Under the pieces are notes generated by a model. That model made no database searches and was not told the DNA's origin. It saw only the letters and a list, made by a program, of their open reading frames with translations. From Candidatus Gottesmanbacteria bacterium (GTDB lineage: Bacteria; Patescibacteriota; Microgenomatia; UBA10105; UBA927), in contig CAVQFA010000003.1 in NCBI GenBank assembly GCA_963711735.1, positions 470,966 through 534,965 of the forward strand: a stretch of 64,000 nt of DNA. Reading direction: 5' to 3'. How positions within the stretch are numbered: the first letter of the stretch is position 1; every line of letters begins with the position of its first letter. Below are positions 1-64,000 of this stretch, in pieces. Made by a program: the position numbers and the translations under genes.

Positions 1-606
1 GGAATTTTTGATACGTCCGATGAGGTGAGAGTGAAGGATAAGGATTTATCCAATGTGGTTTCAGGGGTAAAAACCGCTATATACGACGCAGTCGTGAAAG
101 AAGGGTATTTCCAGAAAAATCCGGAAACAGTGAGGACTCTCTATACCATTCTTGCCGTGTTCGGATTTATGACGGGCAATATGCTACTTGCCATAACCGC
201 ATTTATCTTCGGACGGGCAATGCCGAGAAAAACTCTCCCTGGTGTGGAAGTCTCCAATATCGCTAAGTCACTCAAAAATTTTCTTGTAAGCCAGGAGCAC
301 CGGCTTGCGTATGAGGCGAGAAACCAGATTTTCTTTGAAAAGTTTTTACCGTATGCAGTTGCATTCGGTGTGGAAAAAATATGGGCAGAGAGATTCAAAG
401 ATATTGCGATGACCCAGCCGGGATGGTATGAAGGACAAAATACCCGCATGTTTAACAGTGTTGTTTTTGCATCAGCTCTCAACTCGTCACTGACAAGTTT
501 TTCCCATGCCGCAACACCGACAAGGTCAACATCCGGGTATTCGTCAGGATTTTCCGGGGGATTCTCAGGCGGAGGCGGCGGAGGAGGGGGCGGAGGGAGT
601 TGGTGA
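1..606 (+). CDS. 5'-truncated membrane protein, DUF2207-like C-terminal region with poly-Gly ...GGGGGGGGGGSW tail
   Basis: The ORF is open from base 1 with no upstream stop. It has hydrophobic segments and a C-terminal Gly run ending in SW, typical of DUF2207-family predicted membrane proteins. Confidence 0.5.
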   Translation, partial: GIFDTSDEVRVKDKDLSNVVSGVKTAIYDAVVKEGYFQKNPETVRTLYTILAVFGFMTGNMLLAITAFIFGRAMPRKTLPGVEVSNIAKSLKNFLVSQEHRLAYEARNQIFFEKFLPYAVAFGVEKIWAERFKDIAMTQPGWYEGQNTRMFNSVVFASALNSSLTSFSHAATPTRSTSGYSSGFSGGFSGGGGGGGGGGSW

Positions 607-755
607 AACCCTTTTTTAAAAGGAGCGGAACCCTCCGGCGCGTATACGTGTTTGGATGATACACATATCACTATCTGTTGATAGTAGAGAATAGATGAGT
701 AAATATTTTCGTTTTACGAAGGAGGGTAACATTAGATTTATAGAAAGGAGCACAT

Positions 756-992
756 ATGCCGAGAATAGTAATAAAAACAGCAAAAGGACCAAAGGTACTT
801 GCACCACAGAAAGACATCTATGAAATATGCATGTGCGGACTATCCGAAAACCAACCGTTTTGCGATAAATCCCATAGAAAAACGCTGGATGAAAAAGAGA
901 ATATTCTCTACACGTATGACAAAGAAGGTAACCGTACGGAGTGTGAATCATGTGAAGGCGAATGTTGCGGATGCTGCCATGATTCAAAGTAG
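756..992 (+). CDS. CDGSH-type iron-sulfur domain protein with extra C-terminal Cys-rich tail
   Basis: Strong SD (AAGGAG) 8 nt upstream. Motif C-M-C-x2-S-x3-P-x-C-D-K-S-H matches the CDGSH 3Cys-1His signature. C-terminal CESCEGECCGCCH cluster. Confidence 0.7.
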   Translation: MPRIVIKTAKGPKVLAPQKDIYEICMCGLSENQPFCDKSHRKTLDEKENILYTYDKEGNRTECESCEGECCGCCHDSK

Positions 993-1009
993 AGTGTAAT
1001 TATTTCCAT

Positions 1010-1444
1010 ATGCATAAAAGTGAAATCGGTCTGAGGATATTCATTCCTCTCATACTTGCAGGATTTTTTTTTACCTGGCTTTTTGTTCCTATTAAAGGAA
1101 TTCCGAGGCCTAATATCGGAAAATATACGATTGTTTCACCCTGTGCAAAACCGCGTACGTACTCCGTTGCCTCCGTTGATCCCAAATACGGCATGACGAG
1201 AGAGGAAGTTGTTACGCTGGTGAGTGAGGCTGCCTCAGTTTGGAATGCAGCATCCGGATGGCAGATATTTTCATACAGTACAAATGGTGATATACCCGTT
1301 ACATTATCCTATGACGAACGTCAGGCTCTCGCTGACAGGATACAGAATATGGAGGGTAATTTAAATACCAGAAAGTCTACACTAGACCAGAAATCTCAGA
1401 ATTTTGAACGGGATGCGGCGCAGTTTAAAAAGAAATGTAGCTGA
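1010..1444 (+). CDS. N-terminal part (signal anchor plus coiled coil) of metzincin-like protease; frame breaks at an A-run near 1427-1440
   Basis: N-terminal hydrophobic segment. A coiled-coil-like region continues without a sequence break into the next ORF in another frame. Confidence 0.45.
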   Translation: MHKSEIGLRIFIPLILAGFFFTWLFVPIKGIPRPNIGKYTIVSPCAKPRTYSVASVDPKYGMTREEVVTLVSEAASVWNAASGWQIFSYSTNGDIPVTLSYDERQALADRIQNMEGNLNTRKSTLDQKSQNFERDAAQFKKKCS

Positions 1445-2027
1445 TCTGAATAACACGATAGAGTATTGGAATACTCACGGGGGAGCACCCCAGGATGAAT
1501 TTAATAAGATAGTTGAAACGCAAAACCAACTCAGGACAGAAGCAGCGCGTTTAAACGGAATTGCCGCGGAGCTTAACATGTCCGCGCAAATGTTTAACGC
1601 TGACGTCAAAAGTCTCAACAATACCATCACAGAGTTCAATACTGAGATCCGTGGCCGTCCGGAAATGGGGGTATACGACCACGGTGATAATACAATCACG
1701 ATTTTTTTCTATACGACCAAGGATGAGCTTGTCCATACACTCTCGCATGAATTCGGACATGCCCTAAATTTCGAACATACGGACGATTCTGCGTCAATCA
1801 TGTACCCGTATACGACATCCGTGAAGACGTTATCATATGCCGATATCCAGACAGTGAAAGAATACTGCCGTCCTAAAAGCGTGTTTGAGATATTTCAGCA
1901 ACATGTATTGGATACATACCAAATTCTGACCTCCCGGGAGTTTAAAGCAAGGTTTATGGATGTTTTTAAAAAAATCCCGGATGTACTCAGTGGTAAAATT
2001 TCTCCAAGTCAGCTTTTAGCTGAATAA
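1404..2027 (+). CDS. Zinc metalloprotease catalytic domain, metzincin/matrixin-like (HEFGHALNFEH ... SIMYP Met-turn)
   Basis: HExxHxxxxxH zinc-binding motif plus a downstream SxMxP Met-turn. Overlaps the upstream ORF in a different frame, so probably a single gene with a frameshift or sequencing error. Confidence 0.6.
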   Translation: MNGMRRSLKRNVADLNNTIEYWNTHGGAPQDEFNKIVETQNQLRTEAARLNGIAAELNMSAQMFNADVKSLNNTITEFNTEIRGRPEMGVYDHGDNTITIFFYTTKDELVHTLSHEFGHALNFEHTDDSASIMYPYTTSVKTLSYADIQTVKEYCRPKSVFEIFQQHVLDTYQILTSREFKARFMDVFKKIPDVLSGKISPSQLLAE

Positions 2028-2044
2028 TAGTAAAAATATTAGGA

Positions 2045-2551
2045 TTAAGGTCCTGTTGCAACACCGCTTACTTTCCATACATCGTTTATTTTTTCGACAG
2101 TGATCCACCGCGTATTTTCTCCTTCATCCCAAAGTATGTTTGCCGTGGGTTTCAGTGACGCATGTAATACAACTTTATAAATTTCCTTCATATCTGTCCA
2201 GGAAGATTGATCATACGCGTCAATTGTAGTTAGGGATAAAGAACTGAATGCATTAAACGTGACACCCCATGCCTGTTTGGAAGTCTCATCAGGTGCAGCG
2301 GTAGGCGATAACATGGAGACAGCCTCCGGTGTGTGTTTTTCATTGATAAGTGCAATAAATACGCGAATGATATCTATTCCGGTCGGAAGAGGTACTCCGT
2401 TATTGGTTTGAATCTCCGGTTGGAGAAACATCCTGAGTAGGAGCGTTATTCTGGGGCAATGCGTGAGTTTCGTTGACCGTGAAGTATATATGGGATATCC
2501 GATAATTCCGATGACAACAATGACGCAAAAACCTATGATATATTTGATCAT
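2045..2551 (-). CDS. hypothetical protein with N-terminal transmembrane anchor
   Basis: 168-aa ORF with an N-terminal hydrophobic helix. No recognisable motif. Confidence 0.4.
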   Translation of the reverse strand: MIKYIIGFCVIVVIGIIGYPIYTSRSTKLTHCPRITLLLRMFLQPEIQTNNGVPLPTGIDIIRVFIALINEKHTPEAVSMLSPTAAPDETSKQAWGVTFNAFSSLSLTTIDAYDQSSWTDMKEIYKVVLHASLKPTANILWDEGENTRWITVEKINDVWKVSGVATGP

Positions 2552-2782
2552 ACTGTTTCTTGTGAATACTCCACCAATATGATATCATACGAATATTCAT
2601 TTACAAGTTTAAAGCAATATATCTGCTTAAAATAATTGGTTCGTCCCGGTGGCGGGATATGAGGTTGCCTCTTTGTTCTATCCGATTTCCCCACACATAC
2701 GATACTTATGTTTTCCCTTTTTAGCAGTTTTATTCCTTTAACATGCAAAAATCTTATACGGAAAGGAGGGGAAATATAAATT

Positions 2783-3157
2783 ATGGCTAAACGTTTATTC
2801 GTCGGGAGTCTCCCGTACGACACAACAAACAATCAACTGGAAGAATTATTCGGTCAAGTTGGACAGGTCGAATCTGTAAATTTGGTTACTGACAGGTATA
2901 CCGGTCAGGGAAAAGGATTTGCATTCGTCGAAATGGTCAACGAAGCTGATGCACAGGCAGCGATCCAAAAACTCAATGGTTACGCAATGGGTGGAAGGAC
3001 TATCGTTGTCAACGAAGCACGTCCGCGCGAAGATCGTCCTAACAGGGGCGGTGGAGGTGGCGGAGGTGATTTCAGAGGCGGAAGAGGCGGTGGAGGTGAT
3101 TTCAGAGGCGGAGGTGGAGGTGGCAGAGGCGGTTTTGACAGAGGAAAGCGCTGGTAA
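2783..3157 (+). CDS. RRM-type RNA-binding protein with Gly/Arg-rich (RGG) C-terminus
   Basis: RNP-2 (LFVGSLP) and RNP-1 (KGFAFVEM) motifs. C-terminal GGGGGGDFRGGRGG repeats. SD AAGGAGGGG upstream. Confidence 0.85.
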   Translation: MAKRLFVGSLPYDTTNNQLEELFGQVGQVESVNLVTDRYTGQGKGFAFVEMVNEADAQAAIQKLNGYAMGGRTIVVNEARPREDRPNRGGGGGGGDFRGGRGGGGDFRGGGGGGRGGFDRGKRW

Positions 3158-3186
3158 ACACACACAACAATTTTCCAAAAAAAATT

Positions 3187-3220
3187 AAAACCCCGATGGC
3201 ATGTACGGGGTTTTATTTTT
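3187..3220. terminator. Rho-independent terminator hairpin (CCCCG...CGGGG) followed by a T-tract, between the convergent genes at 2783-3157(+) and 3249-4301(-)
   Basis: GC stem followed by TTTTATTTTT, with an A-tract on the other side, so it can act in both directions. Confidence 0.6.
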
Positions 3221-3248
3221 GGATAAGAAACGAGTTTCAATTTCCGAC

Positions 3249-4301
3249 TTAGTTTCGAAATTGCCAGAGGACATGGTAGTCATTGCTGCAGGGAGGACCT
3301 ATGGCTATCTCAATTGTTCCTGTTCCCATATCGATTACAGTTGAAAATGTAGTGTGCTGTCTATGATCTTTTCCGTCGTGTTTACAGATGGTCATTTCTG
3401 ACGGAATATTCTCAGGTCCGTGATCCCGGAGTATTTTTTTCAGTTGGGGAACGATGGGTTGTTCAGGTACTAAACTGTCGAGTAATATCTGAGCTCGTAT
3501 TAAACGGCCTGTAGAATCACCATCATCCGGTTCTTTATCATATGGTGTCATTTCTTCAGTGTAATGATTTGTGTGAACAATATGTCCGTATTCATCCGGT
3601 TTGACAATGCGATGATTTGTTGCAGATCCCTCGAAACAAACTACATGGTGATAGTCAGCTATTATATTGTTATATGATGAGGCGCGTTCCGGATGGTTTG
3701 CGATAGTCAGAGCCTCCGTTAGATCTTTTGCATCAAGAATTGCTAGCGCAATAATCCATCGTGGTATTCCTTCATCTCTACAGTCATTTTGGGATAACTC
3801 GTTTCCGGAAAGAGCTATCACGTCTCCGTTTGACTTTTTTGTCACGCCGACACTCATAAACGGACCTAAGCCGATTTCCAGAGTGCTGCCCCTATAGGTG
3901 TTCCACGTAACTACTGACACGAATGGAAGAAGTTCCGAACCGGCATCATTATTGTGGGCAATAATGGGATATGGGTTTGTGACAACCAAGTCGGTGCATT
4001 TCTTTATTTCAAAAGTATCATATGTCTCTTCGGAGGCTAAAGCGAAAATATCTTCAAACAGGAGACCTGATCCGGATGCTATTCCTCTCAGCTGATCAAT
4101 GATATGCGGAAAATGCTGTACAGATGCGGGAAGAAACTTCTGCGCGTGATTACGGACAACCTCCCATGGAGTATTAACAGTTAACTCTTTTTGCACCATC
4201 GCTAAAAAATTGTGAAGCATTTCCTGATAGTGTTTTCCTACCTTCAAACCACATTCAAGATCTGACCCTTGTGCGAAAAATGTTTCGATTGAATTACTCA
4301 T
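3249..4301 (-). CDS. hypothetical Ntn-hydrolase-like protein (possible C45 / acyl-CoA:6-APA acyltransferase-like family)
   Basis: 350-aa ORF. The overall composition and a Cys-containing segment (KKCTDLVV) resemble self-processing Ntn hydrolases. The assignment is tentative. Confidence 0.35.
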   Translation of the reverse strand: MSNSIETFFAQGSDLECGLKVGKHYQEMLHNFLAMVQKELTVNTPWEVVRNHAQKFLPASVQHFPHIIDQLRGIASGSGLLFEDIFALASEETYDTFEIKKCTDLVVTNPYPIIAHNNDAGSELLPFVSVVTWNTYRGSTLEIGLGPFMSVGVTKKSNGDVIALSGNELSQNDCRDEGIPRWIIALAILDAKDLTEALTIANHPERASSYNNIIADYHHVVCFEGSATNHRIVKPDEYGHIVHTNHYTEEMTPYDKEPDDGDSTGRLIRAQILLDSLVPEQPIVPQLKKILRDHGPENIPSEMTICKHDGKDHRQHTTFSTVIDMGTGTIEIAIGPPCSNDYHVLWQFRN

Positions 4302-4470
4302 ATAATTTATTTGAATAGTGGGTTTTATTTTTATTGGCAGGAAGATGAAAGGTTGTCTATACTGGTAAAGAAGAAATTGAACATGAATACATATGATTTA
4401 TGGATAATATAAAAACAATATTTCGGTTTGTCAATAAATGCAGGAGTGATTTGATTTTCAATAGTATAAT

Positions 4471-4806
4471 ATGATCTGTATGAATACGTCACCTGAAGCA
4501 GAAGAACAACACGAATCGCGTTATCTGGATTTTTTGAAAGACTGTCTTGACGGAAATCTGTGGGAGAATTTAACATTCGAACAATGGAATAGAATAAAGT
4601 ATAGAGAGTCATTGCTGTCTGAATACAACGATTATTGTCTGCAAAATTTAATAAATGCAAATGGGGATATTAAAGAGCTTCAGCTTCACGATGGAAATTT
4701 TTATGATTGGATGGCAGAAGTGAAAGGAATCGCACTAACATCAGATGAAGAAGAAATGAGAATTTACACATCGCAACCGGAACAAACGGAATCACCTATA
4801 GAATAG
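4471..4806 (+). CDS. hypothetical acidic protein
   Basis: 111-aa ORF preceded by a TATAAT-like box. Competes with an antisense ORF at 4331-4660. Confidence 0.3.
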   Translation: MICMNTSPEAEEQHESRYLDFLKDCLDGNLWENLTFEQWNRIKYRESLLSEYNDYCLQNLINANGDIKELQLHDGNFYDWMAEVKGIALTSDEEEMRIYTSQPEQTESPIE

Positions 4807-4866
4807 CGTACCGGAACGATAACAGAAACCAATAGAATCACTGCAATAAATGAAACAGGCCGGAAG

Positions 4867-5220
4867 TTAGAGAATTTCTTTAATGGCACTCGCGGGATAA
4901 CAGGATTCTCTTTTTCGCTGGATCTCGGTTTCCCAAAACAATTGTTCCTCAGGGGAAACATCGTCGATAGAAATCGCCTTCAGACCATATTGTTCAAACG
5001 CAGCATCATTAGGCATGCCGTACGGATATATATTCGCGATAATCATGGCCATATCTAAATGTTCTCTCACGCGGTTGGCATCGGATATTACGATAAGTTT
5101 TATTGGTTCGTCTTTCAGATCCGGGGGTGAAACCATTACGTTAACTACTAAACCCGGACGATAGTCAATTGGTTTAGCGTTACGGTCGGTGTAAAGAGCG
5201 AACGATGTATCTTTTAGCAT
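4867..5220 (-). CDS. hypothetical protein
   Basis: 117-aa ORF with no motif. Confidence 0.4.
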   Translation of the reverse strand: MLKDTSFALYTDRNAKPIDYRPGLVVNVMVSPPDLKDEPIKLIVISDANRVREHLDMAMIIANIYPYGMPNDAAFEQYGLKAISIDDVSPEEQLFWETEIQRKRESCYPASAIKEIL

Positions 5221-5373
5221 AATTTATCTCGTATTGTACTTTTATAATGATAAATGTCAATGTTTTGGGCGTTAAAACAACGGAATTACACATGTTGGGA
5301 AAATATTAAAACGTTTTTACTTCGATAGTAAACTGGTATAATTGGATTTATTCATTAAATTTATCTCAACAAT

Positions 5374-6027
5374 ATGATAAAACTAGCAATTATAGATTTC
5401 GATGACACATTGTGCATGACTGAGGAGGCGTGTTTTCATCTTGAAAATGATGCAGCTTCGAAATTAGGATTTCCACCGATGGGCAGGGATGTGCATAAAA
5501 AAAGTTGGGGTCAACCTGTAGAAATTGCCATTCTTGAGAGAATTCCCGGAATTGACCCGGAAAAATTCATGTCAAAACTAACGGCACTAATGCCCAAGTT
5601 AATTCAGGAAGGTAAATTGGATGTAATAACCTCACAAAATCTTTCAGCACTTGATGCTTTGAAAAAAAACGGAATGCACCTGGCACTATTAACGACTCGT
5701 ACTTTTAATGAAGTTAAACATTTAATAAACAGAAGCCATCCTTTATCAACCAGGATTGAAGCGTTCTATTATAAAGAAAATTCGGTGTTCAGGAAGCCGG
5801 ACCCGAGGGTGTTCACGGAGATTCTGGAAAAATTTAACATAAAACCCCGGGAGGCTGTATATGTCGGTGATAACGTCAGTGATGCGGAGTGCGCAAAGTC
5901 AGCCGGATTGTTTTTTATAGCTTCACTTGAAAGCGGACTGAAGACTAAAAAAGATTTTGGAAAAATAGATTACTTTATTGATAAGTTTTCAGATCTCCCA
6001 AAAGCCCTAGATTTTCTCAATAAGTAA
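5374..6027 (+). CDS. HAD-superfamily hydrolase
   Basis: N-terminal DxDxT motif (IIDFDDTL) and C-terminal VGDNVSDAECAKSAG motif IV. Confidence 0.75.
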   Translation: MIKLAIIDFDDTLCMTEEACFHLENDAASKLGFPPMGRDVHKKSWGQPVEIAILERIPGIDPEKFMSKLTALMPKLIQEGKLDVITSQNLSALDALKKNGMHLALLTTRTFNEVKHLINRSHPLSTRIEAFYYKENSVFRKPDPRVFTEILEKFNIKPREAVYVGDNVSDAECAKSAGLFFIASLESGLKTKKDFGKIDYFIDKFSDLPKALDFLNK

Positions 6028-6081
6028 GTATACTTGTTGGGATGGTATTGGAACTTTTTATAGCTTCGTCATGGAGCGAAA

Positions 6082-6546
6082 TTATTTAGCACTTTTTTGA
6101 TGCATAGCTTTATCTATTAATACAACTTGATTACTTCTCAGCAGTGGCATTTTGTCTTGTGAAAAAAAACCATATGCAGACACTTCCTGACTTGGAGTAA
6201 ATTCGCCACCGATAAATAAACCGGTATAACACATGTCCAGTCGGGAGCCGTTACGATCAGTGCGGGTTTTCAGTGGTGCGTCGACGCTTACGACAAGGCC
6301 CGATTCTTCCTTTATTTCCCTTTCAAGTGCTTCTGCGGGGTGCTCGCCGGATTTTAAATAACCGCCCGGCAGACTCCAGGCGTGTTGCCTATATGTATGA
6401 TTAAAAAGTAATACTTCGTTTTTTTCATTAAAAATAACTCCTGTAACTCCGACTAAAAATTGATTCTGAAAAAGGCGCATAAAAAACAACTGTACACCTT
6501 TTGGTAGGTTTAATATTTTCCATATCTTAGCGAGTAGTGATTTCAC
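6082..6546 (-). CDS. NUDIX hydrolase
   Basis: Nudix box GGYLKSGEHPAEALEREIKEESGL. Confidence 0.8.
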   Translation of the reverse strand: MKSLLAKIWKILNLPKGVQLFFMRLFQNQFLVGVTGVIFNEKNEVLLFNHTYRQHAWSLPGGYLKSGEHPAEALEREIKEESGLVVSVDAPLKTRTDRNGSRLDMCYTGLFIGGEFTPSQEVSAYGFFSQDKMPLLRSNQVVLIDKAMHQKSAK

Positions 6547-6890
6547 AATGCGTTTTTATCTTGAGGTTCATTAGACTTGGAGTCATTTTTGAGTCTCTCG
6601 TTTTCTAACTCCAGCTGGTGAATTCGTTTGGTCAAATCAACAATATCGCTTTTCCCGTGTTTGATCGCTGAATCCTTCCTGTGCATGGAAAAGGCGGTAA
6701 AAATTGAATTGATAAGATATATACAGTACGCTAATCCCAGTCCCGTTAAAAGAGAACCGATGATGACATAAAAGAGCGGAATACCGGAGAGTACGGATGT
6801 TCCAAGGCGTAAAGTTACCAACATCGAGTTATTTTGTGCCAGATACGCCATGATAGCGCCGATAATTAATAAGAAAATAAGTATAGGCAT
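6543..6890 (-). CDS. small membrane protein, LapA/DUF1049-like (two TM helices plus coiled coil)
   Basis: Two N-terminal hydrophobic helices, then a coiled-coil tail. 4-nt overlap with the NUDIX gene. The ATG at 6890 is the likely start. Confidence 0.5.
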   Translation of the reverse strand: MPILIFLLIIGAIMAYLAQNNSMLVTLRLGTSVLSGIPLFYVIIGSLLTGLGLAYCIYLINSIFTAFSMHRKDSAIKHGKSDIVDLTKRIHQLELENERLKNDSKSNEPQDKNAL

Positions 6891-6971
6891 TTCATATAGT
6901 ATACACACTTATCAAAATATTTTCTCATAAAGTATGTTCCAACATCGTCCCCTCTGGGAGCATATTTAATA

Positions 6972-7040
6972 AATTTCTCAGTACCCCAAATGATTTCTCG
7001 TTGGAACAAGCTTTTAGCCTCAATACGAGCGTGGAAAGGA
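6972..7040 (+). repeat. Short member (copy A) of a tRNA-Glu-3'-end-seeded repeat family: ...tctcaGTACCCCaaatgatttctcGTTGGAACaagcttttagcctcaatacgagcgtgg
   Basis: About 88% identical to 8829-8900. Shares the GTACCCC and GTTGGAAC...agcctcaata words with the long copies at 11.85, 13.2 and 14.27 kb. An inverted GTTCCAAC lies about 50 bp upstream. Confidence 0.6.
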
Positions 7041-7204
7041 ATTTTAGAACCTAATCTTCTCCCAGCCTTGAAGTATGTTTACAAACGAGTATTAGAATTT
7101 TGTATATATTCACGACATTTCATTTATTATTATACATTTATAGTTTGAACTATTTTTCTTCTTCTGATTTATATGCTAATATTAAACTAAATGAAACTAA
7201 AAAT

Positions 7205-8779
7205 ATGAATAGAAACAAGTACAATAAGGAGTCGTTTATATTTTTTTTAACCTTCATTGTAATTTCAGTCTCCCTGTTTGCCACATTTTCTATTGTCAGA
7301 CGTATTCAGATAGGAGAAAGTGTTCTTCCTCAAAAATCAAAAGCCGCATCTCAAACTACTGAACATTGGTTTCACCCAAATTACCATTATAAGTTCAATC
7401 ATGACTTAGCTTCATCTGCTTGGGGAAGTTATTTCACAAATACATCACAAACCGGAAATATTTTGAATAATATTAATGTATATGGACTGTTTGTAGAGCA
7501 AATAGAGAAAAATGAAGGAAATTTCTTACAGCAACTTATACCTCTTCTTAAAAGTAAAAATATAAAAATTTCTACGGAAGGTGGTCCTGCAAAATGTAAA
7601 GATAATAAGCTCATTGATGGAGCACAATGGGCAGATTATTTTCTGAATACTCTTTTAAAACCACTTTATGATGCAGGAGGGACTGTTGACTATTTTTCTT
7701 TTAGTGGATTTCCTGCACACACAATAAGCAGAACATCAACACCTATATGTACTACTAATATTAATGAATCTCTACCTGAACTTGTCAAGTTCATGAAAAG
7801 GTTTCATGAAGTCCATCCGGAAACAAAATTCGGTCTTATTATAAATTTTCCTAATTATGGTTATGGAAATAACATATCATACTGGTCAAATAATGAACCT
7901 TGGGGAGATTATAAAAGTCATTTAGAAAAGATATTGACTGCTGTAGATAATGCAGGAGAAAAACTCTATTACGTTCATATTGATAATCCATACGATTATG
8001 CCATAGGAGAACGCCCCCATACAATCCAAGGTATCGATTGGATGCAAAGAATAGTCGATATAGAAAAACAAACAAAAATGCATGGATTACGGTTTGGTCT
8101 TATTGTTAATTCTGAACGTGGAGGAATAGGCTATGACAAAAACAGCGGAAACGATAAACAATTCTATGATGACTCGATGGCATTTCTTAAAGAGTATTAT
8201 GAAAAAGGAGGAAGACTCGATAGTGTTATAGTAGAAAGTTGGTATAACCATCCATCTGCATTATTTCCTGATTATACCCCTTATACAATGACCTACAATG
8301 CTCTTAAGGCTTATCAGTTATACGATTCATTAACAAACGGCGTTAAAACGGTCAACCGATTAAAAAATGAGTCCGGAATTACGTTTATTGTCATGAGTGC
8401 TACAGAACAGAAAAGTGCAATCGAGAAGTACGGATATAAATCGCCAACGCCTCTTTTCCGGGCATGGGAATCAAAGAACGATGCAAATCTACACCCTGTC
8501 TATAGATTATTTAAAGCAAATGAAGGGTATTTATATACCAATGGGGAAAAGGAAAAAAATAACGCAATTAGTATCTACGGGTACTCGTTAAATGGCGTTG
8601 CGTTTTACGCATATTCCCGAAAAATAAACGATTCAGTACCCGTTTATCGCTTACAGTTAACCAATTCTGACGGTGGTTCGAGATTTTTATATACTTTATC
8701 AGAAACCGAAAAAAATACGTTAATAAACAACGGTAATTATAAATTGAACGGAATAGCATTTTACGCACTCCCTCCGTAA
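7205..8779 (+). CDS. secreted/membrane-anchored protein with C-terminal tandem DUF5648-like repeats (PVYRL...G.YLYT... x2); extremely AT-rich
   Basis: Long ORF running 7100-8779, with the likely start at Met 7205 (MNRNKYNK...) followed by a TM/signal segment. Two C-terminal repeats match the YRLYNP..GDHFYT...G pattern of DUF5648. GC is far below the neighbouring genes. Confidence 0.55.
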   Translation: MNRNKYNKESFIFFLTFIVISVSLFATFSIVRRIQIGESVLPQKSKAASQTTEHWFHPNYHYKFNHDLASSAWGSYFTNTSQTGNILNNINVYGLFVEQIEKNEGNFLQQLIPLLKSKNIKISTEGGPAKCKDNKLIDGAQWADYFLNTLLKPLYDAGGTVDYFSFSGFPAHTISRTSTPICTTNINESLPELVKFMKRFHEVHPETKFGLIINFPNYGYGNNISYWSNNEPWGDYKSHLEKILTAVDNAGEKLYYVHIDNPYDYAIGERPHTIQGIDWMQRIVDIEKQTKMHGLRFGLIVNSERGGIGYDKNSGNDKQFYDDSMAFLKEYYEKGGRLDSVIVESWYNHPSALFPDYTPYTMTYNALKAYQLYDSLTNGVKTVNRLKNESGITFIVMSATEQKSAIEKYGYKSPTPLFRAWESKNDANLHPVYRLFKANEGYLYTNGEKEKNNAISIYGYSLNGVAFYAYSRKINDSVPVYRLQLTNSDGGSRFLYTLSETEKNTLINNGNYKLNGIAFYALPP

Positions 8780-8828
8780 ATTTTAGTGAGGATCGAAGAT
8801 CGTCAATCCGTTATAGTAATTTTAGTAG

Positions 8829-8900
8829 AAATTTCTGTACCCCAAATGATTTCTCGTTGGAACCAGATTTTATCTTCAATACGAGCGTGGGAAGAATACC
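8829..8900 (+). repeat. Short member (copy B) of the same repeat family, a direct repeat of 6972-7040 flanking the 7205-8779 gene
   Basis: gaaatttctGTACCCCaaatgatttctcGTTGGAACcagattttatcttcaatacgagcgtggg, about 88% identical to copy A. Confidence 0.6.
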
Positions 8901-9099
8901 TGAATTCGGTTTCGTTGCAACTTTGCAATGTTACTACTAATTAGAATTAAATACATCCGTTGTGATGATTGAAAAAATTACTGGTATTAATCTGGGTCTA
9001 TGAGGTAAGGACTTAGTATAGTTGCTATTTTATTGTTTTTAGGTATATACTTTCACTCATTATAAAGTATCTGCCTGCTGCCTCATTTTCTATATCAAT

Positions 9100-10914
9100 A
9101 TGAATGCTAAAACTGAAGTTCCACTAAACACGCATCAGGCTCAATATGTTTCTGAACAATTAACGTCATTTCAACCTGAAAAAGCGAAAGGTACAAATAG
9201 TTTATTAGAATCTCTCTTCAGATCCATAAATACATTAGGAAATGAGTATGCGTTTCTGGCAGCTGCTCAGCTCAACGGTGACTCCGACTATCAAAACATG
9301 ATTGCAGAAAGGGTCATTGCCAAGGAATATCAGCATCTTCAAAAACCAAAGACTATGGACGCATACAATGAAGCGGTTCGGATCGGCAGAGAAACCGAAA
9401 CTGTAAAAAGGGTGTTATTTGCCCGAGTTCTACTGGAACATCCCGAGTCATTCTCTCCGGTCGAACATGAACTATTGGGCGGTGCAGTTATACTTTCCCA
9501 ATACGCGGACACTATATTTTTCGATGAATGGTTGCCAACTATACGTGATAGTGAGATAGGTAAAGCTCTGCATGCACTAGAAGAACAAGCAGCCGGCTCA
9601 TCATTGGGTGTACTACCCGGGACTCCCGATTCAATGCGTTGGTTTACTAGAAAACTCATTGATTCTGACAAACCCATTGAAAAAGATAATATTCAGCTGG
9701 TTCCATATAAAGATGCACTTCCCACTGTTAACAACATGATAGTTTCACTCAGGGAAATGGCTGACAATTTGGAACTGTTAAAACACGAAGGACAGGATGA
9801 TTTCGGGTATGTTGAATATTTCCGGGCATGGGCAGAGTGTCTGGCAGGAGTTGATCCTAATACTCAAAAAGAGAAAGAGGATAATATGTTTATCACCTGG
9901 AGAAGAGTCAATCCTCAAGCGCCTCTGTATTTCGTCGCAATGGCTGAAAATGAATATGAAGATCCAGCTGGAATAGCAATGGTTCCGTCAGTTCGAGCTG
10001 GGGTTTTGGATGAGTCCGATCAAGCACAAAGTCTCAAACTGCAGGAATCAGATTTGAAAAATGTGATCATACAATATACAACAGAACAAAATGTGTTCGG
10101 CGCGGAAAATCTTAAAAGGACAGATACTCACTACCGGATCTGGTCGCTGTTCGGCGGGTCAGATATGCTTTTTGGTATCTCCTCAGAATTTTTACCAAAT
10201 GATCCCGGTATACAAAGTAAAGAAGGAGCAGGGATATTCCCGGACCTTGCCCAGCAGGAAAAAGGGCATTATACACGAGATGTGTTTGCAGAAAAAGTGT
10301 ATCCCGAACCAATTCTCACAATTCTTAGAGATCTAAGATTTTCCTTGCAAGAAGGTTCAATTCATGAAATTCAATCACATGAACTCAATCATTTACCAGC
10401 GGTCACTCTGGAGGCAATTAACGCGATTGGGAAAACCAGAAATCTTCTGGAAGAAGCAAAGGCCACACTGGGAGGTTTAATCGCTCAAATACGAATTCGA
10501 CATAATCAGGATATAGAATTTCAAAAACGGGCAGCTGCAACACTACTTCATGCGGCACCTCGGTATATGGCAATTGACGGAAATCCGACATATCAGGGAT
10601 ATGTCAACGACACGAGGATAGTACTCATTGCAGCAGAAAAAGCAAACATACTAACGTTTAATGAGGCCAACGGATGGAGTCTGGATCTGGACAATACTGA
10701 CAAAATTGTATGGTTTTGGAACTTAATTGAAGAGTTTGTCGCATGGACGTATCACTTGTATGCTGATGTGACAGATGCACCAGTTGAGCAAAGGCCGGGA
10801 ATCGCCCAAAGAAATGCCGGGGAATTGGATACTTGGGTTGGTAAAAAACCTGAACCGGGTAATGATTTAGTAAATGATCGAACTATACGGGCTATAAAAT
10901 CTGCTCTTCAATAA
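9100..10914 (+). CDS. hypothetical cytoplasmic protein (604 aa), cargo gene
   Basis: Long uninterrupted ORF. No SD, no signal peptide and no recognisable domain. Contains a single HELNH (HExxH-like) string. Confidence 0.5.
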   Translation: MNAKTEVPLNTHQAQYVSEQLTSFQPEKAKGTNSLLESLFRSINTLGNEYAFLAAAQLNGDSDYQNMIAERVIAKEYQHLQKPKTMDAYNEAVRIGRETETVKRVLFARVLLEHPESFSPVEHELLGGAVILSQYADTIFFDEWLPTIRDSEIGKALHALEEQAAGSSLGVLPGTPDSMRWFTRKLIDSDKPIEKDNIQLVPYKDALPTVNNMIVSLREMADNLELLKHEGQDDFGYVEYFRAWAECLAGVDPNTQKEKEDNMFITWRRVNPQAPLYFVAMAENEYEDPAGIAMVPSVRAGVLDESDQAQSLKLQESDLKNVIIQYTTEQNVFGAENLKRTDTHYRIWSLFGGSDMLFGISSEFLPNDPGIQSKEGAGIFPDLAQQEKGHYTRDVFAEKVYPEPILTILRDLRFSLQEGSIHEIQSHELNHLPAVTLEAINAIGKTRNLLEEAKATLGGLIAQIRIRHNQDIEFQKRAAATLLHAAPRYMAIDGNPTYQGYVNDTRIVLIAAEKANILTFNEANGWSLDLDNTDKIVWFWNLIEEFVAWTYHLYADVTDAPVEQRPGIAQRNAGELDTWVGKKPEPGNDLVNDRTIRAIKSALQ

Positions 10915-11012
10915 GATAAATCCCTATATATACTCACCTGTGATATTCATCTACGTTGGATCAACGATATTTGATCTTGGAACACGGGTTGTTATAACAG
11001 GAAGAACTTTTA

Positions 11013-11072
11013 ATTTTGTACCCCGTAGCTTATCAAATTAGGACTTATTTTCAATCGATGATTTGATAATAA
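11013..11072 (+). repeat. Degenerate family member (copy C): ttttGTACCCCgtagc followed by a 9-bp-stem hairpin (ttatcaaat...atttgataa)
   Basis: Only the ttttgtacccc word and the upstream TTGGAACAC word are shared, so membership is weak. Confidence 0.25.
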
Positions 11073-11093
11073 TTATTTGGTATCTTCAGTTTG

Positions 11094-11639
11094 TTAATTC
11101 TGAATAGCTTGATCTGCTGGATACTTCCATTGATTTAAGTTTTTTTGAAATACTTGTCCAATATTATTGTGTAAACGAGCAACAACTGTTAGCAAATCTT
11201 CTGGCAAATCAAATGCTAAACCATTTTCAGTACCATAAAGAATTGACCCGTCTTGTGCTGTTACTACTCCGCAATCTAATCCAAAATCACGTTCATCGTT
11301 ACCGGGTATTCGATAAGTAAATTCTGTCTCAGTTGTGTGTGTATTAAAATTAAATAAACCATCAAATGATAATGTATCTGCATCTAAGATTTTTTGATCG
11401 TCTGGTGATAACATCTGTGCTGCCTCTTGAATAATTATTGGATTTAACCAGGCAGCATCAAGATGTGCTGTTAATTCCTTTATACCTTGCTTTCTTTCTG
11501 ATCCTATATCAGATAAATCTGCTTCTTCAAGTCGTGCTTGATCGAGCAATTCAATAGGCAATCCCAATTCTTCCATTCGTGCAATTACCAGGTTTGAGGC
11601 TAGCTCACGAATTTGTTGTGGTATTTCATGATCAGACAT
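11094..11639 (-). CDS. hypothetical acidic protein (181 aa), cargo gene on the opposite strand
   Basis: ORF with a good SD (AAGGAGGAA) immediately upstream on the minus strand (11641-11650). Confidence 0.5.
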   Translation of the reverse strand: MSDHEIPQQIRELASNLVIARMEELGLPIELLDQARLEEADLSDIGSERKQGIKELTAHLDAAWLNPIIIQEAAQMLSPDDQKILDADTLSFDGLFNFNTHTTETEFTYRIPGNDERDFGLDCGVVTAQDGSILYGTENGLAFDLPEDLLTVVARLHNNIGQVFQKNLNQWKYPADQAIQN

Positions 11640-11848
11640 ATTCCTCCTTAGTGAGCAGGAAGGTAATAATAATGATTTTCTTTGAAGAAATCAATGATTA
11701 TAAAAACTAAATCAAGTGCCTAGTTAATTAGACAGCCATCCTTTTCATTAGGGATGGGTTACCAACATAGGGCATAGATTAACTAGATATCTAAGGTTGT
11801 CCTTAAAATATAGAGGCTACTGTAAACGATTGTTGTATCACTTTTATT

Positions 11849-12050
11849 TGGTACCCCCTGCCGGATTGCCGCGATTACTCGACACTCGCCAGCACTAAAG
11901 CTCGTTGACTCGCTAAGTGCTGGTTGGCGAACCTCCGGTTCTCATCTAATGCAGAGTATTGCATAAAAAAATCGGGCGTAAAACCCGATATTTTTATGCA
12001 GTACACGTGTTGGAACCAAATTGGAACATATTTTAATCTCAACCACTTAG
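11849..12050 (+). repeat. Long divergent family member (R0): tRNA-3'-end-like GTACCCCCTGCCGGATT, imperfect hairpin module, palindromic terminator, tail GTACACGTGTTGGAAC...GGAACATATTTT
   Basis: About 75% identical to 13207-13420 over about 200 bp. Hairpin arms differ but keep their pairing (compensatory changes). The terminator is GCATAAAAAAATCGGGCGTAAAACCCGATATTTTTATGC. Confidence 0.6.
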
Positions 12051-12160
12051 ATTTCAATCCGCATTAATAAGAAATTGGTGAATTTGGTTCATAGTATTAA
12101 TTAGATAAATATCTTATAGTTGTTAATGAAAGTATTCATTGATATAATGCTCCAATTATT

Positions 12161-13198
12161 ATGTCGTATGTACCTGAAACTCTTGTATTAACACTTTCCC
12201 GGCAGTGTAATATTGAATGTAGTCACTGTATCGTCGAAGCAGAACCGAGAATATCAGAAGAACTTGATGTCAATATCATTAATTCTTCGCTTAGGCAAGC
12301 AAAGCAAATTGGCATACGAACTGTTTGCATCTATGGTGGAGAACCGTTTCTCCAGACCAGCGGACTTCTTCCTCACACCATACGCCAAACCTTTGCTGAG
12401 GGATTTCCTTTCGTTTCAATCGGAACAAATGGATTTTGGGGAAGAACAGAAGCACAGGCACAAAAAACACTATCCGAGTTGAAAAAGATAGTTAGCTCTT
12501 ATGACGGTATGATTGGTCTTGGCATGTCAGTAGACCGATTCCACCAACCGAGCGTACCACCACAATCAATTGCAAATATAATTTCAGTTCATAGACGTGG
12601 TAATTTCCCAAATATTCGATTAGGAATTCATACGTTCAAAGATCAACCATCATTTGATATTGTCGGACAGGTATATGATCGTGCGATGCGTAATGATTTG
12701 CATATGATCGAGAGTAATGACGCAGGATATATATATCCTGCGTTGAGAGAAGAGTTTATCGAGTTTTCCAGTGAGAACTTTCCCGTCATTAGACGTAATC
12801 TTGATTTACCTGAGGATGCAGATGAAAAGCATATCTTTGAATCACTTGTATTCAATCTTGATGTTTCACATGCAATGCGCGATGTGATGTTACCAAAAAT
12901 AATCGCACGTCAGATGGATATCGGTAACGGATTCGAAAATTACTTGATCTTTCCCAATCATACATATTTATTAGATTTTATTGTTGAGGAAAAAGTACTG
13001 AATGCCGGAAGGGCAAGGATTTCAGGTAATTTAGAAACTGCCCGCGATATGGACTCAGATACTGACTATTTGGTCATCGCTCCAAATGGTCAAGCATATG
13101 CCTATCCTGCTCATATTACCGCAGAATCAGGAATTATTATCGGAAATAAATCACTAAAACAGGTTGTAAGAGAAGTTGAAAACAAATGGTTCTATTAG
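12161..13198 (+). CDS. radical SAM domain protein (CX3CX2C motif C-N-I-E-C-S-H-C); cargo gene
   Basis: Canonical CxxxCxxC cluster at residues 16-23, followed by a glycine-rich SAM-binding segment (CIYGGEPF). No SPASM/twitch Cys cluster. Confidence 0.7.
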   Translation: MSYVPETLVLTLSRQCNIECSHCIVEAEPRISEELDVNIINSSLRQAKQIGIRTVCIYGGEPFLQTSGLLPHTIRQTFAEGFPFVSIGTNGFWGRTEAQAQKTLSELKKIVSSYDGMIGLGMSVDRFHQPSVPPQSIANIISVHRRGNFPNIRLGIHTFKDQPSFDIVGQVYDRAMRNDLHMIESNDAGYIYPALREEFIEFSSENFPVIRRNLDLPEDADEKHIFESLVFNLDVSHAMRDVMLPKIIARQMDIGNGFENYLIFPNHTYLLDFIVEEKVLNAGRARISGNLETARDMDSDTDYLVIAPNGQAYAYPAHITAESGIIIGNKSLKQVVREVENKWFY

Positions 13199-13206
13199 TT
13201 TAAAAA

Positions 13207-13368
13207 GTACCCCCAGTCGGATTCACTGCAAAGCTACGCTTTGAGTGCTCGCCAGCAGTATGACTCGTAAATATGAATTTACTCGTTAACTGCTGGTTAG
13301 CGAACCTTCGGTTCTCACCGACATGGGCATGAAAAAAGCACCCATTAGGGTGCTTTTTTCATGAGTAC
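13207..13368 (+). repeat. Repeat R1, a 162-bp unit 100% identical to 14266-14427. Its first 18 nt (GTACCCCCAGTCGGATTC) match the 3' end of the tRNA-Glu gene exactly
   Basis: Exact identity read from the sequence. Contains an imperfect hairpin (CGCCAGCAGT...ACTGCTGG) and a perfect 16-bp-stem hairpin CATGAAAAAAGCACCC-atta-GGGTGCTTTTTTCATG. A degenerate tail GTACACCTGTTGGGACGATGTTGGAACATATTT follows to about 13420. Confidence 0.9.
13328..13363. terminator. Perfect 16-bp-stem, 4-nt-loop hairpin with A-tract and T-tract arms (bidirectional intrinsic terminator) inside repeat R1
   Basis: CATGAAAAAAGCACCC ATTA GGGTGCTTTTTTCATG. Confidence 0.7.
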
Positions 13369-13471
13369 ACCTGTTGGGACGATGTTGGAACATATTTAGC
13401 CTCAAATATCTAAGTAATATATTTTTTTACGAGAGTATTATTCGGAAAATCAAATATGTTACACTGAATAT

Positions 13472-14260
13472 ATGAGTGAATCTGACATAAAAGTTAATAT
13501 TCAGCCGTCAGAAATTCAGCCTCAATCCGAACAGCCAAAGGAAGCCCGCGCACCAGTCCCCGGAATGAATAAAATAAAGTCATCTCATCTTCAGATAGCA
13601 TTGATGGCACTTCTTCTTATATCGATCACTACAGCAGGATATCTTGGTTATAAGTATTACGTATTCAATAATACATTAACTGTTACGCCGCCACAGCCTG
13701 AACAACCAGTTAAAACCATACCAACAATTACCCCTATTCTGACACCAGTATTTTCAATATCAGTAAATCCCGCTACAGGTCAGAATTTATATTCAAACAC
13801 AACATATGGGTTTAGTTTTGAATATCCTAAGGATTTTGTTATTGAAAATCAAAACCCCCCTAGTATTGGAGTAATGGGTAACAATATTGTCGGGCTCATC
13901 CGAAGATCTATGTACTTCCTGCCTAACTACCTACAAAATATAAGTAGGTATAATGAATATCGAAATCGGTTCACCAATATAAAAAAGCTAAATGTCGGAG
14001 AGTCGTACACATATGAACCAGTAGATACTTTTTTTGAGACGACAACCAGAATAGCTGATATGAAAATCGGAGGAATAACTTCTTATGTTTTTGATGTTCC
14101 TAAGGTTTGGGAAGGGGAAGGACCGTATAGAGAAATATATTTACCCAAAGGTGATGATTATATACAGATATTTTATACGAATTCTAACGATAAAGAAGAT
14201 CCGATTGATTACGTAAAAGGCTTTAACCAGATTCTATCCACTTTTAAATTTACTTATTGA
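13472..14260 (+). CDS. hypothetical membrane-anchored protein (262 aa), cargo gene flanked by the perfect repeats
   Basis: A hydrophobic helix at about residue 40 and a Pro-rich linker. No motif. Confidence 0.5.
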   Translation: MSESDIKVNIQPSEIQPQSEQPKEARAPVPGMNKIKSSHLQIALMALLLISITTAGYLGYKYYVFNNTLTVTPPQPEQPVKTIPTITPILTPVFSISVNPATGQNLYSNTTYGFSFEYPKDFVIENQNPPSIGVMGNNIVGLIRRSMYFLPNYLQNISRYNEYRNRFTNIKKLNVGESYTYEPVDTFFETTTRIADMKIGGITSYVFDVPKVWEGEGPYREIYLPKGDDYIQIFYTNSNDKEDPIDYVKGFNQILSTFKFTY

Positions 14261-14265
14261 TTTTT

Positions 14266-14427
14266 GTACCCCCAGTCGGATTCACTGCAAAGCTACGCTT
14301 TGAGTGCTCGCCAGCAGTATGACTCGTAAATATGAATTTACTCGTTAACTGCTGGTTAGCGAACCTTCGGTTCTCACCGACATGGGCATGAAAAAAGCAC
14401 CCATTAGGGTGCTTTTTTCATGAGTAC
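14266..14427 (+). repeat. Repeat R2, a 162-bp unit identical to R1 that abuts the tRNA-Glu gene and overlaps its 3' end by 4 nt; it includes the tRNA's terminator
   Basis: 100% identical to 13207-13368. Its terminal GTAC is the start of the genuine tRNA 3' segment. Confidence 0.9.
14388..14423. terminator. Perfect hairpin terminator immediately downstream of tRNA-Glu (minus strand), also able to act on plus-strand transcripts
   Basis: Same sequence as 13328-13363. Confidence 0.7.
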
Positions 14428-14498
14428 CCCCAGTCGGATTCGAACCGACGGTCTACACGTTGAGAACGTGTCGTCCTAGGCCGCTAGACGATGGGGGC
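14425..14498 (-). tRNA. tRNA-Glu, anticodon CUC
   Basis: Reverse complement GCCCCCAUCGUCUAGCGGCCUAGGACGACACGUUCUCAACGUGUAGACCGUCGGUUCGAAUCCGACUGGGGGUA folds as a cloverleaf (GUCU D-stem, ACACG/CGUGU anticodon stem, loop UUCUCAA, T-arm GUCGG-UUCGAAU-CCGAC). Close to E. coli tRNA-Glu. CCA is not encoded, and pair 1-72 is G.U. Confidence 0.85.
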
Positions 14499-14610
14499 GT
14501 TCCATACTAGTATACCTTATATTATATATGAGAAAAAGGGCTATAGCCGGCGGGTTTACCGGGGAAAAGATGAGTGGGTCATTAAATGTAATAATAATTG
14601 CAGGTTAGAC

Positions 14611-14639
14611 TTGACACAACAATCGAAATTGTCTACACT
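14611..14639 (+). promoter_or_regulatory. candidate sigma70 promoter TTGACA-17 bp-TACACT upstream of greA
   Basis: Exact -35 hexamer, a 17-bp spacer and a TAnnnT -10. Followed by an approximately 85-nt leader containing a CCCTGgataGGGTA hairpin. Confidence 0.4.
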
Positions 14640-14727
14640 TAAAAAGTAATATTCATACCCTGGATAGGGTAAAGAATTTATTTTACCTCCCTGACATAAT
14701 TATGAAAGGGGAGATTTTTTTGACCAT

Positions 14728-15192
14728 ATGGATATCAATCAACCAAAAATACTGACAAAAGAAGGTCTTGCTGAGCTTAAACAGGAACACGAAGAACTCG
14801 TAACCGTTAAACGGCCCTCCATTGTGACCCGTCTGGCTGACGCACGGGAACTTGGAGATCTTTCCGAAAACAGCGAATACGCTGCAGCAAAGCAGGATTT
14901 ATCATTCATAGACGGACGCATTACCGAACTTGAAGAGTTACTTCATGGTGCAAAGATCGTTACAAGCCACAAAAAGGGATCCGTCGACGTGGGGTGCAAA
15001 GTTACCCTTCATATCAACGGGAAAAAAGAAGTATTTACCGTTGTCGGTGAATGGGAAGCAGATCCGACGCAGAAAAAGATTTCAAATTCTTCACCGCTTG
15101 GCAAGGCACTCATTGGGAAAAAGCCCGGCGATAAAGTCGAGGTGGAAGCTCCTGCGGGAACGCTTTTGTATAAAATTCTGCACATCGAATAA
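14728..15192 (+). CDS. greA: transcription elongation factor GreA
   Basis: N-terminal coiled-coil LTKEGLAELKQE...LGDLSENSEYAAAK and a C-terminal FKBP-like domain. SD GGGGAG upstream. Confidence 0.9.
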   Translation: MDINQPKILTKEGLAELKQEHEELVTVKRPSIVTRLADARELGDLSENSEYAAAKQDLSFIDGRITELEELLHGAKIVTSHKKGSVDVGCKVTLHINGKKEVFTVVGEWEADPTQKKISNSSPLGKALIGKKPGDKVEVEAPAGTLLYKILHIE

Positions 15193-15208
15193 TCAGACTG
15201 ATTACAAC

Positions 15209-15240
15209 AAAACCCCGCACATGCGGGGTTCATTTTTTTA
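15209..15240 (+). terminator. Rho-independent terminator after greA (AACCCCGCAcatGCGGGGTT plus T7)
   Basis: GC-rich stem followed by a T-run. Confidence 0.7.
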
Positions 15241-15426
15241 AATGGATAGTTAGCGGGCAAATTCATATTTGCGGGCTTACTGACCATTTATCCGGCACAT
15301 AGGTGCCGGAAACAATATGTAATAACGTAAGCATATATACACACAGTGGTGTATATAGGAATCAATATTAATACTTTCATGTATAGGAAGTATTGATGGT
15401 GTTAATATACAATATAGGAACTACGT

Positions 15427-17742
15427 ATGTTCTGGGCAGACAGAATTGCAAAAGAAATCATTGGCAGCGGACTCTATCGTCCTTTTTGGGCGGATGATAT
15501 GTTCACCCCCTCAGGTTATGCACACATTGGTTCATTGCGTGGTCCCTTAGTCCATGACGTTATCTACCGTGCAATAACCGATGCAGGACAAAAAGCAGTG
15601 TCGACGTATGTTTTCAACGACTTTGATCCTGTGGACGGATTACCGTCTGAGCTTATGCATCTGTCCGATGAGCTTGGCAAACCGCTCCGCCTGGCGAAAT
15701 CTCCTGACGGCGGATACGCGAACTTCGCAGCGTACTTTGCACATGATTTTCAGACAGTGCTTCGGTCGCTCGGAGTCGGAGCGGAATTTCTCTCCAGCTG
15801 GGATATGTATCACGAAGGGAAATTTGACGGTGTTATCCGTACTGCCTTGGATCATGCACCCCTCATCCAGGACATCTATCAGCGTGTGAGCGGGAGCAAA
15901 AAACGCGAAAAAGGATGGCTTCCTCTTCAGGTTATCTGCGAGAAATGCGGGAAACTCGGAACAACGAGGGTGCATGATTGGGACGGGACGTTTGTTACAT
16001 ACACATGTGAAGAATCCATGGTTTCATGGGCAAAAGGATGTGGGTTTACCGGGAAAACCAGTCCGTTTACGGACCCGGATGATCCGAAACATCATCCCGG
16101 CAAGCTGCCGTGGAAAGTAGACTGGCCGGCACACTGGAGGGTCCTTGGCGTGACGATTGAAGGAGCAGGTAAAGACCATTCATCCGCGGGAGGTTCCCGG
16201 GATATCGCGAAGGTTCAGTGCAAAGAAGTCTTTGAAATACCGGAACCGTACAATCTGCCATACGAATTCTTTCTCATTGGAGGCAGGAAAATGTCCTCTT
16301 CTAAGGGGATCGGTCTCAAAGCTCGGGAGCTAACGGAAATCCTTCCGCCTCAATTAGGCAGATTTCTTTTCGTCCGCACGGATTACCACCAGGCAATAGA
16401 ATTTGATCCGGTCGGTACAACGGCAATTCCTGATTTGTTTGATGAGTACGACCGGTGTTTCACGGCATATGTAAACGGAGGCGATGAAAATCTGTCCCGT
16501 GCATTTGTATTATCACAAATCGGTAAAGTCCCGGAGAAATCTCCGGTTTTCATCCCGAGATTTCGCGACATTACCAATGTGCTTCAAACCCCTCACGCAG
16601 ATGCGGGTAAAATATTTACACAAAAAGCCGGACGGGTACTTACCGGACAGGAAGAAGAGATACTCAGGGAACGTATCTCATATGCACGTCTTTGGCTTTC
16701 TAAATTTGCACCTGAGGAAATGCTCACATCAATGACGAAAGAAATTCCCGATGATGTGAGAACTTTATCAGGGACACAGAGAGATTTTCTTACCCGTGTT
16801 GCCGATATGGTGAAGGATGCACAAAATCCTGAGAAACTACAGGAAGATTTATATGCACTCACGAAGGAAATGAAGATGAGCACAAAGGATGCTTTTTCTT
16901 CACTTTATATAGCGCTTATCGGGAGGAAGTACGGTCCCAAAGCAGCATGGTTTCTCCTCCAATATCCCAAAGATACCGTTGTGACACGCTTACGTGATGC
17001 AGCGAAACACCGGGAAGAAAAAGTTAAGCACGCTCCGGAGGATTTTGAAGTGATTGTTAAACCCGAATTTTTTACGATAGATCCTGCAGTGACGAAGTCG
17101 TACCCTACCGTTTCAATCGGAATTGCATTCATATCAAATGTCCACATAACTCTCAAAAATAATGAGCTGGAAAAGGAAAAAGCAAAAACTGTGGAACAAA
17201 TCCGCACCAATACTCTTGAAGAACTGGGAAGCTCTCCGGAGATAGTAAGCTACAGGAAGCTCTATAAACAAATGGGTATCGATTGGCATTCCCGGAGACC
17301 CTCTCCCGAGGCGCTTGTGCGGAGAATCATACAGGGCAAAGGACTCTATGAGGTAAACACGTGTGTGGATGCATATAATCTGTCAGTGGTGAAAAATCTG
17401 GTTTCCGTCGGTGCATTTGATGCGGACTCTATAAAGTTTCCGACCGTCTTGCGGTTTGCCAAAAGCGGTGATGAGATTCTTCTCCACGGCGACACCAAAC
17501 CGACAGCGTATACATCCGAAGAGCTGGCATACTATGATAAGTCCGGAGGATACAACATTGATTTTAACTACCGTGATGCCAAACGTACGCTCGTCACGGT
17601 TCATACGAAGAATATCTGGATAAACGTTGACGGTATATATGACATTTCAAAAGAGGCAGTATGGCATACGCTTCTCTCTGCTATAACGGGAATTATGAAA
17701 TACTGCGGCGGCACGCTTGAGTGGAAAGGGTTAGTGACATAA
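15427..17742 (+). CDS. lysK: class I lysyl-tRNA synthetase (archaeal-type LysRS) fused to a C-terminal B3/4 domain
   Basis: HIGH-type motif (YAHIGS) and KMSKS-type motif (KMSSSKG). The C-terminal roughly 210 aa (nt about 17100-17742) match the B3/4 domain (PSPEALVRRIIQG...VNTCVDAYNLSVV...GAFDADSI). Confidence 0.8.
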   Translation: MFWADRIAKEIIGSGLYRPFWADDMFTPSGYAHIGSLRGPLVHDVIYRAITDAGQKAVSTYVFNDFDPVDGLPSELMHLSDELGKPLRLAKSPDGGYANFAAYFAHDFQTVLRSLGVGAEFLSSWDMYHEGKFDGVIRTALDHAPLIQDIYQRVSGSKKREKGWLPLQVICEKCGKLGTTRVHDWDGTFVTYTCEESMVSWAKGCGFTGKTSPFTDPDDPKHHPGKLPWKVDWPAHWRVLGVTIEGAGKDHSSAGGSRDIAKVQCKEVFEIPEPYNLPYEFFLIGGRKMSSSKGIGLKARELTEILPPQLGRFLFVRTDYHQAIEFDPVGTTAIPDLFDEYDRCFTAYVNGGDENLSRAFVLSQIGKVPEKSPVFIPRFRDITNVLQTPHADAGKIFTQKAGRVLTGQEEEILRERISYARLWLSKFAPEEMLTSMTKEIPDDVRTLSGTQRDFLTRVADMVKDAQNPEKLQEDLYALTKEMKMSTKDAFSSLYIALIGRKYGPKAAWFLLQYPKDTVVTRLRDAAKHREEKVKHAPEDFEVIVKPEFFTIDPAVTKSYPTVSIGIAFISNVHITLKNNELEKEKAKTVEQIRTNTLEELGSSPEIVSYRKLYKQMGIDWHSRRPSPEALVRRIIQGKGLYEVNTCVDAYNLSVVKNLVSVGAFDADSIKFPTVLRFAKSGDEILLHGDTKPTAYTSEELAYYDKSGGYNIDFNYRDAKRTLVTVHTKNIWINVDGIYDISKEAVWHTLLSAITGIMKYCGGTLEWKGLVT

Positions 17743-17746
17743 AGAC

Positions 17747-18364
17747 ATGAAAAGGCTCCTCGTAGGTACCTCTAATCCCGGAAAGCTCTCAGAGTTTACA
17801 ACGTGCCTTTCAGACCTTCCTATTAAGATAATCAGCCTGACAGATATAAGATTACCGGGAGATGCTCCCGAGGATGCCCCTACTTTTTCCGGGAATGCAG
17901 AGAAAAAAGCAGTGTATTACCTCCGGAAGTCCGGCATCGCGACCCTTGCGGATGACGGGGGACTGGAAATTGATGCACTATCCGGCGAACCGGGGGTCAA
18001 ATCACACCGCTGGGTTGACGGCAGGAAAGAAAATACTGATGACGAACTTATCCGGTTCACGTTTGAAAAAATGAAAAATATTCCTTCGGAAAAAAGGGGA
18101 GCACAGCTTCACGTCGTTGTTTGCTTTGCGGATATTTCCGGTAATATATACAAAGAGGAATCCGTAGTCCGCGGAATCATCCCTTTCAAACCGTCAGGGA
18201 AAATTACCCCGGGTTTCCCGTACCGTTCGCTTCTCTATATTCCCCAAATCGGAAAATTTTACGACCACGATATCATGACAATGGAAGAAACAGAGCGTTT
18301 CAATCACAGAATGAAAGCTGTAGAAGCCCTGAAACCGCATATTAAACAATCCTTTGGAGTATAA
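17747..18364 (+). CDS. rdgB: non-canonical purine NTP pyrophosphatase (RdgB/HAM1 family)
   Basis: N-terminal TSNPGK motif and overall Ham1 similarity. Confidence 0.8.
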   Translation: MKRLLVGTSNPGKLSEFTTCLSDLPIKIISLTDIRLPGDAPEDAPTFSGNAEKKAVYYLRKSGIATLADDGGLEIDALSGEPGVKSHRWVDGRKENTDDELIRFTFEKMKNIPSEKRGAQLHVVVCFADISGNIYKEESVVRGIIPFKPSGKITPGFPYRSLLYIPQIGKFYDHDIMTMEETERFNHRMKAVEALKPHIKQSFGV

Positions 18365-18409
18365 TAATATAGGTATATACGCTAAAGAATACGATTTATA
18401 TCTTATAGT

Positions 18410-19660
18410 ATGTTAGACATTAAATTTATCCGTGAAAATCTTGAAATCTGCAAAAAAGCAGCCGTGGATAAAAACCGGAAAGTCGACTGGGACGCTCTTC
18501 TTTCATCAGATACGAAGAGGCGGTCTCTTATCTCCGAAATCGATGCACTCAGGAAGGACCGTAACGCAGTAAGCGCCCTTAGAACCGACCAGGCAAAAGT
18601 GAAAGGGAAAACGATCAAAGAAAAGATTCAGAAGCTCGAGGGCGAACTACGGAGCGTTGAGGAAGCATTCGGAGAGCTTATGGGCACGGTACCGAATGTT
18701 CCGGACCCCTCAGTTCCCATAGGGAAAGATGCAGCGGGAAATAAGGAACTCCGGAAATGGGGTGACGTTCCGAAGTTTTCTCTTACACCCAAAGATCATA
18801 TCGAACTGGCGAAAAATCTGGATCTTATTGATTTTACGCGCGGTGCGAAAGTCGGCGGATTCCGGGCATATTTCCTGAAAAACGAAGCAGCGCTTCTGGA
18901 ATGGGCCATCATGTTATACGCATTCCGTAAGCTGATCGATAAAGGTTTTACACCCATGACTGCTCCCTCACTCGTGAAAGATTTTACGCTCTTTGGTAAC
19001 GGACAGTTCCCGTGGGGTAAAGATGAGGTTTATCATGTCGAAAAAGATGACATGTACCTTGCAGGTACTGCAGAAGTCCCCGTGACGGCATACTTTGCTG
19101 ACGAAATACTGAGTGAGTCTGAATTGCCGAAAAAGTTCGTTGCGTATTCACCGTGTTTCCGGCGGGAGGCAGGCAGTTACGGGAAAGATACCAAAGGGGT
19201 TTACCGAGTACACCAATTCAATAAAATTGAACAAGTAATTATCTCAACTGCAGAAATGAACACTTCCATTACTCTTCATGAGGAATTACTCACAAATGCA
19301 GAAGAAATTTTACAGGATTTGAAACTTCCGTACCGTGTCATGTTTATGTGTACCGGTGACATGGGTGAGCCGCAGGTGAAAAAATATGACATAGAAACAT
19401 GGATGCCCGGAAGGGGTGAATACGGAGAAACTATGTCAGATTCGTTCATGGGTGACTTTCAGGCACGGAGATTAAAAATCCGCTACAGAGGGAAAAACGG
19501 CGAGGTAAAATTTGCCCACACACTGAATAATACCGCGCTGGCATCACCCCGCATTCTTATTGCAATTATGGAAAATTACCAACAGGCTGACGGATCCATT
19601 AAGGTTCCCGATGTGCTGGTACCTCTTGTCGGAAAGGGGTTGATACAACGGAAAAAGTAA
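18410..19660 (+). CDS. serS: seryl-tRNA synthetase
   Basis: N-terminal coiled-coil arm and class II motifs. Typical SerRS length of 416 aa. Confidence 0.9.
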   Translation: MLDIKFIRENLEICKKAAVDKNRKVDWDALLSSDTKRRSLISEIDALRKDRNAVSALRTDQAKVKGKTIKEKIQKLEGELRSVEEAFGELMGTVPNVPDPSVPIGKDAAGNKELRKWGDVPKFSLTPKDHIELAKNLDLIDFTRGAKVGGFRAYFLKNEAALLEWAIMLYAFRKLIDKGFTPMTAPSLVKDFTLFGNGQFPWGKDEVYHVEKDDMYLAGTAEVPVTAYFADEILSESELPKKFVAYSPCFRREAGSYGKDTKGVYRVHQFNKIEQVIISTAEMNTSITLHEELLTNAEEILQDLKLPYRVMFMCTGDMGEPQVKKYDIETWMPGRGEYGETMSDSFMGDFQARRLKIRYRGKNGEVKFAHTLNNTALASPRILIAIMENYQQADGSIKVPDVLVPLVGKGLIQRKK

Positions 19661-19686
19661 GTCCGTTTGTCAGAATCCTTTCGTTT

Positions 19687-20328
19687 TTGTATCCCCTCAC
19701 AGTTTTCCGTGCAGATACGAAGCATAATACCGGAATCCGCGTGGTTCTTTCCGGGAATACTCCTGAGCTTATTATCAACAAAGCGCTGCAGTCCGGAGCG
19801 AAACTCCGGTTTATTTGGCAGAAAGTATTCGATTTCTTTGGGATTACTAAACCTCACACTGAAAGGACGCGGGTATTGGTATTGGGTATCGGAGGAGGGG
19901 ATGTCATTACACTTATGCAAAAGCGGTTTCCCAACGCTGATATTGATGCAGTTGACATCGATGAAACGGTCATTACCATTGCCCGGGTATATTTCGGAAT
20001 ACATCCGACAAAACATCTCAAAATAGTAAACACAGACGCTATTATGTACGCATGTAAATCCGGTACAGCCAAAGACAGGTATGAAGTCATTGTCTCGGAT
20101 TTGTATAAAGGATTCGAAATTCCGGAAATGCTCAAAAGCAAACAGTTTCTCATGGGTCTTGGGCATCTTCTTTCCCCGAAAGGATCTCTTATTATCAATT
20201 TTTCTCCTCACACGGATTTCTCCGGAGAGGTACGCACGATGCGCGTACTGCTTCAAAGCGTGTTTAAAGACACAGATGAATATTCATATGATACGTATAT
20301 GTTTTTTAAAGCGTCCAATCCGCGTTAA
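19687..20328 (+). CDS. spermidine synthase-like class I SAM-dependent methyltransferase/aminopropyltransferase fold protein
   Basis: VLVLGIGGGDVITLMQKRFPNADIDAVDIDETVITIARVYFG matches the spermidine-synthase GxGxG...DxDxxV core. An antisense 226-aa ORF here was rejected. Confidence 0.6.
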   Translation: MYPLTVFRADTKHNTGIRVVLSGNTPELIINKALQSGAKLRFIWQKVFDFFGITKPHTERTRVLVLGIGGGDVITLMQKRFPNADIDAVDIDETVITIARVYFGIHPTKHLKIVNTDAIMYACKSGTAKDRYEVIVSDLYKGFEIPEMLKSKQFLMGLGHLLSPKGSLIINFSPHTDFSGEVRTMRVLLQSVFKDTDEYSYDTYMFFKASNPR

Positions 20329-20483
20329 TTTTCCTTCTTGACAAACACGCTCATTTTTCAGACTCTCATATATAGGGAAGAAATATATTTCTTTATATCC
20401 CGATACTGATCATACCGGGATGCCTGCCCAAATCCTCAATTGAAGTACCGCAATTGAGGGTTTTTTGTGGTATCATTAACGTC

Positions 20484-23237
20484 ATGCTGAAGTTTCTGTC
20501 GAAGTTGCTTGATACCAACCGCAAAGAAATTAAAGATCTGGGCGTCATAGTCGCACAAATCAACTCACTCGAAGAGAAAATCTCAAGGTATAAAGAAGCT
20601 GATTTTGCCAAAGCAACGCTGTCTTTTCGTGAGCGTTTACAAAGCGGCGAAACACTCGATGACATTCTTCCCGAAGCGTATGCACTTGTGCGTGAAGCGT
20701 CCGTTCGCAGTATCTCCCAGCGTCATTATGATGTGCAGCTTATGGCTGCAATTACGCTCCACAGGGGGAAAATTGCCGAGCAAAAAACCGGCGAAGGAAA
20801 AACATTATCAGCGATCCCCGCATTATACTTAAATGCCTTATCCGGGAGGGGTGCGCACCTCGTCACCGTCAATGATTACCTGGCACGTCGTGACGCAGGA
20901 TGGATGGGTAAAGTGCTTAAACTTCTCGGGCTTAGCGTGAGCGCCATGATTTCTGACCAGTCTTTTATTTATGATCCTGAGTATACGGATAATGCAATGG
21001 ATGACTGGAGGTTGCAGCATTTAAGGCCCATCACGCGCAAAGAGGCATACCTTACGGATATAACCTACGGGATAAACAGTGAATTCGGATTTGATTACCT
21101 TCGCGACAATATGGTGTCGGACATGTCCCAAATCGTTCAGCGTGCGTACCACTTTGCCGTTATTGACGAAGTGGATTCTATTTTAATAGATGAAGCACGC
21201 ACCCCGCACATCATTTCCGCCCCTGACACGGAAGCAACGCACAAATACTATGATTATGCCAAAATTGTGGATAAACTCACTTCCAAACTGGATTATGAAA
21301 TAGATGAGAAGCTGCATACCGCGCATCTGACCGATCACGGCCTTCTGAAAATTGAGAAGATGCTCGGTGTCGGCAATATTTACGAAAATGATTTTGATAC
21401 CGTGCACCACATAGAAGCCGCATTGAAGGCAAGAACTCTGTTTATCAAGGACAAAGAATATATCGTCAAAGACGGGCAGGTCGTTATCGTTGATGAATTT
21501 ACCGGAAGATTGTTAACCGGAAGGAGATTCAGCGAGGGCATCCATCAGGCTATAGAGGCAAAAGAAGGGGTAGCGATTCAGCAGGAAAGCAAAACGCTTG
21601 CCACGGTATCGCTTCAGAATTACTTCCGTATGTACGAGAAGCTTGCAGGTATGACGGGAACGGCTGCAACAGAAGCAGAGGAGTTTAAAAAAATATACAA
21701 CCTTGATGTTGTGGTAATCCCGACAAACAAAACGATGATCCGTACGGATTATGCCGACAGCGTTTACAAAACCCCGAGAGCGAAATATTCAGCCATCGTA
21801 GAGGATATCACTGACTGTTATAAACGCGGTCAACCGGTGTTGGTAGGAACCACGTCGATAGACAAAAACGAAATTATCAGTGAGTTTCTCAAACGGAAAG
21901 GAGTTCCGCACCAGGTCCTCAACGCCAAAAACCATCTGAAAGAGGCAGCAATCATCGCCGGGGCCGGGAATAAAGGATCAGTAACGGTTGCAACAAATAT
22001 GGCGGGACGCGGTGTTGATATTATTTTAGGTGGTCCGAGGCTTGAGAAATGGGAAGTGAAAAATGAAACTGAATGGAAAAAACATGAAAAAGAATGGCAG
22101 AAATTGCACGATGAGGTCTTAGCTTCAGGTGGATTGCATGTCATCGGGACAGAACGGCATGAATCCCGAAGAATTGATAACCAGCTTCGGGGCAGATCCG
22201 GCCGTCAGGGGGATGCAGGGTCCAGCCGGTTCTATGTATCGCTTGAGGATGACATCATGAGGCTTTTCGGCGGGGATCAGGTAGCAAAACTAATGACGAT
22301 CTTTAAGCTTCCCGAGGACGTACCATTAGAGCATCCGATGGTATCACGTTCCATCGAACAGGCACAGGTGAAAGTGGAGGGATTTCACTTTGATTCCAGA
22401 AAAAATCTGGTGGAATATGATGACGTTTTAAATAAACACAGGGAGATTATATACGGCACACGGAGAAAGGTGCTTGAAGGGGAAAGCCAGAAAGATACCA
22501 TACTTGAAAATATTTCCAAAGACATAAGCCATACGGTAGGATTTTATTCAGGAGGTCAGGGTGTTGAAATAGACAGAGAGAAAATATTATCGGAATTTCT
22601 TTCCATCATACCTTTTGAGGAAAATTCCCGCAGTCAGATACTGGCACAGCTTAAGGATCTGAAAACTCCGGAAGAGATAACGGATTTTTTAACGGCTATT
22701 GCCCGTGATCTGTATGAAAACAGGGAAAAACAGGTAACACCGGAAATCATGCGCCAGGTTGAACGGTGGGTATCATTAGGTATTATTGATAATCTATGGA
22801 TGGAGCATCTGGATGCAATTGATGATCTTCGGGAGGGTATAGGACTCCGGGGGTACGGCCAGCGTGACCCGCTTGTCGAATATAAAAACGAGGCATTTTC
22901 CATGTTTGAAAGGTTGATGGGAGCAATCGACAGTGAGATTATTCACAGAATTTATAAAGTGCAGATTGCACAACAACCGCAGCAAGTCGTACGTTCCGGA
23001 ATTAAGGCAGAGGATAAAAAGAAACCAAGTCAGCAACCTGATGATCCCGGTGTGCATGGTCAGGGTGAAATAATTCCTTCGGAAACAAAAATTACCAAAG
23101 AGGCGAAACGCGCAAGAACCAATGAGGCAACTGTCGCTGCACAGCCAAAAACACAAAAGCAAATCGGCCGCAACGATCCGTGTTGGTGCGGGAGCGGGAA
23201 AAAGTGGAAGAAATGCCATTATCCCCAAGTAGGGTAA
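20484..23237 (+). CDS. secA: preprotein translocase ATPase SecA
   Basis: MLKFLSKLL start and full SecA-length similarity. C-terminal zinc-finger CWCGSGKKWKKCH. The ORF is open from a TTG at 20454, but the ATG at 20484 matches SecA N-termini. Confidence 0.9.
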   Translation: MLKFLSKLLDTNRKEIKDLGVIVAQINSLEEKISRYKEADFAKATLSFRERLQSGETLDDILPEAYALVREASVRSISQRHYDVQLMAAITLHRGKIAEQKTGEGKTLSAIPALYLNALSGRGAHLVTVNDYLARRDAGWMGKVLKLLGLSVSAMISDQSFIYDPEYTDNAMDDWRLQHLRPITRKEAYLTDITYGINSEFGFDYLRDNMVSDMSQIVQRAYHFAVIDEVDSILIDEARTPHIISAPDTEATHKYYDYAKIVDKLTSKLDYEIDEKLHTAHLTDHGLLKIEKMLGVGNIYENDFDTVHHIEAALKARTLFIKDKEYIVKDGQVVIVDEFTGRLLTGRRFSEGIHQAIEAKEGVAIQQESKTLATVSLQNYFRMYEKLAGMTGTAATEAEEFKKIYNLDVVVIPTNKTMIRTDYADSVYKTPRAKYSAIVEDITDCYKRGQPVLVGTTSIDKNEIISEFLKRKGVPHQVLNAKNHLKEAAIIAGAGNKGSVTVATNMAGRGVDIILGGPRLEKWEVKNETEWKKHEKEWQKLHDEVLASGGLHVIGTERHESRRIDNQLRGRSGRQGDAGSSRFYVSLEDDIMRLFGGDQVAKLMTIFKLPEDVPLEHPMVSRSIEQAQVKVEGFHFDSRKNLVEYDDVLNKHREIIYGTRRKVLEGESQKDTILENISKDISHTVGFYSGGQGVEIDREKILSEFLSIIPFEENSRSQILAQLKDLKTPEEITDFLTAIARDLYENREKQVTPEIMRQVERWVSLGIIDNLWMEHLDAIDDLREGIGLRGYGQRDPLVEYKNEAFSMFERLMGAIDSEIIHRIYKVQIAQQPQQVVRSGIKAEDKKKPSQQPDDPGVHGQGEIIPSETKITKEAKRARTNEATVAAQPKTQKQIGRNDPCWCGSGKKWKKCHYPQVG

Positions 23238-23323
23238 GCATAAGTTAAAAATCTGGATATATATTTATTTTCACATATTGATTAACATCCAATTAACCCA
23301 CTATTATTATCCTGAAAATAACT

Positions 23324-23911
23324 ATGGATTATTTGGATATTGATTTTTATTCTTTACACAGACAGTTGCCTCTTACGTTTATAAGTTCAGACAAGCAGAT
23401 CGCCACATTCACGATTCTCGGTGACGTTGAATTTACCCAGTTAGCCGGTATGTTATTGGAGGATAAGCTTAAAGAGAAAAAGATAACACCGGATTGTTTT
23501 GTCGGCCCCGGAACAAATATTCTCTGTTTTGTTCATCATATGGCAGTGCGGTACGGACATAAGCGGTACGTGATTCTCAGAAAATCAATCAGAAACTATA
23601 TGACATCTCCTGAAGTCCAGCTTCCGTGGCGCAATGCTCCAAAACATGCCCGGAAACTCGTCATGAACGGATCAGACTGTACGTATCTGAAAGGAAAGAG
23701 CGTTGTACTTATTGATGACGTCATATCAACAGGAACTACCATCGACATGCTTGAAAAACTTATGGAGAAAATCGGTGCTCAGGTACTGGCTAAATGTGCA
23801 ATATTCAAGCAAAGTGACCGTTACAAAGGACCGCTCATTCATCTTTCGACACTGCCTATATTTGTAACTACCTCAGAAGGCAAAAAAGAACTCTTGACGC
23901 AGGAGTATTAA
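23324..23911 (+). CDS. phosphoribosyltransferase-domain protein (type I PRTase, PRPP-binding VVLIDDVISTGTT)
   Basis: PRPP-binding motif. Specificity (purine salvage or other) not assignable. Confidence 0.6.
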   Translation: MDYLDIDFYSLHRQLPLTFISSDKQIATFTILGDVEFTQLAGMLLEDKLKEKKITPDCFVGPGTNILCFVHHMAVRYGHKRYVILRKSIRNYMTSPEVQLPWRNAPKHARKLVMNGSDCTYLKGKSVVLIDDVISTGTTIDMLEKLMEKIGAQVLAKCAIFKQSDRYKGPLIHLSTLPIFVTTSEGKKELLTQEY

Positions 23912-24032
23912 TAGTATACGGTGAAATTACTAGCGCAATAGTCTGACATTGCCGCAGACACGCATACTACCCGAAGGCAAATACATATGTTGATACGTAT
24001 TAACCGTAATTCGACATAGTTTTTCTTTTTTT

Positions 24033-24066
24033 ACCCCCGATTTTTTACGGGGGTTTTCATTTTTTA
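24033..24066 (+). terminator. Intrinsic terminator or attenuator hairpin (ACCCCCG-attttta-CGGGGGT plus T-tract) ending 1-2 nt before the purF ATG
   Basis: 7-bp GC stem followed by TTTCATTTTTTAT. No SD between the hairpin and the purF start. Confidence 0.55.
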
Positions 24067-24067
24067 T

Positions 24068-25474
24068 ATGAGTTGTGAACAATTTGGTGAGAAATGCGGT
24101 GTATTCGGTGTTTATTCACCTCATTCAAGTGCAGCCCGTTTGGTACATCCCGGAATATTTGCTCTTCAGCACCGTGGGCAGGAAAGTACGGGAATAGGAA
24201 CGTCAAACGGACAGGATTTATTCCTGCACAGAGGAATGGGTTTAGTCACGCACGTATATTCGGAACCGGTTATAGATGCCCTTCCGGGGTTTATCGGAAT
24301 TGGCCATAACAGATATTCCACATCGCAGGGTTCGACTTTGGAGCATTCGCAGCCGATTATGCGAAGTGACGGCATAGTTGCACTTGCTCATAACGGTAAT
24401 TTACCAAGTACGGTAATCTTAGAAAATTTTCTGAAGGAAAAAGGATTTCCAACTCAAAAAAGCAACGATTCCGAAATGATGACGGATGTCATCGGATACC
24501 ACCTGAGGAGAGGAGCATCCCTGGAGCAGGCAATAACGGATTCTTATCCTTTATTTACAGGAGCTTTTTCGTTGGTAGTTATGACCAAAGATAAAATTGC
24601 CGCAGTAAGGGATCCTAAAGGTATCCGTCCTTTAGTGTACGGAAAATTAAACGGAACTGGATATGTGTTTGCATCAGAAACCTGTGCTCTTGACGCCGTA
24701 CGCGCAGAGTGTATCGGGGATGTTCTGCCCGGAGAAATGATTGTAATAGACGATTCAGGAGAACACCATTATCAAATAGATCCCGGAGAACAGAAGCTCG
24801 ACATATTTGAATTAGTATATTTTGCCCGTCCTGACAGTGAAATCATGGGTATGAGCGTATATGTGATCAGAGAAAATTTTGGTAAAATTCTCGCGTCTGA
24901 ATCTCCGGTTGCCGCAGATATTGTCATTCCGGTTCCCGATTCAGCAATCCCGGCAGCTATAGGTTTTTCTGAAGCGTCGAAAATCCCATATGAGGAAGCG
25001 ATAATAAAAAACCGCTATATTCATCGCACATTTATCCAGCCGCATGAGCGTTTGCGTTCTCACGACGTGGAAGTGAAGCTCAATCCTATACGGGCGGTTA
25101 TAAAAAATAAGCCGGTTGTACTTATTGATGATTCAATTGTCCGCGGAACAACCATGGGTCCGATTGTCGCAATGCTCCGGCGCGCCGGAGCATCGGAAGT
25201 TCACGTAAGAATTAGCTCTCCTCCGGTCTTATACCCCGATTTTTACGGAATAGATACACCCAATCAAAGTAAGCTCATTGCCGCCCGACTGAGTATTCCG
25301 GACATTTGTCAGCAAATCGGTGCTGATTCGCTGGCGTATTTATCCTACAGGGGAATGATACAGGCAACCGGACTACCGGAGGAAGTATTTTCATCATCCT
25401 GTTTCACGGGCATATATCCTATAGATATCAGAGAAAGAGAAGGAGAAATTATCAGATTTTCAAAGACTGTATGA
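24068..25474 (+). CDS. purF: amidophosphoribosyltransferase
   Basis: N-terminal Cys nucleophile (KCGVFG), glutaminase domain and C-terminal PRTase domain. Confidence 0.9.
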   Translation: MSCEQFGEKCGVFGVYSPHSSAARLVHPGIFALQHRGQESTGIGTSNGQDLFLHRGMGLVTHVYSEPVIDALPGFIGIGHNRYSTSQGSTLEHSQPIMRSDGIVALAHNGNLPSTVILENFLKEKGFPTQKSNDSEMMTDVIGYHLRRGASLEQAITDSYPLFTGAFSLVVMTKDKIAAVRDPKGIRPLVYGKLNGTGYVFASETCALDAVRAECIGDVLPGEMIVIDDSGEHHYQIDPGEQKLDIFELVYFARPDSEIMGMSVYVIRENFGKILASESPVAADIVIPVPDSAIPAAIGFSEASKIPYEEAIIKNRYIHRTFIQPHERLRSHDVEVKLNPIRAVIKNKPVVLIDDSIVRGTTMGPIVAMLRRAGASEVHVRISSPPVLYPDFYGIDTPNQSKLIAARLSIPDICQQIGADSLAYLSYRGMIQATGLPEEVFSSSCFTGIYPIDIREREGEIIRFSKTV

Positions 25475-26232
25475 GGGAACGATTACGGTTGGCAATATTT
25501 ATTTCCGGAGGTGGTTCTACGATGGATGCAATCGTGAGGGCAACGCAGCAGGATGGGCAGTTGAATAATCGTATAGAACCGGTCGTTGTTATTTCAAATA
25601 AACCGGATGCTTCCGGGATCTCCAAAGCACAAGCATTAGATATTCCGGTAAGGGTAGTTGACAGGAAAGATTTTGAGAAAGGTGAAAAAGGACTCGAACA
25701 ATTCGGATGGGCGATTCTGGCGTTTTTGAGGGAATTCTCCGCAGATTTTATAAGTCAAAACAGCTGGTTGGCGCTTACTCCCGCCAACGTGATTCAGGAG
25801 TATGAAGGAAAAATTTTTAACCAGCATCCCGGGCCATTGGATCCTGATCATAAAGGTTCTGACGGTTTGCCTTTACATTTCGGAGGTAAGGGCATGCATG
25901 GGTTGGCTGTGCATGCGGCTGTTTTGGAATTTCAGCGCATAAGTTCAAGAAGTTTTCCTGCGGAAGCTACAATTCATCGGGTTAATCCGGTTGTTGATGA
26001 AGGAGTTGTGGTGGCCCGAAACCAGGTAAAAGTTTTTTCCGGTGATTCACCGGAGAGTTTGGCAAGACGGGTATTACCCTATGAACACGAGCTGCAGATT
26101 GAATTTTGGAAAGGGGTATCAGACGGCGTAGGTACTGAATATCACCGTCCGGAACATCTTATTCATGAACACGAAGAAAATTTTCTTAAACAGGCAATAA
26201 TTTACGCCAGAAGTGCGTACCCAAACGGATAG
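25471..26232 (+). CDS. purN: phosphoribosylglycinamide formyltransferase (long form with C-terminal extension)
   Basis: LAIFISGGGSTMDAIV N-terminus and formyl-transferase fold. 4-nt overlap with purF. Confidence 0.8.
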   Translation: MRERLRLAIFISGGGSTMDAIVRATQQDGQLNNRIEPVVVISNKPDASGISKAQALDIPVRVVDRKDFEKGEKGLEQFGWAILAFLREFSADFISQNSWLALTPANVIQEYEGKIFNQHPGPLDPDHKGSDGLPLHFGGKGMHGLAVHAAVLEFQRISSRSFPAEATIHRVNPVVDEGVVVARNQVKVFSGDSPESLARRVLPYEHELQIEFWKGVSDGVGTEYHRPEHLIHEHEENFLKQAIIYARSAYPNG

Positions 26233-26242
26233 ATGATAATGT

Positions 26243-27811
26243 ATGAAAAAACAAAATAAGAAGATTAAATACGCCTTAATCAGTGTCTATGACAAATCCG
26301 GAATTATTGAACTGGCAAAAGGTATTGTTGCTGCAGGGTATCAAATCATATCAACCGGCGGTACATATAAATTTCTGTCTGAGGGCGGAATATCCGCAGT
26401 TCCCATAAAAGAAATTACGGGAAACCCGGAAGCTTTCGGCGGAAGAATGAAAACGATAAGTTTTCAGGTGGAAGGCGGAATCCTGTATAACCGTTCGAAT
26501 CCCGGTGACATACGTGAAGCGGAACATTTGCATGTACCCAGGATTGATATAGTTGTATGCAACCTTTATCCGTTTGCCAAAACCATAGAGAAAAAAGGTG
26601 TGACGCTTAGCGAGGCAGTTGAAAATATTGATGTCGGCGGACCGACAATGATACGGTCTGCTGCCAAAAATTTTGCACACGTTTTAGTGATAACGGATCC
26701 CGAAGATTACCGGCTTATTATAGATAAACTTGAGACAGGAGGATTGAACCGGGTATTTCGTCAGAAAATGGCTGCCAAAGCTTTCGGGCACCTGGCTTTC
26801 TATGACTCACAAATAAACGGATATTTAGGATCTGAAAAAAATTCTGATGAAATCACGCTGCCTCTGAAAAAAAGAACCGTTTTGCGATACGGAGATAATC
26901 CTGACCAGAAAGCCGGTATATATTTGATTCCGCATCAGAAATCATGGCTTTGGGATTTACAAAGATTATCCGGCAGAGAATTATCCGCAACAAATGTCAC
27001 GGATATTGATGCCGGGATCAGGGCAGTTCAGATATTTACCGAACCTGCGGCAGTAGTTGTCAAGCATAATAATCCCTGCGGTATGGCTCTCGGTAATTCA
27101 GATTCTGTTTCTCTTGTGAGGGCTCTTGAAGCAGATTCAGAGTCCGCCTTTGGCGGCGTGGTTGTTATGAATAAACCAATGAGTTTCAAATCAGCAGAGG
27201 AGTTAGCCCTATTTAAAGAGTCCGGAAAAGGCCAGATGGATATTATCGCGGTACCGGAAATACACCCTGAAGCACTCATATTGTTGCAGCAAGTCAGAAA
27301 AACCACGGGAGTGTATACATTCGGTCATATCCCGAAAGCCGATACCACCGGACAACTCATTCGCTTCATCGCCGGTGGTGCTGTTGTTCAGACGGTGAAT
27401 AATCCTGAGAGCAGTTTTCCCGATTGGGAAACGGTAACCGGGAGTAAACCTACAAAAAAACAAGTTGAACAGATGCATATTGCATGGAAATTTATATCCA
27501 GGATCCGCTCAAACACCGTTGCGGTTATAGACCAAACGCTCCCTATGACGCGCGGTATAGGAAGCGGACAGACTTCGCGGGTACTTGCAGTAAAAATAGC
27601 ATTGGAGCGGGCAGGAAAATATACAAAGAACGGAATTTTAGCCAGTGACAGCTTCTTTCCGTTTGATGACTCGGTGAAACTGGCTGTGAAGTATGGGATT
27701 GGAGCGATTGTCCAGCAGGGAGGATCAATCCGTGATGCGGATTCTATAAAGGCGGCCAATCGCGCCGGAATTCCGATGATATTTACACACCAAAGGGTAT
27801 TTTGGCACTGA
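26243..27811 (+). CDS. purH: bifunctional AICAR formyltransferase/IMP cyclohydrolase
   Basis: MGS-like N-terminal domain (ALISVYDKSGI) and AICARFT domain. Typical length of 522 aa. Confidence 0.9.
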   Translation: MKKQNKKIKYALISVYDKSGIIELAKGIVAAGYQIISTGGTYKFLSEGGISAVPIKEITGNPEAFGGRMKTISFQVEGGILYNRSNPGDIREAEHLHVPRIDIVVCNLYPFAKTIEKKGVTLSEAVENIDVGGPTMIRSAAKNFAHVLVITDPEDYRLIIDKLETGGLNRVFRQKMAAKAFGHLAFYDSQINGYLGSEKNSDEITLPLKKRTVLRYGDNPDQKAGIYLIPHQKSWLWDLQRLSGRELSATNVTDIDAGIRAVQIFTEPAAVVVKHNNPCGMALGNSDSVSLVRALEADSESAFGGVVVMNKPMSFKSAEELALFKESGKGQMDIIAVPEIHPEALILLQQVRKTTGVYTFGHIPKADTTGQLIRFIAGGAVVQTVNNPESSFPDWETVTGSKPTKKQVEQMHIAWKFISRIRSNTVAVIDQTLPMTRGIGSGQTSRVLAVKIALERAGKYTKNGILASDSFFPFDDSVKLAVKYGIGAIVQQGGSIRDADSIKAANRAGIPMIFTHQRVFWH

Positions 27812-27814
27812 TGT

Positions 27815-29074
27815 ATGAGTGCAGAACATAAAATATTGGTAATCGGTTCAGGTGGCAGGGAAGATGCAATCGGAAGGAAATTGATGCGTGAAGCAAGGCT
27901 TTTTTTTGCACCGGGAAACGGCGGGACGGCAGGCATCGGAAAGAATATTGATATTGGTGTAAATGATGTAGACAAGCTGTCCCGGTTTGCATCCGACAAC
28001 GTGATTGATTTAACCATAGTCGGACCGGAAGGACCATTATCAGAAGGAATCGTTGACGCGTTTGAGGAAGACGGTCTTGCTATCTTCGGTCCTTCAAAAG
28101 CTGCAGCCCGGCTCGAGTCAAGTAAACTCTGGAGTTCAAAGTTTATGGTAAGACACTCCATACCCTCTGCACAATTCCGGGAATTTCAAAATCCTGAAGA
28201 TGCGCTTCATTTTGTCAACCGGGTAGGATTTAAAAACACCGTCATTAAAGCCGACGGTTTATGTGCGGGCAAGGGTGTGGTTCTGCCGAATTCCACAGGG
28301 GAAGCAGAAACAGCAATACTGGGAATGTTGTCGGGTAAGGATTTTGGCACAGCCGGGAAAACAATTCTTATACAGGAGCGGTTAAAAGGCCCGGAAATAT
28401 CAGTAATGGCTATAAGCGACGGAAAAGTAGTTGTTCCCCTTCTGCCGGCGCGCGATCATAAGCGCGTCTTCGACGGGGATAAGGGACCCAATACCGGCGG
28501 AATGGGTGCGTACGCACCGGTGCCGGATGTAACGACCGGAATGCTGCAGGATATATATGAGCACATACTTCTTCCGACGGTATCAGGAATGTATGAAGAA
28601 GGAATACCGTATAAAGGGGTTTTGTATGCCGGGCTTATGCTTACAGCGGACGGTCCGAAAGTCCTTGAGTATAATTGCCGTCCCGGAGATCCGGAGACCC
28701 AGCCTCTCATGACCTTATTGCAGTCAGAATTGGCACCGGTTTTATTATCCTCGATTAAAGGAACATTGAAAAAATCACAGATCAAATTCAGGTCCGGTTA
28801 TTCTGTCTGTGTGGTTTTAACATCAGGCGGATATCCGGGTAGGTATGCATCCGGTGAGGTTGTTCACGGTGCAACCGGACAATATGAGAATACCGAAATA
28901 ATCCATGCCGGTACTTCTTACAGAGACGGATTGCTGGTTACATGCGGCGGAAGGGTATTAGGTGTGACGTCGTATGGTAAAACCCTAAAGGAAGCTGCCC
29001 GGAGAGCATATTCGGTAATCGGAACAAGCGTATATTTTAAAGGTATGCATTACCGGTCTGATATTGCCGCATAA
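27815..29074 (+). CDS. purD: phosphoribosylamine-glycine ligase
   Basis: KILVIGSGGREDAIG N-terminus and ATP-grasp fold. Confidence 0.9.
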   Translation: MSAEHKILVIGSGGREDAIGRKLMREARLFFAPGNGGTAGIGKNIDIGVNDVDKLSRFASDNVIDLTIVGPEGPLSEGIVDAFEEDGLAIFGPSKAAARLESSKLWSSKFMVRHSIPSAQFREFQNPEDALHFVNRVGFKNTVIKADGLCAGKGVVLPNSTGEAETAILGMLSGKDFGTAGKTILIQERLKGPEISVMAISDGKVVVPLLPARDHKRVFDGDKGPNTGGMGAYAPVPDVTTGMLQDIYEHILLPTVSGMYEEGIPYKGVLYAGLMLTADGPKVLEYNCRPGDPETQPLMTLLQSELAPVLLSSIKGTLKKSQIKFRSGYSVCVVLTSGGYPGRYASGEVVHGATGQYENTEIIHAGTSYRDGLLVTCGGRVLGVTSYGKTLKEAARRAYSVIGTSVYFKGMHYRSDIAA

Positions 29075-29076
29075 AT

Positions 29077-32043
29077 ATGACAAGGCGACTCTTTATTACG
29101 AGTAAAATTTCTGACAGCAGGGTAGGTCCTCTTAAACAAAAAATTATTGATATCGACGGAGATATCGGTCATTTAGAAATTGCAGTTGCGGATGTGTATA
29201 CCTTTACCAAAAAATTTACCCAAAAACAATGGCAGCGTGTGAGTTCCGTATTGGTAAATCCTGTTACGCAAACTGCAAATACGGATGTATTAAAAGAAGG
29301 TAAAATAATCGATTGGACTCTGGAGATAGGATTTTTACCCGGTGTTACCGATAACGTTGCCGCCACGGTAAGAGAAATGATCCGGGATCTGCTGAAAGTT
29401 AATTTTCTGCAAGACGAAAATATCTTTACCAGTACGCTTATGGTATTTTCCGGAAAAATCCGGAAAGGTGCGATTGAACGATTTGCAGACAGCCAATATA
29501 ATCCTTTGATCCAGTATGTCAGGGTGCTGCCATATGACGAGTTTAAAATCACCAAGCCATATGTGCCTAAAGTACATATTACCCAGTCTGTTAAAACAAA
29601 TACGGTTAACCTGAATGTCAGCAACGAAGAACTTATACAAATAGGTAAGGAAGGCATAAAAGGTGAAAACGGTGTTGCAAGGGGCCCGCTGGCATTGGAT
29701 CTTATATCATTCCGGGCAATCAGAGATTATTTCAGGAAACAGGGAAGGAATCCGACGGATATTGAACTGGAATCTATAGCCCAGACCTGGAGCGAACACT
29801 GCAAGCACACAATATTTTCCGATCCCATAGACAATTTGGATAACGGTCTTTTCCGTACGTATATTAAGCGTGCAACAGAAAAGATACGGAAAAGCTTGGG
29901 AAAGGATGACTTTTGTGTGAGCGTATTTACCGATAATTCCGGAGCGATACGATTTGACGGGAAATATCTCATCACGCACAAAGCAGAAACTCACAACAGC
30001 CCTTCAGCACTGGATCCTTTCGGAGGTGCGATTACCGGCATTGTTGGTGTTAACCGTGATGCGATAGGGTTTGGATTGGGAGCAAAACCAATAGCTAATA
30101 CGTACGGATATTGTGTTGCGGATCCCAATGACAGGGAACCACTTTATAAAGACAAAGACAGAAAAGTTAAGATGCTTTTCCCCCGGAGAATTCTGGACGG
30201 AATTGTTAAAGGAGTCAACTCAGGAGGCAACTGTTCCGGTATACCGACCATGTCGGGATTTGTTTACGTTGACGGGAGATATAAAGGTAAGCCGCTCGTT
30301 TTTGTAGGAACTGTAGGTCTTATACCCGGGAAGGTAAAAAACAGAAAAATGTACGAGAAACGTGCCCACCCGGGAGATCTTATCGTTATGGTCGGCGGAC
30401 GTGTCGGACTTGACGGTATACACGGTGCGACCTTTTCATCAGAGGCACTCTCCACAGGCAGTCCGTCGACTGCTGTCCAGATCGGAGACCCCATAACACA
30501 GAAAAAAATGAGTGATGCTCTTATCAAGGAAGCGAGAGATAAAGTTCTCTTTACCAGCATAACGGATAACGGTGCAGGCGGACTGTCCTGTTCGGTAGCT
30601 GAGATGGCTAAAGAGTCAGGCGGATGCTTGGTAAACCTGGATTTGGTTCCTCTCAAATATCCGGGATTAATGCCTTGGCAAATTTGGATATCAGAAAGTC
30701 AGGAGAGGATGACTCTCGCAGTTAACCCCCGAAAATGGAAAACGCTAAAAAAACTTCTGGATAAAAGGGCAGTTGAAGGGACAATTATAGGAAAATTCAA
30801 TAATTCCGGAAGATGCTCTGTGTTCTACCGGAAAAAGAAAATCATGGATGTAGACATGAAATTTCTTCATGACGGTCTTCCGAAACGCAGACAGAAATCC
30901 CGGTATATCAAAAGTGTTTTTACTGATCCTGCATTACCCGACGATCGTCACTTAACTCAGGTTTTCGAAAATATGCAAAAAAGATACAACGTGTCCGGTT
31001 ACGGATATATTTCCGGTCAATATGACCATGAAGTGCAGGGAACATCAGTGACCAAGCCATTACAGGGACGCGGAAGGGTGAATGCTGACGCGATAGTAGT
31101 CCGTCCGTTACCGGATGGTTTTCGGGGATTAGTATTAAGCCAGGCATTATATCCTTCATACAGCGAGATTGATCCGTATCGGATGGCTGCATGTTCAATC
31201 GATACGGCAATAAGAAACATTGTTTCTGCCGGAGGGGATCCTGCCCGGTGTGCGCTTCTCGATAATTTTTGCTGGTGCAGTTCGAGAGACCCGGTGAGAC
31301 TCTGGCAACTGAAAGAGTCCGCCAAAGCCTGCTTTGATACTGCTGTATGTTTCAGAACACCCTTTATATCCGGCAAAGACAGTATGTTTAATGATTTCCG
31401 TGGGTTTGATGAGTCAGGAAAAAGTGTAAACATATCTGTGCTTCCGTCGCTTCTGATTTCGTCGATATCTATAATTCCCGATATCCGTCATTCAGTGACG
31501 CTGGATTTTAAATTTCCCGGTGATCTTATCTATATCGTCGGATCCACTTTTGAAGAATTGGGAGGTTCAGAATATTATGCGTATTTGTCCGGTCAGCGGA
31601 AACGGTTCTCTCCGGGTACAAATGTACCCCGGGTGGATTGTCAGAAGAATATCAAAATTTATAATTCGGTTTTTACCGGAATCTGCAAAGATCTTATATC
31701 GTCCGCAACGAGTATCCATAGGGGCGGATTGGCATCATCCTTATGCAAATCCGCAATCGGAGGACATGTGGGATTTGAGGTAGACCTTAACAAACTCAAA
31801 GGCAAGTGTAAAAGAAATGACAGTTTACTTTTTTCAGAAACACAAGGCAGATTTCTCCTGTCAGTAAATCCGGCGAAAAAGCGAATGTTTGAAAAATTAT
31901 TTCATGACACGGATTATTCATTTGCAGGGCGGGTCAGGGAAGACACAAAGGGAATTATAAACGGTATTTCCGGGAAAACGATTATAAACACCGACGTCAG
32001 GCGATTAGAGAAGTTATATAAATCCAAATTCAATAATTTCTGA
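29077..32043 (+). CDS. purL: phosphoribosylformylglycinamidine synthase, large synthetase component with PurS-like N-terminal domain and no glutaminase domain
   Basis: 988 aa. AIR-synthase-related duplicated domains. The N-terminal roughly 170 aa resemble the N-terminal domain of large PurL. The glutaminase is encoded separately downstream. Confidence 0.8.
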   Translation: MTRRLFITSKISDSRVGPLKQKIIDIDGDIGHLEIAVADVYTFTKKFTQKQWQRVSSVLVNPVTQTANTDVLKEGKIIDWTLEIGFLPGVTDNVAATVREMIRDLLKVNFLQDENIFTSTLMVFSGKIRKGAIERFADSQYNPLIQYVRVLPYDEFKITKPYVPKVHITQSVKTNTVNLNVSNEELIQIGKEGIKGENGVARGPLALDLISFRAIRDYFRKQGRNPTDIELESIAQTWSEHCKHTIFSDPIDNLDNGLFRTYIKRATEKIRKSLGKDDFCVSVFTDNSGAIRFDGKYLITHKAETHNSPSALDPFGGAITGIVGVNRDAIGFGLGAKPIANTYGYCVADPNDREPLYKDKDRKVKMLFPRRILDGIVKGVNSGGNCSGIPTMSGFVYVDGRYKGKPLVFVGTVGLIPGKVKNRKMYEKRAHPGDLIVMVGGRVGLDGIHGATFSSEALSTGSPSTAVQIGDPITQKKMSDALIKEARDKVLFTSITDNGAGGLSCSVAEMAKESGGCLVNLDLVPLKYPGLMPWQIWISESQERMTLAVNPRKWKTLKKLLDKRAVEGTIIGKFNNSGRCSVFYRKKKIMDVDMKFLHDGLPKRRQKSRYIKSVFTDPALPDDRHLTQVFENMQKRYNVSGYGYISGQYDHEVQGTSVTKPLQGRGRVNADAIVVRPLPDGFRGLVLSQALYPSYSEIDPYRMAACSIDTAIRNIVSAGGDPARCALLDNFCWCSSRDPVRLWQLKESAKACFDTAVCFRTPFISGKDSMFNDFRGFDESGKSVNISVLPSLLISSISIIPDIRHSVTLDFKFPGDLIYIVGSTFEELGGSEYYAYLSGQRKRFSPGTNVPRVDCQKNIKIYNSVFTGICKDLISSATSIHRGGLASSLCKSAIGGHVGFEVDLNKLKGKCKRNDSLLFSETQGRFLLSVNPAKKRMFEKLFHDTDYSFAGRVREDTKGIINGISGKTIINTDVRRLEKLYKSKFNNF

Positions 32044-32044
32044 T

Positions 32045-32848
32045 ATGTCAGACAAACCAAAAGTTATCATTATCGGCGGATACGGATTCAACTGCGAAGA
32101 GGAAACAAAATTTGCATTTGATCTGGCAGGCGCCGCATCGGACATTGTGCATATAAATGATTTGATATCCGACCGGAAAATTCTCGGCAGGTACAGGATT
32201 TTGGTAATTCCCGGTGGATTTTCGTACGGTGATGATACCGGTTCCGGTAATGCCATGGCAATGAAGATGAGAAATCATCTGTCAGACGACCTCATGACAT
32301 TTATATCAAAGGACCGATTGGTTTTAGGGATCTGTAACGGTTTTCAGGTTCTCATCAACGCAGGACTGCTACCCGGTTTTAAAGGCCGAAACGGTGAAAG
32401 ATCAGCAGCTCTTGTTTCGAACAAGTCAAACAGATACATTGTCAGGTGGACGGATTTACAAATTTATGGCAAAAGTCCGTGGATTACAGGAATCAAAAGT
32501 ATATCTTTACCGATAGCACACGGCGAAGGACGTTTTATCGTTTCAGCTGATGTTATGACCAAGTTAAAGAAAAACAAGCAAATCACAATGAAATATGTGA
32601 AAGGGGAATACTGCAGATACTTTAATCTGCCTGCAAATCCCACCGGAACAACCGGGGGTATCGCGGCTGTCACTGACCAAACCGGACGGATACTGGGAAT
32701 GATGCCGCATCCTGAAAGGGCGGTATTTTTTACACATTTACCTGACTGGACGTACAGGAAAGAATTGTTATTACGAAACGGCGGAAAAATTCCGGTGTTT
32801 GGTCCCGGTATGAAAATTTTTACAAATGCGGTTGCATACTTTCATTAA
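32045..32848 (+). CDS. purQ: FGAM synthase glutaminase subunit (class I GATase)
   Basis: VIIIGGYGFNCEEE N-terminus and the LGICNGFQVL catalytic Cys. Confidence 0.85.
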   Translation: MSDKPKVIIIGGYGFNCEEETKFAFDLAGAASDIVHINDLISDRKILGRYRILVIPGGFSYGDDTGSGNAMAMKMRNHLSDDLMTFISKDRLVLGICNGFQVLINAGLLPGFKGRNGERSAALVSNKSNRYIVRWTDLQIYGKSPWITGIKSISLPIAHGEGRFIVSADVMTKLKKNKQITMKYVKGEYCRYFNLPANPTGTTGGIAAVTDQTGRILGMMPHPERAVFFTHLPDWTYRKELLLRNGGKIPVFGPGMKIFTNAVAYFH

Positions 32849-32858
32849 GGAGGCATGT

Positions 32859-34133
32859 ATGATTCATGTAATAGTCGGTGCACAGTGGGGTGATGAAGGC
32901 AAAGGCAAGATTGTGGATTATTTATCCCGGAAAGCAGACTGTGTCGTGCGTTTTCATGGTGGGAACAATGCAGGACACACGATAGTAAACAGTTTCGGCA
33001 AATTTCCCCTCCATTTGATCCCCGGAGGAATATTTCATACCCGATGCAGGATATTCATAACAGGAGGGACGATTCTGGATCTTGATGTGCTGACGGAAGA
33101 AATCAGAATGCTTTCGGAAGTTCTGCCTGATTTTATCGGAAGGGTTTTCATATCTCCCATGTGTCACCTCATCTTGCCGTATCATAAATTACTTGACACA
33201 CTCCTGGAGGAAGCGAAGGGCAAATTCAGAACCGGTACGACAGGCCGGGGAATAAGCCCTACGTATGCTGATAAGGTTTCCTATAACGGAATCAGACTTT
33301 TTGATTTATCAGACAAAAACGTGTTTCGGGAAAAACTGAAAATTCAGCTTATTGTGAAGAATAAAATCATCTCGTCATTAGGTCACGATCCGTTGGAGCT
33401 TGAGCCAATATATAAAAATACGTATAAAAAGTACCAATTAATCAAAAAAATGGTTAAAGATACGTTCAGGCCTTTACAGGAAAGCATACACAAGAATAAA
33501 TATATTCTTTTCGAAGGAGCACAGGGAATATTTCTTGATAACGACTGGGGTACGTATCCGTATGTGACTGCGTCAAATTGTATTTCCGGAAATATCCATG
33601 CGGGAGCCGGGGTTTATCCGGGACTTATAAACAGGGTAACGGGTATTTCTAAAGCCTATACGACCCGCGTGGGGGAAGGACCGTTTCCGACTGAACTGAC
33701 TGATCATATCGGAGATAATATCAGATCAGTCGGATCCGAATACGGTGCAACAACCGGACGACCCAGAAGATGCGGTTGGCTGGATCTGGTAATGCTCAAA
33801 TTTGCCTGCCGGTTAAACGGTTTTACGGATTTGGTCATCACTAAAATGGATGTTTTGGATAAATTTAAGGAAATAAAAGTCTGTATAGGTTATACATTAA
33901 ACGGAAAAAAAGTGGATTATTTCAATTGTGACGCCCAGATGCTGACGGGAGTCAAGCCTGTTTATAAAATTTTGAAAGGATGGAATAAAAACCTGAAATC
34001 AGCAGTGAAATATACGGACTTGCCAAAAGAAGCCATCAGATATATCAACGAAATTACACGGTATACCGGTGTTCCGGTATCAATTATTTCCGTCGGGCCC
34101 GAGAGAAACAAGACGATATCCGTAAACGGATAA
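32859..34133 (+). CDS. purA: adenylosuccinate synthetase
   Basis: MIHVIVGAQWGDEGKGK P-loop N-terminus. SD AAGGAGG 6 nt upstream of the ATG at 32859. Confidence 0.9.
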   Translation: MIHVIVGAQWGDEGKGKIVDYLSRKADCVVRFHGGNNAGHTIVNSFGKFPLHLIPGGIFHTRCRIFITGGTILDLDVLTEEIRMLSEVLPDFIGRVFISPMCHLILPYHKLLDTLLEEAKGKFRTGTTGRGISPTYADKVSYNGIRLFDLSDKNVFREKLKIQLIVKNKIISSLGHDPLELEPIYKNTYKKYQLIKKMVKDTFRPLQESIHKNKYILFEGAQGIFLDNDWGTYPYVTASNCISGNIHAGAGVYPGLINRVTGISKAYTTRVGEGPFPTELTDHIGDNIRSVGSEYGATTGRPRRCGWLDLVMLKFACRLNGFTDLVITKMDVLDKFKEIKVCIGYTLNGKKVDYFNCDAQMLTGVKPVYKILKGWNKNLKSAVKYTDLPKEAIRYINEITRYTGVPVSIISVGPERNKTISVNG

Positions 34134-34145
34134 ATAACAATAATT

Positions 34146-35543
34146 ATGGATTATTCTACATACAATTCTCCTTTATCATGGAGATACGGGTCATCACCGA
34201 TGAGACGGATATTCTCGGAAAAACACAAATATGAGTTATGGCGGAAAATCTGGGTGGCACTCGCGAAAGCCCATCATAAAGCCGGTCTGGTAAGCCAATC
34301 AGAGTTAAATGATCTTATAGGAAAAGAAAGCAATATAGATATAGAAAAAATTCTGGAAATCGAGAAACAGACCGGACATGATGTGGTTGCTGCAATCCGG
34401 GAATTCGCACTCACGGCAAAAAAAGGCGGAGGCAAGATACACCTGGGAGCAACCAGTATGGATATTGTGGATAACGCCGAATCGATACGCATAATCGAGG
34501 CTCTGGATCTCGTCCGATCGGCGTGTCTGGAATTACTGAAATTATTCTCAGCAAAAATTATCAAGTACAAAGACACGGTATGTCTCGGGTACACACATCT
34601 CCAGCCTGCGGAACCGACGACTGTCGGATACCGATTGGCTTTTTACGCTCAGGATCTGCTTATTGATTTCCGGATGCTTAGATATATAGAAAAACAAATT
34701 CAGGTAAAAGGATTCAAAGGTGCTGTGGGCACATCAGCAAGTTACGCAAAGCTATTGACAGGTTCGTCTATGACACCCTATACAATGGAAAAAATGGTGA
34801 CTGACGAGCTGGGAATTAAACCTTTTATTGTTACCTCGCAGGTCAGCAGCAGAAAAATTGATTATCTGGTATTAACACTTCTGTCATCAATCGGGTCAAC
34901 GCTGTCCAAATTTGCGGCAGATTTACGGATTCTGCAGTCTCCCATGTTCGGTGAATGGAGTGAACCTTTTGGCAGTTCACAGGTCGGATCATCTGCTATG
35001 CCGTATAAGAAAAATCCGGTTTCAGCTGAAAAAATCTGTTCACTTGCCAGATATCTTATCAGTTTGCCGGCTGTGGTTCTGGAAAATGCATCACTCTCGC
35101 ATCTTGAAAGGACACTTGATGATTCCGCAAACAGAAGAATAATCTTTCCCACTGCGTTTTTAACTTTGGATGAAATAGTTAGTACCGCTCAAAAAATCCT
35201 CAAAGGTCTTGTTGTAAATGAAAAAAGGATTACTCATAACCTCAATGTATACGCTCCGTTTTTGGCAACCGAAGCTGTACTTATGGAATCTGTAAAGAAA
35301 GGTGCTGACCGGCAGAAAATGCATGAGATTTTACGAAAATTATCATTAAAAGCCTGGGAAGAGGTCATCACCGGAAGACCAAATCCATTATTGGAATTGA
35401 TGAAGTCTGATTCACGAATTCTTCGGTATATTAAGAAAGAAAATATCAATAAAGTCGCAGACGTTTCGACTCATACCGGCGATGCCGGAAAAAGGGGAAT
35501 GACGTTAATTTCACAAATACAAAAGGAGGTTATCAGTGTATGA
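34146..35543 (+). CDS. purB: adenylosuccinate lyase
   Basis: Fumarate-lyase family signature region (SSAMPYKKNP). 465 aa. Confidence 0.85.
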   Translation: MDYSTYNSPLSWRYGSSPMRRIFSEKHKYELWRKIWVALAKAHHKAGLVSQSELNDLIGKESNIDIEKILEIEKQTGHDVVAAIREFALTAKKGGGKIHLGATSMDIVDNAESIRIIEALDLVRSACLELLKLFSAKIIKYKDTVCLGYTHLQPAEPTTVGYRLAFYAQDLLIDFRMLRYIEKQIQVKGFKGAVGTSASYAKLLTGSSMTPYTMEKMVTDELGIKPFIVTSQVSSRKIDYLVLTLLSSIGSTLSKFAADLRILQSPMFGEWSEPFGSSQVGSSAMPYKKNPVSAEKICSLARYLISLPAVVLENASLSHLERTLDDSANRRIIFPTAFLTLDEIVSTAQKILKGLVVNEKRITHNLNVYAPFLATEAVLMESVKKGADRQKMHEILRKLSLKAWEEVITGRPNPLLELMKSDSRILRYIKKENINKVADVSTHTGDAGKRGMTLISQIQKEVISV

Positions 35544-36064
35544 AAAAACCACTCGTTTCCGTCGTTATGGGAAGTGATTCTGATATTCCTGTCATGAAAG
35601 AAGCAATTGATGTTTTACATCAGTTTGAGATAAGCCATGAGATATTTATTCTGTCTGCCCACAGGTGTCCCGACCAGACTGCAGAATTTGCCAAAAGAGC
35701 CATCCAGAGAGGAATTAAAGTGATTATTGCCGGAGCCGGCGGGGCAGCACATCTTGCCGGAATAATAGCAGCCAACACTGCTCTTCCCGTTATCGGGATT
35801 CCGGTTTTATCAAAAAGCCTCAGCGGAATTGACTCTCTGTATTCTACGGTTCAGATGCCTCCCGGAGTACCGGTTGCGACCGTTGCAATAAACGGTGCAA
35901 AAAATGCAGGATTACTCGCCATACAAATATTGGCGTTAAGTATGCCAAAACTTCAGAAAAAATTTGCGAATTACAAAAAAGATCTTGGTAAATCAGTGAT
36001 TTCCAAATCTGAAGAGCTAACGCGTATCGGTTGGCAAAAATATCTCAAACAGAAAGGAATATAA
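35540..36064 (+). CDS. purE: 5-(carboxyamino)imidazole ribonucleotide mutase / AIR carboxylase catalytic subunit
   Basis: SVVMGSDSDIPVMKEA and AGGAAHLAG motifs. Confidence 0.9.
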   Translation: MKKPLVSVVMGSDSDIPVMKEAIDVLHQFEISHEIFILSAHRCPDQTAEFAKRAIQRGIKVIIAGAGGAAHLAGIIAANTALPVIGIPVLSKSLSGIDSLYSTVQMPPGVPVATVAINGAKNAGLLAIQILALSMPKLQKKFANYKKDLGKSVISKSEELTRIGWQKYLKQKGI

Positions 36065-36067
36065 AGT

Positions 36068-37033
36068 ATGGTGAATAAAAATACTATTATTGAATCCATT
36101 CCCAAATGTCTTAAAACAGTAAATATCGTAGGTTCAGGTAGAAAATTCCGGGGAAAAGTCAGGGATTATTATATAACCGGCGATAAACGGATTATGATTA
36201 CCACCGACCGCCAGTCTGCATTTGACGTCAATTTGGGTTATATACCGTTTAAAGGTGCGGTTCTCAACCAACTTTCAGCGTTCTGGTTTGCAAAAACGAA
36301 ACACATCGTAAAAAATCATCTGATTACCGTTACTCATCCGAATGTCATGATTGTCCGTAATTGTAAACCGATTCCCATAGAAATGATTGTCCGCGGATTT
36401 ATATCAGGCGTAACTAAAACGTCAATCTGGTATTCGTATAGTAAAGGTGAGAGATTGATTTACGGTCTGACATTTCCTGATGGTCTCAGAAAAAACCAGC
36501 AGCTTCCAAAACCGGTTATTACTCCGACTACACATGGTGGCGGGAAAGGCGGTCATGACGAACGCTTGACCAAAGAAGAGATTATTAAGCGCCGTATTGT
36601 TGATAAGAAATTATACGAACAGATGGAAAAGGCAGCTTTAGCACTCTTTCATTACGGCAGCAGACTTTGTATGGAAAGAGGATTGATTTTAGTGGACACG
36701 AAGTATGAATTTGGTCTCTATAACGGGAAACTTACTCTGATGGACGAAATTCACACACCGGACTCATCCCGGTTCTGGATAGAAAAGACGTATCTTTCCC
36801 GGTTTGAAAAAGGACAGGAACCGGAAAATTACGATAAGGAATTCCTGCGGTTGTGGTATAAAGAGCGGGGATTTTCCGGTGAAGGTAAACCTCCTGAGAT
36901 GACGGGCAAACTCATAGTCGATCTCGCAAAGAGGTACGTGAATGTTTACGAAATACTGACCGGTAAAATTTTTAAACCATACAAGTATCCCATCAATGAT
37001 GAGATTGCAAAAACTTTGAAACGTATTTTGTGA
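36068..37033 (+). CDS. purC: SAICAR synthetase (long form)
   Basis: GKVRDYY...ITTDRQSAFDV and LSAFWF motifs characteristic of PurC. Confidence 0.85.
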   Translation: MVNKNTIIESIPKCLKTVNIVGSGRKFRGKVRDYYITGDKRIMITTDRQSAFDVNLGYIPFKGAVLNQLSAFWFAKTKHIVKNHLITVTHPNVMIVRNCKPIPIEMIVRGFISGVTKTSIWYSYSKGERLIYGLTFPDGLRKNQQLPKPVITPTTHGGGKGGHDERLTKEEIIKRRIVDKKLYEQMEKAALALFHYGSRLCMERGLILVDTKYEFGLYNGKLTLMDEIHTPDSSRFWIEKTYLSRFEKGQEPENYDKEFLRLWYKERGFSGEGKPPEMTGKLIVDLAKRYVNVYEILTGKIFKPYKYPINDEIAKTLKRIL

Positions 37034-37050
37034 AACGGTTCACATAATGC

Positions 37051-38157
37051 ATGAAAACCAAACATATTTCCTACAGTCATGTCGGTGACAACTATCATAC
37101 CAAAGATCCGATAAAAAAATTTGCACAGGCGTCAGCAGCAAAAACCGGCAGCAATCTGAAATTTCATAAATTTATGGAAATATCCGATACGAGAGGTGAA
37201 TCGGCGTATGTGTGGAAGCAGGGGAAAATTTTCATGGCGTCGGTTATCGAAGGACTTGGTTCCAAGAATCTTGTTGCAGATTCGGTATATTTGTTAACCG
37301 GAAAATCTTATTACGATCATATCGCTCATGATACGGTAGCAACCATCATTAATGATCTGATTTCAACTGGAGCTACACCTCTGGTTATACATGCATATTG
37401 GGCAGTTGAGGATAACAGGTGGTTTAATGATCTCAAAAAAGTTCGAGATTTGGTGAGAGGTTGGAAATCGGCGTGTGATGAAGCGCGCGTTTCCTGGGGC
37501 GGGGGAGAAACCCCGACGCTCAAAGGCATCATTGTTCCCGGTACAATTGAACTTGGAGGATCTGCAGTCGGTACCATCAAATCACCTAAAAGACTAATAA
37601 CTGACAGAAAGTTATTATCCGGTGACCGGATACTTTTCGTTCAAAGCGCCGGTATCAATGCCAATGGGTTGTCCCTTGCACGGGCTGTCGCAGGAGAGCT
37701 TTCAGATGGGTACCGAACAAAAATTAACAAATCAAAATCATTCGGAGAAGCGCTTCTTACGAAATCACATATTTATGCCGGTCTTCTGGAGAAATTATCC
37801 GAAGGAGGAGTGAATCTTCACTACATATCACACATCACAGGGCATGGTTTGAGAAAAATCATGCGTGCCAGAAAGGAATATTCATACATAATAGAAAACA
37901 TTTTTGATCCACAGGAAGAATTTTTATTTATCCAAAAACATGCGGGTCTCTCTGACCGGGAAATGTACGGGACATTTAATATGGGTATGGATTATGCGTT
38001 GTTTTTACCCGGGAAAGATATTGATAACGCACAAAAAATAATACGTGCTGCCGGATATAATAGTATCCCGGCCGGGTACGTCAGTCGTGGCAGAAGACGC
38101 GTTATTATAAAACCTAAAAATATTGAATATGCGTCAGACGAACTGGACTTGAGATAA
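37051..38157 (+). CDS. purM: AIR synthetase (phosphoribosylformylglycinamidine cyclo-ligase)
   Basis: Blocks conserved with E. coli PurM: EGLGSKNLVA, WGGGETP, AGINANGLSL, HITGHG, MYGTFNMG. Confidence 0.8.
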   Translation: MKTKHISYSHVGDNYHTKDPIKKFAQASAAKTGSNLKFHKFMEISDTRGESAYVWKQGKIFMASVIEGLGSKNLVADSVYLLTGKSYYDHIAHDTVATIINDLISTGATPLVIHAYWAVEDNRWFNDLKKVRDLVRGWKSACDEARVSWGGGETPTLKGIIVPGTIELGGSAVGTIKSPKRLITDRKLLSGDRILFVQSAGINANGLSLARAVAGELSDGYRTKINKSKSFGEALLTKSHIYAGLLEKLSEGGVNLHYISHITGHGLRKIMRARKEYSYIIENIFDPQEEFLFIQKHAGLSDREMYGTFNMGMDYALFLPGKDIDNAQKIIRAAGYNSIPAGYVSRGRRRVIIKPKNIEYASDELDLR

Positions 38158-38192
38158 TAAAGTTATGTTTCTGACGGGATAAAACACAAGTT

Positions 38193-39671
38193 CTACTGCT
38201 GATACCGGTAGAGGTACGCTGTACCGATCGATTTTTCAAGTCTGATAACACCGGCTTTTTCCATATTGTTTACGGCAGACAGGAAATTTTCAGGAGATTC
38301 CAGCAATTGAGTAAGCCATTGCGTTTGATCAGTGTTAACTATCATATACTCAGGTGATCCGGCACTATCCAACCACCAGCATGATGTTTGTCCGCATACG
38401 GAATCTTTCCTGTCATGAATTCTAGGATATAACAGATAGATATATTGTCTGTGACTTAAATGCGGGACTATATGTTGTGTTGCGGCAACGCTGGCGTTCT
38501 TCGGAACGTACTGAAGCAATGCATCAGTGTCTTTCATCCATTGAGAATGGTTCCAATATACTGATTTTATCAGTTTATTGAGGGGAAAATGAAAGACATA
38601 CTGCTGTATGAATGCTGAAATAATCAATATACATGCAAATATGGACAAAGATATTTTTTTTCTATTTAAATATGAAAAAACTTCAAGCGTTCCTAGAGCA
38701 AGAAATACTGCCAGTATTGCTCTGTGGTGCATATACGGGCTCCACATACGGGAAAACTCCGGTCCTGTTACGAAATACTGGGAAAGATCCAGCAGTATCG
38801 CTGATACTGCACCGATAGAAAAAAATGGAATACCCGTGAATGACAGAAATGTATACAGAAGCACTGATTGTTTTTCCGGGGAGTTAACGAACTGTTGAAA
38901 AATAATGACTGGATTTGCTGATAACCGTGGAACATATTCGTATCCGACGGGTGACAATCGGCTGATTATAGACATTGCAATGATTGAGTATGATAATCCG
39001 CCTATTATAAATGCAGCACCTACCTTTCTGTACGTCCTGTTTAAAAGATAGATACACCCAAGACATGCAAGGGCTATTCCCATATTTTCCTGTGTGAGTA
39101 GTGAAAGGATCAGAAATATCCAGAATAATGTACGTTTTTTTGTTTCAAGAAAGTATGCAAGCCATACAAGGAGTCCTGTACCGATAATTATCGGATGAAA
39201 ATCAAAAAAGACACCATATTGGATACCGTAAAACAGAGTATATACAATGCTTACGCTTAAAGATACAAATTTTGAAAAGCCGCGGTTTTGCGTCAATTTA
39301 TATATTGCCATTCCCGAAAAAGCAATCCAGACAGCCTGAAAAATGAGAATCATCCGTACATCTGACCATATCCAGTAAAGCGGAGAGAGAAGCGGGAGTG
39401 TCAGGGTAAGATGGTCGGCAAGTACCAAGCGGTCTTTAACGGAACTATACGGATAGGTAAATTTTGAATATTGCCAAACAGATTGATCATATAATCCCAA
39501 ATCATACGCTCCGGATTGATAATTAGTGTGCCTGACTATTGATAATATACAGAAAAGGACGGCAATACCGCATACCCACAAGAGAATTATTGTAAATGCG
39601 CGCCTCTCTATCAAAGTTTCAATTCTTCTTAGTAATACATTGAATTGTATCGGTAAGCGTTTTTGTGCCAT
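38193..39671 (-). CDS. polytopic integral membrane protein (about 12 TM; GT-C-like / DUF2079-like)
   Basis: 492 aa with many hydrophobic helices. Family assignment is tentative. Confidence 0.4.
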   Translation of the reverse strand: MAQKRLPIQFNVLLRRIETLIERRAFTIILLWVCGIAVLFCILSIVRHTNYQSGAYDLGLYDQSVWQYSKFTYPYSSVKDRLVLADHLTLTLPLLSPLYWIWSDVRMILIFQAVWIAFSGMAIYKLTQNRGFSKFVSLSVSIVYTLFYGIQYGVFFDFHPIIIGTGLLVWLAYFLETKKRTLFWIFLILSLLTQENMGIALACLGCIYLLNRTYRKVGAAFIIGGLSYSIIAMSIISRLSPVGYEYVPRLSANPVIIFQQFVNSPEKQSVLLYTFLSFTGIPFFSIGAVSAILLDLSQYFVTGPEFSRMWSPYMHHRAILAVFLALGTLEVFSYLNRKKISLSIFACILIISAFIQQYVFHFPLNKLIKSVYWNHSQWMKDTDALLQYVPKNASVAATQHIVPHLSHRQYIYLLYPRIHDRKDSVCGQTSCWWLDSAGSPEYMIVNTDQTQWLTQLLESPENFLSAVNNMEKAGVIRLEKSIGTAYLYRYQQ

Positions 39672-39701
39672 GAATAAATCCTAAAACATCAGATTCTTCT
39701 T

Positions 39702-40820
39702 ATGTATAATACAATATACGATATGACAAAAAAATCCACTTTTATTGTATCCGGTTTAGACTCTCACGCAACACAAGAGAAGAAAGATCAAACCATACGG
39801 AACGTATTTTTGGAATCAACCAATAACGTTTCATGGCTTACCAAAGGTCAGACGGTTCTTTTAAAACCCGCATTGAACTCTCCCGATCCTTATCCGGCAA
39901 CTACAGACCCGGACGCTGTGAGGGTTGTAGCACAGGAACTGACCAAACGCGGTGCACGGGTTGTCATCGGCGATCAGTCGGGGATAGGTCATGTTCTTCA
40001 TACACCCTCAGGTGTTATGCGGGGATCGACCCGGGTATGCTATCACGCAAGCGGCATGAGTAAAGGAATGGATGCGTATCCGTTTGTTGCATTTGAAGAA
40101 AACGGGTGGAATACCGGTTTTGTAAAATTTACTTCAAAGAATTGTTCTGCCTGGACTCATGGGTACTACATCAGCCGGTGCGTGGGTGAGGCGGATCATA
40201 TTGTCAACCTGCCAAGGATAAGCACTCACGGCCAGGCAGGTGTCACAATCGGTTTTAAAAATTATGTCGGAATCCTGCGTGATGACAGCAGGCTTGAATT
40301 TCACGATACCGGTCCGTTTGCATCCATGATGAGTGTTAAAAACAGGAAGTCAGGTACACCGGTACAAAGGGATGTATTTATAAGAAAAATTACCCAAATA
40401 TTCGAATCGGTTAAAGATAAAGTCCGTCTCACTCTCGTATCATCCGTATGTGCTCAGGTGACAGGAGGTCCTGATAAAACATCAGCAGGTTTATGGAATT
40501 CTTATGTTTCCAAGCCGGATGCCGGACTTATCTACGCCTCATCCGATCCTGTTGCTGTGGAAGCATTTGGTATTGCCGATTTATATACCCTGCAGTCACG
40601 TATTCCTCATTATCAGAAAATTTGCCAAATTGCTCTCGGGATTATAAATCCACTCAGTTCTCTTTTGGATGAAGGACGTGTCAGGAATAATCTTTTTGTG
40701 AAATATGGTTTAGAGGCTCATTACGGAATCTGCGCAAATAGAATTACAGTGCTTCATAACAATCAGAAGTATAACGAGAGAATAGATGAAATCAGAAGTT
40801 TGTTGCGGTTGCCGGTATAG
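39702..40820 (+). CDS. DUF362 domain-containing protein
   Basis: VLLKPALNSPDPYPATTDPDAVRVVAQEL matches the DUF362 N-terminal region. Confidence 0.55.
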   Translation: MYNTIYDMTKKSTFIVSGLDSHATQEKKDQTIRNVFLESTNNVSWLTKGQTVLLKPALNSPDPYPATTDPDAVRVVAQELTKRGARVVIGDQSGIGHVLHTPSGVMRGSTRVCYHASGMSKGMDAYPFVAFEENGWNTGFVKFTSKNCSAWTHGYYISRCVGEADHIVNLPRISTHGQAGVTIGFKNYVGILRDDSRLEFHDTGPFASMMSVKNRKSGTPVQRDVFIRKITQIFESVKDKVRLTLVSSVCAQVTGGPDKTSAGLWNSYVSKPDAGLIYASSDPVAVEAFGIADLYTLQSRIPHYQKICQIALGIINPLSSLLDEGRVRNNLFVKYGLEAHYGICANRITVLHNNQKYNERIDEIRSLLRLPV

Positions 40821-40848
40821 AAATGTACAATAAAGGAGGGTGAATGAT

Positions 40849-41223
40849 ATGTCCGATTCCCGGAAAAAAATCCTTATCATCGAAGACGATACTACCCTTC
40901 AGGCAGTCTATAAAACACGATTTGAACACGAAGGGTATGCCGTTATTCAGGCATTTAACGGTCATTTAGGATATGCATACGCCTCTGAACATAAACCCGA
41001 CCTTATTCTTCTCGATATCATGCTTCCGGAGGGTATGAACGGATTTGATGTGTTATCACAATTGAAACAGAACATGGAATTACAGCGTATTCCGGTCATA
41101 CTCCTTTCTAATTTGGATTCGGAAAAGGAATCCGGAGCTGCCATGGGAGCAGTTGATTACGTAGTAAAGGCAAATACATCCATAGACGAGCTTATTTCTA
41201 AGGTGAAATCTCATTTATCATAA
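40849..41223 (+). CDS. stand-alone response regulator receiver (CheY-like) domain protein
   Basis: KILIIEDD...LILLDIMLPEGMNGFDVL...VVK, with phospho-acceptor Asp. SD GGAGGG 8 nt upstream of the ATG at 40849. Confidence 0.8.
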   Translation: MSDSRKKILIIEDDTTLQAVYKTRFEHEGYAVIQAFNGHLGYAYASEHKPDLILLDIMLPEGMNGFDVLSQLKQNMELQRIPVILLSNLDSEKESGAAMGAVDYVVKANTSIDELISKVKSHLS

Positions 41224-41240
41224 ATACCCGATAGAGCCAA

Positions 41241-42371
41241 TTGACGCTTATTTCTTCCGGGATGTATAATGGAATCGTGCGTAAGACTCTCGACCAGCTT
41301 CCGATTCATGACTTTTTCTATTATTCCCGCGGTCGATTCAATGCCATCACAGACGTTCCCGGTATCAAAGTAGGCCATTCAACCATTATAGAAGGGGATA
41401 ATATCCGTACCGGAGTGACTATAGTAATGCCGCTTGATGATTATATGAAAAGCAAGATGATCGCAGGTGGGTTTATACTTAACGGGAACGGTGAAACGCT
41501 TGGATTGGCATATATCATGGAAGAAGCCCGGTTAACGAGTCCGATTTTTTTGACAAACACATATTCCGTCGGTGATGTTGCAAATGCCGTTATCCATTAT
41601 TATAACGGCGCCATACAGCTTCCGATTGTAGCTGAGTGCTGGGACGGTTATCTAAATGACATAGACGGACGATACGTTCAAGCAGAACACGTGAGACAGG
41701 CGATAGAAACAGCCTCGAGCGGTCCTGTCCATCAGGGGTGCGTCGGCGCGGGGACGGGAATGACGGCATTCGGTTTTAAAGCAGGGATCGGAACATCCTC
41801 ACGAACGATAACATTACTTGGTAAGGAATATACCATTGGTGTTTTGGTAAACAATAATTTAGGAAATGAAGTAGGGCATCACAGATATTTGCGTATAGGG
41901 GGAGTTGATATCGGCAAATTATATACGGAAATGGAGCGGGAAGGGGAAGCAACGGATTCTTCAGAGTCGCAACAATCTTCTACGATTTGTGTAATTGCGA
42001 CAGACATACCTCTGGTTCAGAATCAGTTAAACCGCCTTTCTAAACGGGCAGTCCTCGGTATGGGCAGGATGGGAGTTGTATCATATACAGACAGCGGTGA
42101 TTTTATTCTTGCTTTTACTACTGCAAATAAACCACCGAAGCGCGGAACGGACGTTTTATGGGAAGCGCAGATGGTAGAAGAGAAGATGTTGGATGATATT
42201 TTTGAAGCGACTATCGAAGCAGTGGAAGAGTCATATATCAATTCTCTCCTGACTGCAACAGACATGACCGGAAGGGACGGACATATTATGAAAGCTCTGC
42301 CCATTGAGCTGTTTATCAAAAAAGGTATGTTTCCGAAACCCTGGAAGAAATCCGAGCTTCTGTCCGGATAG
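41241..42371 (+). CDS. P1-family peptidase (S58, DmpA/L-aminopeptidase-like, Ntn hydrolase)
   Basis: VGAGTGMTAFGFKAGIGTSS glycine-rich motif with Ser nucleophile typical of the DmpA family. Confidence 0.6.
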   Translation: MTLISSGMYNGIVRKTLDQLPIHDFFYYSRGRFNAITDVPGIKVGHSTIIEGDNIRTGVTIVMPLDDYMKSKMIAGGFILNGNGETLGLAYIMEEARLTSPIFLTNTYSVGDVANAVIHYYNGAIQLPIVAECWDGYLNDIDGRYVQAEHVRQAIETASSGPVHQGCVGAGTGMTAFGFKAGIGTSSRTITLLGKEYTIGVLVNNNLGNEVGHHRYLRIGGVDIGKLYTEMEREGEATDSSESQQSSTICVIATDIPLVQNQLNRLSKRAVLGMGRMGVVSYTDSGDFILAFTTANKPPKRGTDVLWEAQMVEEKMLDDIFEATIEAVEESYINSLLTATDMTGRDGHIMKALPIELFIKKGMFPKPWKKSELLSG

Positions 42372-42376
42372 GATTT

Positions 42377-43588
42377 CTATTCGTATCGGATCGCTTCCAT
42401 AGGAGACAGTTCAGCTGCGCGTTTAGCCGGCATCACGCCAAACACAACCCCGACAAGTGAAGAGACCCCGAGTGCAACGATGACGGTTGTTGTATCGATA
42501 TACGCCGGAAACAGACTTTGCATAGCCAATACTATTACGTATGAAACGACAAGACCTAAAAATCCGCCAAAAATGGATAAAAGAACGGATTCAGCCAGAA
42601 ATTGATATAAAATGTCGCTTCTTCTTGCTCCTATTGCCCTTCTGATTCCGATCTCGCGGATCCGTTCCACTACGGAAACATACATGATATTCATAATTCC
42701 TACCCCGCCCACAACGAGGGATATTGCCGCTATCGCAACAAGTATGGTATTTAAAATATTAAAAATGGAATTGATTGTGTTGAGAATTTCAGTCGGTTCA
42801 ATAACAGAAAATTCGTCTGTTTTGTAGCGCTTCAGAAGAATTTTTTTGGCATCGGTCTTGATTTGGGCCATCGAATCTTCTGAATCGGCTTTAATATAGA
42901 TTGCATAGTAGGTTTTATCCGGATTGAAACTGGATGCAGCTTTAACCGGTATATATACATGTTCATCTACACTGGGAGTACCTAATCCACCGCCTCCGCC
43001 TTTGGATACGGCAACACCGACTACCCGGAATGCCTGTGTTTCAATTTTTATGATTTTACCCAAAGCATCGTCAGCAGTTCCGAACAGCTGTTCGGCAGTT
43101 TTTGATCCGAGAACTGCCACTTTTGCGCCTTTATCGGCGTCGCTTTTTTCAAACAACCGGCCAATGTCCGCTTCAATGTTCATCACGGGAAACATATCTG
43201 CTGTTGATGCAGCGATTTCGACGGATTTTGAGTCTATCTGACCCTGAATTTTAGAAAATTTTATGAAAAAAGGTACCGTGTATTCGGAATTTTTAATTTT
43301 TTTAAGTGATGCTACATCTTTATCGTCAAAACGGATTCCACCTACCATACTGCCACCCATTCCGCTCATATCCCCTCCGGACATATCTCCCGGCATGATA
43401 AATACGGTATTAGAACCCATACTTTCGAATTGTTGCTGGATATAACGTTTAAGCCCCAGACCCATTGCTATCAGAAGAACGACTGAGGAAATGCCGATAA
43501 ATATGCCAAGCGATGTAAGAAAGGTACGCAGTTTATTGCGACGGAAATCATCCAACGCTGTTTTTATGATAAACGTAAAATTATTCAT
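42377..43588 (-). CDS. ABC transporter permease, MacB/FtsX-like family
   Basis: N-terminal TM, a large periplasmic domain and the C-terminal FtsX 3-TM module. Confidence 0.8.
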   Translation of the reverse strand: MNNFTFIIKTALDDFRRNKLRTFLTSLGIFIGISSVVLLIAMGLGLKRYIQQQFESMGSNTVFIMPGDMSGGDMSGMGGSMVGGIRFDDKDVASLKKIKNSEYTVPFFIKFSKIQGQIDSKSVEIAASTADMFPVMNIEADIGRLFEKSDADKGAKVAVLGSKTAEQLFGTADDALGKIIKIETQAFRVVGVAVSKGGGGGLGTPSVDEHVYIPVKAASSFNPDKTYYAIYIKADSEDSMAQIKTDAKKILLKRYKTDEFSVIEPTEILNTINSIFNILNTILVAIAAISLVVGGVGIMNIMYVSVVERIREIGIRRAIGARRSDILYQFLAESVLLSIFGGFLGLVVSYVIVLAMQSLFPAYIDTTTVIVALGVSSLVGVVFGVMPAKRAAELSPMEAIRYE

Positions 43589-43590
43589 AA

Positions 43591-44260
43591 TTACTCAATG
43601 ATTTTTCCGTCCCGTATATGAATCTGACGACGGGTTCTGTCCGCTACGTCTTTCTCATGGGTAACAAGAACTATTGTGACATGTTCTTTTTTATTGAGAT
43701 CTTCCAATAGATCCAGAATTGCATTACCGTTTGCAGTATCCAGATTGCCCGTAGGTTCGTCAGCGAGTATCAGATCCGGTTTCATCATAAGCGCCCGGGC
43801 GATAGATACGCGCTGCTGCTGGCCCCCGGAAATTTTATTCGGAAAAGAGTAAGCTTTTTCTTTGATACCGAAATGTCCGAATCAGTTCCATCGCACGTTC
43901 TTTTGGGTCGAAATCAAGCTTCCGTCTCGCGTATATCGTAGGCAAAAGAATGTTTTCAAGATTCGTAAGTTTATTTATTAAATTAAATTGCTGGAAAACA
44001 AAACCGACGAATTCACTCCGCAGAGTCGAAAGTTCATTGTCGGATAAATGAGATATGTCTTTTCCGTTCACAGTAATATCACCACGTGTGGGTTGATCCA
44101 AAAGTCCGATGATATGCATGAGTGTTGATTTTCCCGAACCGGAAGGTCCCAAAATTGCAGAATATTCACCTTTTTGTATACTCAGGGAAACATTATCAAG
44201 CGCCCGAAAAAGTTCACCGCCTATATCGTATTCTTTGAAGATTTTCGAGAGTTTAATCAT
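43591..44260 (-). pseudogene. ABC transporter ATP-binding protein (MacB/LolD-type) interrupted by a frameshift around 43862-43885
   Basis: The N-terminal ORF 43835-44260 carries Walker A (GPSGSGKST). The C-terminal ORF 43591-43788 carries Walker B and the H-loop. The signature LSGGQQQRV is readable in the C-terminal frame upstream of its Met. The two frames are joined only by a 1-nt shift. Confidence 0.65.
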
Positions 44261-45287
44261 ACACTACATCACCCTCTGATATCCCCCCGATGATTTCCGT
44301 GTCAGCGTCAAAATCCTCTCCTGTTTCAATATATTTTTTTTGTTTTTTCTTGTCCCCGTTTGTTGTCGCGTACACAAACTTTTTTTCATCATCCTGTTTG
44401 ATAAATGAAGTCGGAATGGATAGGATATTGTTTTTTGTTTTTATTGTAAACGTTGCATCCGCAGTCATATCTATTCTATAAGTGTTATCGGTATTTTCTG
44501 TCGGAAATATGACTTTAACGTCGTATACGGTTCCTGTTTCGCCGGTTTTCGGAATAAATGAAATTGTATCTATCGTTCCGCTGACAGACGCATCGGGAAA
44601 TGCATCCATGGTAATTTCCGCGATCATGCCTTTATGAAGTTTTATTACTTCGTTTTGATCTGCAGATACGGATAAGTAGACAGTCCGGGGGTTTATCACC
44701 TCAAACTCTGCAGTTGCCGGAGTAATGTTCATTCCGGTATACGGTGCGTCAATCTTCGTAATAATTCCGTCTATCGGTGTCCAGAGTGAAGCGTATTCCA
44801 CACTTAAATTCTGGAGTTCCACGTCCAAAACGCTGTTATTGAGATCAAATTGTGATTTTTCCAGAATTCGTTTAATAGTGTCGTCTTTAATTGTATTTTT
44901 ATAGTCATCTTTTGTCTGTTCAAAATCCCATCGTTCCGAAAGGTACGTATTTAATTTTTTTTCAAGGGTTTTTTTCACATCCCGCTGATCTAAGGAAGCA
45001 ATAGTCTGAAATTTTTTCACTGCGTCGCCTTCTTTTACACCAACCCAGGTAAGACGTCCTGATGTTTGGAACCGGAGAATAATTCTTTCCCGTGCATCTA
45101 TTTTGCCGGAAAGTGTGAGAGTCTGGATCAGATTTTTACGCCCGACTGTATATGAAGTAATTTTTTTCTTTGAACCGTTCGTCTGCACGGATTGATTATT
45201 CCGGATATAAAAATATCCGCCTATTAAGGCGACTGCGGCAATAAGTATGAAATATTTATTGAATAATATTTTCTTCAACACAGCCAT
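44253..45287 (-). CDS. efflux transporter periplasmic adaptor subunit (HlyD/MacA-like)
   Basis: N-terminal TM anchor, coiled-coil hairpin and beta-barrel regions. Overlaps the ATPase gene start by 8 nt. Confidence 0.7.
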   Translation of the reverse strand: MAVLKKILFNKYFILIAAVALIGGYFYIRNNQSVQTNGSKKKITSYTVGRKNLIQTLTLSGKIDARERIILRFQTSGRLTWVGVKEGDAVKKFQTIASLDQRDVKKTLEKKLNTYLSERWDFEQTKDDYKNTIKDDTIKRILEKSQFDLNNSVLDVELQNLSVEYASLWTPIDGIITKIDAPYTGMNITPATAEFEVINPRTVYLSVSADQNEVIKLHKGMIAEITMDAFPDASVSGTIDTISFIPKTGETGTVYDVKVIFPTENTDNTYRIDMTADATFTIKTKNNILSIPTSFIKQDDEKKFVYATTNGDKKKQKKYIETGEDFDADTEIIGGISEGDVVYD

Positions 45288-45291
45288 ATGA

Positions 45292-45903
45292 TTATATCAT
45301 GGGTATAGTTTTATGCTTCAGTGCGGTTGAAACGAAAATATTTCGATGATATCTGCATACCCCGTGCATGATTATCGCCTTTATGTGTTCTTCGGTTCCG
45401 TACCCTGCGTTTTTGTGCCATACATATTCCGGATACAACTCACCTATGCGTTTCATAAATGTATCACGGGTGACTTTGGCTACTATACCTGCAAGGATAA
45501 CGGCGGGAATTATCCTATCCGCATGCGGAACGGATGTCACATGATGATTTGTCGACGTGATACGGTAATTACCGTCTATTATGACTTTATCGCAGGGTTT
45601 TACATTTGTAAGCAAACGGATAAATATGTTTCTGTTTGTCCATCCGATTCCTTTTGCATTTATAGTTGTAACTCTTGAAACGTATATAAAATAAGTAATT
45701 TTGAGTGTTTGTATTAAATCCATCACTGCATTTCGTTGTTTGCGGGAAAGAGTTTTACTGTCACGTATGACGATACCCGATTGAAACAGGTTTTTTTCCA
45801 TTGTATGCGGTAAAATCACGGCTGCTGCAACCAGAGGACCTGCAAGCGCTCCTCTACCTGCTTCATCCATACCGCAAACAGTGTGATTTTTTATGAATGC
45901 CAT
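45292..45903 (-). CDS. rnhB: ribonuclease HII
   Basis: CGMDEAGRGALAGPLVAAAV active-site region. The ORF is open to 45948, but Met 45903 (MAFIKN...) gives a canonical N-terminus. Confidence 0.8.
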   Translation of the reverse strand: MAFIKNHTVCGMDEAGRGALAGPLVAAAVILPHTMEKNLFQSGIVIRDSKTLSRKQRNAVMDLIQTLKITYFIYVSRVTTINAKGIGWTNRNIFIRLLTNVKPCDKVIIDGNYRITSTNHHVTSVPHADRIIPAVILAGIVAKVTRDTFMKRIGELYPEYVWHKNAGYGTEEHIKAIIMHGVCRYHRNIFVSTALKHKTIPMI

Positions 45904-45959
45904 ATTTATATAATCGCGGGTGTTGACAAAAATAATACTATAGTGCAATATTAATTGCT

Positions 45960-47084
45960 ATGAAAAAAACAGCAAGTTCCCAACAAAACAAAGTAAAAAA
46001 GTCCGTTTCACGCGCACATAAGGCTGCTTTAGGGGAGCCATATATGCCCGTTGGTAATGATAAGGAAGAAACGTTTATTTCAACTCCTCCTTCCAACAAA
46101 AAAAGCCCGGTTCCGATCATATTAACTCTTATTCTTGTAGGGGGATTGCTTTGGATGGGGATGACGAAAAGATCCCTTGATAGTTTGGTTACGATGAAAA
46201 ATAAGACAATTCCTGATGCAGTACAGAAGGTAACCGGCGGATCAGCTAAGGTCAAAGAGATTGCAAATTTGAAGGAAGTGAGCGGTGTATATGAATTTGA
46301 ACTTAATTTGGATTCTAACGGGCAAGTGAATAAATACACATCATATATCACAAAAGACGGAAAGATACTTTTCGTTTCCGGTACCAAACTCACGGATTTG
46401 GATAAAAAAGCAAACACTACTGCGCAGCCTGAAACGAAGAAATTAAGCTGTGCGGATGTAAAGAAAGCTGATCTGCCGAAAGTAACTGCATATGTTGTTG
46501 CCAATTGTCCGTATGGTCTTCAGATGCAGCGTGCCATGAAAAAAGCAATAGAAGAGCAACCTGAGCTTTCAGAATATCTGAACGTCAGGTATCTGGGAAG
46601 CATACAGAACGGAAAAATTACATCAATGCACGGCGACGAAGAAGCAGTTGAAAACCATCGACAGATATGCATAAGGGAAGAACAACCCGCACTCTATTGG
46701 CCGTATGTTTCGTGTTACATGAAAAAAGCCGGTGAATCAGCATCTTGTCTTGTTTCATCAGGAATAAACGCGACGCAACTCTCTTCATGCATGAGTGATG
46801 CGAAGCGCGGTTTGGCATACGCTGCGAAGGATTTTGAACTTGCGGATAAATTCCAAATTGCAAGTTCTCCGACGCTTTTAGTAAATGACGAACAGATAGT
46901 ATCTGAGAATGATTTCGGAGGCAGGACGCCGAACGCATTAAAAGAATTGTCCTGCTGCGGTGCAAATACAAAAGGGGCATATTGCACGAAAAATCTCACA
47001 ACGGATTCGGCAGCTGTGGCATTCTCTGAAACGGATGTTCAAACAGGAGGATCCCAGTCGGCAGTAAATTGTAATCCGCAATGA
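45960..47084 (+). CDS. membrane-anchored thioredoxin-fold (DsbA-like) protein, tentative
   Basis: N-terminal TM, then a C-terminal domain with a CPYG dithiol-like motif and several conserved Cys. Low similarity. Confidence 0.35.
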   Translation: MKKTASSQQNKVKKSVSRAHKAALGEPYMPVGNDKEETFISTPPSNKKSPVPIILTLILVGGLLWMGMTKRSLDSLVTMKNKTIPDAVQKVTGGSAKVKEIANLKEVSGVYEFELNLDSNGQVNKYTSYITKDGKILFVSGTKLTDLDKKANTTAQPETKKLSCADVKKADLPKVTAYVVANCPYGLQMQRAMKKAIEEQPELSEYLNVRYLGSIQNGKITSMHGDEEAVENHRQICIREEQPALYWPYVSCYMKKAGESASCLVSSGINATQLSSCMSDAKRGLAYAAKDFELADKFQIASSPTLLVNDEQIVSENDFGGRTPNALKELSCCGANTKGAYCTKNLTTDSAAVAFSETDVQTGGSQSAVNCNPQ

Positions 47085-47086
47085 GG

Positions 47087-48121
47087 TTATAACAGCGATT
47101 CCTGATCAATATTCTTCGGAGGACGCTTACCGAGGTGTTTAAACGCATTCATTGTTACCATTCTTCCGCGTGTCGTACGTTTGAGAAAACCGATCTGCAT
47201 AAGGTACGGTTCCAGTACTTCCTCAACTGTTCCGATATCTTCAGAAAGTGCTGATGCAATTGTCTGAATTCCGACAGGACCCCCGGAAAACTTATCGATA
47301 ATCGTAGTAAGAAGTCTGACATCAGACGAGTCCAAACCCATCGTATCCACTTCAAGCATTTGAAGAGCTTTTGACAGAATTGCATCCGTTATTTCTCCTA
47401 CTCCTTCTACATCAGCCACGTCACGGATGCGCTTGAGAAGCCGAAGTGCAATTCTTGGCGTACCACGGGCCCGTATGGATAATTCTTTTTTTGCTGTGTC
47501 TGATAACCGGACTTGAAGTTTCGCTGCGGCATGATCAAGGATTATTTCCAGCTCTGCCGGAGTATAGAATGACAACCTGTTTATTACCCCGAATCTGTCA
47601 CGCATGGGTGAGGACAAAAGTCCGATCCTCGTCGTTGCACCGACGAGTGTAAAAGGGGGAACATCCAAACGGAGCGTTCTGGCCGATGGTCCTTTTCCGA
47701 TGACAATATCCAATGCAAAATCTTCCATTGCAGGATAGAGTGTTTCTTCGACCAGTTTGTTGAGACGGTGAATTTCATCTATAAAAAGGATATCACGCGG
47801 TTCCAGATTGGTGAGTATTGACGCGAGATCTCCGGCGCGTTCAATTGCAGGGCCTGAAGTAATTTTCAGATTTACACCCATTTCTTTAGCAATGATATGT
47901 GCAAGCGTTGTCTTACCGAGACCGGGCGGGCCGTATAAAAGAATGTGTTCGACTGCCTCTTTTCTTTTTTTAGCGGCGGCAATTGATATCTGTATGCTTT
48001 TTTTCACTGTAGTCTGACCGGCAAATTCGTCCCAGGATGCCGCACGCAATGAAACAAATAAACGCTCTTCTTCATCCCGGACGGGTGTATCTTTTTTAGT
48101 TTTTTCCTGTATTTGTTTCAT
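47087..48121 (-). CDS. ruvB: Holliday junction helicase RuvB
   Basis: AAA+ Walker [19 protein letters not shown] and full-length similarity. Confidence 0.9.
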
Positions 48122-48129
48122 ATAAAAAA

Positions 48130-48708
48130 CTACGTATGTTTACCTATATATTTAAGTGCCTCACGTATTTTATTTTCTAACGTTGCTTCAGTTTTCTGGA
48201 TTTTCCTTATGGCATACACTGCCTCACTTTTGCCGAAACCCATACCGATAAGCGCATCGAGAATTGCTTTTGTCTCGGAATCTCCTTCTTCTCTCAGGTC
48301 CAGTTCCTTTGTGCTCCCGATTTTTGATTTCAATTCAATAATTATTTTCTGGGCATTTTTTTTGCCTAAACGCGGGATTGTTGTGAAAAAATCAACATCG
48401 GATGAGATTATTGCTTTTTCTACGGAATGATATCCTCTGTCGATAACCAGCAGTGCCGTTTTTGGTCCGACCCCGGATACCGTAAGGAGAAGGTTAAATA
48501 AATCAAGATCCCTTTTGAGGGTAAATCCGTATAATTCCAAAGCATCATCCCGTACATGCGTATGGATATATAATACTGTTTCCGCAACCGGTTTTATGGA
48601 ACGCAGAATATTGGGAGGAACAGATACTTCATATCCCACTCCGTGTACATCCAGAATAATCGTTGTCGGGTTTATGCTTTCGGGAATTCCCGTGAGTTTG
48701 CCTATCAT
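48130..48708 (-). CDS. ruvA: Holliday junction DNA-binding protein RuvA
   Basis: MIGKLTG...VHGVGYEV N-terminal OB domain and HhH motifs. Confidence 0.9.
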
Positions 48709-49196
48709 ATGAGTTTTTGTTTCAGTTTGTATGAATACGCGTGTGTCAGAGCTATAGCACAGGCATCTGTCACATCATCAGGTTTCGGTGTTTCTTTCAA
48801 TTTCATAATGGATACGATCATTCTCGCAACCTGGGTTTTATCGGCTTTTCCGCTGCCCGTTATTGTTTGTTTCACAACAAGAGGAGTATACGATACAACT
48901 TGAATATCCGCCAGAGCTGCAGAAAGTATTATGACTCCTCTTGCCTGACCCACGGAAATTGCCGTTTTTGCGTTTGTTGCAAAAAACAATTCCTCTACAC
49001 TGACGACATTCGGAGTATATGCTGAAATGAGTTCATTCATTTTTCTGTAGATAAAGAGCAGTCTTTCCGTATCGCTTTTTGTATGGATATCCGGAATAAT
49101 GCAACCGTATGCAGGTATGGTGATGAGAGAATTTTGCACATGAACCACTGACCATCCGACACGTGTTGTTCCGGGGTCAACTCCGAGGATCTTCAT
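48705..49196 (-). CDS. ruvC: Holliday junction resolvase RuvC
   Basis: ILGVDPGTTRVGWSV N-terminus with catalytic Asp. 4-nt overlap with ruvA. Confidence 0.9.
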   Translation of the reverse strand: MKILGVDPGTTRVGWSVVHVQNSLITIPAYGCIIPDIHTKSDTERLLFIYRKMNELISAYTPNVVSVEELFFATNAKTAISVGQARGVIILSAALADIQVVSYTPLVVKQTITGSGKADKTQVARMIVSIMKLKETPKPDDVTDACAIALTHAYSYKLKQKLI

Positions 49197-49282
49197 GAGA
49201 ATGTTATATCATGTAAGTCAGTTTTTTCCAAAAAAAACTCATGTAATTGAAGCAGAGATACCGATGAAGGTATACTGGAAAC

Positions 49283-49696
49283 ATGGGAAGTATTCTGCGC
49301 TTTGCTTTCGTTGCTGTTATTGCATTTATTGTCTTGACCGTGCTTTCGGTGGGATGGTCAAAATTTTCAGTACAACCCCGTCCCGACGCAATAAAGATAT
49401 TTCACGGGTACGTAAAAGATACTTATCTTGCCAAACAGACAGCCCAGGTTCTCGGTGTTACCGACAGCACAACGAGCGCGCCTATGTCTTTTTCATCCAT
49501 CGCTTCCGATTTTAAAACGCGTGCAATTCAGGAAGTAAGTGATCAGGTACGGTTATTTATTGTATCGAGACTCGCAATTCAGCTTATGTATCAGTTTAAC
49601 GCTCTTCCCGAATCCGACCGTTCTGCAGTGACGTCGCTTATCTGCAAACCGGACTCCGGTCGCGTCATTGATGCTACATCATCAGGGATTCACTAG
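49283..49696 (+). CDS. hypothetical membrane-anchored protein
   Basis: 137-aa ORF with an N-terminal TM. Confidence 0.4.
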   Translation: MGSILRFAFVAVIAFIVLTVLSVGWSKFSVQPRPDAIKIFHGYVKDTYLAKQTAQVLGVTDSTTSAPMSFSSIASDFKTRAIQEVSDQVRLFIVSRLAIQLMYQFNALPESDRSAVTSLICKPDSGRVIDATSSGIH

Positions 49697-50948
49697 TATG
49701 CTTATAAAGTTACAACTTACCCGAATCCGCAAGTTTATCCGGACACATGTTCACGGCATCATTTCAGGCGGAGCAGACAATGATCCCGCGGGAATATCGA
49801 CATATGCCATTTCAGGGGCAAGATTTGGATATCAACAATTGTGGCTTCTTGTTTTATCAACACCCATGCTTATAGCCGTTCAGGCCATGTGCGCGAGGCT
49901 CGGTGACGTAAAACGGAAAGGATTAATGGTTATTTTCCGTGAACATTATCATCCTGTAATTGCAATATCCGCGATGATAATTCTGCTTATAACAAATATC
50001 GCGACTCTTTCGGCAGATTTGCTTGGTGTTGCCGACAGCTTTGAACTTATAAGCGGTATATCACGATATATATGGATTATCCCGATTGCATTTGGAATTT
50101 GGTACGTAGAAGTTTTTAAAAGTTTTAAAGTCATAGAAAAGTACCTCTTTTTATTAACATTTGTTTTTTTGGGGTACATCATAACAGCATTTCTTTCAAA
50201 ACCTGATTGGGTTTCAGTTCTGAGATTTACGATACTGCCTGATATATCGGTTTCACCGGGATATTTTGTGGCAGCGCTCGGTCTATTGGGAACAACAATT
50301 ACACCGTTTCTTTTCTTCTGGCAATCCAGACAGGATTTAGAAGAGCATTTACCTGCAAAAGAATTGGAAAATGACATTAGACATGAAGATACTGTTCTTG
50401 CTCCGGGTTTTATCTGGAGCAACATCATTTCCTTTTTTATTATTGTTTCCACATCAGCAGTGCTTCACGCAAACGGAAGATTTGATATTAAAAGCGCTGC
50501 AGAGGCAGCGCGGGTTTTGGAACCGTTTGCAGGATCATATGCGAAAATTCTTTTTGCTCTCGGAATCATCGGATCAGGAATACTCGCCATACCGGTACTT
50601 GCCGCATCAACAGCATACGCCGTAGCGGAGACGTTTCATTGGCATGAAAGTTTATCCGATAAACCCAGTAAAGCAAAAGGATTTTATGCCGTTGTGTCAC
50701 TTTCGATAGTTGCAGGTTTACTTATTATATTAAGCGGTGTAGATCCGATTCAAAGCCTTTTCTATTCTCAGGTTCTCAATGGTATATTGGCACCCGTCCT
50801 TATCATTCTGATTTTACTTCTTGCTTCAGACCGTAAAATCATGGGGAAGTTTGTAAACAGAGGGTTTGATACCATATTTGGCTGGTTAACAGTTTTTGTT
50901 ATGATATTTGGTACGTGCGGACTCGTCTGGCAAATACTGGTAAAATAA
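49668..50948 (+). CDS. mntH: NRAMP-family divalent metal cation transporter
   Basis: GGADNDPAGISTY motif (Nramp DPGN consensus region). About 11 TM helices. Confidence 0.75.
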   Translation: MMLHHQGFTSMLIKLQLTRIRKFIRTHVHGIISGGADNDPAGISTYAISGARFGYQQLWLLVLSTPMLIAVQAMCARLGDVKRKGLMVIFREHYHPVIAISAMIILLITNIATLSADLLGVADSFELISGISRYIWIIPIAFGIWYVEVFKSFKVIEKYLFLLTFVFLGYIITAFLSKPDWVSVLRFTILPDISVSPGYFVAALGLLGTTITPFLFFWQSRQDLEEHLPAKELENDIRHEDTVLAPGFIWSNIISFFIIVSTSAVLHANGRFDIKSAAEAARVLEPFAGSYAKILFALGIIGSGILAIPVLAASTAYAVAETFHWHESLSDKPSKAKGFYAVVSLSIVAGLLIILSGVDPIQSLFYSQVLNGILAPVLIILILLLASDRKIMGKFVNRGFDTIFGWLTVFVMIFGTCGLVWQILVK

Positions 50949-51070
50949 TATGATTTTTTCCGGAAAATTCCACCGGAATACTCTTAGCACAGCATGGTAT
51001 AAAATCCTTTTTTCTATACTGCATGACGGATACAAAGCGAAAGTTGAAATAGTATACAATACGATCCTTT

Positions 51071-52078
51071 ATGAAAGAAGAATTGGTTCGTCGGACAAAA
51101 CAGGTTTTATCTAAACTCGATCTTGATAATAAACGGATTACAGTTGAGAGTCTTGAAAAGGAAAGTCTGGACCCTTCATTCTGGCAGGATAGTGCAAAAG
51201 CAACCACTGTAATGAAAAAAATTTCAGCCATAAAGAAAGAAATAGAACAGGGTGAAATGCTTGAACTTCTTATGACTGACGGTAAAGAAGAAGATTTGGA
51301 AAAAGAAGTAGACAGACTTGAATATGCACTCTATTTATCAGGTGTCCATGACAGGGGAGATGCAATTATTGCTCTTCACGCAGGACAGGGAGGAACAGAA
51401 GCCATGGACTGGACGGGTATGCTATACCGGATGTATACAAGGTTTATTGAACGTAAAGGATGGTCCGCAGAAGAAATTGATTATACGCGGGGAGACGAAG
51501 CAGGTATCAAAAGCATTACACTGCAGGTTACCGGGACATACGCGTATGGGTACCTGAAAGCGGAAGCCGGAGTACACAGACTTGTCCGGCAATCACCGTT
51601 TAATGCCGATAACCTGCGGCAGACTTCATTTGCAATGCTTGAAGTTCTTCCTGTGGTAGAAGATGAGGATGTGGTGATAAAAGAGGACGAGCTTGAATGG
51701 GATTTTTACAGAAGCGGAGGAAAAGGGGGCCAAAACGTGAATAAAGTGTCAACTGCAGTCCGTTTGAGGCATAAACCGACAAATATCGTCGTTACGTGTC
51801 AGAGTGAACGGTATCAGGGTCAAAACAGGGAATACGCGCTGAAAATTTTACGTGCAAAGTTATGGGCAATAGAGGAAGAACATCGGAAAACAGAGCAGGA
51901 AAAAGTGAAGGGCGCATATAAAACACCCGGTTGGGGAAATCAGATACGATCATATGTTCTTCATCCGTATCATATGGTAAAAGACCTGCGTACCGGTCAT
52001 GAAACAGGTAATACCGGACGTGTTTTGGATGGTGATATAGAGGATTTTATTATCTCATACTTGAAAAAAATCGCGTAA
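51071..52078 (+). CDS. prfB: peptide chain release factor 2 (single continuous ORF, no programmed frameshift)
   Basis: SPF tripeptide motif and GGQ motif (GGQNVNK). The position of the E. coli-type CUU UGA C shift site reads CTT GAT. Confidence 0.85.
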   Translation: MKEELVRRTKQVLSKLDLDNKRITVESLEKESLDPSFWQDSAKATTVMKKISAIKKEIEQGEMLELLMTDGKEEDLEKEVDRLEYALYLSGVHDRGDAIIALHAGQGGTEAMDWTGMLYRMYTRFIERKGWSAEEIDYTRGDEAGIKSITLQVTGTYAYGYLKAEAGVHRLVRQSPFNADNLRQTSFAMLEVLPVVEDEDVVIKEDELEWDFYRSGGKGGQNVNKVSTAVRLRHKPTNIVVTCQSERYQGQNREYALKILRAKLWAIEEEHRKTEQEKVKGAYKTPGWGNQIRSYVLHPYHMVKDLRTGHETGNTGRVLDGDIEDFIISYLKKIA

Positions 52079-52109
52079 GCCGTAATAATGGTATGAGCAT
52101 GCGAAATGT

Positions 52110-52613
52110 ATGAACAAGGTCAACGTGCAAACTCAGATACATCCGTCAAGTGCGGGAGTTGTGCCGAAAGAAGCACCGCTTGTTCAAAGTATTGACACAC
52201 GTGATCCTGATGCGATCAAAGCAGGTATTTCTATGAAAAAAACTATTTTTGCAGTATATATTGTGCTCATTGTGTTAGGAGTTGGTACGGGCTATTTGCT
52301 CTCCAGAGGAACAGGATCATCCAAAAATGCTCCTGTTACGGGTTCAATGCTGACAACAGGATCTGCGGTGGGGATTAGCGATGAAACGACATTTAAAGAT
52401 TCCGCTGAGGGCACTATTGAAGCCGGTGGTGCAGACGGAGAGGGGACTCATAAACTGATCAGAGACGGCGGGCCTTCCCAGACTGTATATCTTATATCGT
52501 CTGTTGTTGATCTGGACGAATTTATCGGGAAAAAAGTTAAAGTATGGGGTCAAACTCAGGCAGCAAAAAGTGTAGCATGGCTCATGGATGTAGGAAAAGT
52601 TGAGCTTAAATGA
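52110..52613 (+). CDS. hypothetical membrane-anchored protein
   Basis: A TM helix (IFAVYIVLIVLGVGTGYLL) after about 40 aa. The start may be the internal Met. Confidence 0.4.
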   Translation: MNKVNVQTQIHPSSAGVVPKEAPLVQSIDTRDPDAIKAGISMKKTIFAVYIVLIVLGVGTGYLLSRGTGSSKNAPVTGSMLTTGSAVGISDETTFKDSAEGTIEAGGADGEGTHKLIRDGGPSQTVYLISSVVDLDEFIGKKVKVWGQTQAAKSVAWLMDVGKVELK

Positions 52614-52616
52614 ACA

Positions 52617-53390
52617 ATGATACGTTACGACAAAGTATCCAAACAATACGGGCAATTACAGCCGGCATTATCCGATATTTCTCTTGAAATTGCGGATGGT
52701 GAATTTGTTTTTTTAATCGGTCCGTCAGGAGCAGGAAAAACAACAGTACTACGTCTTCTTACCCGTGATCTTGACCCAACGAGCGGAAGTATTTTTGTAG
52801 ATGAGGAAGATATTTCAACGATCCGATCAAAAAGTATATACCTCCTTCGGAGAAAAATAGGAATGATTTTCCAGGACTTTAAACTTCTTTCCGAACGTAC
52901 AGTATACGAAAATGTTGCGATACCTTTGGAAATACTAGGGAAAAAGGAAGATGAAGTCAAAAAATCAGTAGAAAAAATTCTGGATATCGTCGGGCTTTCC
53001 AAAAAAACAAATCTGTTTCCTCAACAATTATCTGCAGGAGAAATGCAAAGGACGAGTATTGCGCGATCTCTTGTGGGCGGACCCAAGGTGCTTCTCGCTG
53101 ATGAACCGACCGGAAATCTGGACCCTGAGACTGCTTGGGGAATTCTTAAAATATTAAGCGAAGTCAATTCAATCGGTACGACGATAATCATGGCAACACA
53201 CAATACCACCATAGTAAATGATATGAAAAAAAGGACTATTACCATTCATGACGGAATGATAGTGAGAGACGAAACACACGGTAAGTATCATACGGGGAAT
53301 GATAAACATGACGAAGATAATGGTTCGGATGTAAAAAATCATGAACACGAAAACCATCATAAGGAGAAAAAACACCATGGGAATTCGTAA
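52617..53390 (+). CDS. ftsE: cell division ATP-binding protein FtsE with a His-rich C-terminal tail
   Basis: Near-colinear with E. coli FtsE (MIRYDKVSKQY..., Walker A/B, LSAGEMQR). The extra C-terminal tail HGKYHTGNDKHDEDNGSDVKNHEHENHHKEKKHHGNS is unusual. Confidence 0.9.
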   Translation: MIRYDKVSKQYGQLQPALSDISLEIADGEFVFLIGPSGAGKTTVLRLLTRDLDPTSGSIFVDEEDISTIRSKSIYLLRRKIGMIFQDFKLLSERTVYENVAIPLEILGKKEDEVKKSVEKILDIVGLSKKTNLFPQQLSAGEMQRTSIARSLVGGPKVLLADEPTGNLDPETAWGILKILSEVNSIGTTIIMATHNTTIVNDMKKRTITIHDGMIVRDETHGKYHTGNDKHDEDNGSDVKNHEHENHHKEKKHHGNS

Positions 53391-54273
53391 AACCACCTGG
53401 CATCATATCAGAAGGTCACCATTTCATGCATTTGCAGCGATTGTAACTATTTTTATAACGTTTCTTCTCGGAGGTGTGTTTTTGCTTTTAACAACTGCAT
53501 CTGTTGAAATACTTGCATATTTTGAAAGCAAACCCCAAATAACCGTGTTTTTTTCGGATTCCGCAACCATGGAAACGGTAGATAAGATGAAAAAAACGCT
53601 TTTGGACACAGGTATGACATCCTCACTTGTCTACGTATCGAAAGATCAGGCATTAGCGCTGTATAAAAGCCAGTATAAAGATGATCCTTTACTTCTGGAA
53701 ATGGTGACTGCTGACATTCTTCCCGCATCTTTGGAAGTGACAGCAAAGGAACCGTCGTTTCTTAAAGAGCTTGAACCGATCATAAAAAAATCTGAAGGAA
53801 TAGAGGATATTGCATATCAGAAAGATGTTGTTGACGCTCTTGTCATTTGGACACGTGCAATACGGATAACCGGTATCATTTTAGCCGGAATGCTCATGCT
53901 TGATTCACTCCTTATCATAATGACTGTCATCGGACTGAATATTGCCATCCGGAAAGATGAAATAGAAATATTAAAGCTGGTAGGCGCAAGCCCGTCATAC
54001 ATCCGTATACCATTTCTTCTTGAAGGAGTTTTCTATGGATTTTCCGGATCAGTGCTGGCAGCAGTTGTAGTTTTAGGAACGGTTTATGCAACACTTCCGT
54101 ATATCGGGACATTTTTAGGAGCAATACCTTCCATAAGTTCGCTTCTCACACAACCATTTTCACAAACTTCGATTCTGTATGCAGGAGTCTTTGCAGGAAT
54201 ATTACTTTCAAGCGGAAGCATCCTCGGACTTATCGGTAGCGCCGTATCAATCGGACGATATCTCAAATTTTAG
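53377..54273 (+). CDS. ftsX: cell division permease FtsX
   Basis: SD AAGGAG 10 nt upstream of the ATG at 53377. N-terminal TM, periplasmic domain and C-terminal 3-TM FtsX module. Confidence 0.85.
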   Translation: MGIRKTTWHHIRRSPFHAFAAIVTIFITFLLGGVFLLLTTASVEILAYFESKPQITVFFSDSATMETVDKMKKTLLDTGMTSSLVYVSKDQALALYKSQYKDDPLLLEMVTADILPASLEVTAKEPSFLKELEPIIKKSEGIEDIAYQKDVVDALVIWTRAIRITGIILAGMLMLDSLLIIMTVIGLNIAIRKDEIEILKLVGASPSYIRIPFLLEGVFYGFSGSVLAAVVVLGTVYATLPYIGTFLGAIPSISSLLTQPFSQTSILYAGVFAGILLSSGSILGLIGSAVSIGRYLKF

Positions 54274-54287
54274 TGTATTTTCCTATC

Positions 54288-55433
54288 ATGGTCATACGCA
54301 GGCTATTCATTCTTATTTTTTGTATTTTTGTGCTGGAATTTTCCGCACTGCATATCCACGCACAGACAACATCCGATACGGATAAGCGTATTGAGGAGTT
54401 AAAAGCGAAAGTCGCAGAACTTCAGGGTACTGCAAATACGCTGACAAAAGAAATTACCATCAGAAATAACCAGATCGCAATGATCAGTTTACGTATAGAG
54501 TCCATGCGGTCGGCAATATCCAAACTTACAGCAGAAGCTGATCAATTAGCCGGGGAGATTGATAGAATCGAGACACTCCTGACACGAAGGACAGAACTTG
54601 TTCTTAAGCGGATTCCGGAATCTTACATGCGTTCGAGTGCATCACAATTCGGGATGATATTTTTCAGCAGGGATTTCAACGATTTTATCGCAAAAGTGGA
54701 ATATATTTCGCTTGTTCAGAAACAGGATACACACCTCATGCTACAGCTGAAAGCAACGCAAAACAACTTTGAAGAGCGGAAAAATCTCCGGGAAGAGAAA
54801 AAAATTGAAAAACAAACGCTTCAGACACAACTTGAAGCAGAAAGTCTGGAGTTAGAACGGACACAGAAAGAGAAACAACACCTTCTGGATCAAACAAGGT
54901 CAAGCGAAGCTGTATATCAACAATTGTTGTCTCAGGCCTTAGCTGAACGACAAGCACTGGAACGGGCTCTTGTTGAAGGAGTACAGATTGGACCGATCAA
55001 AAAAGGAGATCCTATAGCTCTCGTTGGGAACACTGGATATCCGGGATGTTCGACAGGCCAGCACTTACATTTTGAGGTACGGAATAATAATGTTTGGACT
55101 GATCCGTCTCAATATCTGCAAAATAAAACCGTCAATGACGAACAGAACGGAGGCACTTGGAATGTGGGGTCAGGAAGTTGGGATTGGCCGATTGCAGATA
55201 CCGTCAGGATTACACAGCACTATGGTAAGACACCCTATTCATGGAGGTATGCGTATTCAGGAGGAATGCATACGGGTTTTGACATGATATCCACATCAGG
55301 CGATATAATCCGTGCTCCGAGCGACGGAACTCTGTATTCATCAAGTCAGGCATGCGGAAGCGGAAGCATCATAAAAATAAAATATATTGATCACGGGGGC
55401 GGACTCGTTTCGTTTTTCCTGCATGTTCAATAA
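54288..55433 (+). CDS. secreted coiled-coil M23/LytM peptidase (EnvC/PcsB-like FtsEX partner) with apparently circularly permuted M23 domain
   Basis: Signal peptide, then about 200 aa of coiled coil. The M23 C-terminal subdomain comes next (GDPIALVGNTGYPGCSTGQHLHFEV), followed by the M23 N-terminal subdomain (GGMHTGFDM...GDIIRAPSDGTLY...IDHGGGLVSFFLHV). Confidence 0.7.
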   Translation: MVIRRLFILIFCIFVLEFSALHIHAQTTSDTDKRIEELKAKVAELQGTANTLTKEITIRNNQIAMISLRIESMRSAISKLTAEADQLAGEIDRIETLLTRRTELVLKRIPESYMRSSASQFGMIFFSRDFNDFIAKVEYISLVQKQDTHLMLQLKATQNNFEERKNLREEKKIEKQTLQTQLEAESLELERTQKEKQHLLDQTRSSEAVYQQLLSQALAERQALERALVEGVQIGPIKKGDPIALVGNTGYPGCSTGQHLHFEVRNNNVWTDPSQYLQNKTVNDEQNGGTWNVGSGSWDWPIADTVRITQHYGKTPYSWRYAYSGGMHTGFDMISTSGDIIRAPSDGTLYSSSQACGSGSIIKIKYIDHGGGLVSFFLHVQ

Positions 55434-55455
55434 ATAGAGTACACAAATTCTGCCT

Positions 55456-56325
55456 ATGGGACTGTATCGGTGGTTTTTTATATGCTTCATTCTCCTTACA
55501 TTATTTTTTTTGATATCCGACATTGCAGAAGCTGCATTCACACTGATTAAACCAAATCAGAGTGATATAAAGGATGCAGACGATTATTCCGTATCATTGG
55601 AATTTTCCATAGAACAGGCTGACGATACAAAGTATTATCTTCGCGGAGTTTTTTATAAGGAAGGGACCTCTGATTATTGCGGATATACCTGGAATGGGTC
55701 CGGTTGGTATAAAGGACCGTATACATCAGGTGACGGGTGGAAAAATTTTTTGCCGATTTCAATAAAAAACAGCACATGGTCAGGAATATTGAAATCCAAA
55801 ATTGATACAGGTGATTCGGGATGCAGGGAAAGCGGTGTTTATGGGTTTAAAATTGAACGGTTTACGGAATCCGGATCACCTAATTTTGACAACCAAAACG
55901 AAGTCAGGGTAAACATCATGATTCCGACTCCTACGCATACCCCTCAACCGACTCATACACCAATGCCGACAGATAAACCGACACCGACAGTAAAACCGGA
56001 TCCTTCGGCAACACCGACAACTGTGAAAGTTAATTCACTGATGACAAACGTCATAACAGGGATTCCGTCAAATACTCCGCGTATTTCTCCGATGGTATCA
56101 AAAGCAGACAAGGATCAAAACCATAATGACACGAAAAATTCTGAAGTTTCTGTGCTTGGATCTATGGATGATGGCATAGGCACGAATGCAAGTGAAAGTG
56201 GCTTTACGCGTTCCTCCGGAAAATATCTCGCAATTGCGCTCTCTTTTATAGGTTTAGGTTTCGCCATCCTGACGGGAGTGAGCGTGTGGCGGATTGCAGA
56301 CAAAAAAAGGCAGAGTATAATATAA
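55456..56325 (+). CDS. secreted protein with Pro/Thr-rich linker and C-terminal hydrophobic anchor plus basic tail
   Basis: Signal peptide. Linker PTPTHTPQPTHTPMPTDKPTPTVKPDPSATPTT. C-terminus LAIALSFIGLGFAILTGVSVWRIADKKRQSII. Confidence 0.5.
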   Translation: MGLYRWFFICFILLTLFFLISDIAEAAFTLIKPNQSDIKDADDYSVSLEFSIEQADDTKYYLRGVFYKEGTSDYCGYTWNGSGWYKGPYTSGDGWKNFLPISIKNSTWSGILKSKIDTGDSGCRESGVYGFKIERFTESGSPNFDNQNEVRVNIMIPTPTHTPQPTHTPMPTDKPTPTVKPDPSATPTTVKVNSLMTNVITGIPSNTPRISPMVSKADKDQNHNDTKNSEVSVLGSMDDGIGTNASESGFTRSSGKYLAIALSFIGLGFAILTGVSVWRIADKKRQSII

Positions 56326-56330
56326 CTCTT

Positions 56331-56744
56331 ATGAAGATTTCTATATATTGGATACCATCCGTATTTTGGATGTGTGTAATTTTCTTTTTTTCATCCAGAT
56401 CACGAATTCAGGTTGCTGATACGTACACTGTAAATTTCATCTTTTTTAAGACGTTGCATGTTTTAGAATATGCGTTATTGTTTCTTTTTAACACACGCGC
56501 TTTTCGGTATACATTTCCGGGAATTCGTCAGTCTTCACTGTATACCGCATCGTTTCTTGCCACAATCGGATTTGCGTTTACCGATGAGCTGCATCAGTTA
56601 TATGTTCCGACACGCGAAGGAAGGCTCCGTGATGTTATAATCGATGCCGGAGGAATATTGCTGTCATGGATGATTTTAACGTATATACTACCAAAAATGC
56701 CGAAGAAACTCAGAGACTTGGCTCACGTTTTGCATCTCATATAA
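56331..56744 (+). CDS. VanZ-like family membrane protein
   Basis: FTDELHQLYVPTREGRLRDVIIDAGGILL matches the VanZ family. The ORF is open from 56286, but Met 56331 was chosen. Confidence 0.6.
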   Translation: MKISIYWIPSVFWMCVIFFFSSRSRIQVADTYTVNFIFFKTLHVLEYALLFLFNTRAFRYTFPGIRQSSLYTASFLATIGFAFTDELHQLYVPTREGRLRDVIIDAGGILLSWMILTYILPKMPKKLRDLAHVLHLI

Positions 56745-57121
56745 TACAATACCGGCAGAAACACAAAAATAACCACGCATATGTAATTGCGCTTTCCGGG
56801 GAACTTGGCAGTGGGAAAACAACTTTTATTCAGGGAATTGCCCGTGGGCTCGGGATTACAGGCCGTATATTATCTCCGTCTTTCGTTCTTCTCCGCATTC
56901 ATAGGTCAGATGTGTCTCTTTACCATATCGATCTATACAGAATTAAATCACGTGAAGAAGTAAATTTTAATATTGAAGAATATATTGCTGATTCCGCATC
57001 GGTTATATGCATAGAATGGCCTGAAATAGTCAAAAAACTTCTTCCTTCGGATACAATCTATATTAAGATGAACACATTGGAGTCAGGGATACATACGCTG
57101 ACAAGCTCAGTCCATATATGA
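56666..57121 (+). CDS. tsaE: tRNA threonylcarbamoyladenosine biosynthesis protein TsaE
   Basis: P-loop VIALSGELGSGKTTFIQGIARGLGI. Confidence 0.8.
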   Translation: MDDFNVYTTKNAEETQRLGSRFASHIIQYRQKHKNNHAYVIALSGELGSGKTTFIQGIARGLGITGRILSPSFVLLRIHRSDVSLYHIDLYRIKSREEVNFNIEEYIADSASVICIEWPEIVKKLLPSDTIYIKMNTLESGIHTLTSSVHI

Positions 57122-57705
57122 TCAATCATCCAACCAGAGAGGAAATTCTGCATACAGGAGATGTATTAGCTGAAGGAGGAATAGCAATATTTCCGACAGA
57201 TACAGCATTCGGGATAGGATGCCGTATTGATCGTGATGATTCTCTGAAACGATTGTTTACAATCCGGAAAAGACCGCTCAATCAAGCTATTCCGGTTCTC
57301 GTTTCGTCCGTAGAAATGGCACTGAGGTATTTTGATAATCCATCCGGTGAAACGGTTAAGCTTATGCGCACATATTGGCCGGGAGCTCTTACTGTTATTT
57401 CGTCATGTAAGAAAGAGCATCGTTTAACATATACAGGTGGTAATACGATCGGACTTCGGATGCCCGATTATACGGATATGCTTTCAATTATTTCCAGAGT
57501 CGGAGTGGGAGTGGCAGGCCCATCCGCAAATTTTCACGGGGGAAAAACACCCTATATATTTGATGAACTTGATCAGAATCTGGTACGCCTCGCAGACACT
57601 GTCCTTTACGGTGTTGGTAAAACAGGAAATGTGTCGACAGTAGTTGATTGCTCCGTAATACCATATAAAATTTTACGGAAAGGAGCAATTGAGTTAAACG
57701 TATGA
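57118..57705 (+). CDS. tsaC: L-threonylcarbamoyladenylate synthase (YrdC/Sua5 family)
   Basis: AIFPTDTAFGIGC motif and the YrdC fold length. Confidence 0.8.
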   Translation: MINHPTREEILHTGDVLAEGGIAIFPTDTAFGIGCRIDRDDSLKRLFTIRKRPLNQAIPVLVSSVEMALRYFDNPSGETVKLMRTYWPGALTVISSCKKEHRLTYTGGNTIGLRMPDYTDMLSIISRVGVGVAGPSANFHGGKTPYIFDELDQNLVRLADTVLYGVGKTGNVSTVVDCSVIPYKILRKGAIELNV

Positions 57706-58043
57706 AAACTTGTGTTCTCACTATTGATGCATCATCTTCCGACATTGTTCAAATTTCGGTCAGAACCAATTCCGGTGTTTTTCATAGCGGGATTCCTATA
57801 CACAAACATTCCTCACGGATGATAGTTTCGGGTATTGAGAAGCAACTCCTGGCACATTCAGTAGCGCTTTCGGATTTAACAGGGGTAGAGGTGCACAAAG
57901 GCCCCGGTTCTTTCACGGGTCTGAGAGTCGGTGCGGTCATTGGCCAGATGCTGGGTTTATTGTTGGAGATTCCTGTTAATAAGAAGGACCCAAAAAAGAC
58001 AGTTGTTCTTACGTATGACAAGAGCGCGTTTGATAAAAAGTGA
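57702..58043 (+). CDS. tsaB: TsaB (YeaZ-like) short form, N-terminal ASKHA domain only
   Basis: GPGSFTGLRVGAVIGQ motif. Only 113 aa. Confidence 0.7.
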   Translation: MKTCVLTIDASSSDIVQISVRTNSGVFHSGIPIHKHSSRMIVSGIEKQLLAHSVALSDLTGVEVHKGPGSFTGLRVGAVIGQMLGLLLEIPVNKKDPKKTVVLTYDKSAFDKK

Positions 58044-58085
58044 CATCTGGAATTTTCCGTCCGCTCACGATATGATGATAGTATC

Positions 58086-59126
58086 ATGAAGGAATGGATT
58101 GCTCACTATTTCACCCCGCACCACACAAATAACCACAGGGCAAGGGTATTGCATATAGATGCACTCTTTTTTTATGCGATATTTTTCTTATGTACGTATG
58201 TCATATCACAATCGCTTTATCATAATGCTCCGGAAGTGCTCGGATATGCCACAGACATTTATGTAGACCAGCTCTTATCATCCACCAATACGCAAAGACA
58301 ATCAGCAGGACTTCCACCTCTTTCATTAAACAGCCAATTATCTCAGGCAGCCGCCGCAAAAGCACAAAACATGTTTTCCAATAATTATTGGTCGCATACC
58401 GGTCCTAACGGTCAAACACCATGGAATTTTATTACCGCTTCAGGATATAAGTATACGGTAGCCGGTGAAAATCTCGCTAAAAACTTTTCAAACACTCAGG
58501 GTGTGGTTGATGCATGGATGGCATCACCTACACACAGAGATAATATCCTCAAGTCACAGTATAAAGATGTGGGTTTTGCAGTAGTCAACGGTGTTTTGAA
58601 CGGTGAAGAAACGACACTGGTTGTTCAGATGTTCGGAGCGTCGCAAAGCGTAATAGCCGCAAAACCGATTGCGGTTGAAGTACCTGCTCAATCAGTTGAA
58701 GCGGCTGAACTTTCATCCGAAGAAAAGAAGACAATCCCCCCTCTGGTAATAACACCCACAATTTCGGTAAAACCCGCAATCGGTATTGCATCGAACTTAC
58801 CCCAATCACCCACACCGATCCCCAAAATGGCAATTGCAGAGACACGGGCGGGAAATAACAATGAATATCAGCTTGGAGAATATAATACATCCCAAGGAAG
58901 CACTTCAATGGGCCTTACATTGAAACCTTTCATACAGATGCCCATTTTTTCTCGGTGGCTTACGCTTATTTTTGGAGTATTTATGATAACAATTCTCGCA
59001 TTGGACGGCTATATCGCACACAAGAAAAAGGTAATCAGAGTATCAGGGCATAATATAGGGCATATCATATTTATTGCCTCAATTGTATATATCTCTCTTA
59101 TATTGAAAGCCGGCAGCATAATATGA
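58086..59126 (+). CDS. CAP (SCP/PR-1-like, YkwD-type) domain protein with N-terminal TM, Pro-rich linker and C-terminal TM helices
   Basis: YWSHTGPNGQTPWNF...GENLAKNF...WMASPTHRDNIL matches CAP-domain signatures. Confidence 0.7.
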   Translation: MKEWIAHYFTPHHTNNHRARVLHIDALFFYAIFFLCTYVISQSLYHNAPEVLGYATDIYVDQLLSSTNTQRQSAGLPPLSLNSQLSQAAAAKAQNMFSNNYWSHTGPNGQTPWNFITASGYKYTVAGENLAKNFSNTQGVVDAWMASPTHRDNILKSQYKDVGFAVVNGVLNGEETTLVVQMFGASQSVIAAKPIAVEVPAQSVEAAELSSEEKKTIPPLVITPTISVKPAIGIASNLPQSPTPIPKMAIAETRAGNNNEYQLGEYNTSQGSTSMGLTLKPFIQMPIFSRWLTLIFGVFMITILALDGYIAHKKKVIRVSGHNIGHIIFIASIVYISLILKAGSII

Positions 59127-59377
59127 ATAAAAAATTTAAATTTATACACTTAATCGTTCTTATTATAATATTATTTTCCGGTATTGCGACGTTTATATCT
59201 CTCGCACCTAACAGACAACTGCAATTCATAGTCGGTATTGCCACGAGTGTTGCTTATGTATTATGGGGTATTCTTCACCACTCGATATCCGGTGACTTAC
59301 ATAAGAAAATTGTGGTAGAATATATTCTCATCAGCAGTATTGCCGTGCTTCTTTTGTGTATTGTCTTTTTTGATTAA
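59123..59377 (+). CDS. small two/three-TM membrane protein (DUF2304-like), often found beside glycosyltransferase/rhamnose loci
   Basis: 84 aa, all hydrophobic helices. 4-nt overlap with the upstream gene. Confidence 0.45.
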   Translation: MNKKFKFIHLIVLIIILFSGIATFISLAPNRQLQFIVGIATSVAYVLWGILHHSISGDLHKKIVVEYILISSIAVLLLCIVFFD

Positions 59378-59386
59378 AGAGGTTAT

Positions 59387-60127
59387 ATGAAAGGAATTAT
59401 TCTTGCGGGAGGATTGGCTACACGACTTCGCCCCTTAACACTTGTCACAAACAAGCACCTTTTGCCGATTTATCATAAACCGATGATATATTATGCGCTT
59501 GAAGCAATGAAAATGGCCGGGATTAAGGAAGTATTGCTTACATCATCACCGGATCATGGGGGTCATTTTGCAAATTTACTGAAAGCCGGTGAGGATTTCG
59601 ACCTTAGGTTGTATTATGCAATCCAAAAAAATCCTAAAGGTGGTATAGCAGATGCGATTCTTCTCGGTGAAGAGTTTGCTCATCACGAACCAATTCTTGT
59701 TGTATTGGGTGATAATATATTTCTCCACCCTCTGAAGCATTCTGTTGATGAGTTCGAAAAAACCGGAACAGGTGCAGTCGTTTTTGGTGTACATAAGGAT
59801 ACACAGTCAAAACAGTACGGGGTTATAGAAATTACCAAAGAAGGCAGAGTGCTTTCTATAGAAGAAAAACCGGACCACCCCAAATCCGATATCGCCCAAA
59901 CGGGCATTTACATGTATGACGAGAAAGTATTTGAATATATAAAAACACTCAAACCATCACTTACCCGGGGTGAGCTTGAAGTAACAGATTTGAACAACAT
60001 ATATTTATCTAAAGGACAGCTTCGGTGTGAAATAATCGATTGGTGGGTCGATGCCGGAACATCATTTGACGAGCTTCTCTCTGCAAACAATCTGGTTGCG
60101 GGTATGGTGCGTGAGGGCAAATTATGA
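59387..60127 (+). CDS. rmlA: glucose-1-phosphate thymidylyltransferase (short form)
   Basis: MKGIILAGGLATRLRPLTLVTNKHLLPIYHKPMIYY is nearly colinear with the E. coli RmlA N-terminus. Confidence 0.75.
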   Translation: MKGIILAGGLATRLRPLTLVTNKHLLPIYHKPMIYYALEAMKMAGIKEVLLTSSPDHGGHFANLLKAGEDFDLRLYYAIQKNPKGGIADAILLGEEFAHHEPILVVLGDNIFLHPLKHSVDEFEKTGTGAVVFGVHKDTQSKQYGVIEITKEGRVLSIEEKPDHPKSDIAQTGIYMYDEKVFEYIKTLKPSLTRGELEVTDLNNIYLSKGQLRCEIIDWWVDAGTSFDELLSANNLVAGMVREGKL

Positions 60128-60597
60128 TCCTCGGTGTTGCCACGAAACAATTGGAAAGGCATCCTGACGAACGGGGTTTTTTTGAAGAAGTGATCCGCAA
60201 TTCCGACCCTCTTTTTTCCGAAGGTTTTATGCAATTATCCCATTCGTACATGTTGGACGGAGTGGTAAAAGCATGGCATATCCATAAAACCCAGGTAGAT
60301 TGGTGGTTTGTCGTTAAAGGAACGGTAAAGGTTGCGCTGTACGACTACAGACAGGAATCCATAACGTACAAAGAAATCAATGAATTTGTAATTGGTGAAA
60401 AAGGAGAGCAAATTGTGGTAAAAATTCCTTCAGGTGTGGCGCACGGATTGAAAGTTATGCAAGGACCGGCAGATCTCGTATATATTACAAGCTCCTTCTA
60501 CTCGAAGGAAGAAGAAGGCCGTATACCATATGACGATCCGACAATTGGATACGATTGGATTCAGGGAAAAACAATCACGAATACAAATATCACATAA
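60124..60597 (+). CDS. rmlC: dTDP-4-dehydrorhamnose 3,5-epimerase (cupin)
   Basis: HPDERGFFEEV...WHIHK motif region of RmlC. Confidence 0.75.
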   Translation: MILGVATKQLERHPDERGFFEEVIRNSDPLFSEGFMQLSHSYMLDGVVKAWHIHKTQVDWWFVVKGTVKVALYDYRQESITYKEINEFVIGEKGEQIVVKIPSGVAHGLKVMQGPADLVYITSSFYSKEEEGRIPYDDPTIGYDWIQGKTITNTNIT

Positions 60598-60633
60598 TAA
60601 AACCGGGCACATAGCAAGGATATTTTTTTCAGT

Positions 60634-61668
60634 ATGAATGAATATTCACCAAAAATATTATTTGTAACAGGAGGAGCAGGGTTTATAGGATCCAACTTCA
60701 TTTTATATTGGTTGAGAGAACATCCTGATGATAAAATCATAAACTTCGATCTGCTTACATATGCAGGTAATTTGGAAAATCTTATATCTGTTCAGAAAAA
60801 TCCCCGGTATTCGTTTGTTCATGGGGATATCAGGAATTCCCAAAGTGTTAAACAGGCAATGCGCAGTGCCGATACGGTAGTTCATTTTGCAGCAGAAAGT
60901 CACGTCGACAGATCCATACATGATCCGAGTCCTTTTATTACGACAAATATTGTCGGAACACATATACTCCTGGAAGCTGCAATAGAACTTGGGATTACAC
61001 GGTTCCATCATATATCGACAGATGAAGTCTTTGGATCTCTGTCCCTGGATTCAAAGGATAAATTTTCCGAAGTGACACGGTATAATCCGCACAGCCCATA
61101 TTCCGCGTCTAAAGCTTCTTCCGATCATTTAGTCCGGGCATACTTTGATACATTCAATCTTCCGATAACTATAAGCAATTGTTCCAATAATTACGGACCA
61201 TATCAGTTTCCGGAAAAATTTATACCTCTTACGATTACCAATGTATTGGAAAAAAAGAACATTCCGATATACGGAGATGGTAAATATGTCCGCGACTGGT
61301 TATATGTTGAGGATCATTGTCGCGCAATTGATGTAATTTTACATAAAGGTCAGGTCGGTGAAACATATTGTATCGGTGGTCAAACAGAGGTAATAGATAA
61401 TATATCGATAGCAAGGATGATATGTAAGGGAATGGGTGTGGATGATTCCTGTATACAATTAGTGAAAGACAGACCATCACATGACCGGCGATATGCAGTA
61501 GACTCAACAAAGATACAAAAAGAACTCGGGTGGAAACCCATGCATGATTTTTCTGAGTATATTATAAAAACTATTGATTGGTACCGTACAAACGAGTCAT
61601 GGTGGAAAAATATTAAAACCGGTAGTTATATGTCTTACTATGCCAAACAATACGGCAGTTCATTATGA
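60634..61668 (+). CDS. rmlB: dTDP-glucose 4,6-dehydratase
   Basis: ILFVTGGAGFIGSNF Rossmann motif, YxxxK, and the typical 344-aa length. Confidence 0.85.
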   Translation: MNEYSPKILFVTGGAGFIGSNFILYWLREHPDDKIINFDLLTYAGNLENLISVQKNPRYSFVHGDIRNSQSVKQAMRSADTVVHFAAESHVDRSIHDPSPFITTNIVGTHILLEAAIELGITRFHHISTDEVFGSLSLDSKDKFSEVTRYNPHSPYSASKASSDHLVRAYFDTFNLPITISNCSNNYGPYQFPEKFIPLTITNVLEKKNIPIYGDGKYVRDWLYVEDHCRAIDVILHKGQVGETYCIGGQTEVIDNISIARMICKGMGVDDSCIQLVKDRPSHDRRYAVDSTKIQKELGWKPMHDFSEYIIKTIDWYRTNESWWKNIKTGSYMSYYAKQYGSSL

Positions 61669-62543
61669 ATATTATAGGCACTGGTTTATCAGGTCTGGTG
61701 GGGTCGAGGGTTGTGGAACTGTTACGTTCAAAACATCAATTTACAAATATAAGCTTGGAAACGGGTACAGATATAACAAATAAGGCGGAATTAGAGAAAG
61801 CTATTGTTTCCTCGGATGCACCTATCATATTTCATTTTGCTGCAGCAACGGACGTAGACAGTGTTGAAAAAGAGAAAAGTTTGGGTGTAAACGGGAATGC
61901 ATGGAAAGTAAATGTTGAAGCAACCGCTCATATTGCTGATTTGTGTAAAAAAACAGGAAAAAAACTTCTATATATTTCCACAGACTATGTATTTTCCGGT
62001 AAAAAGGAAAAATATTCCGAAGAAGATACACCGGACCCCGTCGGTTGGTATGGTGTGACGAAATATGAAGGGGAAAAAGCTGTCAAAGCTCTTGGACAAG
62101 GAGGATTAATCATTCGGATAGCTAATCCATACAGGGCTGCATTTGCACATAAATCAGATTTTGTCAGACGTATAATCGATCGGTTATCAAAAGGAGAAAG
62201 GATTCGTTCTCCTTATGACCAAATTTTTGTTCCGACATTTATAGATGATATTGCATTCGCTATCGACGTTCTGATCGGAGAAAATGCATGTGGTCTTTTT
62301 CATGTTGTCGGAGCCAATGCTATATCTCCGTTTGATGCCTGTTTAGAAATCTGTACCGTGTTTTCATTACCCGGGCATATGGTAGAAAAAACGGTTTTTG
62401 CTGAATATTTTAAAGGACGTGCAGAGAGACCCTTACATGCTCATTTGGGACATGTTAAAATAGCCAAATACAACGTAATTATGAAATCATTTCATGAAGG
62501 ATTATCAGAGATGAAAAGGCAATTAGAGGAGAACACAGTATGA
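61665..62543 (+). CDS. rmlD: dTDP-4-dehydrorhamnose reductase
   Basis: Short-chain dehydrogenase N-terminus, RmlD length, and its position after rmlB. Confidence 0.7.
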   Translation: MNIIGTGLSGLVGSRVVELLRSKHQFTNISLETGTDITNKAELEKAIVSSDAPIIFHFAAATDVDSVEKEKSLGVNGNAWKVNVEATAHIADLCKKTGKKLLYISTDYVFSGKKEKYSEEDTPDPVGWYGVTKYEGEKAVKALGQGGLIIRIANPYRAAFAHKSDFVRRIIDRLSKGERIRSPYDQIFVPTFIDDIAFAIDVLIGENACGLFHVVGANAISPFDACLEICTVFSLPGHMVEKTVFAEYFKGRAERPLHAHLGHVKIAKYNVIMKSFHEGLSEMKRQLEENTV

Positions 62544-63838
62544 CAGTTTCGTTTATAGGACACGGGTATGTCGGTCTGGTAACCGCAGCGGTATTTGCAG
62601 ATTTAGGGAATACCGTATGGGTTGTCGGTCGTCATAAAGAAAAAATTGAAAATTTAAAAAAGGGCATCACACCGTTTTTCGAACCCGGATTAACTGAACT
62701 CGTAAAAAGAAATGTTGAAGCAGGAAGGCTGATATTTACTTTGTCATACGAAAATGCCGTAAAGCCGAGTAATATTATTTTTATTTGTGTCGGCACTCCC
62801 TCAAAAACATCCGGTGAAGCGGATTTAACAGACGTTTTTTCCGCAGCACGCGAGATAGGAAAAACAATGATCGGGTATAAAGTAGTAGTTACAAAAAGTA
62901 CGGTTCCACCCGGAACAAATAAAAAAGTTACAGAGATACTGAACCGGAATAAACAGGAAGGGACATCATTTTCTATAGCGTCTGTTCCGGAATTTCTTCG
63001 GGAGGGTACGGCTATTTCAGATACGCTTCATCCCGATAGGGTTGTTATTGGTACGACCTCCGAACGGGCGGCAAAACTGCTTCTGGAGCTTCATAAACCC
63101 ATAGACGGAAAAACGGTTCTCTGTAATGTAGAAACCGCTGAACTTATTAAGTACGCATCGAATTCCATGCTTTCAGTTAAAATATCATTTGCCAATGCCA
63201 TATCTGTTATTTCTGAAAAAGTCGGGGCGGATGTAGAGAAGGTGCTTGAAGGAGTGGGACTTGACAAAAGAATCGGAAGAAACTTTTTATATCCGGGTGT
63301 CGGGTATGGAGGTAGTTGTTTTCCGAAGGATGTAAAAGCACTTATTGCACTTGCAAATCAATATGGATATGATTTTCAGCTCCTCAAGTCCGTAGAGGAA
63401 ATAAATAAGAATGCCAGAAAATTATTTGTCAAAAAAATTATTAACCATTTTAACGGTACATTAAAAAACATAACGATAGGTGTGTTGGGATTATCGTTTA
63501 AACCGGATACGGATGACATGAGAGAAGCTCCTTCTATAGATATCATCCACGAATTATCACAAAAAGGAGCAAAAATAATTGCTTATGATCCCGAAGCAAC
63601 AGAAAACGCCAAAAAAGTGATAAAAGATACCGTCATATATGTAGATAGCGCGTATGATGTATCCAAAGGAGCAGATGCAGTGATTGTCATTACGGAATGG
63701 AATGAGTTCCGTCAGCTGGATCTTGTTAAGCTTGCAAAACACATGAAGCAAATGATTTTATTTGACGGAAGAAACATATATGATCCTGAAACAGTAAAAA
63801 AACTTGGCTTTATTTATTATGCCGTCGGGAGAATGTAA
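62540..63838 (+). CDS. ugd: UDP-glucose 6-dehydrogenase family protein
   Basis: FIGHGYVGLVTAAVFADLGN N-terminus, catalytic Cys region GGSCFPKD, and the 432-aa length. Confidence 0.85.
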   Translation: MTVSFIGHGYVGLVTAAVFADLGNTVWVVGRHKEKIENLKKGITPFFEPGLTELVKRNVEAGRLIFTLSYENAVKPSNIIFICVGTPSKTSGEADLTDVFSAAREIGKTMIGYKVVVTKSTVPPGTNKKVTEILNRNKQEGTSFSIASVPEFLREGTAISDTLHPDRVVIGTTSERAAKLLLELHKPIDGKTVLCNVETAELIKYASNSMLSVKISFANAISVISEKVGADVEKVLEGVGLDKRIGRNFLYPGVGYGGSCFPKDVKALIALANQYGYDFQLLKSVEEINKNARKLFVKKIINHFNGTLKNITIGVLGLSFKPDTDDMREAPSIDIIHELSQKGAKIIAYDPEATENAKKVIKDTVIYVDSAYDVSKGADAVIVITEWNEFRQLDLVKLAKHMKQMILFDGRNIYDPETVKKLGFIYYAVGRM

Positions 63839-63866
63839 TTATATAGTATGATCAGTAAGGAGGAAT

Positions 63867-64000
63867 ATGAATACTAAGAAAATTCTGATAACTGGGATTG
63901 CAGGTTTTGTCGGAAGTCATCTGGCTGAGCTTCTGTTGTCCAAAGGATACGAAGTGTATGGTATGTGCAGACCAAGAAGCAAAATGGACCATATTGAGCA
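63867..64000 (+). CDS. NAD-dependent epimerase/dehydratase (GDP-mannose 4,6-dehydratase-like), 3'-truncated by the window end
   Basis: SD AAGGAGG upstream. [28 protein letters not shown] Rossmann N-terminus. Confidence 0.6.

What the first reader, a model, noticed from the sequence alone, without database searches (positions are those of the whole stretch)
6930..14500. Low-GC array of single-gene cassettes anchored at tRNA-Glu, each bounded by a repeat that starts with the tRNA 3' end
Between a LapA-like gene and tRNA-Glu(CUC) lie five cargo genes (7205-8779, 9100-10914, 11094-11639, 12161-13198, 13472-14260). Their function is unknown or accessory, and their GC is lower and more variable than the flanking housekeeping DNA. 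A member of one repeat family follows every cargo gene, at 6972, 8829, 11013, 11849, 13207 and 14266. Each copy begins with the 3' end of the tRNA (GTACCCCCAGTCGGATTC) in direct orientation. Fidelity to the tRNA decays with distance from it: 18/18 at 14266 and 13207, about 15/17 at 11849, and only GTACCCC at 11013, 8829 and 6972. That gradient is what sequential site-specific insertions into the tRNA 3' end would produce. Each new unit regenerates the tRNA end and pushes older att-like copies outward, where they decay. No integrase, transposase or other recombinase lies inside the array or elsewhere in the window. This could therefore be a trans-mobilised mini-cassette system, a decayed island, or a tRNA-derived boundary element. 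I cannot match it to a described system.
Basis: partly seen in the sequence, partly recalled or inferred. Interest (0 to 1): 0.85.

Follow-up and report, generated by a model that had tools for sequence, protein, structure and literature searches.

The report
Gene cassettes stacked beside tRNA-Glu
At least six small, separately acquired gene cassettes have piled up next to a tRNA-Glu gene in a tiny-genome (Gottesmanbacteria-like) bacterium; their boundaries look like serine-integrase attachment sites, so this is a known kind of genomic island in miniature, plus a conserved hairpin element whose role is unknown.

Summary
The repeats are real, but they fall into two classes. (1) A 158-165-nt module occurs three times: 14266-14423, 13207-13364 (the 165-nt repeat that holds these two differs at one base) and 11851-12000 (diverged). 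Each holds a terminator, covariation-supported hairpins, and an 18-nt copy of the tRNA-Glu 3' end. (2) A 27-29-nt site, 'X' (GTTCNAA-N16-GTAC), lies at six gene boundaries between 6028 and 13393, always in the tRNA's orientation.

X resembles the tRNA end (GTTCGAA-N11-GTAC) with 5 extra bases. That is the known spacing difference between attP and attB half-sites of large serine recombinases (LSRs).

In related genomes:
- the same module follows tRNA-Glu;
- sister strains carry different cassettes between the same two modules;
- a breakpoint maps at or within a few bases of GTAC;
- LSR genes run antisense into tRNA 3' ends, including tRNA-Glu.

The window holds no recombinase.

Verdict: a tRNA-anchored island built by serial site-specific insertion, now integrase-less. 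Close analogues are known: Dehalococcoides ssrA islands, SCCmec and tycheposons. The unexplained part is the conserved structured element inside a pseudo-T-loop, which matches no Rfam family.

The parts
14424..14498 (-). tRNA-Glu(CUC), the anchor. Its 3' end (GTTCGAA-N11-GTAC) is read as the attB-type left half-site.
   Evidence: ARAGORN; Rfam tRNA at 60.8 bits; pattern search.
14266..14423 (-). Module M_A. It holds a bidirectional terminator (14387-14422), hairpin P1 (14361-14373), hairpin P2 (14311-14355), hairpin P3 (14283-14306), and an 18-nt copy of the tRNA 3' end (14266-14283).
   Evidence: structure and covariation.
13472..14260 (+). Cargo gene c5 (262 aa), with no confident Pfam family. 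It belongs to cassette E5, which spans 13365-14265 including X_B.
   Evidence: The gene sits alone on a 957-nt contig in an independent assembly.
13365..13393 (-). X_B, an attP-type half-site: ATGTTCCAACATCGTCCCAACAGGTGTAC.
   Evidence: It is near-identical to the X that precedes a module in L083.
13207..13364 (-). Module M_B; the 165-nt repeat that holds it and M_A (13207-13371 vs 14266-14430) differs at one base, which lies beyond the module in the GTACNCC junction. The 18-mer is at 13207-13224, P3 at 13224-13247, P2 at 13252-13296, P1 at 13302-13314 and the terminator at 13328-13363.
12161..13198 (+). Cargo gene c4, a radical SAM protein of 345 aa (cassette E4).
12001..12029 (-). X_C, an attP-type half-site.
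11851..12000 (-). Module M_C, a diverged copy. The 18-mer (CAATCCGGCAGGGGGTAC) is at 11851-11868, P3 at 11867-11884, P2 at 11889-11923, P1 at 11929-11941 and the terminator at 11961-11999. Its P2 stem carries a compensatory change relative to M_A and M_B.
11094..11639 (-). Cargo gene c3 (181 aa, no Pfam family). It lies on the opposite strand to the other cargo genes (cassette E3).
11018..11046 (-). X_D, an attP-type half-site with one mismatch to the pattern.
9100..10914 (+). Cargo gene c2, DUF7897, 604 aa (cassette E2).
8837..8865 (-). X_E, an attP-type half-site. It lies inside the 74-nt repeat at 8821-8894.
7205..8779 (+). Cargo gene c1, DUF5648, 524 aa (cassette E1).
6981..7009 (-). X_F, an attP-type half-site. 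It lies inside the 74-nt repeat at 6965-7038.
6934..6962 (+). An X-like sequence in inverted orientation (ATGTTCCAACATCGTCCCCTCTGGGAGCA). Its status is unexplained.
   Evidence: inverted repeat I3; PWM score 20.8 against a shuffle maximum of 19.9.
6082..6908 (-). NUDIX gene (6082-6546) and LapA-like gene (6543-6908). They probably form a further two-gene cassette, E0.
   Evidence: Pfam; bounded by X_F and X_G; no synteny with relatives.
6028..6056 (-). X_G, an attP-type half-site (AAGTTCCAATACCATCCCAACAAGTATAC). It is the outermost confident boundary.
5286..5314 (-). A weak candidate X site upstream of the HAD hydrolase gene (5374-6027). Its score is within the noise.

Best explanation
The region from about 6028 to 14423 is an islet anchored on tRNA-Glu(CUC). 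It was built by repeated site-specific integration of very small elements of one or two genes at the extreme 3' end of the tRNA. The crossover falls at or next to the GTAC formed by G71, U72, the discriminator A and the following C.

Each integration leaves two junctions:
- On the tRNA side, the tRNA end (attB-type left half-site) is joined to the cassette.
- On the far side, the element's own attP-type left half-site (X) is joined to whatever followed the tRNA before.
Older cassettes are therefore pushed outward, each keeping its X.

The native trailer of this tRNA is a 158-nt module: terminator, structured body, then a pseudo tRNA 3' end. Direct repeats of the tRNA end flank the module, so it can duplicate in tandem. 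A module-module junction recreates a site that looks like 'tRNA end | terminator'. This would explain why the three youngest junctions each carry a module.

The most likely enzyme is a large serine recombinase (LSR) of the CPR clade whose gene ends antisense inside tRNA 3' ends. It is absent here, so the cassettes are either fixed relics or movable only in trans.

Shown: the sites, their geometry and orientation, the structure of the module, cassette exchange in relatives, and the LSR-tRNA overlap in relatives.
Inferred: that an LSR made this particular array, the exact crossover position, and how the module duplicated.
For: 1. SITE DISTRIBUTION. Six X sites lie on the tRNA's strand and at gene boundaries. 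This holds whichever way the cargo gene points: c3 and the NUDIX/LapA pair are reversed. The exact pattern GTTCNAA-N16-GTAC has 4 perfect matches, all inside the array, and the two single-mismatch matches inside the array (11018, 6028) also sit at gene boundaries; the only other single-mismatch match (37518) is outside it and in line with the ~3.8 matches expected by chance.
2. SPACING. The tRNA has GTTCGAA-N11-GTAC and X has N16. The same +5 or +6 holds for X sites before modules in L081, L083, L088 and L095; in L084 the offset is +4. In LSR att sites the zinc-ribbon-domain motif sits 5 bp further from the crossover in attP than in attB (PMC3783163).
3. BREAKPOINTS AT GTAC. L085 has tRNA...GGTAC|AAATTAAACTGG. 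L084 and L094 have X...TGTAC|AAATTAAACTGG. The BLAST block between them (98% over 153 nt) covers the trailer side and ends within about 3 nt of GTAC; nothing was found beyond it. The 165-nt repeat in the window is bounded by GTAC at both ends.
4. CASSETTE EXCHANGE. At one tRNA-Glu(UUC) locus with 99% identical flanks, all four combinations of two module variants and two cassettes occur: L093, L097, L081 and L086.
5. ENZYME FAMILY. The 4.4-kb cassette holds an LSR C-terminal relic whose ORF runs antisense into the 18-mer. All seven homologues with downstream sequence overlap a convergent tRNA 3' end: Asn in L098 and L107, Lys in L103, Gln in L104, L105 and L108, and Glu in L109. P0002 ends ...LYPVPDSNRR, the antisense translation of tRNA-Glu.
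6. NOT A DISPERSED REPEAT. All window copies are at this locus. In a 288-kb metagenome contig both pattern hits abut tRNAs.
7. CONSERVED MODULE. The module follows tRNA-Glu in L001, L004, L010, L087, L090 and others.
Against: - No recombinase of any kind was found in the window (tblastn; Pfam). The rest of the genome could not be searched.
- The cassette-side (P') sequences next to the window's junctions are merely AT-rich. They lack the GGACTYT...GAG motif that marks the LSR-encoded P' half-site in relatives. No symmetric right half-site could be recognised.
- No X-type site could be found at the far end of the intact LSR elements in L098 or L105.
- The 18-mers inside modules lack the GGTTC part of the putative zinc-ribbon motif, so their competence as attB sites is uncertain.
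- If the crossover were the TA of GTAC it would be palindromic, which LSRs avoid. A GT crossover is inferred only from the spacing.
- No same-species genome was available to show these particular cassettes present or absent.
- The model does not explain why the P2-P3 body is so conserved.
Confidence: 0.6

Rival explanations
1. The architecture is the same (serial integration at the tRNA end), but the enzyme is different. It could be a tyrosine integrase of the kind that usually targets the T-loop-to-3'-end segment of tRNA genes, or an unknown enzyme.
For: The 18-nt identity block starts in the T-loop, which is the classic tyrosine-integrase sublocation (my own knowledge of Williams 2002). Phage_integrase genes lie beside the LSR genes in L102 and L103. 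The window's cassette ends lack the LSR-type P' motif.
Against: X is not an identity block with the tRNA. It is a similar motif displaced by 5 bp, which is an LSR signature and is not expected for tyrosine integrases. Breakpoints map at the very end of the tRNA (GTAC), not in the T-loop. The recombinase relic found inside an exchanged cassette is an LSR. No tyrosine integrase is present in the window.
Confidence: 0.15
2. The repeats are ordinary intergenic elements: a terminator or insulator module and a promoter-associated motif. They spread by duplication. The variable gene content reflects homologous recombination between repeats, not site-specific integration.
For: The module contains a strong bidirectional terminator. 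Four of the six X sites lie 80-235 nt upstream of plus-strand genes. Modules that are 85-100% identical could support homologous exchange, which alone could explain the L081/L097 swap. Tandem modules in L001 and L087 look like unequal crossing-over.
Against: X_D and X_G lie downstream of genes, and every X keeps the tRNA's orientation whichever way the genes point. The repeats are absent from the other 55 kb of the window. This reading leaves the +5-bp relation to the tRNA end, the breakpoint mapped to within a few bases of GTAC and the LSR overlap with the same site unexplained.
Confidence: 0.12
3. The primary feature is the structured P2-P3 element. It would be a small mobile insertion or intron-like RNA that targets GTTCG in tRNA T-loops and D-arms. 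The array would then be a by-product of its spread into displaced tRNA fragments.
For: The 75-90-nt element sits between GGTTCG and AATCC of pseudo-T-arms of Glu-type and Cys-type sequences. In L085 a near-identical copy sits after GTTCG in the D-arm of a tRNA-Glu 5' fragment. L092 has a matching pseudo 3' half with an uninterrupted T-loop. Covariation is strong: 16 of 21 pairs are compensatory, the score is 0.471 against 0.156 for shuffles, and 0 of 500 shuffles reach it. The tRNA-sense strand is favoured. No Rfam family matches.
Against: It does not account for the X sites, for the cassettes that lack modules (E0-E3), or for the LSR evidence. No transposase or splicing enzyme is linked to it. 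It has never been seen in an intact tRNA. The boundaries show no target duplication and no recognisable IS200/IS605-type guide/cleavage-site relation (my own inspection).
Confidence: 0.1
4. The duplicated 165-nt unit is an assembly artefact.
For: Two copies of the 165-nt repeat that differ at a single base (99%) flank a 0.9-kb segment. A short-read assembly breaks at exactly these points.
Against: A diverged third copy and six X sites cannot be artefacts. Homologous modules and arrays occur in many independent assemblies. Breaks at repeats are what real repeats produce.
Confidence: 0.03

Closest known systems
Dehalococcoides ssrA-specific genomic islands (ssrA-GIs; McMurdie et al. 2011, PMC3146451)
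   Same: Both are tandem islands downstream of a single-copy RNA gene, each bounded by a ~20-bp direct repeat of that gene's 3' end. In both, the integrase is a ~540-aa serine recombinase encoded next to attL on the reverse strand. Some tandem units lack the integration module and are interpreted as cis-mobilizable elements.
   Different: The target here is a tRNA, not tmRNA. [quoted passage not shown] No integration module is present at all. Most boundaries are attP-type X sites, not target repeats. An extra structured 158-nt module is interleaved.
SCCmec / SCC composite islands at rlmH (orfX) in Staphylococcus (own knowledge; discussed in PMC3146451)
   Same: Both involve large-serine-recombinase (Ccr) integration at the 3' end of a conserved gene. 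Both show direct repeats containing the integration-site sequence, tandem accumulation, and ccr-less pseudo-SCC elements that can be moved in trans.
   Different: The target here is a tRNA and not a protein-coding gene. The host phylum and the scale differ. The LSR clade here has its own C-terminus encoded across the att site.
Tycheposons and tRNA-anchored islands of Prochlorococcus (Hackl et al., 10.1101/2020.12.28.424599)
   Same: Elements integrate at specific tRNA genes. Newly arriving elements push older ones further into the island. Partial tRNAs and fragmented integrases are scattered through the islands. A minority of the elements use large serine recombinases.
   Different: Tycheposons carry integrase plus replication modules and several kb of cargo. 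Here there is no integrase or replication gene, the cassettes hold one or two genes, and the boundary-site anatomy differs.
ICE/CIME accretion in streptococci (reviewed in PMC5704250; own knowledge of Pavlovic et al. 2004)
   Same: Both have att-flanked elements without recombination genes, stacked in tandem at a tRNA 3' end. Such elements are potentially mobilised by a related element's integrase.
   Different: Those systems use tyrosine integrases and true identity-block repeats, and they involve conjugation. None of this is shown here.
Integron gene-cassette arrays
   Same: Both have the granularity of one gene per cassette, with a structured recombination-associated element at cassette boundaries.
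   Different: Here there is no intI, attI or attC (no RYYYAAC/GTTRRRY cores). The cassettes have their own upstream regions and mixed orientations. The array is anchored on a tRNA.

Membership tests
Tandem islands made by serine-recombinase integration at a conserved RNA gene (ssrA-GI / SCC type) | The array abuts the 3' end of a single conserved target gene. | tested here: met
   The tRNA-Glu(CUC) 3' end at 14424 adjoins module M_A directly. Synteny with relatives holds only on the 5' side of the tRNA.
Tandem islands made by serine-recombinase integration at a conserved RNA gene (ssrA-GI / SCC type) | Each unit is bounded by a direct repeat of the target's 3' end. | tested here: inconclusive
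   Three junctions carry the 18-mer (18/18, 18/18 and 15/18). Six junctions carry X, which resembles the tRNA end but is not a copy of it.
Tandem islands made by serine-recombinase integration at a conserved RNA gene (ssrA-GI / SCC type) | A large serine recombinase gene lies next to the target-proximal junction of at least some units. | tested here: not met
   There is none in the window. The feature is met in related loci L081, L086 and L109.
Tandem islands made by serine-recombinase integration at a conserved RNA gene (ssrA-GI / SCC type) | Units are present or absent, or exchanged, between close strains while the anchor is conserved. | tested here: inconclusive
   Shown for a different Gottesmanbacteria population: L081, L086, L093 and L097 have 99% identical flanks. 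No same-species comparison exists for the window. The exact-protein look-ups returned contigs of one sequencing run only (ERR12037368); a second, 0.2-1 Mb carrier, probably the source contig, was indicated but not returned.
Tandem islands made by serine-recombinase integration at a conserved RNA gene (ssrA-GI / SCC type) | Excision to a circular intermediate, with regeneration of the empty site. | not testable with these tools
   This needs read-level data or PCR.
Large serine recombinase att sites | The attP half-site carries the distal (zinc-ribbon-domain) motif 5 bp further from the crossover than the attB half-site does. | tested here: met
   The tRNA has GTTCGAA-N11-GTAC. X has GTTCNAA-N16-GTAC at six window sites (one of them, X_D, with one mismatch) and in L081 and L083; L095 keeps the spacing with a variant motif, L084 is one base shorter and L088 about one base longer. 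The rule comes from PMC3783163.
Large serine recombinase att sites | Two inverted half-sites flank a non-palindromic central dinucleotide. | tested here: inconclusive
   Right half-sites are not recognisably symmetric, either in the window or in L081 (inspection). The crossover position is inferred only from the spacing.
Integron | An intI integrase, attI, and attC sites with R''/R' core sequences. | tested here: not met
   No tyrosine recombinase is present. The boundary elements lack the RYYYAAC/GTTRRRY cores.
Dispersed intergenic repeats (REP/MITE-like) | Copies are scattered through the genome without a fixed neighbour. | tested here: not met
   All copies in the 64-kb window are at the tRNA-Glu locus. 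Eleven of the 17 metagenome loci hold a tRNA within about 300 nt of a module (under 150 nt in ten). No tRNA was found in the other six, which are contigs of 1.6-3.6 kb. The whole genome was not available.
Any Rfam RNA family | A covariance-model match to the module. | tested here: not met
   Only the tRNA passes the gathering threshold. With permissive E-values, only terminator-driven chance matches appear.

The most novel reading that the evidence does not exclude
The 158-nt module may be more than a scar. It could be a new functional, structured nucleic-acid element specific to Microgenomates-group CPR bacteria.

Two readings remain open:
(a) It is a portable 'landing pad'. It supplies a terminator for the tRNA and regenerates an attB-like site after each capture. 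That would turn a tRNA gene into an integron-like platform that accumulates cassettes without a resident integrase.
(b) It is a miniature mobile or intron-like RNA that inserts after GTTCG in T-loops and D-arms. It would be linked to the nested tRNA-within-tRNA genes seen in relatives.
Probability: 0.25. Interest if true: 0.8.

Novelty: new variant of a known kind. Interest (0 to 1): 0.6.

Why it matters
CPR/Patescibacteria have very small genomes and few recognised mobile elements, so how they gain and lose accessory genes is poorly understood. This locus and its relatives show a concrete route. tRNA-Glu, and in relatives other tRNAs, act as docking sites. Cassettes of one or two genes are stacked and swapped there, probably by a clade of large serine recombinases whose own C-terminus is encoded across the attachment site.

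The attB/attP geometry can be read directly from the sequence, and it gives testable substrates for these integrases. That may also interest genome engineers, because the sites are short and the targets are tRNAs.

The conserved, covariation-supported hairpin element inside a pseudo-T-loop has no described family and deserves experimental attention.

Tried and rejected
- GENOME-WIDE COPY NUMBER. The exact module pattern gave 0 hits in GTDB representative genomes, so the source genome is not there and copy number could not be measured.
- VIRAL CONTIGS. 0 hits for the module pattern.
- RFAM. Nothing at gathering thresholds or at permissive thresholds except the tRNA and terminator-driven noise.
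- STRAIN VARIANTS OF THIS SPECIES. Exact-protein look-ups for GreA, c4 and c5 returned only contigs from one run, without DNA.
- SHARED CARGO. tblastn of the window's left-flank and cargo proteins against the loci fetched up to that point (106) found no shared genes.
- HAMMERHEAD OR OTHER SELF-CLEAVING RIBOZYME. Considered because of the CTGGTGAG and GATGAG motifs. Rejected because the core nucleotides do not fit and Rfam finds nothing.
- SMALL ORF STARTING AT ATGAGAACC. Rejected because the P1 length varies by 4 nt, which shifts the frame, and the changes are compensatory in stems.
- GROUP I INTRON. A published Patescibacteria tRNA-intron study was read (PMC13011429). Rejected because the element is only 75-90 nt and sits in pseudo-tRNA fragments.
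- GUIDE-RNA READING (scaffold plus 18-nt guide, TnpB/IscB-like). Not supported: no such gene turned up in the window ORFs scanned or in the gene tables seen for related loci (it was not searched for specifically), and the 18-mer is explained by the att logic.
- IS200/IS605-type PATE. No guide/cleavage-site relation could be recognised.
- X AS A PROMOTER. Rejected because two of the six X sites lie downstream of genes and all keep the tRNA's orientation. The promoter scan found no more sites than in shuffled sequence.
- X-TYPE SITE AT THE FAR END OF INTACT LSR ELEMENTS (L098, L105). Not found.

Full report
WHAT IS THERE

The window comes from a Candidatus Gottesmanbacteria-like CPR bacterium. 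Its class-I LysRS-B3_4 fusion is at best 64% identical to those of Gottesmanbacteria MAGs. A single tRNA, tRNA-Glu(CUC), lies at 14424-14498 on the minus strand. To its right, GreA, LysRS, a Ham1-family protein and SerRS are syntenic with relatives. Nothing to its left (1-14400) has a counterpart within 10 kb in any of 80 related loci.
- c1, DUF5648;
- c2, DUF7897;
- c3, no Pfam family;
- c4, radical SAM;
- c5, no Pfam family.

TWO CLASSES OF BOUNDARY ELEMENT, NOT ONE

Class 1 is a module of about 158 nt. Read in the tRNA's sense it contains, in order:
- a perfect bidirectional terminator;
- hairpin P1;
- a long hairpin P2 with a conserved internal loop;
- hairpin P3;
- GAATCCGACTGGGGGTAC, the last 18 nt of the tRNA.

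The module occurs at 14266-14423, directly after the tRNA. It recurs at 13207-13364, within a 165-nt repeat that is 99% identical and includes the GTACNCC just beyond the terminator. A diverged copy lies at 11851-12000. The diverged copy keeps P2 through a compensatory change: CCAGCAG/CTGCTGG becomes CCAGCAC/GTGCTGG.

Class 2 is a 27-29-nt site that I call X, with the form GTTCNAA-N16-GTAC. It occurs on the minus strand at 13365, 12001, 11018, 8837, 6981 and 6028. In copies B and C, X sits exactly where the tRNA sits in copy A.

A weak candidate at 5286 would also include the HAD hydrolase gene. All X sites keep the tRNA's orientation whichever way the cargo genes point, and two of them lie downstream of genes. 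This argues against a promoter role.

GC is only modestly lower inside the array: 0.375 against 0.42 in the flanks. A short-read assembly of run ERR12037368 gives the same gene order and breaks at the 165-nt repeats.

THE SITE GEOMETRY POINTS TO A LARGE SERINE RECOMBINASE

The tRNA end reads GTTCGAA-N11-GTAC and X reads GTTCNAA-N16-GTAC. The same motif is therefore displaced outward by 5 bp. X sites that precede modules in other genomes show about the same offset: +5 in L081, L083 and L095, +4 in L084 and about +6 in L088. The X in L083 is almost identical to X_B.

For LSRs the zinc-ribbon-domain motif occupies positions 16-24 of attP half-sites and 11-19 of attB half-sites, which is a 5-bp shift (Rutherford et al. 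2013, PMC3783163). If the crossover is placed at the GT of GTAC, the GTTCNAAT motif falls at exactly these positions in both kinds of site. This step is inference. The right-hand half-sites are not recognisably symmetric.

COMPARATIVE EVIDENCE FOR INTEGRATION AND EXCHANGE

- Breakpoint. L085 has tRNA-Glu...GGTAC|AAATTAAACTGG. L084 and L094 have X...TGTAC|AAATTAAACTGG. The BLAST block between them (98% over 153 nt) covers the trailer side and ends within about 3 nt of GTAC; nothing was found beyond it.
- Exchange. At a tRNA-Glu(UUC) locus of another Gottesmanbacteria population, the flanks are 99.3-99.9% identical. The segment between the first and second module is either a 1.08-kb cassette with one SnoaL gene (L093, L097) or a 4.4-kb element (L081, L086). 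Two variants of the first module combine with either cassette. The exchange point therefore lies at the 18-mer/GTAC.
- Recombinase relic. The 4.4-kb element ends with the C-terminal half of an LSR (Zn_ribbon_recom domain). Its ORF reads antisense into the module's 18-mer (...YAQSPSLYPVPDCR*). At its far end it has an X site fused to a terminator plus module.

THE RECOMBINASE FAMILY

Homologues of that relic are common in CPR genomes (247 hits). All seven homologues for which downstream DNA was available run 30-40 nt into the 3' end of a convergent tRNA:

| Locus | tRNA |
|---|---|
| L098 | Asn |
| L107 | Asn |
| L103 | Lys |
| L104 | Gln |
| L105 | Gln |
| L108 | Gln |
| L109 | Glu |

. Many C-termini in the hit list end in ...SP.LL..DSN.., the antisense translation of a T-arm.

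L109 is homologous to the L081 locus (75% nucleotide identity), but there the LSR abuts the real tRNA-Glu with no module in between. Integration can therefore occur at the tRNA itself. The module either was inserted later or offers a second site.

The window has no LSR, no tyrosine integrase and no other recombinase. The cassette ends next to its junctions also lack the GGACTYT...GAG motif of the LSR-encoded half-site. The enzyme assignment for this particular array is therefore inferred, not shown.

THE MODULE ITSELF

The module follows tRNA-Glu(CUC) or tRNA-Glu(UUC) in many Gottesmanbacteria-like contigs. It follows tRNA-Cys once and tRNA-Arg once.

Its conserved core (P2, YGAG, P3; 75-90 nt) lies between GGTTCG and AATCC of a pseudo-T-arm. 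Each unit therefore looks like a tRNA 3' fragment interrupted in its T-loop.

On 20 distinct copies:
- 92% of cells pair;
- 16 of 21 pairs show compensatory changes;
- the covariation score is 0.471, against 0.156 in shuffles (0 of 500 shuffles reach it) and at most 0.14 in slid controls.

G-U pairs outnumber A-C mismatches 9 to 3, and the tRNA-sense strand folds better in most copies. No Rfam family matches.

Because the module is flanked by direct repeats of the tRNA end, unequal exchange can duplicate it in tandem, as seen in L001 and L087. A module-module junction would then mimic 'tRNA end | terminator'. This would explain the alternation of module and cassette at the three youngest junctions of the window. 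It is a hypothesis. Why the hairpins are conserved remains unknown.

COMPARISON WITH KNOWN SYSTEMS

The overall logic is established: a conserved RNA gene as target, serial insertion that pushes older units outward, and boundary repeats derived from the target's 3' end. Some units also lack an integrase. Known examples are:
- Dehalococcoides ssrA genomic islands, which use a CcrB-like serine recombinase (PMC3146451);
- SCCmec composite islands;
- Prochlorococcus tycheposon islands (10.1101/2020.12.28.424599);
- ICE/CIME accretion.

This locus differs in scale (0.9-2 kb, one or two genes per unit) and in host (a CPR bacterium). It also differs in keeping attP-type half-sites at most boundaries and in the interleaved structured module. 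It is not an integron: there is no IntI or attC, and gene orientations are mixed.

VERDICT

The system is a new, miniature variant of a known kind of tRNA-anchored accretion island, here without its recombinase. One component, the module's structured core, is unexplained and possibly new.

Noticed in passing
L085:2270-2800 (-), L096:120-440 (+), L082:6740-7050 (+), L092:270-520 (+): These loci hold nested tRNA genes. An 'outer' tRNA (Glu or Cys) is split inside its anticodon, at position 34/35 or 35/36. The interrupting segment is a spacer, a complete tRNA of the same isoacceptor, and a second spacer. The two spacers base-pair; in L082 they form a perfect 14-bp helix. In L085 and L082 the outer halves still form nearly every tRNA stem (one mismatch in the L082 anticodon stem). 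This could be a tRNA-carrying mini-insertion or an unusual intervening sequence.
   Followed up: partly
L085:2552-2718 (-): The same P2-P3 element that interrupts pseudo-T-loops also sits in the D-arm of a tRNA-Glu 5' fragment: GCCCCGTTCG | element | CTAGCGG. This suggests an element that inserts after GTTCG without duplicating its target.
   Followed up: partly
L018:6885-7013 (-), L075:8999-9158 (-), L067:7751-7827 (+): Daviesbacteria-like and other Microgenomates loci also have a copy of their own tRNA-Glu 3' end 60-145 nt downstream of the tRNA. In L018 and L075 the copy again forms a pseudo-T-arm interrupted after GGTTCA, but by different hairpins. The architecture is conserved while the sequence is not.
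   Followed up: partly
L098:9524-9563, L103:6870-6909, L104:6858-6888, L105:3152-3182, L108:7329-7389, L109:1434-1473: The last 10-20 codons of these serine recombinase genes are encoded antisense to a tRNA 3' end. The C-terminus of the protein would therefore differ between the integrated and the excised state. Many database homologues are ~300-aa N-terminally truncated or frameshifted ORFs.
   Followed up: partly
L005:3650-3920 (-): There is a tandem partial duplicate of tRNA-Glu(CUC) that begins in the D-arm (GTTCGT^CTAGTGG). It is followed by a run of N, which marks a scaffold gap.
   Followed up: no
window 13207-14430: The c5 cassette is flanked by two copies of the 165-nt repeat that differ at a single base, and it assembles alone as a 957-nt contig in a short-read assembly. 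The same graph would result from a mixed population with an excised or tandem c5 unit. Read-level data are needed to decide.
   Followed up: partly
window 6934-6962 (+): An X-like sequence lies in inverted orientation 19 nt from X_F, matching X_B at 18 of its first 18 bases. It may be a remnant of an oppositely oriented event or part of a composite site.
   Followed up: partly
window 1-5200: The left flank is also accessory-looking and non-syntenic: DUF2207 C-terminal domain, a matrixin-like peptidase, an RRM RNA-binding protein, an AAT/peptidase-C45-like protein, and several ORFs with no family. The variable region next to this tRNA may therefore be larger than the part bounded by recognisable sites.
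   Followed up: partly
window 15427-17742 (+): A class-I lysyl-tRNA synthetase is fused to a C-terminal B3_4 domain (771 aa). About half of the related loci match only the first ~525 residues, so the fusion is lineage-specific.
   Followed up: no
L109:3691-3730: A module fragment lies 2.2 kb on the 5' side of tRNA-Glu(UUC), beyond a DUF433/DUF5615 toxin-antitoxin pair. It probably marks the outer part of a neighbouring array.
   Followed up: no
window 11851-11868: Over its last 17 nt, the 18-mer of the diverged module differs by one base from the tRNA-Glu ends of relatives (L087/L090 type or L001 type). It differs by two bases from the window's own tRNA. This hints that the module was acquired from another lineage or predates a change in the tRNA T-stem.
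   Followed up: no

Follow-up and report, generated by a model that had tools for sequence, protein, structure and literature searches.

The gene at 7205-8779 lies in an array of repeat-bounded segments beside a tRNA-Glu(CTC) gene, and we consider it probable (about 60%) that this array was built up at a tRNA hotspot by successive site-specific insertions of cassettes that lack an integrase, with the DUF5648 gene as the cargo of one of them. The window (the whole stretch of 64,000 nucleotides analysed here) contains the anchoring tRNA at 14424-14498 on the minus strand, with the conserved genes GreA-LysRS-SerRS on its far side. The array spans 7.5-8.4 kb downstream of the tRNA and reaches at least position 6981. 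Nine same-strand GTAC junctions (6028, 6981, 8837, 11018, 11851, 12001, 13207, 13368, and 14266), followed by the tRNA itself at 14424, split it into two kinds of segment, namely a gene with a tail and a terminator with a structured unit. Every segment starts on the plus strand with a GTAC(C/A)CC core.

The DUF5648 gene is flanked by two direct repeats on the plus strand, copy A (6965-7038) and copy B (8821-8894). The first-pass annotation had read them as direct repeats around a cassette-like and compositionally foreign gene and had placed them in one family with the elements beside the tRNA, and our results agree with it on each of these points. The two copies are 85% identical over 74 nt in a repeat search, 89.7% over 68 nt in a gapped comparison, and 91% (53 of 58 columns, from GTACCCC to GTGG) in a pairwise alignment. 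The 27-mer GTACCCCAAATGATTTCTCGTTGGAAC is found exactly at 6981 and 8837 and at no other site, with 0 matches expected from 100 shuffles. The core words of copy A are GTACCCC (6981-6987), GTTGGAAC (7000-7007), and TTAGCCTCAA (7014-7023), and the core of copy B is GTACCCC at 8837-8843. These words recur in the elements near the tRNA, as had been claimed: all five occurrences of GTTGGAAC in the 64 kb fall within 6936-13391, and 7 of the 11 window copies of GTACCCC, all seven on the plus strand, fall within 6981-14430. An independent assembly (Logan, ERR12037368, 6967 nt) has the same gene order across A and B, as judged by gene sizes and spacing.

Copies A and B belong to a family of tails with about 45 conserved nucleotides (GTACnCC...TTGGAAC...TTT), located upstream of the cassette genes. 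The tails contain two TTGGnAC repeats 11 bp apart, are conserved in sequence rather than in structure, and all lie 45-260 nt before a gene start, in an orientation that is fixed relative to that gene. They open with the tRNA-like GTACnCC core, directly abut the terminator and unit in three genomes, and align as a family across the window and two related loci, L090 and L091. A and B had been taken for a short form of the long unit, which does not hold: a covariance search with the unit yields three copies only, and A and B match just the adjoining tail. They make up a tail subfamily of their own (GTACCCCAAAT...TTGGAAC), which is intact beside a terminator and unit in the genome of L091, and they are thus a variant rather than simply wreckage. 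With the tRNA they have only GTACCCC (7 nt) in common and are tied to it through the family alignment, so that their putative att-site origin rests on family membership and not on direct similarity. The tail itself was also compared by eye with a decayed tRNA 3' half and with an anticodon arm, and these alignments were unconvincing.

Two more tails lie beyond copy A. One is on the plus strand at 6028-6066 (GTATACTTGTTGGGATGGTATTGGAAC), beyond the DUF5648 cassette, and the other is inverted, on the minus strand at 6917-6951, upstream of a minus-strand LapA-like/NUDIX pair, with 21 of 22 positions identical to 13376-13397. They are the sole inverted tail pair; they flank the NUDIX/LapA segment at 6082-6908 and possibly bracket an inverted cassette. 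The inverted GTTCCAAC reported upstream of copy A is indeed present (6936-6943), as part of this full inverted tail, but it forms no attC-like hairpin: the single-stranded DNA folds of A and B are no better than those of shuffles (z from -1.6 to 0). The description of the DUF5648 cassette as the oldest and most decayed of the array is doubtful and at best partly right, with tails lying farther out, the A/B type intact in L091, and the gene itself intact.

The link to the tRNA is clearest in the units. These are structured, cloverleaf-like elements of about 120 nt that end in the tRNA 3' end, and all three window copies are on the minus strand. The tRNA-proximal one (14266-14423, with the unit at 14266-14381 and the terminator at 14387-14422) ends with 18 nt that reproduce the tRNA-Glu 3' end exactly. 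The next is followed by a palindromic terminator and a tail (13207-13410; unit 13207-13322, terminator 13328-13363, tail 13366-13410), and the stretch 13207-13371 is 99% identical to 14266-14430 over 165 nt. The third is diverged (11851-12045; unit 11851-11949, terminator 11971-11989, tail 12000-12045); in its tRNA-like core, AATCCGGCAGGGGGTAC, 2 of the 17 positions depart from the host tRNA. The match to the tRNA 3' end is complete at 14266 and 13207 (17 of 17 positions), covers 15 of 17 positions at 11851, and is limited to 7 nt at the junctions 11018, 8837, and 6981. The identity of the units to the tRNA breaks off inside the T-loop (GGATTC|), where integrases that target tRNAs usually carry out the crossover. 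We aligned 12 unit sequences from 10 loci, with 94% of the cells paired, and found compensatory changes in 12 of 21 pairs, a level that none of 500 shuffles reached. These changes point to a selected structure and not to mere homology. Rfam covariance scans of the array and the related loci gave the tRNA alone as significant, with no match for the unit.

The cargo gene (7205-8779, plus strand) is intact and encodes a protein of 524 amino acids with an N-terminal membrane anchor or signal helix, a TIM-barrel at about residues 53-345, and three DUF5648 repeats at residues 389-522. The Pfam match to DUF5648 over these last residues passes the gathering score (E 2e-24, 86.6 bits against a cut-off of 25), and the structure model predicts three beta-beta-alpha-beta repeats there. 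The composition of the gene is atypical: its GC is 0.343 (z -3.3, against 0.42 for the 43 core genes of the window) and its GC3 is 0.269 (z -2.8 against the same genes). Low GC had been claimed to set it apart from every other gene, which is nearly so, since only an 84-aa ORF at 59123-59377 is lower; one array gene, at 11094, is lower in GC3. The array genes as a group have GC3 values of 0.18-0.33, against 0.39 for core genes. Homologues of the protein are rare, just 19 among 5.8 billion proteins. Whether the closest ones come from unrelated taxa had been raised as a check, and the matches point elsewhere: the best, 55% identical, is from Gottesmanbacteria, and the remaining named DUF5648 matches are also from CPR bacteria. 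The label of KxYKxGKxW-type secreted protein found no backing in NCBIfam (no match at E <= 0.1), and a PDB sequence search with the protein returned no match. A distant homologue in another related locus (L095) lies inside a 3.3-kb low-GC islet bordered by a tRNA-Leu and a repeat that matches the 3' end of this tRNA at 19 of 20 nt. A search of 1.5 Mb of related loci with the tail profile (nhmmer) found no tails near DUF5648 homologues.

The other cargo genes of the array are directed toward the tRNA anchor, mostly in one orientation. Next to the DUF5648 gene, behind copy B, a plus-strand gene (9100-10914) encodes a CiaB-like DUF7897 protein of 604 aa. It is followed by a degenerate junction (10925-11024, plus strand), read by eye as a tail-like TTGGATC...TTGGAAC and then GTACCCC at 11018. 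Further toward the tRNA are a minus-strand gene for a 181-aa protein of no family (11094-11639, GC3 0.18), a plus-strand gene for a radical SAM protein of 345 aa (12161-13198), and a plus-strand gene for a membrane-anchored 262-aa protein of no family (13472-14260).

The content of the locus varies between relatives. The order tRNA-Glu-GreA-LysRS-SerRS is kept in about 20 Gottesmanbacteria-like loci, and in none of them does any window gene between 616 and 14260 occur at tRNA-Glu. The cassette gene and its repeats are missing in 80 LysRS-anchored loci as well as in L090, that is, in every relative examined (the closest available being about 76-79% identical in neighbouring proteins, and the best LysRS match 64%, among species-representative genomes). 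Being absent from the homologous loci of all relatives examined, they are not conserved and syntenic across these, the arrangement against which the first-pass annotation had set its cassette. The closest relative, L090 (GreA 79% identical in amino acids), has its own array, 8 kb or longer, whose cores, units, terminator, and tails match those of the window but whose cargo is entirely different; a search for cassette genes shared between the arrays found none. In other lineages, foreign tRNA-Glu 3' fragments lie behind the genome's own tRNA-Glu. No empty site, circular junction, or cassette-less strain was observed among relatives of which the closest is about 76-79% identical, and this counts against serial insertion. 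Pattern scans of IMG/VR with the unit and both tail types gave coding-sequence or chance matches only, BLAST of unit and tail against phages gave terminator-like hairpins only, and BLAST of the cassette against plasmids gave no match. Hence, with unit and tails absent from these collections, no free element is known. Further points against serial insertion are this absence, the lack of a recombinase among the ORFs tested, the short match (7 nt) of A and B to the tRNA, the want of any cassette gene common to the arrays, and the lack of tails near DUF5648 homologues elsewhere.

Serial insertion would account for the layout as follows. Cassettes acquired horizontally, mostly of single genes, would have inserted one after another at the 3' end of tRNA-Glu(CTC), with every arrival pushing the earlier inserts outward, and the GTAC(C/A)CC core of the segments would derive from, or imitate, the tRNA acceptor end. 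The gene at 7205-8779 would be the cargo of a cassette at 6981-8836, with copy A as its tail and copy B as the tail of the adjacent DUF7897 cassette, and recombination between A and B would excise the DUF5648 gene and one tail as a circle. The cassettes would lack a recombinase, and an enzyme encoded elsewhere would act in trans at the GTAC/T-loop core. A Pfam search for integrases and recombinases found none in the 5 array genes, the 5 neighbouring ORFs (3249-6908), and 20 other window ORFs, and none in 10 ORFs of L090, 7 of L095, and 10 unit-adjacent ORFs of L088-L094; for the ORFs at 20-39 kb of the window, taken to be SecA and purine genes, the assessment was by eye only. This result covers the ORFs tested in 64 kb of a 567-kb contig and in ten related loci. 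A more ambitious possibility, which we entertain tentatively and think rather doubtful, is that Gottesmanbacteria-type CPR bacteria have a dedicated integron-like capture platform on tRNA-Glu, where single-gene cassettes move in and out at the GTAC/T-loop core, unit and tail serve as recombination modules, and either the enzyme is unlinked or a tRNA-like RNA or single-stranded DNA takes part; the DUF5648 cassette would then be one captured gene.

The same array might instead have been made and shuffled by homologous recombination, with the tRNA/GreA flank, the units, and the tails as portable homology for DNA from relatives. The failure to find a recombinase near the arrays fits this, as do the terminator and units common to the window and L090, and the 165-nt stretch of 99% identity is sufficient for RecA-type exchange. 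We nevertheless regard it as unlikely: the tails (about 45 nt) and the A/B repeats (58-74 nt) are short for efficient exchange, the strict polarity, the constant position of the junctions at GTAC cores, and the end of identity in the T-loop call for more than homology, and the unit's compensatory changes indicate that its structure is under selection. The constant placement of the tails before gene starts, including the inverted copy before the minus-strand LapA-like gene, would suit cis-regulatory modules (operator, promoter, or 5' leader) of co-regulated accessory genes, the array then being the architecture of a regulon, and the paired TTGGnAC repeats are what might be expected of a site for a DNA-binding protein. 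This is less probable still, since within the 64 kb the word GTTGGAAC occurs only in the array, the tail starts with a tRNA-like core and abuts the terminator and unit in three genomes, and the promoter and terminator scan did not rise above shuffles (33 sigma-70 promoters found, 35 expected). Regulatory and junction roles of the tails could coexist.

That the tails are the terminal repeats of a transposon or MITE carrying the DUF5648 gene is very improbable. Like Tn7- or Mu-type ends, they do start with TGT and contain 11-bp subrepeats in tandem, and an inverted pair brackets the NUDIX/LapA segment. The DUF5648 gene, however, is flanked by direct and not inverted copies, all tails except the inverted one share one orientation, and both a target-site duplication and a transposase are absent; we dropped this reading on the orientation of the repeats. 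Even less credence is due to an integron-type cassette array, or attC cluster without integrase, in which the repeats would be attC sites. The single-gene cassettes, mostly in one orientation, and a cargo like that of integrons (GNAT, toxin-like, and unknown genes) recall such arrays, and GTTGGAA resembles GTTRRRY, with an inverted GTTCCAAC upstream of A. Yet GTTGGAA breaks this consensus at its seventh position, an inverted partner is lacking for copy B, the window ORFs tested include no intI-like gene (the far side of the anchor being GreA-LysRS), and the repeats reproduce a tRNA-like end in direct orientation rather than forming imperfect palindromes, with genes that aim at the anchor and not away from it. 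Together with the lack of folding above shuffles, the core sites led us to abandon the attC reading.

Serial insertion of cassettes at the tRNA has partial precedents. In Prochlorococcus islands, integration in series is documented to leave partial tRNAs behind, and, like tycheposons and tRNA-targeting islands, the array lies on the 3' side of a tRNA and has, between its segments, partial copies of the tRNA 3' end in one orientation (10.1101/2020.12.28.424599). It would also share with them newer inserts nearest to the tRNA, and it has cargo that varies among relatives and an atypical composition. Unlike them, it is found in a CPR host, its segments are of 0.16-2 kb with one gene each and no integrase or integrase fragment found, and its junctions are marked by a structured tRNA-derived unit and a conserved tail. 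CIMEs, known from Streptococcus thermophilus ICESt, are integrase-less, att-flanked elements that accrete beside ICEs. The DUF5648 segment resembles them in being flanked by att-type repeats and in lacking a recombination module, and the array in its tandem accretion, with mobilisation presumably by the enzyme of a related element. Its elements are far smaller than CIMEs, however, their target is a tRNA T-loop/acceptor end, and no autonomous partner is known. With integron arrays it shares small, mostly promoter-proximal single-gene cassettes, conserved recombination-site-like repeats, one class of which (the unit) is conserved more in structure than in sequence, and hypervariable accessory cargo; it differs in its tRNA anchor, in junctions that are direct copies of the tRNA end, and in lacking intI, an attC hairpin, and R'/R'' core sites. 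IMEX (CTX/TLC-type) are integrase-less elements that exploit the host XerCD at dif. The array likewise stacks integrase-less elements in tandem at one chromosomal site, but its target is not dif and it has no phage genes.

How CPR bacteria, with their tiny genomes, acquire genes is poorly understood. The cassette reading explains how a rare secreted TIM-barrel/DUF5648 protein comes to lie in AT-rich DNA between two repeats, and the standout features of the array are its structure-conserved junction element and a cargo that is wholly different between relatives. The core, tail, and unit together are a concrete signature by which such arrays, at present a cause of breaks in metagenome assemblies, can be sought. 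If the reading is true, tRNA-stacked, integrase-less cassettes would be a compact way of sampling accessory surface, toxin, and enzyme genes, and the idea of tRNA-seeded islands would extend to the scale of cassettes.

The DUF5648 gene (7205-8779) lies between two direct copies of a short repeat, A (6965-7038) and B (8821-8894), which a repeat search of the window returned as a 74-nt pair with 85% identity and gapped local alignment as a match of 89.7% over 68 nt. Pairwise alignment gave 53 identical columns out of 58, from GTACCCC through GTGG, with about 16 nt to the left matching more weakly. The exact 27-mer GTACCCCAAATGATTTCTCGTTGGAAC occurs at positions 6981 and 8837 only, and none is expected in shuffled sequence. 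The repeats that the first-pass annotation placed around this gene are thus present. It had also assigned them to the family of the long units near the tRNA, and this holds in part: alignment places A and B with the tails (conserved junction sequences of about 45 nt) adjoining these units, and not with the unit body. A tail profile recovers A at E 5e-6 and B at E 2e-5. By sequence, A and B are junctions of the tail type and form a distinct tail subfamily; in another locus (L091), a tail of the same subtype (GTACCCCAAATTTTGACGCATTGGAAC) immediately adjoins a terminator and unit.

The sole tRNA of the window is a tRNA-Glu(CTC) (14424-14498, minus strand), whose 3' end reads GTACCCCCAGTCGGATTCGAACC on the plus strand. 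The first 17-18 nt of this sequence are repeated without change at 14266 and 13207 and with two differences at 11851; GTACCCC alone, lacking the longer tRNA match, is found at 11018, 8837, and 6981. There are seven copies of GTACCCC within 7.5 kb, all on one strand (3.7 expected over the whole 64 kb). Tails consist of GTAC(A/C)CC, then TGTTGGGAC and TTGGAAC spaced 11 bp, then TTTAGCCTCAA, and the five GTTGGAAC words that the window contains all fall within the array region. The putative relation of the tails to the tRNA is based on the 7-nt core and the family context. On the plus strand, the region can be divided into successive segments, each opening with a GTAC core: from 6028, a tail and an inverted NUDIX/LapA pair; from 6981, tail A and the DUF5648 gene; from 8837, tail B and a DUF7897 gene; from 11018, a core and a 181-aa gene; from 11851, a unit and terminator; from 12001, a tail (12000-12045) and a radical SAM gene; from 13207, a unit and terminator; from 13368, a tail (13366-13410) and a 262-aa gene; and from 14266, a unit and terminator, the series ending with the tRNA-Glu at 14424. 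The NUDIX/LapA-like pair (6082-6908, minus strand) lies between tails in inverted orientation (6028-6066 and 6917-6951), and this cassette looks as if it had been flipped through recombination between tails. An independent assembly (ERR12037368) includes a 6,967-nt contig in which the genes, from LapA-like through radical SAM, follow one another as in the window, which makes it unlikely that the arrangement is an assembly artefact; by coordinate arithmetic, this contig ends inside the repeated unit 13207-13371.

The unit, some 120 nt long, comes after a palindromic terminator and ends (in the tRNA sense) with the tRNA 3' end. Over 165 nt, the copies at 13207-13371 and 14266-14430 share 99% identity, and a covariance model finds the three long copies in the window and no others. 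Twelve units from 10 loci align around a conserved core, GGTTCGC-nnn-CCAGnnnTTAACGAG-hairpin-CGAGTCnTAnnnCTGG-TGAG. The consensus structure has 94% of its cells paired (80% in shuffles) and compensatory changes at 12 of 21 pairs (6.5 in shuffles); none of 500 shuffles matched the observed values, and the slid controls all collapse. The variable triplets of the search pattern are all complementary, a property that the pattern does not impose. Most single units fold as a four-way junction whose closing stem pairs the 5' leader with the tRNA-like 3' core, and G-U pairs favour the tRNA-sense strand. By eye, GGTTCGCAATCC is like the T-arm GGTTCGAATCC. In L088, the leader can be recognised as the anticodon arm and T-stem of a tRNA-Glu. 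The unit has no match in Rfam. The unit is a tRNA-derived element of conserved structure, which may act as RNA or as folded DNA. In two loci (L088:197-335 and L006:3718-3793), ARAGORN reports a second, partial tRNA-Glu(CTC) directly behind the first. The one in L088 consists of an anticodon arm plus T-stem that run into the unit, which gives the unit the look of the 3' part of a tRNA carrying an insertion of about 80 nt in its T-loop. Partial tRNA-Glu copies from the anticodon arm onward also adjoin units elsewhere (L093:5476-5540, L091:2264-2320, and L002:200-250). They look like a second class of att remnants, which would imply more than one element family at tRNA-Glu.

The best matches of the LysRS (15427-17742), at 60-64% identity, come from Candidatus Gottesmanbacteria and other Microgenomates MAGs, and the order tRNA-Glu(CTC)-GreA-LysRS-(HAM1-like)-SerRS is preserved in about 20 of the LysRS-matched loci. 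The length of the LysRS, 771 aa, is shared by Gottesmanbacteria relatives; in many relatives from Daviesbacteria and Levybacteria the match is confined to residues 1-527, so its C-terminal extension of about 245 aa appears, from these comparisons, to be lineage-specific. The content after tRNA-Glu differs in each genome: no window gene from 616 to 14260 was found in any of 80 loci, and the DUF2207-like gene at the window edge (25-606) is the sole one with a homologue, which adjoins the tRNA in L008. That gene ends in a Gly-run (573-602) similar to the Gly/Arg-rich tail, made of 30-nt GGnGGn repeats, of an RRM-type RNA-binding protein (2783-3157). By eye, from translations, 24068-38157 holds an almost complete gene cluster for de novo purine biosynthesis (purF, N, H, D, L, Q, A, B, E, C, and M), which is unusual for CPR bacteria.

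Three loci (L002, L005, L011) carry a terminator and a structured unit whose last part copies the 3' end of the resident tRNA-Glu. In four others (L007, L017, L018, L009), the first 100-300 nt downstream of the tRNA-Glu hold 3'-end fragments that agree with the tRNA-Glu of another lineage and not with the resident one, which suggests element exchange between lineages. Seven loci came out of a pattern scan of metagenome contigs, all with true units and five with a tRNA-Glu (CTC or TTC) beside them. The closest relative found (L090; GreA 79% and LysRS N-terminus 76% identical) has the same terminator as the window, cores at 8161, 7904, 7387, and 2037, three tails, and four units matched by the covariance model plus a fifth copy that was itself used in building the model. 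Its nine small genes (a receiver domain, LMW phosphatase, GNAT, PAS protein, and unknowns) are wholly unlike the content of the window. Among its cassettes is a second repeat family of about 175 nt (275-451, 4635-4809, and 6066-6240; best-matching copies 92-94% identical) with terminal inverted repeats GGGACGGAGGTT...AACCTCCGTCCC and no Rfam match. L014 has a tRNA-Glu 3'-end repeat, with a single mismatch, at a distance of 9.3 kb from its tRNA (16-32 and 9298-9372), and the island between them holds nine ORFs of 85-774 aa, with no integrase seen by eye. The tail scan also hit about six tandem (T)GTTGGAAC iterons in a viral contig (L125, IMGVR_UViG_3300038701_002343, around 9840-9925), a chance match probably unrelated to the tails.

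The single intact gene between A and B encodes 524 aa, with a start identical to that of the database copy. Its GC (0.343) and GC3 (0.269) are 3.3 and 2.8 SD below the 43 core genes of the window. Pfam recognises only DUF5648 (residues 389-522), and the KxYKxGKxW-type label given earlier found no NCBIfam match. In the AlphaFold model (mean pLDDT 78), a helix at the N-terminus (8-35) is followed by an eight-fold beta/alpha barrel (about 53-345) and by three repeats of beta-beta-alpha-beta type; Foldseek matches of the barrel are weak and non-specific (sugar epimerases and GH53, GH10, and GH35 glycosidases, E about 1e-6 to 1e-7, TM about 0.5 on target). It is reasonable to infer, but no more than that, a carbohydrate-active enzyme that is anchored in the membrane or exported and has DUF5648 as a binding module. 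Homologues are very rare (19 among 5.8 billion sequences). The best, a 380-aa Gottesmanbacteria protein, is 55% identical over the barrel only, and full-length relatives are 40% and 32% identical; the homologues come from CPR relatives and not from unrelated taxa. Their contexts all differ, with neither tails nor units found near them. The 32% homologue (L095) lies inside a 3.3-kb lower-GC segment bounded by tRNA-Leu(TAG) and a 19/20-nt direct repeat of the tRNA-Leu 3' end, with no integrase detected among its ORFs. Counting the window array, the gene family has thus served on at least two occasions as cargo of a tRNA-flanked islet.

These data fit a scenario in which cassettes would have inserted serially and site-specifically at the tRNA-Glu 3' end. 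The fit lies in the one-strand polarity of the cores, the tRNA identity ending inside the T-loop, the lower tRNA identity of copies farther from it, the foreign-type core seen in the 11851 unit, and the variable, compositionally foreign cargo. Earlier inserts would be pushed outward from the tRNA, an argument that presumes insertion at the tRNA only. The DUF5648 cassette would then have A as its junction and the neighbouring cassette would have B, and exchange between A and B would excise the DUF5648 gene. The cassette interpretation of the first-pass annotation is supported, with corrections to repeat class, homologue origin, and age: the DUF5648 cassette, described as the oldest and most decayed, is neither outermost nor simply most decayed. 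Homologous exchange through the repeats, instead of site-specific insertion, has to be taken seriously as an alternative. A regulatory role of the tails, every one of which lies upstream of a gene in fixed orientation, is another such alternative and may coexist with a role in recombination. An attC reading was rejected (there is no hairpin and the core site is wrong), as was a transposon (the repeats are direct, not inverted).

Outward displacement of older inserts, as proposed here under serial insertion, has been described for the tRNA-seeded islands of Prochlorococcus (10.1101/2020.12.28.424599). The window array differs from these in its scale of one gene per insert and in having no recombinase gene, either among the tested ORFs of the 64-kb window or beside units at other loci, from which we infer that the enzyme would be provided in trans. 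As a whole, this integrase-less array of cassettes at tRNA-Glu, with its conserved structured unit derived from a tRNA, looks like a new variation on tRNA-anchored islands and is worth following up.

Follow-up and report, generated by a model that had tools for sequence, protein, structure and literature searches.

A conserved structured repeat module adjoining tRNA-Glu genes in Gottesmanbacteria and other Patescibacteria

A 64-kb stretch of Candidatus Gottesmanbacteria DNA (the window) carries a repeated module between single genes that lead up to a tRNA-Glu gene. This locus raises the question of whether the module is a conserved structured element or a neutral remnant and, if it is conserved, whether it works as RNA or as DNA. 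The genomes of candidate-phyla-radiation bacteria are tiny, and the ways in which these bacteria acquire and trade accessory genes are poorly understood. The locus is a hypervariable island on tRNA-Glu, in which one-gene cassettes are parted by a conserved, structured and tRNA-derived module.

Module copies beside tRNA-Glu in the window

The window holds three copies of the module, R0, R1, and R2 (Table 1). In the tRNA direction, each copy runs from a bidirectional terminator through three hairpins (H1, H2, and H3) to O, a copy of the tRNA's 3′-terminal 18 nt. The preliminary description, made from the sequence alone, had reported a head, a long imperfect hairpin, palindromic terminators, and a tail; all are present, and the identity of R0 to R1, given as about 75%, was measured at about 71–77%. 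It had missed a third copy, R2, which abuts the tRNA gene and is 100% identical to R1 across 158 nt, and a third hairpin, H3, between the head and H2. The head (GTACCCCCAGTCGGATTC at 13207 and 14266, GTACCCCCTGCCGGATTG at 11851) had been called tRNA-end-like. This is correct as far as it goes; the head matches, in reverse complement, the final 18 nt of the neighboring tRNA-Glu(CTC), an identity that had not been seen and that is the key to the genomic context. The 18-mer of the tRNA end has four matches in the window (0.05 expected by chance), and O of R0 differs from the tRNA end at three positions.

Table 1 Features of the repeat array in the 64-kb window. O, the module's copy of the tRNA 3′ end.
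Feature	Position	Strand	Description
Module R0 (diverged copy)	11851–12004	-	Model match 99 bits, E 4.5e-21; alignment; O match
R0 O	11851–11868	-
R0 H3	11867–11884	-
R0 H2	11889–11923	-	Stem CCAGCACT/AGTGCTGG
R0 H1	11929–11941	-
R0 terminator	11956–12004	-	Palindrome, stem ATCGGG/CCCGAT
R0 tail	12001–12043	+	GTACACG TGTTGGAAC CAAA TTGGAAC ATATTTTAATCTCAACC
Cassette gene 1	12161–13198	+	345-aa radical-SAM-like protein, between R0 and R1; Pfam Radical_SAM 5.4e-7
Module R1	13207–13364	-
R1 O	13207–13224	-
R1 H3	13224–13247	-
R1 H2	13252–13296	-	Outer stem CCAGCAGT/ACTGCTGG
R1 H1	13302–13314	-
R1 terminator	13328–13363	-	Palindrome, stem GCACCC/GGGTGC
R1 tail	13365–13405	+	GTACACC TGTTGGGAC GA TGTTGGAAC ATATTTAGCCTCAA
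Cassette gene 2	13472–14260	+	262-aa protein, between R1 and R2; ORF list
Module R2	14266–14423	-	Directly 3′ of tRNA-Glu(CTC); model match 89 bits, E 1e-18
R2 O	14266–14283	-
R2 H3	14283–14306	-
R2 H2	14311–14355	-
R2 H1	14361–14373	-
R2 terminator	14387–14422	-
tRNA-Glu(CTC) gene	14424–14498	-	Array anchor; ARAGORN; Rfam tRNA 60.8 bits
Solo H2 relic	15248–15281	+	Inverted orientation; far side of tRNA and greA

Each of the two cassette genes points towards the tRNA and stops 6–9 nt ahead of a module. Cassette gene 1 has its own promoter-like site at 12120–12148 in a promoter scan, and the product of cassette gene 2 gave only a sub-threshold Pfam match. No homologues of either gene were found among 80 related loci. 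Beyond the tRNA are greA and lysS; greA has homologues in the related loci, and nothing to the left of the window's tRNA does. Exact-protein look-ups of the radical-SAM and GreA proteins gave matches on short Logan contigs only. The tails share the consensus GTACAC(C/G)TGTTGG(G/A)AC...TTGGAACATATTT (12001–12033 and 13365–13397) and lie upstream of the radical-SAM gene (R0 tail) and of the 262-aa gene (R1 tail). The R1 tail, which carries two 9-nt direct repeats, occupies the place that the tRNA body takes beside R2, and relatives of it are present at three other loci (L083, L087, and L081).

The terminators of R1 and R2 are perfect A6-stem-loop-stem-T6 palindromes. A terminator scan called that of R0 on both strands (11971–11989) and missed the other two, probably because the A and T tracts lengthen the stem. 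As in bidirectional intrinsic terminators, the G+C-rich stem of all three is preceded by an A tract and followed by a T tract, and each can stop transcription both from the tRNA and from the converging cassette; here, the terminator makes up just one part of the module. The preliminary description had taken the completely changed terminator stems as evidence for preserved structure. This argument does not hold because differing stems between preserved A and T tracts are the normal picture for independent intrinsic terminators, and the differing stems are uninformative on the structured part.

Compensatory changes in two of the three hairpins

Since R0 and R1/R2 are only two distinct sequences, compensatory change in the hairpins, which had been claimed for them, cannot be judged from the window alone. 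Further copies were located by a metagenome pattern scan and at LysRS-linked loci in Gottesmanbacteria-like and other Patescibacteria. A covariance model built from the copies themselves matched 28 copies with E < 1e-10 in 21 sequences (the window and 20 loci), and this model can be used at once for mapping the family.

We compared the 25 distinct copies from these 21 sequences with 500 shuffles and with slid controls. In H2 and H3 together, 93.3% of cells were paired (77.6% in shuffles), 12 of the 18 pairs had changed on both sides (7.2 in shuffles), 28 further pair types occurred (19.2 in shuffles), and the covariation score was 0.416 (0.142 in shuffles). On all five measures, every one of the 500 shuffles fell short of the observed value. 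The slid controls were 29–51% paired. A structure-independent MAFFT alignment gave the same result, with 92–93% paired cells against 76–78% and 11–12 of 18 pairs changed on both sides across the analyses. Compensatory change in H2 and H3 is thus real and well supported, whereas H1 showed no covariation. The covariation of H2 and H3 in the 25 distinct copies supports the preliminary description in its view of the module as a conserved structured element, as opposed to a neutral remnant; its claim of compensatory change stands for these two hairpins and not for H1.

T-stem-like pairing around H2–H3 was found in 83.8% of cells against 76.7% in shuffles, with one of the 500 shuffles as high. A closing stem between the 5′ flank and the tRNA-end copy was not consistently supported; the energies of cognate and non-cognate duplexes were mixed, with means of −9.6 and −8.2 kcal/mol, respectively. 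The architecture is one of three helices or a four-way junction. For R1, both strands give a four-way junction (z −5.4 and −6.8), and R0 as a whole folds poorly (z −1.1 and −1.8).

The copies could also be inert scars, that is, old att sites, pseudo-tRNA fragments, and terminators, with hairpins kept by descent and by terminator convergence. Degenerate tRNA-end fragments and nested remnants are indeed common at the related loci, H1 does not covary, the R0 fold is weak, and the terminator differences are trivial. Against this, the pairing of H2 and H3 survives many double-sided changes, and no shuffle exceeded the two measures least sensitive to relatedness, namely the number of pairs with double changes and that of further pair types. 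In addition, pairing drops in the slid controls, and about 30 positions are invariant among copies whose host LysRS proteins share only about 60% identity. The inert-scar reading is already disfavored by these results, and we regard it as improbable.

tRNA origin, distribution, and exchange of cargo

In four loci (L084, L085, L094, and L096), the 5′ part of the module is TCAAGGCATAAATCGCCGGTTCG, which corresponds to the anticodon-loop-to-T-loop part of tRNA-Glu. When a real tRNA (L003) is aligned to the model, H2 and H3 come out as deletions, and the H2–H3 insert of about 85 nt falls exactly between GGTTCG and AATCC of the T loop, with tRNA-Glu homology on both sides. As judged from these alignments, the module descends from the 3′ part of tRNA-Glu and carries H2–H3 in the T loop. 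No cloverleaf was recognized in the modules; ARAGORN and the Rfam tRNA model called only the tRNA-Glu(CTC) gene itself.

The position of the insert also bears on a reading in which H2–H3 is a miniature IS200/IS605-type element whose two hairpins are subterminal and whose insertion into the T loop, 3′ of TTCG, left no target duplication, or a TnpB-type guide RNA scaffold with the tRNA-Glu end as its guide. The two hairpins are followed by 17–18 nt matching a nearby target, and at another locus (L006) the identical T-loop position is occupied by a different small hairpin. However, no tnpA or tnpB gene was seen in the neighborhoods scanned or in 1.5 Mb of related loci, and the insert was not found outside the pseudo-tRNA context in this 1.5 Mb, rearranged relics excepted. 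The hairpin pattern, with the tRNA flank or in a looser form without it, had no match in 2.9 million viral contigs. Moreover, the hairpins of known IS200/IS605 ends are probably less close to the junctions than those of the module, which counts against this reading. We consider such an element highly improbable, marginally more so than inert scars.

Nearly all copies sit just 3′ of a tRNA gene, after a terminator. The adjoining tRNA is Glu-CTC or Glu-TTC, with Cys and Arg once each. The terminal 17–18 nt of the module follow the local tRNA, though that sequence varies among genomes (GACTGGGGG, GGCTGGGGG, GGCACGGGG, CGCGTGGGGG, and CTCCCATACGCGG, for example), and the direct repeat of the tRNA 3′ end is also found at L001, L004, L010, L013, L018, L067, and L075. 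Near-identical terminator–module units stand behind different isoacceptors in different genomes (Glu-CTC in L004 and Glu-TTC in L089). A strict 25-nt pattern gave no match in genome representatives or in viral contigs, and our literature search found no relevant description of an equivalent in Patescibacteria.

Arrays like that of the window occur at L081, L085, L087, L093, and L097, often with different accessory genes between copies; the cargo at other loci also consists of accessory genes. In L081, L086, L093, and L097, differing cargo lies between the same module kinds. The junctions read tRNA|term_a-A-O|X...C-O|Z in L097, tRNA|term_a-A-O|Y in L086, and tRNA|term_b-B-O|Y-tail|term_a-C-O|Z in L081. 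Modules and cargo combine independently at '...GGGGTAC|' in these three loci, and cargo segments (a gene plus its tail) lie exactly where a tRNA-end copy meets the next terminator. The L081 tail leads into the same terminator as that found after the tRNA in L097. Beyond the distal tRNA-end copy come TCA and a terminator in L001, and TCACAAAA and a terminator-like stretch in L004, as expected of a displaced original tRNA end.

In the window, no recombinase was found by Pfam among the larger ORFs of 1–19.6 kb, by tblastn with tyrosine and serine recombinases of Patescibacteria across the whole window, or by a motif scan. In L081 and L086, a truncated large serine recombinase gene extends into the tRNA-end copy of the module. 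Its relatives are intact in L098/L099 and L105 and present as a 302-aa fragment in L104, and with the same geometry these recombinase genes extend across the 3′-terminal 40 nt of tRNA-Asn or tRNA-Lys genes. A fragment also lies just 3′ of tRNA-Glu in L009. No partial tRNA-Asn copy was found on the far side of the L098 recombinase. Neither an excised circle nor an empty site with the same flanks was found; the module-less loci L003 and L008 have unrelated flanks.

Recombination site or RNA gene

Among the candidates of the preliminary description (a small RNA, an attC-like site, and a protein-binding site), the one in best agreement with the genomic context is a recombination site, either folded or bound by protein. 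We put at about an even chance the interpretation that the module is the conserved body of an integrase-less unit of ca. 140–160 bp tied to site-specific insertion at tRNA-Glu 3′ ends in Microgenomates. The order tRNA, terminator, module, tRNA end would be the product of integration at the T loop or the 3′ end. Such a unit would contribute a terminator, then a pseudo-T-arm of tRNA-Glu with H2 and H3 in the T loop, and then a tRNA copy from the T loop to the last base. The incoming DNA would rebuild the tRNA 3′ end and supply a terminator, and the old 3′ end would be shifted outward. A unit of this kind would be, or would have been, mobile. Counting against this reading are the negative recombinase searches of the window, the failure to find an excised circle or an empty site with matching flanks, and the absence of the module from the 2.9 million viral contigs. 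Alternating insertions of modules and cargo could then have given the order tRNA, R2, 262-aa gene with tail, R1, radical-SAM gene with tail, R0, in which R0 would be the oldest unit and R1 and R2 two copies of one recent unit. The arrays fit separate insertions of module and cargo and composite module–cargo units at the tRNA end equally well. The exact duplication of R1 and R2 could alternatively come from homologous recombination with a module-bearing circle.

The recombinase would act in trans, and the candidates are the large serine recombinases that abut tRNA 3′ ends in related genomes. A pair made up of HTH_17 and a tyrosine integrase, in L102 and L104, is a further candidate. H2 and H3 may be the recognition target of the recombination machinery, as a folded strand or a cruciform, and would work as DNA and not as RNA. 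To our knowledge, ordinary attP arms have no covarying hairpins, so the reason given here for the structure is one that we infer.

Several known systems share features with this locus. As in tRNA-targeting integrative elements, the array lies between an intact tRNA gene and a directly repeated copy of that gene's 3′ end, and the content at the same tRNA differs between related genomes; these elements, however, encode an integrase, and none was found in the window. In the Patescibacterial large serine recombinase elements of the P0022 and P0003 family, the recombinase gene runs toward the tRNA gene and overlaps its 3′ end, the same geometry as that seen against the module's tRNA-end copy in L081 and L086. 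In contrast, their tRNA loci have no module, and the window has no such recombinase. The tycheposon islands of Prochlorococcus are tRNA-anchored islands built by successive site-specific integrations (bioRxiv 10.1101/2020.12.28.424599). Such tRNA islands have in common with the present arrays an intact tRNA at one end, partial tRNA 3′ copies between inserts, newer inserts that displace older ones outward, accessory cargo, and scattered degenerate integrases, to which the truncated serine recombinase of L081 and L086 corresponds. They differ in unit size, being here ca. 160 bp or one gene with no integrase, and their descriptions hold no conserved covarying three-hairpin module at each partial tRNA copy. 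ICE/CIME accretion in streptococci is a second example of successive integration anchored on a tRNA.

The arrays also resemble those of integrons, which share mostly one-gene cassettes, a repeat variable in sequence and conserved in fold, and a recombinase outside the cassettes. Consistent with attC sites, a structured repeat of 100–150 nt is found at the 3′ side of each one-gene cassette, and none of the cassettes contains a recombinase. However, neither strand of R0, R1, or R2 has an RYYYAAC (R″) or GTTRRRY (R′) core, the module forms three helices instead of a single bulged hairpin and ends, unlike attC, in a tRNA 3′ end copy, and the anchor is a tRNA gene followed by greA and lysS, not intI and attI. 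The attC candidate of the preliminary description fails on these core motifs and on an IntI gene, which was not seen, and true integron sites are extremely improbable here.

In the RNA reading, the module encodes a small structured RNA on a tRNA-Glu scaffold, consisting of a T arm and acceptor end with H2–H3 grafted into the T loop. Read-through followed by tRNA-type processing could yield such an RNA in the tRNA direction; on the cassette strand, it could be a 3′-UTR element with its end at the terminator. The association with insertion junctions would then be of secondary origin, as when the RNA gene is carried by inserted units or duplicated with the tRNA end. Covarying helices, conserved unpaired bases, and an invariant tandem G-A/G-A between covarying pairs are typical of functional RNAs, and T-stem-like pairing is retained around the insert. 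The order of module and terminator on the cassette strand suits a terminated RNA or a 3′ UTR, as does the short distance from both cassette genes to the module. In the tRNA sense, G-U pairs are in mild excess over A-C (20 against 11 overall, 16 against 4 in H3), and H2 folds better in 16 of the 25 copies. This strand preference is nevertheless weak, a slight lean in pair counts and fold energies. In the tRNA sense, the module follows directly after a strong terminator, which leaves no room for a promoter, and none is conserved; the promoter scan gave only two good sites, one for the radical-SAM gene and another directed at the R0 tail and terminator. On the other strand, what lies upstream differs from copy to copy, and the orientation of the neighboring gene varies. 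The acceptor-like closing stem is not consistently supported, and a gene alone does not account for arrays with exchanged cargo.

Rfam, which the preliminary description had named as a check, matched no described RNA family for the module. Release 15 at the gathering score gave only tRNA, and permissive scans of the window region, L004, and L081 gave sub-threshold matches, nearly all from the terminator hairpin or tRNA. The small-RNA candidate has no Rfam match, conserved promoter, or clear strand preference; overall, we think the RNA reading unlikely, though well ahead of inert scars and IS200/IS605-type elements. tmRNA and the bacterial Y-RNA-like YrlA are tRNA-like RNAs with a grafted domain, and, as in the module, an acceptor/T-arm-like end is joined to an extra structured domain. 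The module differs from both in that it has no Rfam match to either and its 5′ acceptor strand is not consistently present. A hammerhead-like reading of CUGGUGAG and its stem was rejected because the core bases differ by eye and the Rfam ribozyme models were silent.

We tentatively consider, while leaning against it, the wider proposal of a new kind of folded recombination site, or of a small recombination-guiding RNA on a tRNA scaffold. The module would then define an integron-like cassette system of candidate-phyla-radiation bacteria, with a tRNA-Glu 3′ landing site, a recombinase in trans, cassettes of one to few genes, and a T-arm loop expanded into two covarying hairpins. As a recombination site, the module would offer a sequence handle for cassette arrays and their cargo in Patescibacteria metagenomes and a defined recombinase substrate; as an RNA, it would represent an undescribed tRNA-scaffolded family. 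The solo H2 relic beyond greA forms an inverted repeat with both H2 copies at 85% identity, and the model matched it with 13.4 bits (E 0.042).

Module family and tRNA origin

The window belongs to a patescibacterial genome (candidate phyla radiation) close to Candidatus Gottesmanbacteria. The repeat seen in R0 and R1 in the preliminary description was confirmed and extended, by a third module in the window, R2, and by a wider family. Its "tRNA-end-like head" is the reverse complement of the final 18 nt of tRNA-Glu(CTC), which begin in the 3′ half of the T loop and extend through the base that follows the discriminator. Four instances of this end lie in the window, against 0.05 expected by chance: one within the tRNA and the others at 14266, 13207, and 11851 (the last with three mismatches). 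In the tRNA direction, each unit opens with a bidirectional terminator in the form of a perfect A-tract/stem/T-tract palindrome; after it come the hairpins H1, H2 (the long one), and H3, and then the tRNA-end copy (O). The tails of R0 and R1 (GTACAC...), each with two 9-nt direct repeats (TGTTGGGAC..TGTTGGAAC), stand where the tRNA body stands after R2. The R0 tail and terminator are also faced by a good sigma-70-like site (TTGAAA-16-TAAAAT), which, were it active, would give a transcript of only ~40–50 nt.

Features in the window and in related loci (L numbers)
Feature	Sequence	Position	Strand	Remark
tRNA-Glu(CTC) gene	window	14424-14498	minus	
R2	window	14266-14423		abuts tRNA-Glu(CTC); 100% identical to R1 over 158 nt
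R1	window	13207-13364		
R0	window	11851-12004		about 71-77% identity to R1/R2
Radical-SAM-like protein gene	window	12161-13198		between R0 and R1; reads towards tRNA
262-aa protein gene	window	13472-14260		between R1 and R2; reads towards tRNA
Class I lysyl-tRNA synthetase (lysS)	window	15427-17742		at most 64% identity to Gottesmanbacteria MAG proteins
Sigma-70-like site	window	12030-12057	minus	
Distant tail motif	window	6031-6056	plus	
Distant tail motif	window	6933-6960		inverted
Distant tail motif	window	6982-7030	plus	
Distant tail motif	window	5293-5312	plus	weak
H2 solo relic	window	15248-15281	plus	inverted; 85% identical to R1 H2
CCGGCAC...GTGCCGG hairpin	window	~15292-15310		
Large serine recombinase family	L098	7001-8596		
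Large serine recombinase family	L099			
Large serine recombinase family	L105	4001-5459		
Large serine recombinase family	L104	4001-4943		
Large serine recombinase family	L102	5218-8557		
Split tRNA-Glu	L096	~100-430		
Split tRNA-Glu	L085	~2316-2715		
Split tRNA-Cys	L082	~6700-7050		
Pseudo-tRNA-Glu 3′ part	L006	8966-9046	minus	
tRNA-Glu 3′-end duplication	L018	6885-7088		
tRNA-Glu 3′-end duplication	L067	7734-7827		
tRNA-Glu 3′-end duplication	L075	8999-9233		
9.3-kb island	L013	16-9314		

Homologous modules were found by Blast and then by a pattern scan of metagenome contigs, and 19 of these served to build a covariance model, which detected 28 strong copies (E < 1e-10) across the window and 20 further sequences. 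An Rfam search, proposed in the preliminary description, returned no matching family, the module was not found in the papers searched, and 2.9 million viral contigs contained no copy. Nearly all copies lie 3′ of a tRNA gene and a terminator, with Cys and Arg tRNAs in one case each and Glu-CTC or Glu-TTC in the others. The terminal 17–18 nt of the module match the local tRNA 3′ end, though that end varies between genomes. Closely related terminator-plus-module units lie behind the Glu-CTC gene of L004 and the Glu-TTC gene of L089, which have the same 3′ end. Multi-copy arrays with intervening genes, like that of the window, were found in L081, L085, L087, L093, and L097; L087 is a relative's tRNA-Glu/greA locus (GreA 79% identical) with at least five module copies and different cargo.

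The module is a 3′ part of tRNA-Glu carrying an insert. Its 5′ part in L084, L085, L094, and L096 (TCAAGGCATAAATCGCCGGTTCG) corresponds to the anticodon loop, variable loop, and T stem of tRNA-Glu, and where the covariance model aligns a genuine tRNA (L003), H2 and H3 appear as a plain deletion. Two conserved stretches, GGTTCGC ahead of H2 and AATCC behind H3, are the halves of a T loop; thus, H2-H3 (~85 nt) is placed exactly between TTCG and AATCC. Directly downstream of the real tRNA-Glu of L006, a pseudo-tRNA-Glu 3′ part has a different ~30-nt hairpin insert at the same T-loop position (GTTCG TTTACTCCGAAAGCGAAGGTATTGGGAGA ATCCGAC). In L096, L085, and L082, an older tRNA gene is split in the anticodon loop by an insert of ~190 bp with a complete new tRNA of the same kind, and the displaced 3′ half is the one bearing H2-H3 in the T loop; the insert flanks are conserved in L085 and L096 (CCGCCTGYCRAAGCCAT...).

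Covariation in the module hairpins

Among 25 distinct sequences, H2 and H3 together had standard pairs in 93.3% of cells (77.6% after shuffling), changes on both sides in 12 of 18 pairs (7.2), 28 further pair types (19.2), and a covariation score of 0.416 (0.142); for each measure, none of 500 shuffles was as high. Sliding the partners by 1–3 columns reduced pairing to 29–51%, and a MAFFT alignment made without fitting to the structure agreed (92.1% paired vs 75.9%). The three middle pairs of the H2 outer stem read CAG/CTG, GAG/CTC, CGC/GCG, or CAC/GTG among copies, and the H3 stem variants include TGCCGCG/CGCGGCA, TGCAGCG/CGCTGCA, TGTCGTT/AACGACA, and TGGCC/GGCCA. Within H2, two invariant G-A dinucleotides face each other with covarying pairs around them, which looks like a tandem G-A motif. 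The structures of H2 and H3 are under selection, as the preliminary description had proposed for the whole element; for H1, covariation support was absent. The differing terminator stems of R0 and R1, cited there as evidence for structure, are of the kind seen among independent terminators and add nothing to the case.

A five-pair T-stem-like helix around H2-H3 had modest support (83.8% vs 76.7% shuffled; 1 of 500 as high), and the closing stem between the 5′ flank and O was convincing only in some copies, R1 and R2 included. In the tRNA sense, G-U exceeded A-C (20 vs 11 overall; 16 vs 4 in H3), but fold energies differed little between the strands, and there is no clear preference for either one. 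The main rival to the reading as an integrative module, a small RNA on a tRNA scaffold, is possible but less likely; it lacks a promoter, and in the tRNA sense the module lies behind a strong terminator. The T-loop position would also suit a miniature IS200/IS605-type element or a guide-RNA scaffold; no such genes came up in the neighbourhoods scanned, and in 1.5 Mb of related sequence the insert did not occur in another context apart from rearranged relics. With structured repeats separating one-gene cassettes, the array readily invites comparison with integron attC sites, which the preliminary description had listed as a candidate. That identity is very unlikely: the modules lack attC core motifs and differ from attC sites in architecture and anchor.

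Proposed build-up of the array and candidate recombinases

The arrays show the pattern left by repeated site-specific integration into a tRNA 3′ region, known from tRNA-anchored islands, for instance those of tycheposons (bioRxiv 10.1101/2020.12.28.424599). The locus would belong with the tRNA-anchored integrative islands, a known kind. The best reading, to which we give an even chance, is that the module is a cis-acting, tRNA-derived part of integrase-less integrative units that build a tRNA-Glu cassette island.

Four metagenome contigs were compared, with A, B, and C as module variants and X, Y, and Z as cargo or flank. The layouts were tRNA / term_a-A-O / X...C-O / Z in L097, tRNA / term_a-A-O / Y in L086, and tRNA / term_b-B-O / Y-tail / term_a-C-O / Z in L081, indicating that modules and cargo assort independently at the ends of the tRNA-end copies. 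L081 has a cargo-plus-tail segment fitted exactly between two elements, a tRNA end and the terminator found behind the tRNA in L097. After the outermost tRNA-end copy, L001 has TCA and a terminator, and L004 has TCACAAAA and a terminator-like stretch; both would fit an original tRNA end that has been pushed outward.

The window order would result if module units and cargo-plus-tail segments had been inserted in turn, with R0 as the oldest unit and R1 and R2 as two copies of one recent unit. Insertion of composite module-plus-cargo units at the tRNA end would fit equally well, and the exact R1–R2 duplication could also come from homologous recombination with a module-carrying circle.

No recombinase was found in the window by Pfam on the larger ORFs of 1–19.6 kb, by motif scan, or by tblastn over the whole window with patescibacterial tyrosine and serine recombinases. 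L081 and L086 carry a truncated large serine recombinase that extends into the tRNA-end copy of the module. Its relatives are common in Patescibacteria, and those in L098, L099, L104, and L105 overlap, with the 3′ end of the gene and on the opposite strand, the 3′ 40 nt of tRNA-Asn/tRNA-Lys genes, a convergent geometry as in L081 and L086. L009 has a fragment shortly downstream of its tRNA-Glu; in L102 and L104, the recombinase gene comes after genes for an HTH_17 protein and a tyrosine integrase; and many database members are C-terminal fragments of ~300 aa. These enzymes are no more than candidates for a trans-acting enzyme.

Left of the window tRNA, neither the cassette genes nor those beyond them have a homologue in the related loci; greA, across the tRNA, is conserved in them. 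By this comparison, the left region is a variable island. Further tail motifs (GTAYAC..TGTTGGGA..TTGGAAC; one then TTTAGCCTCAA) occur between genes at a distance from the modules; the island probably reaches leftwards to at least ~5.3 kb, with tails as the more general boundary. Between the greA terminator and lysS lies an H2 relic, followed by a hairpin resembling a tRNA-end copy; this would fit either an earlier inversion or a module beyond the tRNA that has decayed.

In L018, L067, and L075 (Daviesbacteria-like and other loci), the tRNA-Glu 3′ end is duplicated 77–160 nt downstream of the tRNA with intervening sequence unrelated to the module; such duplications may represent further families of this sort. 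The L013 island, between tRNA-Glu and a copy of its final 17 nt, has neither integrase nor module, and its cargo includes Fic, pyridine-nucleotide-disulphide oxidoreductase, fused G6PD-6PGD, RpiB, MerC-like, redoxin, DsbD, and DUF3179 genes.
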